Positions 1-64,000 of a DNA stretch of 64,000 nt are shown here, piece after piece. The DNA lies in NCBI GenBank assembly GCA_033442325.1, contig JAWQFM010000015.1:1338858-1402857 (forward strand), written 5' to 3'. The translations under genes and the position numbers were made by a program. This stretch comes from Salpingoeca rosetta. Its lineage: Eukaryota > Protista > Choanoflagellata. The notes below the pieces were generated by a model, which did no database searches, was not told the origin of the DNA, and worked only from the letters and a program-made list of their open reading frames with translations. Positions within the stretch are counted from its first letter, which is position 1. Each line of letters opens with the position of its first letter.

Positions 1-218
1 ATTATGGGTCCTAAATTTTCTTACTATTCTCGTCTGTCCTTACCAAACTCCTTTTTTGCGTTCCTCGTTACTTCTTCTTTTTTTTCATATTCTTTTTTTT
101 TGTTGTCAAGCTTTTTTTCTTTTTTTTTTTTATGTTTTTTGCCTTTTTCTTGCATTATATTACTATACGTTGTGATCTTTGTAAACACACACACGCCACA
201 CACTCACACACACTCATA

Positions 219-264
<46 letters not shown>

Positions 265-270
265 GCTGAC

Positions 271-458
271 CTTGCGAGCTTGACGTGTCCTCCCTCTGGA
301 TGCAGGAGACCGTGCACGGGTTTTCCGTTGATGACAAGACCGACTGCATTGCGACGGGGGAGAGCGCGATGGGAGTGGCGGTGAAGGTGCATCGCACAGG
401 GCGCGGCCGCAGGCAGACAACCTCAGACACAAACACAACAGGCAGACAACCTCAGACA

Positions 459-492
<34 letters not shown>

Positions 493-510
493 TACAGACA
501 CGCAGATACA

Positions 511-562
<52 letters not shown>

Positions 563-1879
563 CACGCACACACACACGCACACACACGCACGCACGCATC
601 TCACCGCCAACGCCAGTGCCGACGGTGATGTAAGCGCAGGATGAGTGACCCATGGCTTCGCCGTGTGCTTTGAACTCAGCGAGGGCAGGGGCATTCACAT
701 CGGTGTCAAACTTGTGGGGGACCCGGCCGTTCCACAGTGGCGCTACTACGTTGGCGTTCTGCGGTCGCGTATAGCAGTGGCACGTGAGGTCACACACGAG
801 GGTGAGGAGGAGAAGAGGAGAGGAGTGGGCAGGCACTCAGGCAGAACTCAATGCGAGCAGGCTGCAATCAACCAAGGCACGCAGGGAGGCACATGGTGCA
901 TCTATCTCACCTTCCAGTGCGGTTTGGGCGTTGATGTGATGTACCCGTACTCGGGGTGGTCTGTTGCCGTCGTTCAAGAGGCCAAGGAAGCACGTGAAAG
1001 ATGAGCACGTACACGCAGGGCGATGATGCACCTCCAGGGAGTCGTGCACGCATGCAAGCCGCACCACAGACCCCAGGACACGGGTCACTCATGAAGCCGA
1101 CACTTCACTGGACACTGACCTCTCTTTGGCTCGATGGGCCCAAAGGTGGCAATGCCGAGGGCGTCGTACTCGTGCTCGTCGAGCCACGCGCGAATCGCAG
1201 GCAGCGTTGTCTCCGGCTTCTTCGTTTCAAAGACGGCACGCTCCTGTCGTCTCGGCATGGTGAGTGTTGATGTCGATATGAGATGCGGGCGTGAGACGTG
1301 GACGTGAGATGCTGATGGAAGACGTGGGCGTAGATGAGCGATGCGCGTGCGCGCGCATCCAACTCGACGACGTCGTCGGTGTGACGCGTTCTGCACCTCA
1401 CAACAGCCATGAACAAGACATGCGTGTAGCATCGCACCGTGATATTGGTCGGTGACCCAACGGCAATGGCGACGCGCCAGGTCTGGCCACCACCCTCCAC
1501 GCCAGCAAACACCTGCAAGAGCGTGGATGACAAGGCGATGAACGAGAAGCATCAGAGTGAGCACGATGCTGCGATCCCAGTCAAGCCTGCGCTGTATGTG
1601 CATCCATCCACGACTGCATCCACGACTGCATCCACGACTGCAAACGCGAGTCCACATTCACAAATGCATGCACACATCCATCCATACATGCATCGATCCA
1701 TACACCTCCCTCCTCCGCATCGTCCAAACAAGCGCATGCTTTCTTCTTTTCCAGCACCCTTGCCACACCTTTGGGCGCTGCTGGCTCGTTGCCTGCTGGA
1801 CTTGGCCGCAGGCGCCACCGATGGCCGACACCACTGCGCCCAACACGCGCTCCAGCACGCTCGCAACCAACACCAGCAT
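271..1879 (-). CDS. ROK-family fructokinase (ScrK/YdhR-like), 3' end not resolved in window
   Basis: Phase-consistent GT-AG exons 1879-1769, 1512-1438, 1243-1120, 960-911, 758-605, 343-271 give [64 protein letters not shown], the ROK fructokinase motifs. Confidence 0.9.
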
Positions 1880-2131
1880 CTTGTTTGAGTCTTGCTTGCT
1901 GTCTTCGTTGTGGTGTTGTTTGTGTTTGTTGTGTTTGTTGGTGGGGTTTATTGGGGAAAACTCGCTGAAATCTTACACTGCTCCCAGCGCTCAGAGATGG
2001 GGAAGGCAATTGCGGCAAAACAAAGGGCAGCGGTGCGCATGGGTGAATGTGTGTGAGAGCACGCGCCTCATTTGTGTTTTGGGCAAAGGACAGGAACGAC
2101 GAAAGCCGGCATGATAGCAACAGCGCTGACG

Positions 2132-2225
<94 letters not shown>

Positions 2226-2238
2226 GTAGTTGCACAGA

Positions 2239-4707
2239 TCACGTCAAGGAAGAGTGGAGGTGGGCGTCAAAGCAGCTGCTGGCGAGCGTGGGCAGGCAGA
2301 CTGGAACGATGGTGCTCAGGGCTGTGCCTTGAGAACACTCGCGGCAACAGTAGCCGGTCTTCTTGCCGCAGATGCAGCAGCGCAGTCGCGTGTCCTTCGC
2401 ATGCCCGTCCGCATAGTAGGGGTGCAGTCGGAGCAGCATGGGCAGGTGCACCGACAGCGGCGCATTGCGACTGCTGCTTGCTGCTGTTGCTGGGGCGACG
2501 CTTTGTGCCTGCTGCTGCTGTCCCTGGTCGCGCAGTGGCGCCTGATGGCGATCGTGTTGTGGTTGTGGGTGTGGTTGTTGTTGATGTTGCTGCCGTTGCC
2601 GTCGTGGTTGCTGTTGCTGCCGTTGTCGTCGCTGTGGCTGGACGCCGCTGGGTGCAGGTGCGCTGGTCGGTTTATCTGCAGTGTTGGTGGCCAAGTCCTT
2701 CGCCAGGAGGAGGCGAAAGCGCCAGAAGGGCGTGTGCTCCTCACCCCAGCGATGGCAAAGCATGAGGTATGCATCGGTGATGCAGATGCCAACGAGCGTG
2801 ATGAGGAGGTGACGAGCGGGCGCGTTGGTCGTGAATGCTTCCGCTAGCAACCGCGCACCTTGAGAAAGGACGCCGTGCATTGCAGCCTTGCGCCTGCTGC
2901 TGCAGTACAGATGTGCAATCGGCGACTGTGTGATTGCGTCGTCGCTGTTGTCGTGACGATGCTGTGTTGCATCAGGGCTGCGTGTTGAGACGAACGTCAT
3001 CACACCCCGAGCAGCGCGCCACGCATGGGCGATGATGTAAACGGGGGATATAGCAGCACTACCACTGTGCACAATGCTGCTCAGGTCAACATCCGCTGTT
3101 GCCGTGAAGGTGCTCCCCATGGGCGCAGGCGTGTGATGTGCCAGCCACTCCTGGTGTGAGTGAGTGTGTGTGTGTGAGTGTGTGTATGTGTGTGTGAGAG
3201 CGTGTGTGTGAGTGTGTGTATGTGTGTGTGAGAGCGTGTGTGTATGTGTGTGTGTGTGTGCGTGCGTGTGTGTGTGTGTGTGTCACAGTCACATATTGCC
3301 TCACAAAGGCGAGTGCTCCCTCACCTTTGGGAAATGCCGTGTCATGGTCTCCACGTTGCCAATGAACTGCAAGCCCCTCCTCTTCAGCTCATATGCGGCT
3401 TGGACGGATGCGACGGCGGGCCCGCCAACGAGCATGCGACCGGAACCAGCGTACGCCTCAGCTGCATCTAACATCCACGCGCAGTTGCTGGCAGCAGGAT
3501 TGCTCCCATCCCCTTCGTCACCAGCAGCACCATCCTCAAAGTCGCTGACGTCCAACCACAACACGACACCAGATTCGCCGTCCGCGAGTGACCTGAGCTC
3601 CATCTCAGCGCCGCGCTCTGCACTGCATCCATGGGCCACACCGTCCATGGATGCACATGTGTCTGACGTGTGCGCGTGTAATACGAGGGTGCCGCCCGCT
3701 CGGAACTCACGTCGAGACGCGTTGAACATCGCAATCGCTGGCTCAACAGCAGCAAGGTTTGGGCGAAGCCGCTGCCCCTGATGTTGGTGTTGGTGTTGTG
3801 CAGGATCATCACCAGGAGCGTCAGGGACGACGGCTAGACAACTGAGGATTGCTTCAAACCGAGACCGCGACAACCCGAACGTCTGCTCGAACCTGAGACA
3901 AGCAAAGGTGTCGGAATCACGGTAGCTGTCATCCCAGCACTGGTGGAGAGGAAGGCCGAGGTGAGCCACGCCCACGAACGCTCCAAAGACACGCAGCATC
4001 TCCCCGGTGGTGGTCACACGCTGGCCCTTGGCGGCGAGGTTGGCTGATGTTGCGCTCACGAGCGCGTCCAGGAAGGTGCTGGGAAACGCAGCGAGGAAGA
4101 AGCCAAGCAAGTTGTCTGGCCGGAGCGTCAAGGCGGGCGTTGGCGGCGAGAAGGAGGGCGTTGGTCGACGTACGTGTTGCAGCGAAGACGCAGCGCGAGC
4201 GGGCTTCCACCACACGTGCTGCACGAGCACAGCCGCCGGCTCCTCTGCTTCATCTGGTTCGTGAGCGTGTGTATGCGCGCGGCTCTGCTGCGGTGAGCCT
4301 GAGTGTGGTGGATGCTGTGCGGGTTGGTTGCTTGGCTCGGGAACCTCTATCGCCTCAGCTGGCTCCAGTGCCTGCGTGTCTGCTTGCGCTGGCTGTATCG
4401 CTGCTTGCGCTGGTGTCAACCCTGCGCCAGTGCCATGCTGCGTGCCCGTGCCATGAGCAGCAGCTTGTCCTGTGTCCAGTTCCAGTGACCGTGTGGGCAC
4501 GGTGGATGCGCTGCCCGTGCTCCAAACAACACGCCAGCGCCGGCCCCTGCCTCGTCCTGTCTGCTCCTTGATGGTGCCCTTGACCAACCTTGTGTGTGCG
4601 CCTGGCCCAAACGCCTCGCACGCGCGGGCTACGCCAAAGGCAGCCACGGCAGACGCCACGACGCGGGCGCCAACACCAAGCTGCTTCGCCCTCTTTCGAG
4701 ACGACAT
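2239..4707 (-). CDS. piggyBac-transposase-derived protein (PGBD-like, ~764 aa), catalytically degenerate, C-terminal Cys-rich zinc ribbon
   Basis: Exons 4707-3325 and 3150-2239 join in phase 0 (FPK|EWL). DDE_Tnp_1_7-like motifs GEMLRVFG, LSRSRFEAIL, GLQFIGNV...FPK, AHAW...FVST; C-terminal RCCICGKKTGYCCREC...VC...SCFDAH. Confidence 0.75.
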
Positions 4708-4876
4708 TGGGCGCCCTCACAGTGTGTGAAACACAGTGAACGTCGGTGTGAAGTGTGTCTTTTACTTTGGCTGTCCTTCTTCTCCCACACCAACCAGCCA
4801 ACCAACCAACCAGCCAACCAACCAACCAACCAACCAAGCAAGCAAGTGCCACCACCACGTCAACCAAGTCATCACA

Positions 4877-7523
<2,647 letters not shown>

Positions 7524-7851
7524 GTTGTTTGTTGCTGTTTGTGTGTTTCGTTGTTGTTGTAAATGAATGCGCCTTGTCCTTTCTCAACTTTGTGTTGTAA
7601 TGATCTGAGCGAACCAACCAACACCAACCAGCATCAACCAACATCAACCAACCAACCAACCAACCAACACCACAGAGCACGACACGAGGCCATGCAACAC
7701 GGCACAGCACTGCTCACACCAGCACACAGAGCCAGAAAAGCGCTCACACACAGCACACGGCACACAGCACACGAAACGAATGCAGCTGAAAGCGCTGCGT
7801 TCATGTTACGCCTGCATGTGTGATGCGTGAATGGATACATGTACGTCTGCA

Positions 7852-11728
<3,877 letters not shown>

Positions 11729-12309
11729 CGTTGCTTGCTTGCTTGCTTGGGAAGTCGAATCAGGGGATCAAATGCTAGGGCACGCGTGGTGGTGGTGGAA
11801 AGTGAGACACGCCTGTATGGAGGGGAAACCAAAACAACAAAACAACAACAAGCAGAAGTGAAGAGAGTGTTGTGACATCTGACCTGTTGGGTTTCACGTG
11901 CGAAAGGGAAAAATGACTTCTTTTGGTGGAAGGGAAAATTGACTTGGAGCACAAGCCGCTCTGATAATTTTTCGGGGACCTGAGTTGCGGACAGCAGTGC
12001 CAAAACCAAAAGAACAACAACCACAGCGTTTGTTTGCGGACAGTGGCTGGATTGTGTCTTTTTTTTTGCCACTCCAGTGCACCCCAAACACAAACACCCA
12101 GACAGGCAACCACCAGACCAGACCACCACCACAACAAGATAACAGGTAAGCCTGTAAGCATGGTCTCTCTTTTTGCTCACCTTCCCACTGCGGTCAGCAC
12201 AGCTCTGGCTTCACCTCCTCCTCTCCTTCTCCGAGTAACTGAGCTCCCAACCCAGCGCGCTGTCTTCAATGCATCTTGACATGCTGGACATGCTTGTCTT
12301 CATGACATC

Positions 12310-15024
12310 ATGTCATCACAGAGGAAAACACAAACTTACAACAACAAACGCTCTGCTTTCTCTCGCATCGTGCCTTTGTGGTCAGCGATCAACGCCAGCA
12401 ACACGAGAGGAGTCATGGCTTCCACTTCACCGACCGATCTTGATGTGTGGGACACCCAGAATGAAGAGTGCGAGCAGGAACAACTACCACACATCCCCAG
12501 AGTTGAGAATGGCGACGCCATTCTCCCCGCTTTGCCTGAAACCGAGCCTTCAATGCACACTTCTCCGGCTGGTGCAACCCACCCTGCCCACCGTCTCCCA
12601 CCGGCACCGAAGGGTTCGAATACCGCCAAGGCCAAGGAGCAAGCCTCCATGCAGCAGTCCAAGCCTCTCAAACCCGGAATCAGTTCTGCTCAACTTAGTG
12701 CTGCTTTGAGCGAATCCCCAACCAAGAAGCCCAAGATCGATTCACCTGAAAGCGGCGCCACGAAGCGGACACATCGACGTGACATTGCGGTGCAGAAAGC
12801 ACCAAGTCGCGTAACGACCGCGAGCAGTGCTTCCTCGGCCAAGGACTCAAGACAAAGCAACACAAAGACCAGTAACACCAAGACTGCCAACAAAGAGTCC
12901 AGTCACACCACAGCAGCTCCGTCACGCCGCGTCTCCTCAACCTCGTCATCAGTCTCAACATGTGATTCTTCCTCAACGTTGTCTTCTCCAACGCTTCCGG
13001 GTGATACCTCAACCGCCTCGTCTTCCAGCACCAAGCAGACCACCAAGCAGACCACCAAATCGTCCGCTGTGCCCCCGCAAGCAACTGCATCGAGCACTGT
13101 CATGCCCTCGTCGAGCATTGACCCGGTGCCAACACCTCAGCCCAAAAAGAAGAAACCGACAGCGACCAGCCGACCCAAAGCCAACAGTTTCACTATGGCC
13201 ACCACAGCTAGTGAGGGCAACGCATCATCGTCCTCGTCGTCTTCTGGCTCCCGCTCTTCCTCGCCTTCGGTAAAACTAACCACCAAGCCCGTGGCCGGTT
13301 CAGCTTCAAAATCTTCGCCTGCTTCCTCCAAGCCAACCACAAAGCGGAAGAAGACAGCTGTGCGCGGAAAGGGTGGAGAGTCCAAGCAACCCACAGATAA
13401 GAAGGGCACGCCAACAAAGACAAGGCGTCGTCGTAGTAAGGCAGGCGCACCCTCCAGCGAGGACAACTCTATCTCTCCGCAGCGGTCGTCATCTACACAT
13501 GTGCCATCATCAGTTGGAGTGATGCCGGCCAGCGCGACCACACATGCACCAGTAGCAGCATGTGCGGCTTCACCAGGCTCGTCTGGGTCTCCCCGCGCCT
13601 CTGGTACGAATGGCGATGGTACTCGCGTCACAGCCACCACGAGTACATCAAACGGCACGGCCAGAGCGAGCGACGACGATGGCCAAGACCTGCCACTGCA
13701 GTTTGTGGCGCTGCGCTGTGTCAAGGAGCAGCTCCCACCAATCTTGCAGCCACACTTTCTGGAGAACATTGACATGCGCAACCCAAGCAGCACCATTGAG
13801 GAGATGCAGATGATGTACTGCTTCGTGACGTTCATGGCCATCAGCTCTATGACTGTGTTCGAGCAGAGTACCACGAAGCAGCAAGACTTGAAGGATGCTC
13901 TCAAAGCGTTTCAGGTGCGGAAAGATACGCTTCGGTTGGATCGCTCCGCTCTCGAAGCCCTGCTTCGCTTCCATGCCGAGATGATTGACCTGCGTATCGT
14001 TGCCGACGCGAGCGAGCTTGACGAGGCAACCATCATCAACGTCGGCAGCGACTCGGCCATCTTTGTCATGAACCCGTGCGGCGTGCTGTTCCGCGCCAGC
14101 GACATTGCCATGGACGAGGAAGCCACGGACCTCAATGACGACACGGCGGTGGGCGCGCTGTCACCGCCGCACATTGGCGACGACCCCGACCTCGACACGG
14201 CCGTCGGAGCCATGCACGCCAGTACCCCTGAGCAGCACGGCTTTGCCGGCGAATTTACGGAGCCGATTCGTGACCTGCAGAGCATTCCCACATCCCCGAT
14301 TGACCAGCAGCAAACGGGCACCGGCGCCCCCAACATCTACCCGCAACAGCAGGCCGTGGGTGCCAGCGTGTTTGAGCGCATCCGCACCGTGCTACTGTCC
14401 TTGGAGCTGGACATTGAGAGAGACAGCGTTGACAAGGCTGCACGGTTGCCGTTTGATGAGCTTGGCGGCATCCTCATGTTGGTGCCCAACTTCAACTCCC
14501 TGTACGCACAGACGCGCTCGCGTGCACAGCAGTTCTTGCAGCAGCAAGGCGTTCCCGAAGACAAGGTGCTGGTGGTGAAGTGCAACGCAGCGTGTGCTGA
14601 TGAAGTGAAGACTTTCTGGCGGGGGGTGGAGACGAACAGGGACAAGCTGTTTGTGGTGCTGCATGATGAAGCGCACTGGGCCATCGACAGGTCACCAAAT
14701 GATGACAGCTCAAGTGGTGTGGCTGACCTGTTCCTCAACCAGCCCAGAAACAAAGGGGTCAAGAACGCACGCAACCTTGTGCGCTTGCTGGTCACAGCCA
14801 CACCCTATGCTCTGCAGACCGGGAAATCGGCAATCCCTTTGGTCAATGAGATCCACTGGGATGCCGTCACAGGCGGCAGCGAAGAATCGTCTGGTGAGAG
14901 AGTGTGTGAGAGAGGGTGTGTGTGCGTGTTTATGTGTGCGTGTACACGTGTAAGTGTAGTTGCCGCACCTTGTCAAGCAGTTCTCACGTAATGATCGTCC
15001 ACACACACTCACATGCAAACATGT

Positions 15025-15091
<67 letters not shown>

Positions 15092-18000
15092 AGAGAACCA
15101 CGGGCCGCGGTACTTTGGGATGTCCGACCTGCAGGGGCAACATAAGGACCCCAAGCGACAGCGTCTTGTCATGGACAGTTCATTTCATGCTCTGGTGTCG
15201 GAGTGCGTTGGGCGTCGTAAGCCAGGCACACGCGAACAACTCATGGCTAAGTTTTTCCAGTGTTACGAAGCGGCCTTCTTGCTCGCTTTACATGATATCA
15301 TGGGGACAAAACTGCTAGACCGAGAGGAACTGGAGAGCCACACGACACCCTTGACGCTGCGCATGATCACCCGCTTCCTCAAGGCGACGACCAGCACCAA
15401 CGGTCACGGACACATGCTCCTCATCCGTGTTGTGAGCAACCCCATGGGCCGCGCGTTGACGTTGAGGCTGAGAGAGCTTCGCGCCAAGCTTGGCCTCGAC
15501 AAGCGGTTTGCGGTATTGCAGGACACCAGCGCCGACCCGCTGCGACGCGTGCTTGAACTTGATGAGCGCAGCTCCGAGTGCCTCTCGCGACTGCAGCAGA
15601 TGACGGGCGCGAGTGGCATTGCCAGCTATGAGCAGCTGGAGCACCTTCCCTGCATCCTCGTGCTCTGTGACAAGGGCCGCATGGGCGACACCTTCCCCAA
15701 GTCGCTGCAATACTACGACCTCCGCCTGCGCTACGGTAGCTCCTCCTCCTGCACGCGCACCTACATGGAACAGGACCTCGGACGCATGTTCCGGTACGCG
15801 CGGAGTCTGGACGAGCTGCCCATGTGCCTGTTGCCGCCAACGGCACACGAGTGCCTCCAGCGAAGCCTCATACACCTCTCCCCCGACCGTAAGGTGTGTG
15901 CGTTTATTGGCGTATGTATTTTTGTGTATGTGTGTATATGTGTGTGTTATATGTGTTCATCATCATGTATGTGCGTGTGTTGATGTGTGATGGATCATCC
16001 CCACATTCCAACTACTTGCATCCCGCCCTAAGCTTGTATGTACAAACACACACTCCCGTGTCAGCCCCAATTACTTCTTCACGCTCACCGTCTGTCTCCT
16101 CTCACTCTAGGCGAACATTTCAAAGCCACCCAAAGGTGAACAGATACCTCGACCAAAACCGAGTGAAAACTGGTCATCACGGAACGATTCCCTCTTCTAC
16201 CGCACGTATGCGCGCCCAACAAGCAAGAACTACGATGAGGGCAACCGCCGGGGTACAGACCCACGTCGCTTCCTCCTGCAGGGCAAGCCGCAGGTGGGGA
16301 AGACGGGCGCATACCTGTGGGCGCTCAAGCTGCTCGCTGAGCACCTCAACATGCCACCAGGGCCCACAGAGACGGAGGAGGTGGTGGTGTGCTGTGACGA
16401 TGACGACTTTGACGACGAAGGCAACGAGCGGGAACTTGACATGGACGAGGATGAGCAGCAGCAGCAAAACCACCGCGGCGTGCTGCCTGTACACACAGTG
16501 GTGCAATCCCTACCCTTTGTGGCGCCACAGCCCGGCAAGTATGGCGCCATCATCATGGACCAGCGTGTGCACGCAGCGCGGCTGGCAGCAGCAGAGGCAG
16601 CGGCACACGGCGACAATGGCGACGTTGTTGTGGATGGTGCACCCGGGAACCGGTCACGACTCGTGGTGCGCAAGACTGTGAGCAGCGAGTATGCGCTCAT
16701 GGCGCGACCACAGCCGCCGTCAGCTCAGGCGGCAGCAGGTGGCAACGCTGTCGTGGCCGAGTTTGCGGCGCCGGTCGTGGCTGAGCTGAGCGTGAACAGC
16801 GACGACGAGATGAACCGTGAGAGGACGCTGGGCAGCCGATGGCACATTCCCGCAGCCAAGGCGGTCCTGTTCCAAGGGCTCATCAGCCGTGGCGACGACG
16901 GTACTGCTGCTACGTTTGAGCGCATTCGTGTTGAGGACCTTGACATGCCCGTCGTGTTTATGCCGTCGAGTGGGCGTGCCGCCATCGGCCTCCTCGACCT
17001 CAGCAGAACACTTCGCAGTCGTCAGAGCAACAGCAGCGGGAACAGCAGCACAAGCAGCAGTGACAACAACGGCAGTGGCGATGGTGGTGTTCACAAAGTG
17101 CTGCAGGTGATTGTGGTGAAACAGGACGAGTTTGACGCCTATTGCACGCACTACCCTGACGTGGTGGTGTGTGCGCTGCCCGAAGCTGCAAGCAGCCCTG
17201 ACAAGGGCATTGGTGCGAGCCGCGACTTCATCAAGCGGTTTGCCACGCTCAACCTCGACCTGACCCGCCACGCAGCGCGTGCTGGCGGTGTGAGGCTGGG
17301 GCGGGTTGCGAGCCTCATCCTCATGCTGGACGACTCGTGCTTGGTGTTCAAGCGCGCCGTCGTGAGGCAGGATCCCTGCGACTTTCACACTGCTGATGAT
17401 GTTGATGTTGTGGACGGCGCCCAGCATGGCGGTGCGAGCGACGATCACCAGCGAGAGTGGAAGTGGGACTGGGCGAACCGTGAGAACCGCAGCGAGTTCA
17501 CCATGGAGGACGTGCCGCTGCTGCACGTGCTGCAGCACATGCTGAGCGACCCTGACTTGCACAGGTACGCGCTGATGGGCATTTCGCGCTGGCGCCCGTT
17601 CTTGCGCAACATGCAGAGCGCGTACAAGCGGGCGCATCCGTTCTCGTTCCTGCTCCTGAACGTCGATGTGACGCGTGACGTGCACTACGAGGCAAACGAT
17701 CTTCTCTGCGAGGACATCCGCTTCAACGAGCGCTTGAACGCGCGTGATTTGTTGTTTGTCAAGTACTGCCGGTTCGTGTTGCTGAAGAAGCAGTTGGCTG
17801 AGGGCGGCTGCAGCGCCCTGTTGGAGAGGGCGCACGTGGATGCACAGAACGAGACACATTCGCGCACGTTCGAAGTTGCTGCTCTGCCAGACACTGGTAA
17901 TGATTTCAGTGCGAAACTCGCTGTCACCCTCGATAACATCCCGACTGCTGAGCTCATTGCTGCTGCTGAGGGTGACGCGAGTGCACTGTTGGACCGTCTG

Positions 18001-18558
18001 GCAGACCACCTCGTCACGATCCTGGGACCCGGTCTCGTGTCATTGCTGCAAATGGAGCTTGTTGAGCCCCGCATGCTGTGCATGCCTGCAGGCACATCAT
18101 CGCGGCCACATCAAGTGCAATGCCGAATCTGCCTCAAGGAACCTGGGCAGCAGCTGGACATGGTGGGATACACCCGCCTTCGAAGCACCCTCGCGTACAT
18201 TGCGACGGTCGCACAAACACAGGCGTCAGTCCCGCTATCCATCGTGCTGGACTTTGTGCGCAAACATTTGATCCCTGTGCCTGCAAGCACGCGCGTCTTC
18301 ACAATTGGCGAGCGGCCTGAACGCGACGCGAACGTACCCATCGCAACTGCCCCAACAGCCGTCATCGCATCCTACACCACAAATCCAATTGAAGTGAGGG
18401 CTCTGACAAGCAACTCTGAGTGGCAATGCTTGCTCGTCGACATGTACCATGCTACTGGCGAGCATGAGGGCCTGAGATTCCTTCTGTCCGTGGCGCCGGC
18501 CAACTCTGAAGCCTATTACTACCTCCACTTGGGCTGGGTGCTTGCGATCAAGCGATAG
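12310..18558 (+). CDS. GREB1: GREB1/GREB1L-like protein (~1943 aa): permuted SF2 helicase-like region plus C-terminal TAGT/JGT-type glycosyltransferase
   Basis: Exons 12310-14893, 15094-15893, 16111-18558 (5832 nt, in frame). Motifs LFVVLHDEAHW, LPCILVL..KGRMGDTFPKSLQYYDLRL..CTRTYMEQDLGR, PRRFLLQGKPQVGKTGAYL, GIGASRDFIK, ILMLDDSC, FLLLNVDVT..LCEDIRFN, KKQLAEGG resemble GREB1 throughout. Alternative start at 12415. Confidence 0.88.
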
Positions 18559-18579
18559 ATGTGCCGCGTGTAGTATCAG

Positions 18580-18633
<54 letters not shown>

Positions 18634-18749
18634 CATCGTGTGAAGTGTATGTTGTACGTGCGCGTCGTCTTGATACTTCCGCCATTCTCTCTTAAAGGTT
18701 TATTCCTTCTCACACACCCACCAAACTTCACCCCTCCCTCCCTCCGGTA

Positions 18750-19087
18750 TCATTGCTCCTTCCTCTCCATCTCAAGTGTTGTTTGCAGCGCATCAAACAG
18801 TGCGTGTGACCGTGCAACACTCACGTGCAGCCACTCCACCACGTCGTTGTCGTTGTTGTTCCTCTTACCACGGGTCTCCTGTTTGTGCCCTTGCCTTTGC
18901 CTTTGCCTTTGCCTTGTTCTTTTTGTGGTCACATGCTTAAAGTCGCAGTGCAGTAGCGCCAGCTCCTGGTACCTGTTGCACGCCAATACACGGTTTTGTT
19001 GGAGTGGTTTGGAAGGTGTGAGGAGAAGGCAGGGGTGGCGGAGGTGAGGCAGAGGGATGCAGAGGAGAGGCGAGGCAGTGACAAACG

Positions 19088-19169
<82 letters not shown>

Positions 19170-19189
19170 TACACACACACGCATACACG

Positions 19190-19223
<34 letters not shown>

Positions 19224-21598
19224 TACACACACACACGCATACACGCATACACACACACACACCACTCGGCCTCTGCGCGCTGTTCGACGGCCGTGTACTC
19301 CGAGGTCATGAGCGCGACGAGAAGATTGAGGAGGAGGACAACAGCCAGCAGCATAAACCCAACAAAGTACACGTGCTGCAGCCACAGGAGTTCGGGGTAG
19401 GTTTCGCGCGCATGCGACGCCGCCGCTGTGGCCACGCTGCCACCATCACTGCTGCTGCCGCCGCTGCTGCTGTTCACTGCGGTGGTTCGGTCCAGATGGT
19501 TGGTGTCGATGAAGGGGCCTTCGAGGCCAACGATGACGTTCATCTCGCCAAACAGCATCATGAAGACGGAGAGGAGGGACGCCAGCACGGTCGTGTGTCC
19601 TTCTGCACGCGCACGATAGACGCAGAAGAAGGCCAAAGCAAAGCCCGCAATGCCAAGCACAAGCACGAGCAGGAACGAGCGCAAGCGTGCAACCATGCGG
19701 GCCACCATCTTCATGAACACGCCCGTGCTGCGGAAACCGCGCAGGAAGTACATGGTGCCAAAGGGGATGCACAGCGCGGCGGCAGAGGCAAGCGCGTACT
19801 GCTCCGGCAGTCGCAACGCGTGCAGGGCAAACGTGGCGGCACTGAGCGCATAGGACAGCAGGAGAAGCGTGCGCCAGCCCTCATGGAGCCGCCGCCAGCC
19901 GCCGTGAAGCAGTAGCCACGGCCCAGCAAGCAAAGCAAGCAGCACCACCAGCAGGCCAAGCGCAGTCCAGCCAGCCACCACATGCCACGACGGCGTGGTG
20001 GTGGTGAGGCGACCCGGAGTTGCCGTCAGCAGCGTTGGACGGTCCGAGGTAAGATCGTCGCGCGCAACGTGGACAAGGGACGCCAGCATGGTAACAGCAA
20101 ACACGCTGTGCAACGCGAAGAGCGCCAGGAAGGTGCGCCGAACGCGCGTGTGCCAGTGCCAAAGCACCACACACTGGATCGCTGCTGTCGTAAACACGTC
20201 CGTCTGTCCATGCTGCGCACAGTAGCTGAGGAGGTCAAGGTGGCGGTGGAGGTTCGGCAGTGCAACAGCGAACGTGCTCACGGGTGCTGCTGATGCGGTC
20301 GTGGTCGTGTTCGTGTTTGTGGTCTTCCAAGCACCCTTGTTGCTGGCGAGATTGCCATTGTCTGTGCGGTGCAATGCAGTGCCTTGCGTCGTGCTGCAGT
20401 GGGGAAGAACGGTGAATGCGAGGCCACTCTCCACGGTGACAGTGGCGTGGGAGTGCAAGGCTGGGCTGCATGTCACCACAGTGTCCAGGAAAGGCGGCAG
20501 CAGCCGAGGAAATGTCTGGGCGAGCGGCAGCAGCGCAGCCGTCCAGCCCAAGCGCGTGCTGTGTTGGTGTTGATGATGACGATGATGATAATTATGTTTG
20601 TTGTTGCGCAGTGAGACAAAAGGGAATAAATGGTCATGTCACGGAATGTCACATCACACCATGTAACGTAATGTAACGTGAACTTTCGACGCATGTGTGT
20701 GTGTGTGTGCCTTTTGCTCAAATCCACTTCCTCCTCACCCCTCACCCCTCACCCCTCACCCCCTCACCCCCCGCCACCTCCCTCACCTTGACGTGGGTTG
20801 GTGCTTGATGTTGGAGAGGATGGCTTGCACGGCGCGCCGCTCGTGGCGATCAATGGACCACAGCAGAGGCGATGATACCATTGATGACGATAGGAAAGTG
20901 TGGTGAGGGGTTTGGTGAGCGTGCTCAGCGGTGGGGTGGCGTAGTGAAGCTGGGGCGGAAGGGTGTGGCGGCGTGAGGGCGAGTGGACGCTGGGGCAGTT
21001 CAATGAGGCCGCCGACGACGACGTCAACGTTTGCATCGCTGCTGACGTGCGCTAGGGCGTGGTGCAGCAGTGTCTGCTGGCTGCCCTTTGTTCGCGCCAT
21101 GCACAGCGGGTAGGACGTTGTCATGCACCGCGCAACTACTTCTGCTTGCACGGGTGTCGGCAGCGCGTGCGTTGTCTGTTGACACGTGTCCAATACACGT
21201 GACATGCACCATGCAGCGAACCCGCTGTCAATGTCCCACACGCGCACCACGCCATCTCGGCTCACGCTCACCACCTACAGAACTCAAGGGCAAAGGCAAG
21301 GATAACGAAAGATTCGGAATCGATGAGACACAGCGTGTGGTACTGAGACACAGGAGAGAGGTGACAGACGGCAACTCACTCGAGGCGCTACCCTTGCGTC
21401 TGTCAACAACAATTCCAGGCACACACAGCCAGCACACAAAACACATGTGTGCAAGCCCTCTCTGCTATCACAAGCCATATACCCACCCACACACACATAC
21501 AAGCCATGTACCCCCTCCCCCAGACCCAGACCCACCCACATCCACACCCACATCCACCCACACACCCCCCCCCCCCCCCACCCACACACACACACACA

Positions 21599-21649
<51 letters not shown>

Positions 21650-22389
21650 CCCACACATACACACAGACAGACAAACACACCTGGGTGTCGTTGTGGGTGA
21701 GGGCAAAGGCGGTGGCTGCATCAGTCCGGTCTTGCTGGAAGGTGAGCAGTGGAGCCAGCGTGGACTGGTCCCAGACCACGATGCGATTGTCCTTGCCAGC
21801 CGTGACAAGATACTGGTCTGCAACGTTGGCCTGTACAAACAGCACAAAGGACGCGTGTGCGTGCAACGTATGCATTGCTGCTGCCGTAGCCACATGCCAC
21901 ACCATCACCAGCCCATCTGCTCGTCCAAACACACACACACACACACACACGCACGCACGCAACAAGTGCAGAGTGAGTCGCATTCGTCAACAGTCTCACG
22001 GACAACTGAAATGTCCTTACCTATCACCACGTGCATCGTTCAAGTGCTCCAAAACAAACAGTTGTACAAAACACATGTACACCGCTCACCTTCACCGCCC
22101 GTGACAAGGTGATCTGCATCTTTCCAGCTCAAGCACTTGACGGCGCGCGTGTGTCCAACCAGGATTTGTTGCGGCGACACAATCTCCAGCTCATCATGTC
22201 CAGCACCTTCACAACGCAAGCGCAGCGCCGTCCTGCGTGAGATTGTGAAGTGCATGCGGTCATGCAGACGCGCATACGAATTCCTGCTCGTTGACATCAA
22301 CACAACTACGAACCTCCCCACACTCGCGCACGCACGCACGCACTTCACAACACCCTCACTCACAATACAGCTTGCCCCCTCCCCCAACA

Positions 22390-22451
<62 letters not shown>

Positions 22452-24184
22452 AACACACTCACTCACACACACACACCAACACACTCACTCACACACAAAC
22501 ACACACACACACACATACACACCTGCTGTGCTCCAGTCCCAGATGTGCACGACAAAATCGCCGCCTCCTGTGGCGATGGTGCGACCTGTTGGGGAGAATG
22601 CGCCACACACCACCCGTCCCGCGTGCCCACGGTACCATCGCACGAGCCCAGGCTCGCCTCCTCCAACGCCCTCACCACCACCACCACCACCACCACCGCC
22701 ACTGCTGCTGCTGCTGTTTGTTGTCGTCAGCGTGAGGACGGCAGCCCCCGTGTTGGTGCAGACAAGAAGGCCTTTAGAATCGGCACTGACGTGAATGCTG
22801 CGCACGAGGCCCGGCAGCTCCACAATCACGGGCAGTGAAGGTGGGCTGGTATGTGCAGCCGTTGTGCAGTCAGGTTCAGCACCGATTTGCGACAGAACAA
22901 CCATGTGCTCAATACCAACCGCCACACAGCGCCCATTTGGTGTACACGCGCACACGCGTGGGACACCAGCGCACGGTTGCTCCATTCGTTGCAGCACGTG
23001 CCCACTCGTGGCGGAGATGATGAGCACCTCATTGTGGGTGGTCGCAACAACAACGTCGCCACCAAACCCTTGCAGTGCACAGCAAGACGTAAAGGGCGCG
23101 GCCCTGTGAGGCACAGCAGTCTCATCCAGCAGTGACGGAGAGGTTGCACACTCGTCAAAGGTAAAATAGCGAGCTCTGCCCTCTTCTTGCTCGTGTTCAA
23201 GCGTATGGTCGTGGTCTCCTTGTCGAATGTAACAGCCATCGGCACCAAAATCGCCGTCGCCATGACTGGCGTCAGCACCGGTGATATGCGTGGTGTTCTC
23301 GTCATCGTTGTTGGCGGCACACGAGGCGGCACTGCTTCCGCCACCAAACGCTGCGAATGCGACGGTTTTGCCTGCAGGCACAGTTGCTGCTGGCGTGAAT
23401 GACCTGCGCAGACCGCAGGACGAGAGATCCCACCCAACACAGCAGCCAGCCCGATCCGTGGAGAAGAGCAGGTCAGTGCCGTCGTGTGAAAAGCGCAACG
23501 ATGTGACCCAGTCTTGGTGTGCGTGGAGCGTGAACAGCAATGCACCGCTCTGTACATCCCACATAAGAACAATGCCCGCCTCCCCACCAGCCACCACCCG
23601 ATTATGGCGCGGCGACCAGGCGACTGCTCGCAGCGAGTGGTGGTGACCATGGAATCTGCGCTCAACCACACCATTGACAGCAGCAGCAACAGGTGATTGC
23701 ATAACACCTGTCACGCCAGACATGTTGTTGGCTATCTCCGCTCCCCCGTTTCCATTTACACCACCACCACTACCACCACCACCACCACCACCGGAAATGT
23801 TGTCCAGGATGGCGATGAAGCCGTCAGCACCGACGATACACGCGCGGGAGCCCGTGCCATCGAACGCAGCTGCTGTGAGCCGCCCTGGGGCAAATGATGT
23901 CCACACAAGCCGGTGTGTGTTCGCTCCTGTGTTCACCCACCACAGCTTGGCTTGGCCCGCGTTGCACACGGAGAGATACGCGCGGTCCCATTCCCACAAT
24001 CCGAGCGTGCGCGCCTGTGACCGCGGCAGCACGCACCCGGCGATGCAGCGAACCACGTCAAGATGGCGCCCAAGAACCAGGTCCGAAGAAGCGTGTGTCT
24101 CGGGGTTAGGGACCAGGTCTCCATCGCGGAGCTGGACGCACACGTGAATACTGTGGTCTGCTGCCGCTGCAAACACAATCGCGC

Positions 24185-24232
<48 letters not shown>

Positions 24233-25161
24233 GCCCATACACATCTGAGTGCTGGTTCTGTGTTACGTGGGGTGCTGTGACGTGGCCCAGGAAGCAGCAT
24301 TCGACGTCTGTGTTGAGGTCGTACACACCCATGTCGCAGCAGCCAGCACCGAGCGAGCCCACAGTGACCTGCCCGTCTTCGAAACAAACGGCCATTATCG
24401 CAGGGCGCACTGAGGAAGGGGTTGAAGTCAGGCCACGGCGCTGTGGATATGCGGAAGGATCGCCGACACCACTCGCATCGGTACTGTTGTGGTACATTGT
24501 CAGCGTGTCTGGCGGTGCAAGGCAGTGCATGGCGACAATAGGTGCCGGGTGATTGCGCGTGCCGAAGCGGAGGGCCTGGCACGCTGCATGCACAGACACG
24601 ACGCTGATGGTTCCGTCAGGGTGGGCCACGGCAGCAGCGGTGCTGGTGGTGTTGGTTGACGGTGTACGCGAAGATGGGATGATGCAGCACGACTTGGCGG
24701 GGGAGTCCAGGAGCTGCACGTGCTGTCGTGCTGGAGGCAGGTTGCGTGTCCAAGGTGCGTGCAGCGATGCCAGCGCGTGTATGTGCGCTGGCGCTGTTGT
24801 TGTAAATGACCAGAGGCACGCCATGTCGTCGCTTGCCGCAGTCGCGAGAATGGGGCGAGAGGGATGCACAGCCAGTGACAGAACGAAACCAGCATGTGCG
24901 GTGACGTGATGTTGGCATGTGTAGTCTGCCATGCTCCACACGCAAACACGTGCGTCCTCTCCGGCGCTGAAGAGGCGGTTACCGCTGACATCAAAGGCCA
25001 CTGCCTTGATGGCGCTTGTGTGGCCTTGAAGGCACACAGTATTGAAGTGCTGCTGCTGCCGCCGTTTTCGAGCTGTTGACGACCCACTGTTGGCGCTGCG
25101 CTTTCCTTCTTGTTGCCGCTGCATACCGTTGTTACGCCCATCAAGCGTTGGTACGCACGCT

Positions 25162-25193
<32 letters not shown>

Positions 25194-25388
25194 TGTTGCT
25201 GAGGTGGACAATTTGCGGGGAAGAAGCCACACGCGCACGATGTGGTCGCCGGATCCTGTGGCCACCGTGGTGTGTTGGCGCGGATGCCAGGCCACGGCGG
25301 TGACACGTGCATGCATGCAATCGAGGACGGCACAGCGTCGCTGTGGAGACGGTCGCATAGGGTCGGTTTGATAGGGATGTTAGTGGAT

Positions 25389-25423
<35 letters not shown>

Positions 25424-25521
25424 AGACAAGAGGGCAAATGCTCGTTTCGCCATAGAGGAGATACATACAGTTTGTCGGGTGCACGATTGTGCGTACGTGG
25501 AAACCGACGCTCACACACACA

Positions 25522-25554
<33 letters not shown>

Positions 25555-25886
25555 CATGGTAGATGCTTTGGAGATGGAGATGATGTGTGCTGCGCCGTCG
25601 TTTCCGCCCAGGGCGAGATACTTTCGATCCGGGCGCCAGGCGACAGCGCGAAGCGTGGTCACCATGTCCAGCCTGAGCGGGCACGCATGCGTGTGGGAAT
25701 GTGTATGTGTGTGGGAATGTATGTGCGTGTGTGTGTGTGCGTGCGTGTGTGTGTGTGTGTCAAGGCATGACGAAGGTACATCCACACGGGGAACATGACA
25801 ACAGTATAACGTAGACATGCAGAAAAAGCGACTCAGTGAGTGAATGAATGACTGGTGTCATACCCATTCGTACCCAGCAACACACA

Positions 25887-25917
<31 letters not shown>

Positions 25918-27214
25918 GCGCACACACACCGCACCGAGAGATGGTGTTGAGGGAGCCCGTGGCAGAGACGGTGAGGAGGTGGCAGGCGTTGTTGCTAATG
26001 GCCGCGAGAAGGGAGTGGCTGCGTTTGCCCAGCTTCGCCGTGCTTGCAAGCGCAATGGCAGTGATTGGGGCCGGCATCCTGTGCTTGCAGGCAAGCCGGC
26101 GGGTCGGCACATGCCAGGCGCACACAGTTCGGTCCACGGAGGCAGTGATGAGCAGCTCATTGCTTGCTGCAAAGGTGGCTGAGGTCACGGCGTCTTGGTG
26201 CCCCAGCAGCTGCCCAACAAACACACCATCGTCACTCCACAGGCGCACCGTTGCATCGGCCGAACACGTGGCAAGCAGCACGGCGTCATCACCGCGCTGT
26301 TGCATGAACGTGCATGCAAGCACAGCGTCGTCGTGTGTTCGCCCGGCGTTTCGGCCGCCAAGCCCGTCCACGGCACGACCCCGACTGCTGTCCTGCTCAC
26401 AGCCCTCGCTCTCACCCTCAAGCACATGAGAACGGTGGTTGCTGGTGTCTGTGCCAGCTGCCAACGACTGCACCTCTACGCCACGCTGCAAATCCCACAT
26501 GCGCAGTGTACCGTCAGTGCTGCACGTGGCCACCATGTCGTCACCCTGAACATTGTTATTATTGTCCACGAGGGCATCAGCCGGTGGTGCGCGCCAAAGC
26601 ACAACGCCAGTCACCACATCCGTGTGTCCCGTCAGAACCTTGAGCAAGGCAAGACTTTGCGTGTTCCACACGCGCACGGCTTGGTCTGTGAAGCCGGCAG
26701 CAAGCAGGCCGGCGTCGGCGCTCAGCGACATGGCGGTCACAGCCACGCCTGTGTCGCTCCCATGCACTGTTTGCACGTTTTGCTTGCGCTGCCTCTTGGG
26801 ACCAGAGCCAACGTGCCAGATGTACATGCGGCCATGGCTGTCACCGACTGCAACTGTGCTGTTGGCGTCATAGGCAGCACTGCAACATGTGGCGTCGGCC
26901 TTCAGCTTGATGCGCGCCGTCACGTGGCCCGTGTCCAGGTCATGCAGGGTCGCCAGCTTCCCACCCACAGCGGCGTATGCGTACAGCAGCGGGAGCAGCA
27001 CGCCCGCTGTGAGGATGTCATCGAGGTCAGTCGCCACTTGCTTCGTGTGCCGGGAGGCAGCGTGTTGCTTCGCCAGTGTCAGGTACGCGTGTGCGCGGCG
27101 CGGCTGTAAGGGGGCCCCTTGCGCTTTCGTCTGTCCTTCTGCTTGCTGGCCGTACCTGCTGTTGCTGTTGTGCCTGGATGCTGTAGTCGAGGACAGCGGC
27201 GACCTACCATCAGG

Positions 27215-27282
<68 letters not shown>

Positions 27283-28254
27283 GAATTGGTTGCGGCTGCG
27301 AGATTGTGGCGGCTGTTGTATTGCTGAACAGCCAATCAGGTTCATCCTGGGACGGCGGGCACTGTTGCGTCTTGGCGAGCTGTGGCACCGAGCTGGCTGG
27401 TTGGATGAGGGACAAGGGGCGAGGCGCATTAGTGCTCTGGAAGGAGAGCGGGCGGGAGAACGTGGTGAGGCCAATAAGATTGCCTGCAGGCAAGGTCTTG
27501 GCGGCCGGGGAGTGGCTGTGATGAAACGTGCTGGCGTCAGCCCCAGGTTCCAGGCGCAGTGTGGTTGGGCGATGCCGGGTGTGCAGCACAATGACGTCCT
27601 GCGTCCTGTCGTCCGTGAGAAGCAGCGAGCTTGTGTCAGTTGTGGACTGGGGTGTGTCTGCTGCTGCAGCGGGCACGGCGATGGAGTCGATGATGCGGCC
27701 ATCTTGCGTGTTGACCAGCATTACGCATCCATCTCCTGTCAGCACACACAACAGTTCTGACGACTGCACGAAACCGCACTGCGCCGCATCGCGCACCTCC
27801 GTTGCAACCTCCTGCAAACGTGCATGTTTGTTTGTGTGTTTGTTTGTGTGTTTGTTTGTTTGTTTGTTTGTTTGTTTGTGTGCATGGTGTGTGTGTTTGC
27901 ATGTGTGTGCACGCGTGTGTGTGTGTGTTTGCATGTGTGTGTGTGTGTGTGTGTGTTTGCATGTGTGTGCACGCGTGTGTGCAAGTGTGTGTGCAGGGAA
28001 GAGTCAAACGAGATGTCATGTCACATCATGTCACGTTGTTGCGCAGCCACCCGAATACAAACACACTCATCACTGCAAGTCAGGCTATCTCAACAAGCCA
28101 TGTCACAGCCTTTCTAACAACATACGGTGGAAGAGTTCCATAGAGTGCATGTTCCAGCCTGGGAGCGGGCTGCGAGCCATCGGTTTCCAGGGGTGCCCCC
28201 TTCTTGCTGGGTGCACCTCAGCTCCACCCAGCTCCTCTCGTTGCTGCTCTGCAT
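18750..28254 (-). CDS. WD40-repeat / TRP-like cation channel fusion (~2440 aa, 9 exons)
   Basis: Proposed exons 28254-28126, 27811-25935, 25672-25555, 25340-22519, 22232-22090, 21916-21681, 21274-20787, 20558-19263, 18972-18750 sum to 7332 nt. Many GH...WD repeats, then a multi-TM region with [15 protein letters not shown], pore FMMLFGE, S6 [14 protein letters not shown] and TRP-box-like AEAEWYQELA. One junction near 22.2-22.5 kb has an alternative in-frame solution. Confidence 0.85.
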
Positions 28255-28473
28255 TGTCTCTCACCAACCACAAACAAACGGTTTGAATCGTTGGCGGCAC
28301 GAAAATTATGTGTATCTTTCAACAAATCTGCGGGTGCGGTTATGGACAGGTCGAGGAAAAGAGCAGAGTGGCAAACTGGCGTGGAGGTGGTATTGTGAAC
28401 AAGGCACCACAGCAGCAGGCGACAGCAGCAGGCGACATCAGCCGACACAAACGGCTCTTAAGATAACTGCGGG

Positions 28474-30767
28474 CTACACGTCTGTTGACGCTGCATCATG
28501 GCCAGTCTGTTCCGATCGTTCACTCCGTTCAGTGACTGCTTCCTGTTCATCCTGCTGCTGCTGTTGTCGATGCTGGCGCGCTTGCATGCGGCGTTGTCGG
28601 CGGACCTGAGCGGGCTCCTGCTGCTCCTGGGCAGATGCGAGGGCGTGCTCGTTGAGCTTGCGTGCCAGGTCTACGTCTCGCTTCTCTCGCTGCGCCCGCG
28701 CAAGCAAGCTGCGCTGCATCTGCAGGAAGCGGCGTTCCTCCTCGCTCGCGGCTGTGAAGTCCAGAAACTCCTCTGCTTCCTCGTCGTCGTCGTCCATATC
28801 CGCATCCCCGCCGTCCACGCTCACGGGCTGCTGCCTCCCTGTTGCGCTGCTTCGTCCACTCTGCGTGCCACTGCCACCTGCACTCCGCCGCCCCCGGCCC
28901 TGGCGCACGTGTTGTGCGTGTTGTGCGCGCACGCCGTGCTCCTCGATCTCCTGCAGTCTTCGCGCCAGCTCGGCGTCGCTGTCCAGCTGCTCATCCGGGA
29001 TGGACGCTGGCTCCGATAGCCGCCGCGCCAGCGCCTCGTCCGCCGCTGTGTGCGCGTGTATGTGATTGTGAGCGAGTGAGTGTGTGTGAACACGTGTGAG
29101 AGAGAGTGTGTGTGTGTGCGTGTGTGAATACGTGTGTGTGCATGTGTGTGTGTGCATGTGTGTGTGTGTGTGCATGTGTGTGATTGTGAGTGAGCGAGTG
29201 AGAGGAGAGAGAGAGTGTGTGTGTGTCGCTGACAATCACACAAACCACCACCGCTTCCCTTCCCTCGCCCCACGATCTTGACCAACCTACCAACTGTGTC
29301 TGGGTCCTGTCGTTTTGCTTCCGCCTCTGCAGCTAGTCTCGCTTCCTCCTCCTGCAGCTGGCGCGCAAAGCTCTCATCTGTACCACGTGCATATTTGTGA
29401 GTGAGAGGAGTGCGCGTGTGTGTGGGGGGGGGGATGATTGATGATACTGTCTGCAAGGTCGGACGCATGTCAAGACATAGTACACCAGCAACAGTGCTCA
29501 GACTGACCTTGTTGCTCCGTCTGTTCACCGTTTCAGAAGAATGCAAGGAGAAGCAAGCAAGATCGATCAAGAGGTTGTGAGGACACCGCGTGGCAGCGAT
29601 CACACTTCCCACCACACCGCTCCACACCACACATTACACCGCACCGCTCCACACCACGATGCAAACACAGGTGTACGGGACTATACCTTCTTCACCTCCT
29701 CTGCAGACACGGTGATGAACAGGGAGTACCGCAAGGAGCACGTGGGGGTGAGCACGAGTGCAAGCAGCGAAAAGAGGTCATCAGCTTTGTCAGGGAACCC
29801 AAAATTAAGCACCGCCACACAGGCCCGGGCACGCTTCAAAATAGGCATGCCCTCAGGTGCACACACGCAAACACACACACACGCACACACATGCACAGAG
29901 CGTTGCATACCAAGGTGGGCCTCTTGTAGCTTTGCTGCCAATTCAGCATCGATTCTCTGTTGCCGCTCTCGCTCCAGACGCGCTTCTTCCTGTGGGCAGC
30001 GTTTTGGAGCGCACATGATGGCGAACAGCAAGGTGAGTGTATGCCAACCAAGTTGCAACAGAGCACACGCGCAAAGCGGGCACGCAGCATCGCTCTCAGG
30101 CACGCACACACACACACACACACACGCACACACACACACACACACACAAGCACACACATACACACACACGCACACACACACACATACATACTTCTTCTTT
30201 GGCCAAAAGTTCCTGCAGTGCACGCTCCGCTGCCTCCTCCTGGCAAGCAGAGTGGTGTGAGATACTGTCAGCGAGGGTTGGCGTTTGTGTGGAGTGGGTG
30301 CGTGCACGTTGGGGCATTGTGCATACCTCAGCTTGCCGCTGTCTACGAAGCTCTTCCTCTTCTGTCTGCTGTCGCTGAACAGCCATTCGCCTGTCTCGCG
30401 CAGACATGCGTGCAGAGTGCTGATTCCACGACCTTTTCTCGTCCCCTGTGCGTGTGTGTGTGTGTGTGTGTGATTGATTGATGTGTGTGTGTGTGTGAAG
30501 ATGCGTGTGTGTGTGCGTGGTTGATTGATGTGGTTGGAGTGCATGGTGCGTGGAAGAGATCAAGACGAACATATTCGATGACCAACACTCACGCACACAC
30601 ACACACGTGTACACGCTCATGTGCGGGTGCAAAGTTGACGTACAGTAGTGTTCGCCAAGATGGTTTGCAAGAGCCTCATCCTCCCGCTCACGCCATGTCG
30701 ACGCAGCTGTCAAACATGAGCATGCAGTGTGATGTGTTCATGTGTGCGTGTGTGTATGACAACATAG

Positions 30768-30805
<38 letters not shown>

Positions 30806-30864
30806 GGACAGACAGACAGACACACACACACACACACACACAGACAGACACACACACAAACACA

Positions 30865-30935
<71 letters not shown>

Positions 30936-30964
30936 CGCTTGAACGACTCCGACCGCTCCGCCAT
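28474..30964 (-). CDS. CCDC50-like coiled-coil protein with repeated MIU-like ubiquitin-binding motifs
   Basis: Exons give [74 protein letters not shown]. Internal short exons are only approximately resolved. Confidence 0.6.
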
Positions 30965-31878
30965 ATCCGAGGTCAAAGTTTACTTTGCGAAATTTTCAGC
31001 AAAAGCAAAATTGACTACAGCGCCCTGACAAACGATACCCCCATGTAGGACCTTCAAGCACGGTGGAATGTGCACTGCATTTCAAACCATCGCCACCACT
31101 GTGGTTGGGAGCGTGTGCTGACCAACACCCCCTGCAACAAACGTTTACAGCATGCCACTTCTCGCACGCTGTCACTCGCCCGCTCGCTCTGATACTTTGC
31201 TCGCTTGTGCGCGAGAGAGGGAGGGTGTCTTGCCAACCAGCCAGCCAACCAGGCACAACCACAACCACGCACGTAGCAATTCAGACTGTCAAGCACGCAA
31301 GCAGCAAAACACTCTCTCCAACCAGCCCCAAGCAATCAGTTTGGTGCGTTTGCCCGCACGTTGGCCCTTCTTTCGCTGGCGCTGGACCCCCGATCGCGTG
31401 TGCTTCGTCATTGCTCGTTCGCTGCATTGCCTTTCTGCTTGCCTCCCTGCTTTCCTTTCGACCCGCCTGCTTCTTGTGTGACCTTGTGACGTTGTGGCGG
31501 CGGCCTGTGCCTGTGCTGGTAGTAACCATTTCATCGTGGACACCTCTGTGCACAGGGTGTCCATGATCAACTTTCAACACATCTTCTCACCAGTGCAGCA
31601 GAGGCAGCATTGCCGTTCACACGCGAGACGACAGCAAGGTGTGTGTGTGTGTTTGCGCGTTTGCGCGTTTGAGAGGCGTGAGGCAGGTTGACGCTCTCTT
31701 GTCTCTTGTTTGTCATTTTTCTCAGCCTTCATGAAAGCTGTCACATGCCTTCCAGTGCCCTCGTCTTTCTCTTCGTTTGTTGATCAATCAAACACACACA
31801 CACACACACACATCATCATCATCATCATCATCACACTCACACACACACACACACACACGCTCACTCACTCACATCATC

Positions 31879-31926
<48 letters not shown>

Positions 31927-32042
31927 TCACTCACTCACTCACTCACATCATCACCCACTTCCGCCCCAACATCCCCCCCCCCGCTGCACTCCTTACATCA
32001 TCATCAACGTCATCAATGTTGTCGTCATCATCGCCATCAAAA

Positions 32043-41945
<9,903 letters not shown>

Positions 41946-42909
41946 GCAGCATGCTGCCGTTGTTGCCACAGTGCACTGCTTCCGTTACCATCGTGACGCG
42001 GACGCTTAGCTTCTTCTTGACTCTTGTTATGACACCTGTGACAGCAATCATGCTCGGTTACAGGAACACACACGCAATCCCCGCTTTCACGGTGTTTGCT
42101 TTTGCTTCTTTCTTGTTCTTTCCTGCTGCGCGCACGCACGCGCGAATGCAACCACAGCTTCATTGCTTCTACGTGCCACTCTACGCTTCTCGCTACTCGT
42201 TGACCTGCATGCCCTTGAATCTTTCTTTATGTAATGGATGCGTGATTCAATTTGCTAACACACGTTGCGTTGCCTTGTTGCTTTCTGCCCTGCCTTTTGG
42301 ATCTCTTTCATTGATTGACTGCTTGCTTGATTGATTATGTTATGGACCGCCTTTTGTTGCTCTTTTTTTTTTTTTTTATCTGTATGCTGCGCTCAAAGGA
42401 GAGCCAGCACGCCACTTACACTAAACCACCACCACAACAACATCGACAACACCGACAACGACAACAACACCAACATACATCCATTCATTGCATCACTTTC
42501 ACTCGTGTTTTTGTCATGGCCCTGATTTGCTTCCTTTCGTTGTCGCTTGGCTTGCTGGCATGCACGCACTGCTGTGTATTGCTTGTCGTCTGGGAGCCAA
42601 AGTCACAATGTGTAATATTATGTTACATCATCATCATCAACAGCAGCAGCAGCAGCATCATCAGCAGCAGCAGCAGCGATACGTGGCGATGGATGACACA
42701 CATAATTGCTTGTGTGCGTACGCACAAGCAGACTGGCAGAGCGGTGCAAACCTACAACAAAACAACAAGGGAAGAATTGAGGAGGAAGAATTGAGGTTGA
42801 CTACACTTTACCTCAACCTCAACCCCCCTCCCCCGCCTCCACAAACCAAACAACCGCTACCCTTGTTACTTGTTACTTCGGCTACTTGTTTCTCATTACT
42901 TGCTACTTG

Positions 42910-44702
42910 TTACTTGTCGATGATGGCTGAGGCCACGGGCTTGAAGCCGTGGTCGGACAGGAGTTGGTTGAACGCGCCAACGGCTGCGTGATAGAGCCGC
43001 TCGTCCTCCTGGTCGTGGTGCTCGTTCAACACGCGCCATTCCGATGCCGGCAGCACCTGCTTCTCCGCAGGCGCATCAAATGCCACTTGCGTGTACGGCG
43101 GTGCAGGGTGAAGTTCCTTTGCTCCTTTGTTCGGTTGTGCATCTTTGGTCCTTGCGGAGGATGCCTCGTGTGTGGTATCAGCATCGCCAGTGTCACTACT
43201 GCTGCTGCTGCTGCGGCTGTACTGGTTGTCCGTGAAGGCCTCCAGCTCCGCCATGTGCATGCGAACGCCAAACATGCGGTGGAAGAGGCACGCGGTTGCG
43301 TTTGGGTGCTCGTGGATGCCGACAAAGGGGAGATTGGTGACGACGTTTGCCTTGGCCCGCGGCAGCCAGCGCTCAAGCCGCTGCACGTGCACGCCGCACG
43401 GCATGCCAACGGCCATGCGTGTCTGGCACCCGGCAACGCCTGGGAAGTTGGCAAAGCTCTCCAATGTCTGCGTTACTTGCGCCATGCGCGCGTGTTCGGC
43501 ATCCGACATGCCGGGCACCAGCCTGAGGGGAGAAAGGGTGGTGGTATTGATGGACGGGGCGGGGAATTGTGAAAGGACTCCGATGTGAGGAAGTGTAAGA
43601 GGTAGTGTGTGAGAATGCGTGTGAGAAAACGTGTGCGTGAGACGGGATATCGGGCACGCGGCACATTGGAGAACGGGCGTTGCGCACCTGTCTTCGTTGT
43701 AGGCAGCAAGGAGCCGTTGGCGAGGATGGCGGAACACGGCTACGGTGGCCCTGCGTACATGGGTGTGTGTATGTGTGCGATAGAGTTTGATTATGGGAGG
43801 GGGACGCAGGTGCGGTCAAATACAAGCAGATGTATGTGTGGATGCGCACACGTGCATGTACTCACGCGTGCGTGGCGTTGGTGAGGCCGGTAAAGTCTTC
43901 AGCGCCGTCCACAGCACCTGCGATTGGAAAAATGATGTACATAAGTGTGAATGGGAATAGCATGGAGTCCCGTGTTGCATGCATGCAAGCAATACGATGT
44001 GAGCGAGGTTTGAACAGGTCGACACACGCTCACACAGCACACAAACACATGAGTACACACACACACACACACACACACACGCGCGCGCGCGCACATGAGT
44101 ACGCACAAACACATGAGTACACACAACACACGCACACACACACACACACACACAACACGCACACACCCACCCACCCACACAACACACGCACACACACACA
44201 TACGCACAAAAGCACACACCGAGGAACTGGGTTGGGCATTTTGCATCCTCATCGCCGTCGTTGCATTCACTATTGACACAGGATTGGAAGCACGAACTGA
44301 ATAGAATCGGACGCAGAAAGACAAAGAGCACAGCATTAGAGCGTGGAGGATGAACGGTGTCATATATGGTGTGTTACAGGTCAGGCAAAGAGCGATCATC
44401 ACGGCAAGTATACATGCATGCTGGCATGCAGGTTGAGTACACTCACGAGCAAGAGTGGACGGGGTGGCGTGTGTTCCCGGACGGCTGCGTGTGCTGAGGT
44501 GGTCGGCATGCCTGCTGCCGCAACACAGCCTGCATGAAGTCTCCTGCCCTGTGTCGTGTGGGAAGGAGGTGCGTAGGAGGTGTGGAGGACGGCGGAGGAG
44601 GTTGAACAACATGAGAGGGGGACATGGGAAGGTGGCATGCGCGAGGTGAAACAGTGTGCATGTAACAGGGAGTGTGTGAGAGAGAGAGACAGAGACAGGG
44701 AC

Positions 44703-44733
<31 letters not shown>

Positions 44734-45535
44734 GACAGACAGAGAGAGTGACAGGAGAGAGAGACAGAGAGAGACAGAGACAGAGACAGAGACAGAGACA
44801 GAGACAGAGACAGAGGCACTCACTCACACACACAGATCCACACACACACACACACATACACATCACATCACACGCATCACATCACACGCATCACATCACA
44901 CGCATCACACACACACACACACAGATCCACACACACACACACACACATCATTGCATGCATGCATGGAAAAGCGCGTACATTGGAACGTGTAGCCATCGCA
45001 CTGCAGAGACGGAGGTGGGAGCAAGCTCATCAAGGATGCTCGGGCGACCTGCACTGTTGCTGTTGTCAGCAGCTGATGGGGATGATTTAAAGTACGGCCA
45101 GCACATGGCTGTGAAGGCTGGGTCGTGAAAGTCGCGCACAGGCGCGTGGCTGCCGCGGTAGGACACGACGGCGAACGACGGCTCCAGTTCCTTGAGCAAG
45201 CGCTCGTGATCGCCCTTGGTTGCCGTGAGCGGAGCGCACAGGCAGTCCAGGCAGTCTGCTGGGAACGCGTGCACGGCGACAGCCTCGCGTGCCTCGCTGC
45301 TGATAGCACCCGCTTTCGCATTGGTCAATAGCGCCTCGGAGAACTTGATCTGCATGGTCCGTGGCGGCGAGGAGCACTTACCGCCCAGACACTGCAGCTC
45401 CGGGCGGCACGCGCACATGCCGTCGTGCACGAAGATGGCATTCTCAGGGCACGGCACCCCCACCACACCGCCAAGCAAGGCAGTGAGGGTGGCGGCGAGC
45501 AGCACAGGCATCGAAGAGGAGAGAGTCATCATCAT
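42910..45535 (-). CDS. secretory-pathway sulfotransferase-like protein with Cys-rich N-terminal module; PAPS motifs degenerate
   Basis: Signal peptide (MPVLLAATLTALLGGVVG), Cys cluster, VRWLHVPMAGDF (5'PSB position), MFRHPRQRLLAAY (3'PB position), GCQTRM, FVGIHEH..TACLFH, DERLYHAA..F. Confidence 0.65.
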
Positions 45536-45575
45536 TGTTGTTGGTTGTGTGAGTGTGCAAACGATTTTCGGTGAG

Positions 45576-46844
45576 ATGCATGACTGCTCGAACAGCTTCA
45601 TGTCAATGCACGTGATGAGGAGGAGATGCCTGCAGGCACGTGAGGCACCTGTGGTGCTTGTGGTTTTGTGTGCGGCGGTGTTGTGCGTCGGAGGTTGTAT
45701 CGGGGAGGTTGTACTGCTGGAGGACGAAGCAGGCACCTTGCACATCAACACGAGTGACCCGGCAACGCAGCATGTGGTGGTGAACGGCGTGAACGTGGAC
45801 ACGCTGTTTCGTGCGGTGGAGACGCTGATGGCGACGGTCTCGGCGCAGCAGAACACCATTGATGCGCTCTGCCAAGTGAAGGTTCGAGCGAAGACGTTCG
45901 GGCAGCTTGAAGCACAGTCCACCAAGTGGACTGGCGGTGCGCTGGCTGACAACGGGTTGATCTATGCCGTGCCCTACAGCTCGCCCTCTGTGCTCATCAT
46001 CGATCCGAGCACGAACACTGCCGACACTACCACCATCTCCAACCTTGGCAACGATCTCGGCAAGTGGGCCGGTGCCGTCCGAGCTCACAACGGCCTCATC
46101 TACATGTTTCCATCCTTAAGGACAACGATGTTGATTGTTGATCCCGACACCAACGTGGCCGACACGACCAGCATCCAGTCGCTCGGCACGACGAGCGGAA
46201 AGTGGTTCAGCGGCGTGGTGGCGGACAACGGGCTCGTCTTTGGCGTCCCTCTTTCGGCAACGTCTGTGCTGATCATCGACCCAGAGACCAACTCAGCTGA
46301 CACCACCACTCTTGGTGGTCTGGAGCCCGGTTCCAACCAGTGGTACGGTGCTGTGCAGGCTGCCAACAACCTCATCTACTGCACTCCCATCGCAGCCACG
46401 TCTGTTCTCATCATCAACCCGGACTCCCTTGTCATGGATCTGACCACCATCAGCGGGTTGGGCGCAGGGGGAGTCTACAAGTGGATCGGAGCCGTGCTTG
46501 CAGGCAACGGGCTCGTCTATGGCATCCCATATGGGTCCTCATCAGCCCTGATCATTGACCCAAGAACCAATGCAACAGACACGACGACCATCAGCGGGCT
46601 CGCTGGATCACGCAAGTGGATCGGTGGCGTGCGTGCACCCAATGGCAAGATCGTTGGCATTCCGCACTATTCCCCCTCCGTCCTCATCTTTGATCCAAAC
46701 ACCAACAGCACGGATACGACGGCCATCAACGACCTCACTGGTGGAAACGCAAAGTGGTATGATGGAGTTCTCGCACCTAACGGCCTCGTGTACTGCATCC
46801 CATCAAGCGCTGAGACAGTTCTTGTCATTGATCCAGGGTGCTGA
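45576..46844 (+). CDS. intronless secreted 7-bladed beta-propeller repeat protein with N-terminal coiled coil
   Basis: Hydrophobic signal VVLVVLCAAVLCVGGCIG, then seven ~46 aa repeats KWxGxVxAxNGxxYxxPxxxxxVLIIDPxTNxxDTTTIxxL from 45924 to the stop. Start is one of 45576, 45600, 45606 or 45615. Confidence 0.85.
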   Translation: MHDCSNSFMSMHVMRRRCLQAREAPVVLVVLCAAVLCVGGCIGEVVLLEDEAGTLHINTSDPATQHVVVNGVNVDTLFRAVETLMATVSAQQNTIDALCQVKVRAKTFGQLEAQSTKWTGGALADNGLIYAVPYSSPSVLIIDPSTNTADTTTISNLGNDLGKWAGAVRAHNGLIYMFPSLRTTMLIVDPDTNVADTTSIQSLGTTSGKWFSGVVADNGLVFGVPLSATSVLIIDPETNSADTTTLGGLEPGSNQWYGAVQAANNLIYCTPIAATSVLIINPDSLVMDLTTISGLGAGGVYKWIGAVLAGNGLVYGIPYGSSSALIIDPRTNATDTTTISGLAGSRKWIGGVRAPNGKIVGIPHYSPSVLIFDPNTNSTDTTAINDLTGGNAKWYDGVLAPNGLVYCIPSSAETVLVIDPGC

Positions 46845-46894
46845 CACGAGATGGGGAGGGGGGGAGGGCTGGGGTAGGGGTGGGAAAGGGGTAT

Positions 46895-46962
<68 letters not shown>

Positions 46963-47403
46963 TGTCTGTGTGTCTGTCTGTGTGGGTGTCGATGTTTCTG
47001 GACTCGCTTGACATGCATTGTGAGTTTGCTCTGCTTCAGCATTGCCATGTACTTGGCATCGGTTACACGCATCGGATAGACGACAGTAACAAGAGGAATA
47101 AACGAGTGCGAATGAACATGAAAAGCGCCTCCAAGACGCACACACTTACGTGCAGGCACACGCATACACAAACACAAACATACAACCACAAACATACGCA
47201 CACACATACACACACATGAACACACACACAAACACAAACACACACACACACAAACATACACACAAACACACACACACACACACAACACACACACAAACAC
47301 ACACATATGCACGCACGTACAAACACACACACACACACACACTTGCACGCACATACAAACACACAGACATGCATACCCTCCCCCCCCCAAGTTTCACTGA
47401 GCA

Positions 47404-49066
47404 CTACGCGTTGCTGCTCTTGACGGCGCTGCTGCCACTGGTGCTGGTGCTGCGTTGCCTGTCCTTTAGCTGGCGCCTGTGCTCGCAGGCGGGGCAGATG
47501 CCGCTTGCCGCTGCGTGGAAGCAGTGGTGGTGGAAGACGCAACGACACACGGCGCACTTGTGCGTGTCCGGCTGGAACGAAAACAGGGTGTCATCGGAGT
47601 GGCACACCCTGCACACGTGGCCTTTGCTCTTGCACAGGACGCACCTGCGCGTGATGTGCTCCTCGCAGTCCTGCACACACTTCTCCACCACCTTCAGCAG
47701 CTTGCCTGCATGCAAGGCCACCAGGTCGCGCATGGAGTACATGTGTTCTGCGTCCGCGTCGAGAAAGTGGCGGTGGCCCTGCAGCGGAAGCAGGATCCGG
47801 GCCTCCGGCAGGCGGCGGCACGTCAGCAGGAACGACGACATGTGTGCCAGCGTGGCCCTGAACCCCGCCAGCTCCCGCAGGTCCTCCACGTGCCGGAAGA
47901 GGGACGGATTCAGGCGCCGGATTTCCAGCAGCGGCAGGTCGTGGGTGGCCGCCAGCACCTCCGATGCCTGCAGGCACACGGGCATGTCGGCAAACTGCCA
48001 CGACCGCACGACGCGCGCAGGGGTGACGGCGCGCTGGTCATGGTGGCACGTGCTGCAGTAGTGCTGGCCCGTGTAGTCGCACAGCTTGGGCGGCGCCAAC
48101 AGCGGCTGGTGGCCAATGTGGGTGCCGCACCCGGCGCACTTGTAGTCCTGTGCGCAGAGCCCGTCGTCGGGGCAGATGGCGGTGGTGAGGCGTGCAAGGT
48201 CAGCCCGGCCGCCAACGCAGGGGCGGGCCACGTACGTGTGGCAGCGCTTGTGGACGTTCATGCGGCAGCGGCAGCAGCGGAGGCGGCGAGAGGGCTTGAG
48301 TGCCGTCTTGAGCGGCCGGGAGCACACGGCACAGTCGCCCGCGCACTTGGGCAGAATGTAGAATTCGTGGCCATTGTGCTCAAAGGGCACGGTACTCTGC
48401 GGTTCTTCGTCCACGAGTACGTCAACAGCGTGTGCCAACTGCTCATCAACACCGTGGTCGCGTCGCTTCCCCGACACGGTCCGCTGCCGAGGCGACGACA
48501 CCGATCGCACCATTGTAGCAGATGACGACGGTGATGCATGGCGGGCTTGATGCTGCTGCTGCTGATGGGGGTGTTGGTGGTGCTGCTGATGATGGTGGTG
48601 TTGGTGGTGGTGTTGTGGGTGGTGCTGTGGGTGCTGGCGTTGGTGAGTGGACGTTGTGCTGAGGGGGGAGACATCGCGCGGGCGGTGTTGCTGGTGGTGC
48701 TGGTGTGGATGCGATGTGCTTCCGATGGAGTGAGTGGCGCTTGTGAATGAGCCGAGGCTGTGGCGGTCTTCGTATGTCCGTCCCTGCACAACTGCCGTTG
48801 CAGCTGTTGCCGCTGTCGCTGGGATGGCGCCGTGTGCATCGTCGTTGGTGTTGTCGTCGTCGGCCATCATCACTTCCTCAAACCTGATGGATTGGCATGT
48901 GTGTGTGTGTGTGGGGGGGGGATGTGACGTTAGCTTGTGGGGTTGACAGAGGGCGAATGGGAGGGTGAATGGGAGGGGTATATGGCAGGGTATATGGCAG
49001 GGTGAACGGGAGGGTATATGGGGGGGGGGGGGGGTGAATGGGAGGGTTAAGGCGAGCATTTCAAGA

Positions 49067-49140
<74 letters not shown>

Positions 49141-49820
49141 TCACTGTTGTGACGCACATGCGGTAGAAGCTGCCGGCTGCACTTCGGCCCTCCACGGGCG
49201 TGTTGTCCGCTGTTGTTGTTGCGTCGCTCTCAATGTCCAGTGCAAGCGGGACGTCAACGAGACGACTGTCACCGCCACCAGCAGAGATCAGCGCGCCAGG
49301 GTCGTGGTCGTGGCGGTGGCGGCTCAGTCCTGCCGCTGGTGTTGGCGTGTCGATGTCGTCGTGTGTGATGATCTCAAACCCGTCAAAGCTCGTGTCTGCT
49401 TGGTCTGTGCTCGTGGTCGCAAGAGGTGTTGGAGTGAGCGCCGTGCTGGCACCCCCGGTATTGTTGTTGTCATCTCTGTCAACTCGCACTTGTTGTTGTT
49501 GTTGTTGTAGGTCTGCTTGGTTGCTGGTGTTGTCGTCTTGTTTGCGTTGATGTCGCTCCACAACTTCTTCGCTGTGTTCCTCGTTCGCTTCTTTCTTTGC
49601 TGCTTCTGCTTCTACTTCACTGTGCTCCTCTTCACCTTGGTTTCGTTGTTGTTGTGCTGTCACGACACTCGTTGCAATGCCATCGCTCGTCAGAGCACTC
49701 TCTGTTGCGCTCACGTCACGTTCATCACAAACCGCCACTTCTTGTACAGCGCCTGTACTCTGTCCTGCATTCACTGCAGGGCTGGTGGTGTGATCACTTG
49801 CTGCGGCAGTCGCGCCTTTG

Positions 49821-49881
<61 letters not shown>

Positions 49882-50772
49882 GCTGTTGTTGTTGTTGTTG
49901 TTGCTGTTGTTGTTGTTGTTGTTGCTGTTGTTGTTGTTGTTGTTGTGTCTCTGGCTGCGCTCGGGCCTGTTCTTCTTCGTCTTCTCTTCCCTGTTCCTTT
50001 GCCTCCCCTTTCCCATGGTGTTCCTTTGCTTCTTCTTCTTGCCCACGTTCCGTTTCCTCGTCTTGTCCACGTTCTCCCGCTGAGGTTTCTTCTTCGTCCT
50101 CTCCGCCTTCTTGCTCGTGCGCGTGTGTTGGCGAGCCAAGTTCGTTGACACCTTGCAGGTGATGTGTGCTCCCTACATCACCTCGTTCATCACCACCATC
50201 ACCACCGCCACCATCACCAGCGTCACTGTCTGCCGTGCGCTCATCACCCGTGACTGTGATTCGCTGCTCGCCACCATCACCACCATCTTCACCAGCGTCA
50301 CGGCCGTCACCGTCACAGCTGTGCACGTTGCGTGCAGCCGTGGTGGCGTGCGAGTGGGCGTCACTCGCCGCGTCCTTTGCTGTGTCGCGTTCATGCTCCG
50401 CTCCCTGCCAAGCCAAAGGCAGACACGGAGGGCAGCATCAGCAGCGCCAACAAGCGTTGTTGAGGACACACGTGCGCGGCAGACGTGCAAACAAGCTTCC
50501 AAATGCAACACGGACACACACACATACACACACATGGACAAGCGTGTGCACACGGACAGACACAAGTGCACACACACACACGGACAAGCGCGAGCCAACG
50601 GACAGACACACACACACACGGACAAGCGCGAGCAAACGGACAGACACAAGTGCACAAGCAAACGGACACGACGGTATTGTTTGGTGGGCATATGTGACAT
50701 TGCCGTACCTTCTTGGAGTGCGGTGGTTTTGGTTTCTTCTTCTGCTTCTTCTTTGCCTTTGTTTTCTTGCGC

Positions 50773-50803
<31 letters not shown>

Positions 50804-51369
50804 CTGCCCGTTTGACTTTGTGCGCGCACGTCACGTATACGCAGAGACGTGGCGGTATTGAAGGAGAAGTGATGAGGGTGTGGGGTGAGGCGTATTTGTG
50901 TTGGGGGGGGGGATGGGAAGGAAAGCAAACACCACATAGTTCATTCAAGTGTGCTGGGTGGAACAGCATCCCTGCAAGTGATTGCCATCAGTGTGAATGG
51001 CCACAGCCAATGCCGCCATCAACACCATCAACACAACCATCAACACCATCAACACAACCATCAACACCATCAACACAACCATCAACACCACCACTATCAG
51101 CACCACATCAGCACACCAGCAGCACCACGCTTTCCTCTTCATCTGATGCTCATCACACCTGGTGTCGGTGGCGAGTGCATCATGACGAGCTCCTGCTGTG
51201 CTGCGCGCGGTGTTGGCGCCACGTCCAATGAACTGTCATCCACACTCCTATTTCATTCCGTGGGCAGAGGAGGGGGGGGGGGTTGGTTGGTTGGGTTGGA
51301 ATAGTGAAGGGGGGGACAAGTGAATGGGTCAGGGGTGGTGAAGAGAGGTGGAATTCGCCGACAGAAGCA

Positions 51370-51464
<95 letters not shown>

Positions 51465-51629
51465 TCTGAAAGGTGGTGAAGCTGAGGCCTGCGAGGAGGG
51501 TTTCAAACTTGGTTGCCTGTTCTTCATCCCGCATATACGCATACGTCTCATATACATCCCTATGCACACACACACGCACACACACACATACACACATACA
51601 CGCACGCACACACACACACACACACATGC

Positions 51630-51682
<53 letters not shown>

Positions 51683-52762
51683 TAAATGCAGTGAGGCGAG
51701 TGATTGGTTGGTGTTGTGGGAGTCAAAGAAGCAAGCGGTGTCGCACCGCGCACGCGAAACACCTACTCCATGAGCGACGTGTCGTGCAGGAGGGCGTGCA
51801 CGTAGCTCTCCACTGCAAGCGACAATGCGGAGAGACGACGATGCATCACGGTTCACCGATTACACCGATGTGGACCAGCATTATCATAGCAGTAGCGCGT
51901 TGAATTATGAATGTGCCGTTCGGGGAGAGAAAGGGACACAAAGGTACAAGTACACACAACCACAGCACATACACACACATACACATACACACATACACAC
52001 ACAGCACACACAGCACATACACAGCACAGCACATACACACGCACACACACGAGAGCGCGCAGCGTACGGGCGTTCTCGTTGAGGGCGAGTCTGATCCACG
52101 CACGCACACGGGCGGCGTCGCTGTTTGCGTGAGCAAGGCTGCAGATGTTGCAGTACATCCATCGTGATGTGGGAATGCGCTCACATGAGTCAGGTCACGT
52201 GGTGACGGCGCGGGTCATGTCAAGCATGTGGGGAAAGCGTCGAGCACAGGACACGTGCAGACGCAGCAGGTGAAGCAGCTGCTCAACACACACGGCTTCA
52301 CGTTCACAAAATCTCTCTTGCAGCGAATGTGCACGCACCGCTTGATCTCGTTGACGACGTCCTTGTGTGAGATCACAGCGGCTGCGCGCCAGAAGGTGGG
52401 CTCGCCCGCGTGCCACGGTATCTGCGCAAGTGATTGAGTGAACAATGAGCACTCAAGCAGGAAGGTGGTGTCGGGAATTGTTCACGGTGGCATCGCGCGC
52501 CATGTTTTCGAGAGGGCTTCCACCTCGATTACGTGTCTGGTGGCTGCCCCCTTTGATAGTGTAACATATGGTTTACCTTGAGGCCGTGGCACAGTACACG
52601 CTCGATGGCCGAGCACAGGCGCATCGACTCTGGGGTGGACCGGATCGCAACATCGCCCGCCACGCTCACCTGTGGCGTTCCAGAGGGTGTGCGAGTGAGT
52701 TAGTGTGGGTGGGTGAGTGAGTGGGTGGGTGTGCGTGTGGGTGGGTGAGCGAGTGGGTGTGT

Positions 52763-52799
<37 letters not shown>

Positions 52800-53177
52800 T
52801 GTGTGTGAGTGAGTGTGGGTGAGTGTGGGTGAGTGAGTGAGTGGGTTTGCGTGTGGGTTCGTGTGCGTGTGTGTTAGTGAACGACACAAGCAGTCATGCA
52901 ACCAAGCACAGAAGGGGAGAGGAAGGGAAAGGGGAAGGGATGAGCAGGCAGGCGCACACTCTCACGCTCCACACACACACGCACGCACACGCACACACAC
53001 ACACACACACACATCCATCACACAGCACATCACAACATCACACACCGATTGGACGGCCTGTTTGACTTCAACGAAGATGGCCTCCTTCTCGTTTGCGTAG
53101 GCGCTGTCGTCGACGCGTTCACCAGAGGACGCCGCCACCTTCTCCTTCACGCGATCCAGCCACCTGCCAAACTCCAT
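47404..53177 (-). CDS. RUN + C1 + Rubicon-homology (RH) protein, PLEKHM1/DEF8/Rubicon family
   Basis: RUN motifs RLCSAIERVLCHGLK, PTFW, RVRAWIRLALNE, RDEEQ..LLAGL; C1 HEF..CAVC..CCRCRMNVHKRC..C; RH GLCAQDYKCAGC, CDYTGQHYCSTCH, PARVVRSWQF, HITRRCVLCKSKGHVCRVC, CAVCRCVFHHHC..CPAC. Confidence 0.88.
51017..51092. repeat. 21 bp tandem repeat (CATCAACACCATCAACACAAC) about 3.5 copies, intronic
   Basis: Directly visible. Confidence 0.8.
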
Positions 53178-53179
53178 GT

Positions 53180-53255
53180 TGCTTGGTCGCTTGCTTGGTC
53201 GCTTGCTTGGTCGCTGGCTTGGTCGCTTGCTTGGTCGCTTGCTTGTCGCTGGCTT
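53180..53255. repeat. ~12 bp tandem repeat (GCTTGGTCGCTT) about 6 copies in a divergent intergenic/5' UTR region
   Basis: Directly visible, immediately upstream of the ATG at 53177. Confidence 0.85.
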
Positions 53256-53414
53256 GCGAGGAACAGCGGTGCCCGCAAACACAAACACAAAAGAGTGTGC
53301 TGTTGTGCTGTTGTGCTGCTGCTGGTTGATTGTCGTCCTATGGGTGCCGAAATTTGAACGTATTTTTTCTATTTTTCCACAACACGGTCTTGAGCGACTA
53401 CAGGCGAAAAGACG

Positions 53415-53909
53415 ATGAACGCAGCTCGCGGTTTGCAAGCGCTTGTGCGAGGTGCGTGTGTGTGTGCGTGCGTGTGTTCGCGTGCGTGTGTGCGTGTGTG
53501 TGTGCGTGTGTTGTGAGTGTAATGTGTGTGTGTGCGTATGTGTGTTGTGAGTGTGTTGTGTGTGTTGTGTGCATGTGCGTATACACATATGCGTGTTGTA
53601 TGTGTATGTGCGGAAACAAGTGTGTGCGTGAGATTACCGTCAAGTCACCACTCGTTCCTGGCTGTTGGTTCGTTGGATGCACTCACATGTGCTTGCGCGA
53701 ACGCTCACACACGCTCAATCCTCTCTGTCTTGCTTTGGTTTTCACAAACAGGCGCACGCTCCGTGCGTGCTGTGCGCTCCGTGCACACAGCTACCTCCCG
53801 CGCCATGTCCCACCCTGACCGCATGATTGACCCCACTTACCCCGAAGTTGTTGACAAGTCCGCACAGGTGTGTGTGTGTGTTGAGTGAGAGAGAGAGAGA
53901 GAGAGAGAG

Positions 53910-53940
<31 letters not shown>

Positions 53941-54604
53941 GCATGTGCGTGTTGAGTGAGTGTGTGTGTATTTTGGCGTGCTCGCCACTGGCGCCACAAA
54001 CGTGTTGCGTCTTTGTGGTGTCGTGCTGCTTGCTCTTGCTTTGCTTGTGATGGCTCATTTGCTGCTGTGCTGACGTGTTCTTCTCTCTTCGCTCCATCCC
54101 GGCATCGTTTCGCCTTGCAGTTGAAAGAGCCGTTTGGCTATTGGAACTCGCAAGACCGTCGCAACTTCAACGATCCCCTTGACGAGGATGATGACATCAA
54201 GACCATGTGGGTCGTGGACGAGCAAGCCGCCAACGGCCGCGTCTCCCCGTACGTATCAGCACCAGGGAGGGAGAGGGCGGTGAGGGGGGGGGCAAATGTG
54301 TGTGTGTGTGTGTGTGTGTGTGTGTTGAGATGCTTGCGTGCGTGTGTGCGTACGTGTGTGTGTGTGTGTATGTGTGTGTGTGTGTGTTTGCGGGGGTGAG
54401 TGTGTGTGTGTGTGTTGGGATGCTTGTGTGTTTGCATGTGTGTGTTTGCGGGGGTGAGTGTGTCAATATGTGTTTGTGGAGTAATTCCTCACGGGCGCGC
54501 ATGCGTCCATTGCTTCTCTGCTTCTGCTGCTCACGCTTTCAACACGCTTTGTTCAACTGTCCTATCACCACATTGCCCGCACACACACACACACGCACAC
54601 ACAC

Positions 54605-54645
<41 letters not shown>

Positions 54646-55073
54646 CACACACGCACACACACACACACACACGCACAGCTCGTCTGCACTTCTCCAGCTG
54701 CTTGGCGTCTTTGGCCTGCTCACGGCCGTGTACATGCTCGCCAAGGCCCGCGACCCCGAGGACAAGAAGCCCGTGGTGCGTAGTGTTGTATTTTGTTGTG
54801 TGCGTGTTGCGTTGTGTTGTATGCAGGGTTTGCTTGGTTGCACCCGCTTACGTGAGCCAATACGGGTCTGGGATGTAAGCGCTGCAAACGCTGTTCGTCT
54901 CCCCTGCGTCTCCTCTTACACCCCCATTTGCATCTCACATCACGTCATCATCACTCACCACAACCCCCTCCCCCCCCCCTCTCTCTCTCCTTCACCCTCT
55001 GCCGCCCCTCGCACCACCACAGAAGAGCCGCGAGTTCCCGCTCAACCCCGAGGCCGCAGCACGGCGCTCATAA
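53415..55073 (+). CDS. NDUFB8: NADH dehydrogenase complex I subunit B8 (ASHI), mitochondrial
   Basis: Five exons: Arg-rich presequence [54 protein letters not shown], one TM ([14 protein letters not shown]), KPVKSREFP, TAA 55071-55073. Confidence 0.8.
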
Positions 55074-55265
55074 CCGTCGCCTCCGCCCCCCCCACATCCA
55101 TTCATCTTACTTCCATGTCCTTCCCCCCCTTCGTGCTATTGTTTTTGAACAGGTGTCGTCTTGTGTTAAGTTGTGTATGAACACGTGTACGAACATGTGT
55201 ATGTGTGTGTGATTTGTGTGTACTTTTGCGTGTGAGTGTGTGTGTGTGTGTGTTGTGTGTGTGTG

Positions 55266-55309
<44 letters not shown>

Positions 55310-55857
55310 TTTGTGTGTACTTTTGCGTGTGTGGCATGAATATACAGTATCACGATGACACTTGAGCTTCCAAAACAAAGCGCATCCCATAGTTGTTGCG
55401 TGTCAACCATGAATGGAGCTGTGTATTGCACAGTGCACCCACTCGCACGACGCGGAAGAGAATGGACGCGACGACACATGACGTGAACGAAAGGCATAAG
55501 GAAGAAGAAGAACAACAACGATGATCGTGCACAGAGTGCACGCACAAGAACACCGACAACAGCAAGCACGCACACACACACACACACACACGCACGCACA
55601 TGCACACACTTACACACACTCGCACGCACACACACGCTCACACTCACTCACACTTACACACATTTACCCACAAGCACATACACACGCGCACACACTTGTG
55701 TCTCGATTACATGCATGCGCGCAACGTCTTCCTGTCAAAGTAACTCGGCCCTCTCCACATCACCATCACACCCATGTGCGCCACACCCATGTACATCACG
55801 CCTTCGATACCAACAAACCCAACACACAGACACGCAGACAGCAAGGGCATGGGCGTG

Positions 55858-56563
55858 TTAGACGGGAATGCCGACGGTGAGGGCGAGGAAGAAGATGCCG
55901 ATGCCGAGGAAGACGGACGCGGTTGCAGCCAGGTACAGCTCCTGTGTGATAGATCTCCGGCTCTTGCTCTGGCTCACCTCATACACAAAGAACTTTCCCG
56001 AGAACACAACCCCAATCGCCAGCAACACCACAGCCAGCTGGCTGTACAGCGCGGGGCTCACAGGCGGCGAGTACACGTCCTACCATGCGGTGAGTGGAAA
56101 GGAAGGGAAAGAGGGAGGGAGGGATGGAGATAAGGGGAAGGGGAGGGGAAGTGCACGGCGGAAGGGTGAGTGAAAAGTAGGGGGTGGTGGTTGTATGGTT
56201 GTATTGAGCAAGGGAGGGAGGGAGGGAGAGCAGGACAGGGAGAGAGTGCACGAATAAACCGTGCTGGCTGTGCATACATTCTGCACACACAGTGAACGTA
56301 CACACACAATGAACACACAACACACAGCACAGTGAACACCACACAACACAACACAATGCACGCACAACACAGTGAACGTACACACACAATGAACACACAA
56401 CACACAGCACCCTGAACACCACACAACACAACACAATGCACGCACAACACAGTGAACACAACACAACACAACACCTAATACAACCCACCACCAAGCCAAA
56501 CAAACCAGCGCAACCCGCTTCCACTTGTTCCGTCTCCTCCTCCTCCTCTGTTTCCCTTACCAT
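55858..56563 (-). CDS. TMEM258: oligosaccharyltransferase subunit TMEM258/OST5 (~74 aa)
   Basis: Exon 56079-55858 encodes YSPPVSPALYSQLAVVLLAIG..FFVYEV..SITQEL..ASVFLGIGIFFLALTVGIPV*. The ATG is probably supplied by ATG|GTAAGG at 56563-56561. Confidence 0.9.
56288..56470. repeat. ~78 bp tandem duplication (about 2.3 copies) in the TMEM258 intron
   Basis: CACAGTGAACGTACACACACAATGAACACACAACACACAGCAC...CACAATGCACGCACAA occurs twice, followed by a partial third start. Confidence 0.7.
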
Positions 56564-56765
56564 GACGATGATGAGGAAGATTCGGTGGTATCTTTCGGCG
56601 ATTGGCAGAAATGACAACGCGACTGAATTCAGTGTTCATATGCACTTATTCGGTGCACCGAAGAGGACCACCACGAGTATGCGCTCCTTGCATTCCAAAC
56701 CTCACGCAAACAGCCAACAACCAGCTGAACAGCACACCAACAAGCATGATTGTGACCACAGTTCA

Positions 56766-56796
<31 letters not shown>

Positions 56797-57058
56797 TGCA
56801 GAAACACCATGCCATCGCAGCCTCCTTGTCCCCCCATTGTCATCATTCCTTTCCAAGGCCCTTGATGGAAGGCGCGACTTTGGCACGAGCACTGTTTGAA
56901 AAACGCCAGCCATCCCATACCAACCCGTCCTACCGCACGGAGACCAGTCTCATCTCCAACCATAACCACCCACAGCAACTTCTGAGGTGCGTGTTGTGTG
57001 TGTTGTGTGTGTGTGTGTGGTGTGTGTGTGCGGTGTTGTGTTGTGTGTTGTGTTGTGT

Positions 57059-57110
<52 letters not shown>

Positions 57111-57628
57111 GTGTGTGTGGTGTGTGTGTGTGGTGCTGTGCATGCTGCTTGCCTGCCACACTTCCTTCTTGCATGGCTCGCATTGTCGTTCAACGCGCCC
57201 CCCTCCCCGCCTCCTCACCCTCCCCATCACACGCCTTCTCCTCCTCCCACACCACAACAACAGTCACAACGATCACAACGACAACAATACACGTTTGCTC
57301 GCCCAGTAACAGCACAGCGTCGACAGCAACACGTACGAGGAGAGGTGCTATACATACACACCGTTCGCTTGCGGTCAGCAGCATTAACGCGCGCGCGAGT
57401 GCTGTCAAACGCTGCTTTGCTGTCAGGGCATCCTTATCTTATTCTTCTCTCGTTTGTGCCCTTGCGTGTGCGTTACGGTTGCATCGACTCAACGGCAGCA
57501 GCAGCAGGAGTAGCGACGAGTGTTTTTGACCTGATCGCGCACCAGCCCATAAGCCGCCGCCGCTGTTTCTGCGCTTTGCTTCAGTGCACGAGCACTCCTA
57601 GCGGCGCACCGTTATCATCATCATCACC

Positions 57629-58867
57629 ATGAACGCAGACAATGACACGGAAGCCCACAACAACATCGCCCTCGAATCGAGGTGTGTACACGTATGTGTG
57701 TGTGTATGTATGTGTGTGTATGTGTGTATGTGTGTATGTGTGTATGTGTGTATGTGTGTGTATGTGTGTACATGTATGTGTGTATGTGTGTATGTGTGTG
57801 TATGTGTGTACATGTATGTGTGTATGTGTGTACATGTGTGTGTGCATGCATGTGGACACTGCCACACTTCCCAACTCCCTTTCAGCATCAGCCCTTTGCG
57901 TTTGTGCGTGCTGTACCCTCCACTTCATGCACTCACACCCATCTCTGTCCTTGTGCGATGAATCACACCCCACCACCTCCTCCATGATGTGCTGTGGATG
58001 TGGATGTGTGTGTGTGTGTGTGTGTTATGGATGTGGATGTGGATGTGGATGCGTGTGGATGTGTGTATGTGTGTGTGTGTGCGTGATCATCATGGCTGTG
58101 ATAGCGATGAGGATGAGTGCTCCGTGATGCCGCCGCTGGCGATGGAACCCGGTGACGACTCCATTCTCGACCCTCTCATGCAATTGGTGCGTACCCTTAC
58201 ACAGGATGGGGGAGGGGAGGTTTGCTGAACAGCACAACACGGTTGTTAGTGTTCAGACGCATGTGCTCCTTGAGCGTGTACCCACAATCTGCTCACACAC
58301 AACTACCGCACATGGACAACTGACACGCACGCACACACGCGCGCGCGCACGCATGCTTGTATACGCGCAAACGCACACTTGCATACGCGCACACTTGCAT
58401 GCGCACAAACACGCACACATGATAGATTGACAATTTGCGGAAGCATAGTCCGCGCGGTGGCCCGCCGCCATCGGACCGGCTGACCATTGACACGTGTCGC
58501 ACCAGCAGCCCACTCATCAGCCTCCTCCTGGAAACACTCCCACCAAAGTACACGCTCAAGCTCAACCGAGCACCAAAGGCAAAGAAGCAAGGCGGCGACA
58601 ATGACAACAGCAACAGCAACAGCAATAGCAACGGTGGTGGTGGTGATGTGCAGGCGAGCAAGCCGCAGTTCGCGGCCCTGCGCGGTACCATTCTGGCGTA
58701 CTTTGAGAAGGACTTGCACGTGTTGGAGACTGTACTGCTGTTGCCATCGTGGGAGGAGTTTGCATCGGACGCCAGCGCCGTGCAGCGCGTGCTGCTCCTC
58801 ATCACCGCCATGATTGCCCTCAACCAGCAGAACACGCTCAGGTGCGTTGTGTGTTTGGGGGGGGGGG

Positions 58868-58965
<98 letters not shown>

Positions 58966-59192
58966 TGGTGGTGTGTGTGTGACTCGCATACACACTCACA
59001 TAGCACACTCGCATACACACTCGCAAAACACTCGCATACATACTCACACAAACACACACTCTCAAAAAAACACNNNNNNNNNNNNNNNNNNNNNNNNNNN
59101 NNNNNNNNNNNNNNNNNNNNNNNNNNNNNNNNNNNNNNNNNNNNNNNNNNNNNNNNNNNNNNNNNNNNNNNNNTGGTGGTGGTGGTGGTGGT

Positions 59193-59224
<32 letters not shown>

Positions 59225-59225
59225 G

Positions 59226-59287
<62 letters not shown>

Positions 59288-60562
59288 ATACAGGAGATCT
59301 TGGAACGGCACATGTGAATCCTATGAACACGCTCGCGTACACACTCACATACACACTCGCATACACACTCGCATACACACTCGCATACACACTCGCATAC
59401 ACACTCGCATACATACTCACACAAACACACACCCTCACAAACACACACCCTCACACACTCACACACTCACACACTCACACACATTCAAACTGCCATTACC
59501 ACAGCCGCAGAAGCCCGCGCCACGGTCGAGCGAGCCCGCGATTGTGCGCCCGCTCAACACGAACATCCGGGGCAGCCTTGAGTCCATTCTCATGAAGAAG
59601 CTCAACATGGGCAGTGACGGCAGCGACGCTGGTGGAAGCGGTGCGAGGGACAACAAACCTGCGCCCGGAAAGGTGTCGGAGAATGTCAAGTCGAACCTGG
59701 CGGCGCTGCTTGGCAACAAGTTCAAGCGGAAATCACGCAAGGCCGCCGCCAAGCAGGCACCACCAAGTATGTTGTGTCGAGAACAGCGTTGTGTGGCGTT
59801 TTGTTTGATCACTGTGAGGTGACACAAACACACAAACACAAACACACACTTCCACTCACACACACTTCCACTCACACACACTTCCACTCACTCACTCACT
59901 CACTCACTCACTCACTCACTCACTCACTCACTCACTCACTCACTCACTCACTCACTCACTCACTCACTCACTCACTCACTCACTCACTCACTCACTCACT
60001 CACTCACTCACTCACTCACTCACTCACTCACTCACTCACTCACTCACTCACTCATACTCACTCACACACTCACATACACGCAGCGATGTTTGGGTTCCCG
60101 CCACCACCACCTCCCCCGCCACCAATGGTTCCACCCCAAATGAATGTGGCGACCGTGAGCATCCCACCACCGCCGCCACCGCCACCTCCGCACGTGCAAG
60201 ACGGCATGCAGCGACCAGGGATCATGCTGCCAGGGCTTGGACCAAGCCCACCACCACCCCCATTTTTCCAACACGCACATGCGCATCCACATCCACATGC
60301 ACATGGCAGTGGCGGTGGTGGCGCGTGTGACAGCCCGCTGTGTCAGCAGGAGAAGGCGGATCTGAAGCAGCAGGTGGCGGACTTGCAGCACCAGTGCCAG
60401 CAGTACCGAGCGAAGACGCTTGAGCAGGCAGCCATCATTCGGCAGCTGCAGCAGGAGTGGCACAAGCCAAGCAAGACCAACAACAACAACAACAACAACA
60501 ACAACAGCAACAACAACAACAATGCGAGCCATGGCAACGGGACCAATGGCATTGGCATTGGC

Positions 60563-60594
<32 letters not shown>

Positions 60595-60964
60595 GCCGTT
60601 TCGGATCGTGGCTGTGACTGGAGGCGAGGATGGCCTCTCGGCGCTGGACACCACCAACAACAGCAGCCGCCGCAACGACGTGGATGTGATGTACGATGTG
60701 CCCAGCGACTCTGAGCAGGATCACGCCAACGACGACGGCATCAGCAGCAGCAACAGCCACAGCAACGCGGACAGCATGCACGATGATGAGGGTGGGCTTG
60801 CGCGAGTGCACTTGCATCGTCAACAGCAGCCACTTCAGGACCACCACCACCACCACCACCATGAACAACAACAGCACAGCATACAGGCGCTTGAGGCGGC
60901 TGCGTACGACAACGCAAGCTGTGACACGTTCGACACAACGGACGTGTCAGTGACAGCAGCACGT

Positions 60965-60996
<32 letters not shown>

Positions 60997-61513
60997 GCCT
61001 CCAGCACCTGCACCAGCACCGGCGGCGACAAAGGGTGGTGGGTCACCAAAGCGGAAGGGGTGGTCTGCGGCGGTGCGCATGCTGCGGGGAAGCAAGCACC
61101 AGCACAAGGACACGCCCGCAACTGCACAGGAGCCTGAGAGCAAGGCTGGCGAGGCGGAACTGGCTGCACGCGAGCACAGGGCTGCTGCTTGCCTGCAGGC
61201 ATGCGCGCGTGGGTTCCAGGCGCGCGTGGACGTGTTCCTGATGCGAGCAAAGGCGCACGACCGGCAGCGGGACGTGGAGGCGCTGTTCCGCAGCATTGAG
61301 ACGAGCTGCGTGCGTGCACGCAAAGGCATGCTGAGCACGAGCCACGCAAGTGCCATTTCCCAGCACGAACTGCGCACGCAGCGCGGGGCGCTTGTCCTCA
61401 TGCACGGACAGCGGCACACGGATGGCCAGCAGCTGGGCCGGGACGGTACGGCCGAGAGCCAGATGGACGATGTGCAGCAGCAGCAGCAGCACAACAACAA
61501 CAACAGCAACAGC

Positions 61514-61556
<43 letters not shown>

Positions 61557-61840
61557 GCAACAACAACAACAACACCTGCAGCAGCCATCATGCTGGTGGC
61601 AGGCGACAGCAACAGCAACAGAGATACCACCAGCAGAAACAACAGCAGCAGCCGGCTTTGCCGCCGCGCGTGTACGATCGAGATGAGGCATTGCAGGCGC
61701 GCACACAGAACACGGCCGACGCGTGTTTCTGCTGCAAACTGCACAAGACGTCAAACGAGCGCGGTGCACCGGTTCAGGGGCACGACAGACACCACACCCG
61801 TGGCCAGAGGGCGTCTGCTGACATGTACCAAGACCACCAC

Positions 61841-61888
<48 letters not shown>

Positions 61889-61930
61889 AGGCGACGACAG
61901 CACCGCAAGTCACACGACCCGCAGCAGCAC

Positions 61931-61989
<59 letters not shown>

Positions 61990-62584
61990 CAGGAGGCGGC
62001 GGCCGCGCCACGCGGACACGGATGACGATGATGACGACGAGGGTTGTGCGGATGCGCGCACGCGTGTGCTTGCCGTGCACGGCCCCGTTGTGCTTGAAGA
62101 CGTCATGTCGGAGAGCATGGACGGGTGGCGGCGGTGGTTCCACGGTCGGCCGCACCGGCGCGACCTCAAGCGCATGCTGCGGGAGCGCGGGCACGGGGCG
62201 TTTCTCGTGCGCGTGTCTGACTCGCACGGATGCTTTGTGGTGAGCGTGAACGACTGCAGCAGCATCCGACATTTTCTGCTTGAGAAGGACCGGTGTGGGC
62301 GGTACGGCGTTGTCGGGTGGGAGCGCAGGGACGCGCAGCGGTATCTGAGGCGACCGCTGTTTCACACCATCCAGGAGCTGCTGGTGCACTACATGTCGCA
62401 CGCCATCTCGCCCACGTGCACGCTGAAGGAGGCTGTGCTGCACGACCCAGCGCAGCCACTCAGGCTCAGCAGACATGGTGATGGTGGTGATGGTGGTGAT
62501 GGTGGTGGTTATGATGAAGGCATGGATGGCCTGTTGCGTCATGCGACGGCGGGCGCCTTTGGGCGAATGGGTTCTGCGGTGTGA
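57629..62584 (+). CDS. proline-rich, coiled-coil, IQ-motif and C-terminal SH2 adaptor protein
   Basis: Last exon 60084-62584 has poly-Pro tracts, a coiled coil, IQ-like [15 protein letters not shown] and SH2 [36 protein letters not shown]. Upstream exons (57629, ~58104, 58426, 59504) are tentative and span a gap. Confidence 0.75.
59074..59173. other. assembly gap (100 N)
   Basis: Run of N. Confidence 1.
59885..60064. repeat. (CACT)n tetranucleotide microsatellite just upstream of a splice acceptor
   Basis: About 40 near-perfect CACT units ending ~20 nt before the CAG at 60081-60083. Confidence 0.95.
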
Positions 62585-63874
62585 CGGTTGTGTTGTGTGT
62601 GTATGTGATGGTTGTGTTGTGTGTGTATGTGTGTGTGTGTTGTTGTATTGTGTGTGTGTTGTTGTATTGTGTGTGTGTGTGTTGTATTGTGTGTTGTATT
62701 GTGTGTTGTATTGTGTGTGTTGTATTGTGTGTGTGTGTGTGTGTGTGATGGTTGTGTTGTTGTGTGTGTGTACATGTGTGTTGTATTGTGTGTTGTATTG
62801 TGTGTGTGTGTTGTATTGTGTGTTGTATTGTTTTTGTTTTGTGTGTATGACGACATCAGCCGTGTCGATGCTTGCTTGCGTTACTTTTGTGGGCATGGCG
62901 ACATTTAGTGTGTGCAGATGCCTGGAGTTGGCGCCTTGTACATGGTTACTGCGTTGCTGTCGTGACATGCTGTTGTGTGCATGTACGTACTTGAAAACAG
63001 TGAACGACAACACATCAAAGGCACTAAAGGCAGGAAGTGTATGAACGCCAGCAGTCTTGCGTGGAAGGTGGTATCCTGGCCTCTTCGTTGGGATAGGAGG
63101 AAGGAGGAGGAGGTGGTGGAGAACAGACAAGGAGAAGAGAAGAAGAACACACACCACACACCACACACCACGCCCAAGCCTTGTCGCCTGGTTGTTGCCT
63201 TGTCGTGTGTGCATGTGTGTTCTGTGTGTTGGTTGCCTCGTTTGGGCCTTTGTTCTTGTTTTCTTCTTCTTCTTCTTCTTCTTTTGTCGCGTTGTTATCT
63301 TCACCTCGAGGCATGCGCACGTGCCTGCGTTGGACCCTCCCTTTGCGTTTGGTCGTTACCTTCACCAACCCACGTTGACACCCATTGAACGAACACCACC
63401 ACCCCATTTCGTTGACGATCAGTTGTTGTCTGTCTGTTCATTGTTGGGGGCGGTGTAGGAAGGAACAAAACGCAAGCACACGCACGATGGTGGCAGAAGC
63501 AAAGCAGAAGCAAAGCAGCACCAGTGGGGGCGGCGTACAAAGACGCAATCCACGCCATCGTGAGAGCAGCAAAAGAACAGAGAAGAAACAACAGCAACAA
63601 CAACAACAGCCGCGTGCACGGGAACAAGGTGAAAGGTGAAAGGTGATGCGATAGTTGATGGTTCTCACATCACATCACACCACACACCACACCACACACA
63701 CTCGCGCGCACACAGGGGGAAGGCAACCCAACAAAAGAGGGGGGAAAAGAAAACAAACACAACACACAAAGTGCGCAGTGCAAACACAACACACAAAGTG
63801 CGCAGTGCAAACACAACACAACAACACAACACAAAGTGCGAGCAACAACACGCGGGCCCCCTTCGCGCTTGCGC

Positions 63875-64000
63875 TTAGAAGGAGACAAAGTGGTGGCGCA
63901 GCGGGACGCTGGTGGCCTCCGACTCGTTGGTGCTGCGGGTGCCGTTCTCGACGGCGTTGGCCAGGGCAGGCGGACCGCACGTGTAGATGGAGATGGGGAG
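63875..64000 (-). CDS. C-terminus of a NOX/DUOX/ferric-reductase family protein (partial)
   Basis: Reverse frame reads LPISIYTCGPPALANAV...PLRHHFVSF* (TAA 63875-63877): NADPH-binding CGP motif and terminal aromatic residue typical of FNR-like dehydrogenase domains. Confidence 0.7.
   Translation of the reverse strand, partial: LPISIYTCGPPALANAVENGTRSTNESEATSVPLRHHFVSF

What the first reader, a model, noticed from the sequence alone, without database searches (positions are those of the whole stretch)
14640..16330. GREB1 homologue retains a complete, circularly permuted SF2 helicase/ATPase motif set
Seen: DEAH (14665-14676), motif III TAT (14794-14802), motif V-like KGRMGDTFP and motif VI-like EQDLGR (15768-15785) come first, and the Walker A GKPQVGKT (16282-16305) comes after them, a circular permutation. 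The Walker A exon is missed by the ORF track and appears only on splicing. Knowledge: GREB1 proteins have been described as carrying a permuted SF2-like domain, and from memory the vertebrate copies are degenerate at the DExH and QxxGR positions. Inference: this may be an enzymatically active ancestral-type GREB1 ATPase/translocase.
Basis: partly seen in the sequence, partly recalled or inferred. Interest (0 to 1): 0.85.

Follow-up and report, generated by a model that had tools for sequence, protein, structure and literature searches.

The report
Choanoflagellate GREB1 relative with intact ATPase
This gene of the choanoflagellate Salpingoeca rosetta is a relative of the human hormone-response protein GREB1 that still has every residue needed to burn ATP, whereas all sampled deuterostome animals, humans' lineage included, have lost two key ones; this intact state is the norm for the family outside animals and the gene family was already described.

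Summary
All five motifs lie at the stated coordinates, in the order II, III, V, VI, then Walker A. They belong to one expressed three-exon gene that equals the public model PTSG_06081 of Salpingoeca rosetta.

Pfam files the protein under cpSF2-GREB1 (290 bits) plus TAGT glycosyltransferase (68 bits). The circular permutation is therefore a known family trait, not a discovery.

In 19 of 19 deuterostome GREB1/GREB1L sequences the DExH glutamate and the motif VI arginine are replaced, although Walker A GKT is kept. In 40 other family members these residues are kept in 38 of 40 and 40 of 40.

Two predictions place the C-terminal P-loop strand next to the motif III strand, touching the DEAH strand and motifs V and VI. 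That gives one composite ATP site.

A second copy in the genome keeps all five motif blocks identical (dN/dS about 0.29).

ATPase activity is therefore likely but unproven, and the substrate is unknown. This is a new member of a known kind and of modest interest. The scan had already noted this same stretch (s1-431377) and a GREB1-like gene on another piece of this genome, probably the second copy (s1-443194).

The parts
12415..18558 (+). GREB1-like gene (public model PTSG_06081, 1908 aa). An in-frame ATG also lies upstream at 12310.
   Evidence: The spliced translation from 12415 equals P0001 exactly. P0001 is named hypothetical protein PTSG_06081 [Salpingoeca rosetta].
12415..14893 (+). Exon 1. 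It holds the Ser/Thr/Lys-rich N-terminal region, a conserved region at residues 441-639, and the first part of the cpSF2 domain.
   Evidence: The donor G|GTGAGA follows 14893. RNA depth stops at 14895.
14894..15093 (+). Intron 1 (GT..AG), largely a CA repeat.
   Evidence: RNA depth is zero at 14896-15069. The public model uses the same junction. The joint itself was not listed because the repeat was skipped.
15094..15893 (+). Exon 2: the second RecA-like lobe with motifs V and VI.
   Evidence: Pfam cpSF2-GREB1 profile positions 240-431, E = 8e-38.
15894..16110 (+). Intron 2 (GT..AG).
   Evidence: The joint is seen in 17 + 25 RNA reads of two runs.
16111..18558 (+). Exon 3: the Walker A unit, a linker, the TAGT glycosyltransferase, the C-terminal region and the stop codon.
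14332..16356 (+). Circularly permuted SF2 domain (residues 640-1175), interrupted by both introns.
   Evidence: Pfam PF20692, 290 bits. AlphaFold2 model with pLDDT 84.5 and pTM 0.86. SF2 translocases and helicases match at Z up to 12.
14665..14676 (+). Motif II / Walker B, DEAH (residues 751-754).
   Evidence: It lies at the end of model strand 145-152. D is kept in 40/40 and E in 38/40 non-animal homologues; E is replaced in all 19 deuterostome sequences.
14794..14802 (+). Motif III, TAT (residues 794-796).
   Evidence: It lies at the end of model strand 189-195. [ST]AT is kept in 39/40 non-animal homologues; animals mostly have [ST]SF.
15672..15698 (+). Motif V, KGRMGDTFP (residues 1020-1028).
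   Evidence: Residues 1024 and 1026 touch the P-loop piece in the split model.
15768..15794 (+). Motif VI, EQDLGRMFR (residues 1052-1060), with the arginine finger R1057.
   Evidence: R1057 is kept in 40/40 non-animal homologues and is L/M/T/V in 19/19 deuterostome sequences. Residues 1052-1060 touch the P-loop piece.
16282..16305 (+). Motif I / Walker A, GKPQVGKT (residues 1151-1158), placed after lobe 2 by the permutation.
   Evidence: The model has a strand at 547-551, a loop, then a helix at 558-574. GKT is invariant in 59/59 sequences. It docks beside the motif III strand and the DEAH strand.
16954..17811 (+). TAGT glycosyltransferase domain, GT-A fold (residues about 1375-1660).
   Evidence: Pfam PF20691, 68 bits. 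Model pLDDT 77; best Foldseek matches are COLGALT1, LH3, RmlT and TarP.
17329..17334 (+). Aspartate pair D1500-D1501 (MLDDSC) at the DxD position of the GT-A domain.
   Evidence: D136 is invariant and D137 nearly invariant in alignment A2. They align with the vertebrate DDSC.

Best explanation
The gene encodes a GREB1-family protein with four parts: a disordered basic N-terminal region, a circularly permuted two-lobe SF2 motor, a linker, and a metal-dependent GT-A glycosyltransferase of the TAGT (base-J-type) family.

In the motor, the strand, P-loop and helix that normally open lobe 1 are encoded after lobe 2. They fold back into the lobe 1 sheet next to the motif III strand and the DEAH strand, facing motifs V and VI of lobe 2. 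All residues needed to bind and hydrolyse ATP are present: Walker A Lys/Thr, DEAH Asp/Glu, motif III, and the motif VI arginines.

The most likely working is an ATP-hydrolysing SF2 translocase or helicase. It would move on, or clamp, a nucleic acid and so position the attached glycosyltransferase on its target.

This intact state is ancestral for the family. The deuterostome GREB1/GREB1L lineage later lost the catalytic glutamate and the arginine finger and gained three extra domains.

Shown here: gene structure, expression, family membership, motif conservation, predicted fold and predicted contacts. Inferred: ATP hydrolysis, movement on nucleic acid, and coupling to the glycosyltransferase. 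Unknown: the substrate.
For: - Family: Pfam cpSF2-GREB1 at 290 bits and TAGT at 68 bits.
- Gene model: equals the public protein. Junction 2 is seen in 42 RNA reads, and intron 1 has no RNA depth.
- Motif table. Among 40 non-animal-clade homologues: GKT 40/40, D751 40/40, E752 38/40, H754 39/40, A795 and T796 39/40 each, R1057 40/40. Among 19 deuterostome GREB1/GREB1L: E752 replaced by H/N/Q/D, R1057 replaced by L/M/T/V, GKT 19/19. The same holds for amphioxus, hemichordates and echinoderms.
- AlphaFold2 model of residues 600-1200: pLDDT 84.5, pTM 0.86, with each motif at the expected strand end.
- Structural neighbours: SF2 motors such as HsdR, Sth1, CHD4, FANCM, INO80 and DRH-1, at Z 10-12.
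- Split-chain test: the P-loop piece 1131-1180 docks on 635-1130 with score 0.88, against 0.40 for the best of 3 controls. The mark was reached by 51 of 78 solved complexes and 2 of 108 mismatched pairs. The runs agree in at least 83% of contacts, and the partner's pLDDT is at least 71. In the contact map, 1147-1149 pair with 791-793 and 811-813, and the interface includes 745-753, 1024, 1026 and 1052-1060.
- Second copy in the genome: five identical motif blocks, and dN/dS 0.29 over the domain.
- Glycosyltransferase: GT-A fold with a conserved aspartate pair.
- Tree: this protein shares a clade (SH-aLRT 96) with animal GREB1, which sits on a long stem of 1.04 changes per column.
Against: - No biochemical data exist for any non-animal member.
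- The only characterised member, human GREB1, is described as having an inactive helicase domain and acting as a protein O-GlcNAc transferase (PMC7968844).
- The split-chain test is an off-label use. It cuts one chain in two and lets ligands ride along, so its calibration counts hold only roughly.
- I could not read atomic coordinates, so no distances between K1157 and D751/E752 were measured.
- No Tet_JBP gene was detected in this genome, so the usual supplier of hydroxymethyl bases for TAGT enzymes is not evident. The control for that search was silent, so this is inconclusive.
- Structural neighbours do not separate DNA motors from RNA motors.
Confidence: 0.7

Rival explanations
1. The domain binds ATP but works as a nucleotide-dependent switch or clamp rather than a processive motor. 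ATP binding and slow hydrolysis would gate binding to a nucleic acid or to a protein partner and so regulate the glycosyltransferase.
For: Deuterostome GREB1/GREB1L keep the Walker A GKT in 19/19 sequences after losing the catalytic Glu and the Arg finger. This suggests nucleotide binding has a value of its own in this family. Many SF2 proteins act as clamps (general knowledge of DEAD-box proteins).
Against: The full hydrolysis set, including motif III and both motif VI arginines, is conserved here and in nearly all non-animal members. The nearest folds by Foldseek are double-strand DNA translocases.
Confidence: 0.17
2. The helicase-like domain is catalytically silent here too and serves only as a scaffold or nucleic-acid-binding surface, as proposed for human GREB1. 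On this view the motifs are kept for structural reasons.
For: Human GREB1 is described this way (PMC7968844, PMC6163654). No activity has been shown for any member.
Against: Structural need alone does not explain keeping E752 (38/40) and R1057 (40/40) across distant eukaryotes while the one lineage described as inactive replaced exactly these residues. The two paralogues here have identical motif blocks and dN/dS 0.29.
Confidence: 0.1
3. The motifs belong to separate transcripts or to a decaying gene, and the spliced protein is an annotation artefact.
For: Junction 14893/15094 was not directly displayed, because the repeat was skipped.
Against: Junction 2 is seen in 42 reads. Depth is continuous and on one strand over all three exons, and zero in intron 1. 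The frame is open for 1908 codons. One Pfam profile runs through all three exons in order. The second copy has the same exon layout.
Confidence: 0.02

Closest known systems
Vertebrate GREB1 and GREB1L (for example human GREB1; Shin et al. 2021, PMC7968844)
   Same: They have the same two core domains in the same order (cpSF2-GREB1, then TAGT), the same permuted motif order, and the same GT-A motifs, including the DDSC aspartate pair. They fall in the same major clade in the domain tree.
   Different: The animal proteins carry GREB1_N, GREB1_2nd and GREB1_C, which are not detected here. They have H/N/Q in place of the DExH glutamate, [ST]SF in place of [ST]AT, DP in place of the GR of motif V, and L in place of the motif VI arginine. 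This protein instead has a 440-residue low-complexity basic N-terminal region.
GREB1-like proteins of other unicellular eukaryotes (Capsaspora CAOG_009446, Planoprotostelium PROFUN_10671, Hondaea GREB1-like, Cyanophora, Mallomonas, Pelomyxa)
   Same: They share the cpSF2 plus TAGT core and an intact Walker A, DE[AC]H, [ST]AT, GRMGDTFP and Q..GR..R.
   Different: Identity in the domain is only 24-37%. Lengths and flanking regions differ, and some carry two tandem cpSF2 modules.
Canonical SF2 double-strand translocases and helicases (HsdR of EcoR124I, SNF2-family ATPases, FANCM, RIG-I-like DRH-1)
   Same: They have the same two RecA-like lobes and the same motif chemistry. Matches reach Foldseek probability 1.00 and VIA Z 10-12 over about 300-340 residues.
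   Different: In them Walker A comes first in the chain; here it comes last. No sequence-level match to any solved chain was found.
Kinetoplastid base-J glucosyltransferase and phage TET-associated glycosyltransferases (TAGT family; named from Pfam and PMC7968844)
   Same: The glycosyltransferase domain belongs to the same Pfam family, PF20691.
   Different: By my recollection those enzymes act with a TET/JBP dioxygenase that makes the hydroxymethyl base, and JGT lacks a helicase module. No Tet_JBP match was found in this genome, although that search's control was silent.

Membership tests
GREB1 family in the broad sense (cpSF2-GREB1 + TAGT) | cpSF2-GREB1 domain above Pfam's gathering score | tested here: met
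   290.4 bits against a cut-off of 26.2, E = 4.9e-86. The three exons match profile positions 2-172, 240-431 and 637-705 in order.
GREB1 family in the broad sense (cpSF2-GREB1 + TAGT) | TAGT glycosyltransferase domain C-terminal to the helicase module | tested here: met
   68 bits against a cut-off of 27.5. The model has a GT-A fold and a conserved aspartate pair.
GREB1 family in the broad sense (cpSF2-GREB1 + TAGT) | Permuted motif order: II, III, V, VI, then Walker A | tested here: met
   Residues 751, 794, 1020, 1052 and 1151.
Animal GREB1/GREB1L proper (five-domain architecture) | GREB1_N, GREB1_2nd and GREB1_C domains | tested here: not met
   None was found in P0001 at E up to 1. All three are found in Callorhinchus and Saccoglossus proteins.
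Animal GREB1/GREB1L proper (five-domain architecture) | Direct sister (orthologue) relation to the animal clade | tested here: inconclusive
   It is in the same clade of 39 rows (SH-aLRT 96), but the branching inside is an open fork. The tree was a quick search and is unrooted.
Catalytically competent SF2 NTPase | Walker A G....GK[ST] | tested here: met
   GKPQVGKT at residues 1151-1158. GKT is invariant in 59/59 sequences.
Catalytically competent SF2 NTPase | Walker B DExH with the catalytic glutamate | tested here: met
   DEAH at residues 751-754.
Catalytically competent SF2 NTPase | Motif III [ST]AT, and motif VI Q..GR..R with the arginine finger | tested here: met
   TAT at 794-796. Q1053, G1056, R1057 and R1060 are all present.
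Catalytically competent SF2 NTPase | Two RecA-like lobes, with the P-loop strand inside the lobe 1 sheet beside the motif III strand and near Walker B | tested here: met
   This rests on predictions only. The AlphaFold2 model has pLDDT 84.5 and SF2 neighbours at Z up to 12. The split-chain contact map scores 0.88 against 0.40 for the best control.
Catalytically competent SF2 NTPase | Measured ATP hydrolysis and translocation or unwinding | not testable with these tools
   This needs purified protein.
TET/JBP-associated base glycosylation system | A TET/JBP dioxygenase in the same genome to supply hydroxymethyl bases | tested here: inconclusive
   The six-frame search of the genome with PF12851 found no candidate. 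The search's control genomes were silent too.

The most novel reading that the evidence does not exclude
[quoted passage not shown] It would run on DNA or RNA and deliver a base-J-type glycosyltransferase to nucleic acid. That would make nucleic-acid glycosylation an unrecognised modification in choanoflagellates. The animal protein's role as a protein O-GlcNAc transferase and hormone-receptor cofactor would then have arisen after the motor was switched off.
Probability: 0.2. Interest if true: 0.75.

Novelty: new member of a known kind. Interest (0 to 1): 0.3.

Why it matters
GREB1 and GREB1L matter in hormone-dependent cancers and in kidney and ear development, yet the role of their large helicase-like domain is unknown because it is described as inactive in humans. 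Salpingoeca rosetta can be transfected and edited, and it carries two copies with the full catalytic set. It therefore offers a workable system for asking what the motor did before animals disabled it, and what the linked glycosyltransferase originally modified. The motif table also bounds the loss. It is present in all sampled deuterostomes, including echinoderms, hemichordates and amphioxus, and absent in choanoflagellate and filasterean relatives. The gain is incremental: the family, the permutation and its spread across eukaryotes are already in Pfam and in print.

Tried and rejected
- Sequence searches of solved structures, with exon 3 alone and with a 46-sequence profile of the domain, gave nothing useful. 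No GREB1-family structure is deposited in the copy searched.
- The founding paper (Iyer et al. 2013, Nucleic Acids Res 41:7635) is not held under its DOI, PMC id or PubMed id. I therefore could not check whether it already states that non-animal copies look active.
- Paper searches for GREB1 with Walker A/ATPase, or with choanoflagellate names, found nothing on this point.
- The Tet_JBP search of the genome was blank, with a silent control, so it is not evidence of absence.
- Read laying could not list junction 14893/15094, because it skips the CA repeat that fills intron 1.
- Structural neighbours within one Z unit include both DNA and RNA motors, so I rejected any call on substrate type from fold alone.
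- I considered that the intact motifs might be special to this gene. I rejected that, because nearly all of about 140 non-animal representatives show them.
Primate and human entries appeared only as protein rows in search lists.
Full report
**What is in the sequence.** The stretch lies in a three-exon gene on the + strand: 12415-14893, 15094-15893 and 16111-18558. Both introns are GT..AG. The spliced translation from the ATG at 12415 is identical over all 1908 residues to a public protein, hypothetical protein PTSG_06081 of Salpingoeca rosetta. This also identifies the organism. Another in-frame ATG lies at 12310, and I did not resolve which start is used.

- DEAH at 14665-14676
- TAT at 14794-14802
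- EQDLGR at 15768-15785
- GKPQVGKT at 16282-16305

The ORF list begins exon 3 at a GTG inside the Walker A, so an unspliced reading does truncate that motif.

**Expression and splicing.** Two stranded RNA runs of the same species cover all three exons on one strand at depths of roughly 5-60. They show the 15893/16111 joint in 17 and 25 reads, from 9 and 13 start places. Depth is zero across 14896-15069. The first joint was not listed because the tool skips the CA repeat that fills intron 1. That junction therefore rests on the depth profile, the open frame, the public model and the same layout in a second copy. The refuting case of 'exons belonging to separate transcripts' is not met.

**Family.** Pfam finds cpSF2-GREB1, described as a 'Circularly permuted SF2 helicase found in GREB1 proteins', at 290 bits. 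It finds TAGT, the TET-associated glycosyltransferase, at 68 bits. The three exons match the helicase profile in order. The permutation is thus the family's defining, curated trait. Shin et al. [quoted passage not shown] They list Choanoflagellatea among lineages with GREB1-like proteins. A 2018 review repeats that the helicase 'has no catalytic activity' (PMC6163654).

The animal-specific domains GREB1_N, GREB1_2nd and GREB1_C are present in shark and acorn-worm proteins. They are not detected here or in Capsaspora.

I aligned the domain from 59 full-length homologues, drawn from an exhaustive HMMER search and a named-protein search. I then counted residues at the catalytic positions.

| Position | 40 sequences outside the animal clade | 19 deuterostome GREB1/GREB1L |
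|---|---|---|
| Walker A GKT | 40/40 | 19/19 |
| D751 | 40/40 | 18/19 (one gap) |
| E752 | 38/40 | replaced: H, N, Q or D in 18, gap in one |
| H754 | 39/40 | 17/19 |
| A795, T796 | 39/40 each | mostly S and F |
| R1057 | 40/40 | replaced: L, M, T or V |
| Motif V, G1021-R1022 | GR or GK in 39/40 | mostly DP |

Amphioxus, three hemichordates and several echinoderms show the same losses. So the recollection is right and the contrast is sharp. It is a contrast between one animal lineage and the rest of the family. This gene is typical of the rest: about 140 further non-animal representatives carry the same motifs.

**One ATP site or not.** An AlphaFold2 model of residues 600-1200, built with 46 homologues, is confident (pLDDT 84.5, pTM 0.86). 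Each motif sits where SF2 chemistry expects it:
- DEAH and TAT lie at the ends of strands.
- Motif V follows a strand of lobe 2.
- Motif VI lies on a helix.
- The Walker A lies between a strand and a long helix at the far C-terminal end, with pLDDT above 90.

The nearest solved folds are SF2 motors: HsdR of EcoR124I, Sth1, CHD4 and SNF2h by Foldseek, and FANCM, INO80 and DRH-1 at Z 11-12 by VIA-align.

I could not read coordinates, so I cut the chain in silico and asked whether the P-loop piece (1131-1180) docks on the rest (635-1130), with ATP and Mg present.
- The score was 0.88 against 0.40 for the best of three controls.
- The mark was reached by 51 of 78 solved complexes and 2 of 108 mismatched pairs in the tool's calibration.
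- The runs agree in at least 83% of contacts, and the partner's pLDDT is at least 71.
- The calibration fits this off-label use only roughly.

The contact list is the useful part. Strand residues 1147-1149 pair with 791-793, the strand that ends in motif III, and with 811-813, the next strand. The interface also includes 745-753 (the DEAH strand), 1024 and 1026 (motif V), and 1052-1060 (motif VI). This is the classical P-loop NTPase sheet order, with the P-loop strand between strands 4 and 5 and Walker B one strand further on (general knowledge of ASCE NTPases). Lobe 2 closes over the site.

**Selection.** The genome holds a second copy on another contig (G000 contig 7), with the same three-exon layout. 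My model of it is 69% identical in protein overall and 80% identical in the helicase domain. The five motif blocks are identical, and dN/dS is 0.29 over the domain at dS 0.44. Loose read ends in the RNA data match this copy, so it is probably expressed as well.

**The glycosyltransferase half.** The family's conserved blocks are all present. They include the N-terminal strand with its GR, the aspartate pair D1500-D1501 in MLDDSC, EDxxFN, and the C-terminal GGC. A model of residues 1365-1700 (pLDDT 77) matches metal-dependent GT-A enzymes: COLGALT1, the LH3 glycosyltransferase domain, RmlT and TarP. The enzyme half looks intact.

**Place in the family.** A quick maximum-likelihood tree of the domain puts this protein with one transcriptome sequence (P0007). 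Both lie inside a clade of 39 rows (SH-aLRT 96) that also holds Capsaspora and the animal GREB1/GREB1L clade. The animal clade has support 100 and sits on a long stem of 1.04 changes per column. The order inside the clade is unresolved and the tree is unrooted. 'Ancestral-type relative of GREB1' is therefore supported, but strict orthology is not shown.

**How it most likely works, and what is unknown.** The intact site, the two-lobe motor fold and the cis-linked GT-A enzyme point to an ATP-driven SF2 motor that positions a glycosyltransferase. Basic clusters in the N-terminal region (KKKK at residue 244, KRKK at 310, RRRR at 337) would fit a nuclear protein, but that is inference only. The target is open.
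- The domain's relatives glycosylate hydroxymethyl bases in DNA.
- Human GREB1 is reported to O-GlcNAcylate a protein (PMC7968844).
- A search of this genome for Tet_JBP found nothing, though its control was silent.
- Fold neighbours do not separate DNA motors from RNA motors.

**Verdict.** The gene is in public databases with these Pfam domains, the family and its permutation are published, and intact motifs are the family norm. Whether the 2013 founding paper already says that non-animal copies look active could not be checked, because the paper is not held. The scan itself noted this same stretch before (s1-431377). It also noted a GREB1-like gene on another piece of this genome (s1-443194), which I take to be the second copy.

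Noticed in passing
L010:2635-8687 (G000 contig 7, about 558134-564186), + strand: A second GREB1-like gene with the same three-exon layout. My model is 1858 aa, 69% identical overall, and all five motif blocks are identical. Synonymous divergence is very uneven along the gene: dS is 0.10 in the linker, 0.44 in the helicase domain, and above 1 at both ends. This hints at gene conversion in the middle.
   Followed up: partly
P0090 (Owenia fusiformis, annelid, 1865 aa): An animal protein with an active-type cpSF2 motif set (DEAH, GRMGDTFP, QELGR, GKT). It falls in a different clade, with amoebozoan, glaucophyte and stramenopile proteins, rather than with GREB1. Some animals may therefore keep a second, intact branch of the family, or it may be a transfer or a contaminant.
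   Followed up: partly
P0018 (Planoprotostelium, 2887 aa) and P0019 (Hondaea, 4793 aa): Each carries two full sets of the cpSF2 motifs, meaning tandem duplicated motor modules in one protein.
   Followed up: no
Deuterostome GREB1/GREB1L rows of the alignment: Walker A GKT is invariant in 19/19 sequences although the catalytic glutamate and the arginine finger are gone. The 'inactive' animal domain may still bind a nucleotide.
   Followed up: partly
window 15382, 16266, 16311, 16491, 16497, 16512: A>G and T>C differences appear in part of the RNA reads of one run (X21) but not of another. Four of the six (16311, 16491, 16497, 16512) also stand in a probable DNA contig of a different run. They look like strain differences or reads of the second copy rather than editing.
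   Followed up: no
G000 contig 20 about 1279060-1280268 and contig 13 about 996467-998637: Weak matches to the cytosine-5 DNA methylase family (best E = 1.8e-8). The genome gave no Tet_JBP match. Their identity (DNMT2-like or otherwise) was not examined.
   Followed up: no
window 12310-12414: An in-frame ATG lies 35 codons upstream of the annotated start. The RNA stretch I laid did not reach it, so the true start is open.
   Followed up: no

What the first reader, a model, noticed from the sequence alone, without database searches (positions are those of the whole stretch)
16940..17815. JGT/TAGT-type glycosyltransferase fused to the helicase: candidate DNA-base glycosylation system in a unicellular holozoan
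Seen: PVVFMPSSGRA, GIGASRDFI, MLDDS (DD at 17329-17334) and CEDIRF (ED at 17710-17715), the GT-A nucleotide-sugar/metal and catalytic positions. Knowledge: the GREB1 C-terminal domain is related to the kinetoplastid base-J glucosyltransferase and phage TET-associated glycosyltransferases, while human GREB1 has been reported to glycosylate protein. Inference: with an intact ATPase in the same chain, this may be a translocating enzyme that glycosylates modified bases (e.g. hmU/hmC). No TET/JBP partner is visible in this window.
Basis: partly seen in the sequence, partly recalled or inferred. Interest (0 to 1): 0.8.

Follow-up and report, generated by a model that had tools for sequence, protein, structure and literature searches.

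The report
Choanoflagellate GREB1 relative with intact helicase
This is an expressed gene of the choanoflagellate Salpingoeca rosetta. It encodes a relative of the human GREB1 protein in which a helicase-type motor with all its working motifs is joined to a sugar-transferring enzyme related to phage and trypanosome DNA-glycosylating enzymes. The family and the DNA-glycosylation idea are already published, and what the enzyme puts sugar on is still unknown.

Summary
All four peptide motifs sit at the stated coordinates, inside a Pfam TAGT domain (E 7e-20). The gene has three exons on the + strand (12310-14893, 15094-15893, 16111-18555), and stranded RNA-seq and a spliced transcript contig support that model. 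It is Salpingoeca rosetta PTSG_06081, annotated as a hypothetical protein.

The architecture is a disordered N-terminus with NLS-like basic clusters, then a circularly permuted SF2 helicase (Pfam cpSF2-GREB1), then the TAGT GT-A glycosyltransferase, then a lineage-specific tail. Helicase motifs I, II (DEAH), III, V and VI are intact. Animal GREB1/GREB1L have lost II, III and VI. The residues conserved across the GT family are all present, including five of the six mutated in the human catalytic-dead GREB1. In the GT-domain tree the protein groups with animal GREB1/GREB1L.

DNA-base glycosylation by GREB1 relatives was predicted in 2013, and choanoflagellate GREB1-like proteins were reported in 2021. 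Choanoflagellates are reported to lack DNMT1/3, and I found no TET/JBP source. The only tested relative, human GREB1, glycosylates a protein. So this is a member of a known family. It is useful because an ATPase-competent GREB1 relative sits in an organism that, from my own knowledge and not checked here, can be genetically manipulated.

The scan had already noted this same gene on an overlapping window.

The parts
12310..14893 (+). Exon 1, 861 codons plus 1 nt. The ATG at 12310 is the first in frame. GenBank's model starts at Met36 (12415). The donor is G|GTGAGA.
   Evidence: P0001 (1908 aa) equals the spliced model minus its first 35 residues. The transcript contig reaches back to about 12314 if collinear.
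12607..13749 (+). Low-complexity N-terminal region rich in Ser/Thr/Pro/Ala/Lys (about aa 100-480), with NLS-like basic clusters KKPK, KKKK, KRKK and RRRR. No Pfam match.
   Evidence: No hydrophobic segment anywhere in the protein reaches transmembrane level (maximum KD19 = 1.46).
14332..16356 (+). Circularly permuted SF2 helicase/ATPase module (spliced aa 675-1210), interrupted by both introns. Motif II DEAH is at 14665-14676, motif III (VTATP) at 14791-14805, motif V (CDKGRMGDTF) at 15666-15695, motif VI (QDLGRMFR) at 15771-15794, and Walker A (GKPQVGKTG) at 16282-16308, which is last in the chain.
   Evidence: Pfam PF20692 E 4.9e-86 on P0001. Motif coordinates. Motif comparison. AF2 model with pLDDT 81.2 and pTM 0.84. 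SF2 fold matches at Z 11-13.
14894..15093 (+). Intron 1 (GT..AG, phase 1), containing a long (CA)n microsatellite.
   Evidence: Transcript contig X2 record 9 leaves exactly 10 nt between 14889 and 15100, as the model predicts.
15094..15893 (+). Exon 2 (helicase RecA2 part, motifs V and VI).
15894..16110 (+). Intron 2 (GT..AG, phase 0).
   Evidence: The joint 15891>16109 (cut +2) is seen in 17 + 25 stranded RNA reads and one transcript contig.
16111..18558 (+). Exon 3: Walker A segment, acidic/poly-Q linker, TAGT domain, C-terminal region and the stop codon at 18556-18558.
16894..17826 (+). TAGT-family GT-A glycosyltransferase domain (spliced aa 1390-1700; P0001 1355-1665). It has two low-confidence Ser-rich/acidic loop insertions.
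   Evidence: Pfam PF20691 at 72 bits. Family HMM envelope. AF2 model with pLDDT 82.8 and pTM 0.81. GT-A fold at Z 13-14. Phage TAGT proteins are the best viral structural matches, E 3e-12.
17827..18555 (+). C-terminal region of about 240 aa with no recognisable family. It does not match Pfam GREB1_C.
   Evidence: No Pfam hit. No BLASTP similarity to the tails of Saccoglossus GREB1L or the nearest relative P0002. Saccoglossus GREB1L (P0004) carries GREB1_C.
18394..18776 (+). Minor alternative 3' intron (GT..AG). It would replace the last 54 residues with 10 others.
   Evidence: 8 reads in run X21 run on from 18393 into letters found uniquely at 18777.

Best explanation
The gene is Salpingoeca rosetta PTSG_06081, the closest choanoflagellate relative and probable ortholog of animal GREB1/GREB1L.

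Shown:
- It is transcribed and spliced as one 1908-1943-aa chain.
- It has no signal peptide or membrane anchor, and it has NLS-like basic clusters.
- It carries a circularly permuted SF2 helicase module with every ATPase motif intact.
- It ends in a TAGT-family GT-A glycosyltransferase with all family-conserved residues.

Inferred mechanism:
- The motor binds a nucleic acid, most likely chromatin DNA, and burns ATP to move along it or to remodel it.
- The GT domain uses a UDP-sugar and a divalent metal held by the DD pair. The ED pair at the start of a helix acts as the base.
- The sugar is transferred with inversion onto a hydroxyl group met on that track.

My split for the acceptor is about 0.4 for a protein bound to the nucleic acid (as human GREB1 does with ER-alpha), about 0.3 for a hydroxymethyl-pyrimidine in DNA (as JGT and phage TAGTs do), and the rest for RNA or something else.

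Animals later lost motifs II, III and VI of the motor but kept the transferase.
For: Identity and expression:
- The protein is a 100% match to PTSG_06081.
- Stranded RNA depth is 15-95, and both introns are confirmed.

Domains:
- cpSF2-GREB1 scores 290 bits and TAGT 68-72 bits.

Motor:
- GKT, DEAH, TAT, GRMGDTFP and QDLGRMFRY are all present. Animal GREB1/GREB1L show DQAH/DNSH/DHAH, TPT/SCF/TSF and QEIGL instead.
- The AF2 model is confident (pTM 0.84). The Walker A strand and helix, at the C-terminal end of the module, are modelled with high local confidence.
- The best Foldseek matches are the dsDNA translocases HsdR, RapA, DDM1, Chd1 and ISWI.

Transferase:
- The fold is GT-A.
- DD lies just past the end of strand 151-155 and ED at the start of helix 283-293 of the model.
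- These residues are nearly invariant across 71 homologs.
- Five of the six residues mutated in the human catalytic-dead GREB1 have equivalents here.

Chromatin context of the family:
- Independent TAGT fusions to SNF2 ATPases (5 of 38 scanned), and single cases with a bromodomain and with a ZZ finger.

Cellular location:
- No transmembrane segment or signal, and NLS-like clusters.

Relationship:
- The GT-domain tree puts S. rosetta in a clade with animal GREB1/GREB1L, SH-aLRT 97.
Against: - No biochemical data exist for this protein or for any non-animal GREB1-like protein.
- Motif integrity does not prove ATPase or transferase activity.
- The helicase-domain tree leaves the S. rosetta protein in a polytomy, so orthology rests on the GT domain and on search ranking.
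- By VIA-align the motor is equally close to DNA and RNA SF2 enzymes, so the nucleic acid is not identified.
- The reported in-vitro activity of human GREB1 was low and showed no specificity between the two sugar donors tested, so even the protein-acceptor precedent is thin.
- The animal-specific GREB1_N, GREB1_2nd and GREB1_C domains are absent.
Confidence: 0.55

Rival explanations
1. 2013 prediction. The protein is a translocating DNA glycosyltransferase that adds glucose or another sugar to hmU or hmC in genomic DNA, producing a base-J-like mark in a choanoflagellate.
For: - It belongs to the TAGT family.
- The nearest viral structural matches are phage TAGT proteins and a beta-glucosyl-HMC alpha-glucosyltransferase, E 3e-12 to 1e-9. 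That is much better than any solved GT-A, which reach only about 1e-4.
- The motor is intact, and its best Foldseek hits are dsDNA translocases.
- SNF2-TAGT fusions in relatives resemble the SNF2-hydroxylase fusion of kinetoplastid JBP2. The JBP2 architecture is my own knowledge.
- It has NLS-like clusters.
Against: - No known source of hydroxymethyl-pyrimidines was found. Choanoflagellate genomes are reported to have only DNMT2, or no DNA-specific DNMTs.
- No TET/JBP appears in the window or in any of the scan's notes on this genome.
- The GT domain is closer to animal GREB1, whose only tested member modifies a protein, than to any other homolog group retrieved.
- tblastn against 50,697 phage records found nothing.
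Confidence: 0.3
2. The protein acts on RNA. The SF2 module is an RNA helicase, and the GT domain glycosylates RNA or RNP proteins.
For: - By VIA-align, DRH-1, DEAH/RHA and DEAD-box RNA helicases score within 1-2 Z units of the DNA translocases.
- MDA5 and Dicer appear in the Foldseek list.
- TET/JBP and methylase families have repeatedly shifted to RNA in eukaryotes (PMC4738411).
Against: - No RNA-binding domain is present.
- The family's accessory fusions are chromatin-type: SNF2, bromodomain and ZZ.
- The top Foldseek matches are dsDNA motors.
Confidence: 0.1
3. The protein is a scaffold only. One or both enzymatic modules are inactive despite conserved motifs, and the protein acts as an adaptor, as GREB1 was first described for ER-alpha.
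For: - Human GREB1 was long treated as a cofactor, and its helicase is considered inactive.
- The S. rosetta GT domain carries two long low-confidence loop insertions.
Against: - All ATPase and GT residues conserved in the family are kept in S. rosetta and its nearest relative P0002 despite only 36-40% identity. That argues for selection on catalysis.
Confidence: 0.05

Closest known systems
Human GREB1 / GREB1L (Shin et al. 2021, PMC7968844)
   Same: - Same core order: a circularly permuted SF2 helicase followed by a TAGT-type GT-A domain.
- The GKT loop is kept in both.
- R, DD and D of the human catalytic-dead mutant set are conserved.
- The GT-domain tree groups them, SH-aLRT 97.
   Different: - S. 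rosetta keeps DEAH, TAT, GRMGDTFP and QxxGRxxRY, which animal GREB1/GREB1L have lost.
- It lacks GREB1_N (the Zn-binding domain), GREB1_2nd and GREB1_C.
- It has its own disordered N-terminus and a C-terminal tail of about 240 aa.
- The equivalent of human R1737 is not conserved.
- By my own knowledge (not checked here), choanoflagellates have no oestrogen receptor, so ER-alpha cannot be the substrate.
Kinetoplastid base-J glucosyltransferase (JGT) and phage TET/JBP-associated glycosyltransferases (TAGT, Pfam PF20691; Iyer et al. 2013)
   Same: - Same Pfam family, at 72 bits.
- Phage TAGT proteins are the best structural matches among viral proteins.
- GT-A fold with an acidic pair just past the end of the central strand.
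   Different: - Phage TAGTs are stand-alone proteins of about 250-300 aa next to a TET/JBP gene, going by the family description and the target lengths. Here the domain is fused to a motor, and no TET/JBP partner is known.
- Sequence similarity to phage records is below tblastn detection.
- No JGT sequence was retrieved here, so its relationship was not tested directly.
Non-GREB1 cpSF2-TAGT proteins of Capsaspora (CAOG_01586), invertebrates (Palaemon XP_068230443, Owenia CAH1775368) and many metagenomic protists
   Same: Same two-module core, with intact helicase motifs.
   Different: - They fall in other clades in both trees.
- They carry other accessory domains: LRR in Capsaspora and a ZZ-type domain in one Owenia protein, by its UniRef name.
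SNF2-TAGT fusion proteins (e.g. P0085) and, by analogy, kinetoplastid JBP2 (SNF2 + hydroxylase)
   Same: A DNA-translocase-type ATPase joined to a base-modification-family enzyme.
   Different: - The motor family differs: SNF2 in normal motif order against a permuted DEAH-type SF2.
- They form a separate clade in the GT tree, SH-aLRT 100.

Membership tests
TAGT / JGT-type glycosyltransferases (Pfam PF20691) | Scores above the family's curated Pfam threshold | tested here: met
   72.3 bits, E 7e-20, against a cut-off of 27.5.
TAGT / JGT-type glycosyltransferases (Pfam PF20691) | GT-A (nucleotide-diphospho-sugar transferase) fold | tested here: met
   AF2 model with pLDDT 82.8 and pTM 0.81. VIA-align Z 13-14, rmsd 3.2-3.7 over 173-188 residues, to GnT-I, POMGnT1, B4GALNT1, LH3 and SpsA. 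Foldseek matches to GT-A enzymes.
TAGT / JGT-type glycosyltransferases (Pfam PF20691) | Family-conserved residues: R of FxPSxGR, G and R of GxGxxR, the acidic pair DD, H, the ED pair, N | tested here: met
   All fall on invariant or at least 90% conserved columns of a 71-sequence alignment, and all are present in S. rosetta.
TAGT / JGT-type glycosyltransferases (Pfam PF20691) | Association with a TET/JBP dioxygenase that makes the hydroxymethyl acceptor | tested here: inconclusive
   None among the Pfam families listed for 126 long ORFs of the window, but only 25 of 37 families were shown. The scan's notes for this genome mention none. The whole genome could not be searched with these tools.
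TAGT / JGT-type glycosyltransferases (Pfam PF20691) | Transfers sugar to hmU or hmC in DNA | not testable with these tools
   Needs enzyme assays or nucleoside mass spectrometry.
GREB1 / GREB1L | cpSF2-GREB1 helicase followed by TAGT in one chain | tested here: met
   PF20692 at 290 bits plus PF20691. A single spliced transcript.
GREB1 / GREB1L | Groups with animal GREB1/GREB1L in a tree | tested here: inconclusive
   The GT-domain tree gives a clade with SH-aLRT 97. The helicase tree gives an unresolved polytomy with animals and other protists.
GREB1 / GREB1L | GREB1_N (Zn-binding), GREB1_2nd and GREB1_C domains | tested here: not met
   Absent from P0001 and present in Saccoglossus GREB1L. 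The C-terminal tail shows no similarity.
GREB1 / GREB1L | Catalytically inactive helicase (as described for human GREB1) | tested here: not met
   Motifs II, III, V and VI are intact in S. rosetta and degenerate in all animal GREB1/GREB1L sequences examined.
GREB1 / GREB1L | O-GlcNAc transfer to a protein | not testable with these tools
   Known only for human GREB1.
Active SF2 helicases / translocases | Walker A (GKT), DExH, SAT-like motif III, motif V, and motif VI with arginine | tested here: met
   GKPQVGKTG, DEAH, TAT, GRMGDTFP and QDLGRMFRY.
Active SF2 helicases / translocases | SF2 helicase core fold that incorporates the permuted Walker A element | tested here: met
   AF2 model with pLDDT 81.2 and pTM 0.84. 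The Walker A strand 527-531 and helix 538-552 have pLDDT of about 93. Z 11-13 over about 300-330 residues to FANCM, SNF2h, INO80 and DRH-1. I could not inspect model coordinates to check that the loop faces DEAH.
Active SF2 helicases / translocases | Nucleic-acid-stimulated ATP hydrolysis | not testable with these tools
   Needs a biochemical assay.

The most novel reading that the evidence does not exclude
PTSG_06081 is a motor-driven DNA glycosyltransferase that writes a glycosylated base in the genome of an animal relative lacking DNMT1/3 and, apparently, TET/JBP. That would imply an unrecognised source of hydroxymethyl-pyrimidines or a new acceptor. It would also mean that animal GREB1 descends from a DNA-modifying enzyme whose motor was later disabled.
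Probability: 0.2. Interest if true: 0.85.

Novelty: new member of a known kind. Interest (0 to 1): 0.45.

Why it matters
GREB1 and GREB1L matter in hormone-dependent cancers and in kidney and ear development, yet their chemistry rests on one study. The 2013 prediction that they descend from DNA-base glycosyltransferases has never been tested outside kinetoplastids.

This analysis shows that the choanoflagellate relative still has a complete ATPase motif set, and that the motor was degraded only in the animal GREB1/GREB1L lineage. A second lineage with an intact motor survives in Capsaspora and some invertebrates.

By my own knowledge (not checked here), S. rosetta can be cultured and edited. 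One knockout plus nucleoside mass spectrometry and O-glycan blots could show what the ancestral enzyme glycosylates. If the answer were DNA, it would be a new epigenetic mark next to animals. If it were protein, it would support the view that GREB1-type O-glycosylation predates animals.

Tried and rejected
- The word-index protein search with exon 3 (815 aa) found nothing. This is an artefact of its length window, because full-length relatives have 1200-2100 aa. The exhaustive search then found 140 relatives.
- A sequence search of exon 3 against the PDB gave only a chance hit at E 0.3.
- tblastn of the GT domain against 50,697 phage records found no match. The phage link is visible only by profile and by structure.
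- BLASTP of the C-terminal 249 aa against the tails of Saccoglossus GREB1L and P0002 gave nothing, so I rejected the idea that it is a diverged GREB1_C.
- I tried to read Iyer et al. 2013 (NAR) and 2014 (PNAS), but neither is held. I cannot say whether they already noted the intact helicase in protists.
- Literature searches for TET/JBP in choanoflagellates gave no explicit statement either way.
- The Pfam census of the window's long ORFs listed only 25 of 37 families, so it excludes a local TET/JBP only weakly.
- VIA-align could not separate DNA motors from RNA motors, so I do not use fold similarity to name the nucleic acid.
- The 429-aa ORF on the minus strand (16720-18009), overlapping the GT domain, is not a gene. 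Stranded reads there are almost all of one orientation, the one expected for + strand RNA.
Full report
**Observation**

A script placed them at:
- PVVFMPSSGRA: 16948-16980
- GIGASRDFI: 17206-17232
- MLDDS: 17323-17337 (DD 17329-17334)
- CEDIRF: 17707-17724 (ED 17710-17715)

Pfam scores this stretch as TAGT, 'TET-Associated Glycosyltransferase' (PF20691), at 72 bits and E 7e-20, against a cut-off of 27.5.

**Gene model and expression**

Pfam cpSF2-GREB1 (PF20692) hits lie on three collinear + strand ORFs. Reading the junctions gives:
- exon 1: 12310-14893
- intron 1: 14894-15093 (GT..AG, full of CA repeats)
- exon 2: 15094-15893
- intron 2: 15894-16110
- exon 3: 16111-18555, then the stop codon

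The spliced CDS is 5832 nt with one stop, at its end.

Stranded RNA-seq of the same species covers all exons at depth 15-95. Almost all reads have the orientation expected for + strand RNA. The intron 2 joint is seen in 17 + 25 reads. A 5875-nt transcript contig skips both introns exactly as modelled.

The exhaustive protein search returned a 100% identical 1908-aa protein. It is Salpingoeca rosetta PTSG_06081 / XP_004992977.1 / UniRef F2UDM5, named 'hypothetical protein'. My model is the same protein with 35 more residues from an upstream in-frame ATG. Which ATG is used is not settled.

**Anatomy**

- Residues of about 100-480 are Ser/Thr/Pro/Ala/Lys-rich low complexity. They hold four basic clusters (KKPK, KKKK, KRKK, RRRR).
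- No segment anywhere reaches transmembrane hydrophobicity. This is therefore a nucleocytoplasmic GT-A enzyme, not a Golgi one.
- The helicase module (spliced aa 675-1210) is circularly permuted. DEAH, TAT, GRMGDTFP and QDLGRMFRY come first, and the Walker A loop GKPQVGKTG comes last, in exon 3.
- An AF2 model built on 26 homologs is confident (pLDDT 81.2, pTM 0.84). The Walker A strand and helix have pLDDT of about 93.
- Foldseek's best solved matches are dsDNA translocases: type I restriction HsdR, RapA, DDM1, Chd1 and ISWI, at E 5e-6 to 1e-4.
- VIA-align gives a generic SF2 list with DNA and RNA enzymes tied: FANCM, DRH-1, SNF2h, INO80 and DEAH/RHA, at Z 10-13. The fold does not identify the nucleic acid.
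- The GT domain (spliced aa 1390-1700) was modelled on 71 homologs (pLDDT 82.8, pTM 0.81). It is a GT-A fold, with Z 13-14 to GnT-I, POMGnT1, B4GALNT1, LH3 and SpsA.
- DD sits just past the end of strand 151-155 and ED at the start of helix 283-293. These are the places where GT-A enzymes usually hold the metal/UDP-sugar and the catalytic base. That last step is inference from general GT-A knowledge.
- Among predicted viral structures, the best matches are phage 'TET-Associated Glycosyltransferase' proteins and a beta-glucosyl-HMC alpha-glucosyltransferase (E 3e-12 to 1e-9). These are much closer than any solved GT-A (about 1e-4).
- The last 240 or so residues match nothing.

**Relatives**

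Only 140 cluster representatives out of 1.84 billion match exon 3, and only two score below 1e-30. The ranking is:
- the protein itself
- a EukProt transcriptome protein (P0002, 3e-47)
- animal GREB1L/GREB1 from stickleback, Saccoglossus and Amia (2e-29 to 4e-27)
- Capsaspora (5e-18)

A Pfam scan of 38 relatives found TAGT in 36 and cpSF2-GREB1 in 22. SNF2 plus Helicase_C occurred in 5. Single or double cases carried a bromodomain, ZZ, Methyltransf_8, OTU or a POLO box. GREB1_N and GREB1_2nd were each matched by one member and GREB1_C by three. In the per-protein scan all three were found in Saccoglossus GREB1L and in none of the four other proteins scanned individually, and P0001 has none of them.

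The motif census is the main added result:
- Every relative outside the animal GREB1/GREB1L clade with an alignable helicase region shows DEAH or a one-residue variant, plus [ST]AT, GxMGDTFP-like and QxxGRxxxY-like motifs; one protein (P0104) is degenerate at motifs II and V.
- Animal GREB1/GREB1L have DQAH, DNSH or DHAH at motif II, TPT, SCF or TSF at motif III, and QEIGL at motif VI. They keep only GKT.
- An invertebrate paralog group (Palaemon, Owenia) keeps the intact set.

In the GT-domain tree, S. rosetta, P0002 and a long-branch metagenomic protein form a clade with animal GREB1/GREB1L (SH-aLRT 97). The helicase tree leaves them in a polytomy with other protists. It shows a long stem leading to animal GREB1, and it separates the invertebrate paralog clade cleanly.

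The likeliest history is that the motor was intact in the common ancestor of choanoflagellates and animals and decayed on the animal GREB1 stem.

**Catalytic residues**

Shin et al. made their dead human GREB1 by mutating R1553, H1609, D1645, D1646, R1737 and D1742. Amia GREB1 has the same residues at a constant offset of 30. Through the alignment these map onto S. rosetta P0001 as R1382, R1464 (Arg, as in GREB1L and most of the family), D1500, D1501 and D1628. Only the R1737 position is not conserved, being Asp in S. rosetta. I did not have the human sequence, so this mapping is an inference.

**What is known already**

Shin et al. 2021 (PMC7968844, with Iyer and Aravind as authors) make four relevant points:
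- They describe human GREB1 as a Zn-binding domain plus a 'catalytically inactive' permuted SF2 helicase plus a GT related to JGT/TAGT.
- They show O-GlcNAcylation of ER-alpha.
- They admit low in-vitro activity with no specificity between the two sugar donors tested.
- They state that GREB1-like proteins occur in Choanoflagellatea, Ichthyosporea, Mycetozoa and other protists.

The proposal that GREB1 might glycosylate DNA goes back to Iyer et al. 2013, as relayed in PMC4111573 and PMC6163654. I could not read the 2013 paper, so I cannot say whether the intact-motor point is new.

**DNA or protein?**

For DNA:
- the family's ancestry
- the phage-like GT structure
- an intact motor
- the SNF2, bromodomain and ZZ fusions in relatives
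- nuclear-type signals

Against DNA:
- Choanoflagellate genomes are reported to have only DNMT2, or no DNA-specific DNMTs (PMC8330077; PMC11244446).
- No TET/JBP appears in the window (a partial listing) or in any note of the scan on this genome.
- The nearest tested relative uses a protein acceptor.

I could not search the whole genome for Tet_JBP, which is the obvious missing computation.

My odds are:
- about 0.95 that the protein is a GREB1-family cpSF2-TAGT enzyme
- about 0.55 that it works as an ATP-driven glycosyltransferase guided by a nucleic acid
- for the acceptor: about 0.4 protein, about 0.3 DNA base, and the rest RNA, another acceptor or none

**Verdict**

The finding is real, correctly read at the domain level, expressed, and a member of a known family. 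It is worth a bench test because it sits in an organism that, from my own knowledge and not checked here, can be genetically manipulated. It is not a new kind of system. The scan had already flagged this same gene on an overlapping window (s1-431377, s1-442064).

Noticed in passing
window 18394-18776: A minor alternative 3' intron (GT..AG). In one RNA run, 8 reads run on from 18393 into letters that match uniquely at 18777. This would swap the last 54 residues for 10 others ([10 protein letters not shown]). It was not listed for the second RNA run.
   Followed up: partly
window 16351-16441 and scattered sites 15382-17598: Run X21 (and some contigs of X1) carries a second allele or strain: many A>G/T>C-type differences at 10-35% of reads, and loose read ends on both sides of the acidic/poly-Q linker that suggest an indel there. 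Run X22 mostly lacks them.
   Followed up: no
window 14995-15091 and 18582-18632: Long (CA)n and (GT)n microsatellites in intron 1 and just after the stop codon. The reads tool skipped them as repeats.
   Followed up: no
window 12310 vs 12415: There are two candidate start codons. GenBank uses Met36 (12415). The transcript contig maps back to about 12314 if collinear, so whether the upstream ATG is in the mRNA is open.
   Followed up: partly
proteins P0065 (Palaemon carinicauda), P0117 and P0057 (Owenia fusiformis), with P0037, P0041, P0071, P0099, P0100, P0104: A separate clade of cpSF2-TAGT proteins whose named members are from invertebrates. It is distinct from GREB1/GREB1L and keeps the intact helicase motifs (ADEAHW, TATP, QELGRLCRY). 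The named ones are annotated only as uncharacterised. One Owenia protein is named 'ZZ-type domain-containing protein' by UniRef.
   Followed up: partly
proteins P0085, P0091, P0112, P0139, P0069, P0138: A well-supported clade (SH-aLRT 100) of metagenomic TAGT proteins. P0085 was shown to be an SNF2 ATPase + Helicase_C + TAGT fusion, and five of the 38 proteins scanned carry SNF2. Other relatives carry a bromodomain, Methyltransf_8, OTU or a POLO box.
   Followed up: partly
window 16720-18009, minus strand: A 429-aa ORF antisense to the GT domain. Stranded reads there are almost all of one orientation, the one expected for + strand RNA, so it is a by-product of high GC content.
   Followed up: yes
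window, long ORFs elsewhere (e.g. 59618-62581 +): The Pfam census of long ORFs shows an SH2 domain at 59618-62581 (+). Elsewhere in the window, with the ORFs not identified by the output, it shows several WD40 propellers, a Rubicon-homology domain, a protein kinase and a piggyBac-type DDE transposase domain. Earlier notes of the scan place a piggyBac-like gene at 2239-4707 and a WD40-bearing channel gene at 18750-28254.
   Followed up: no
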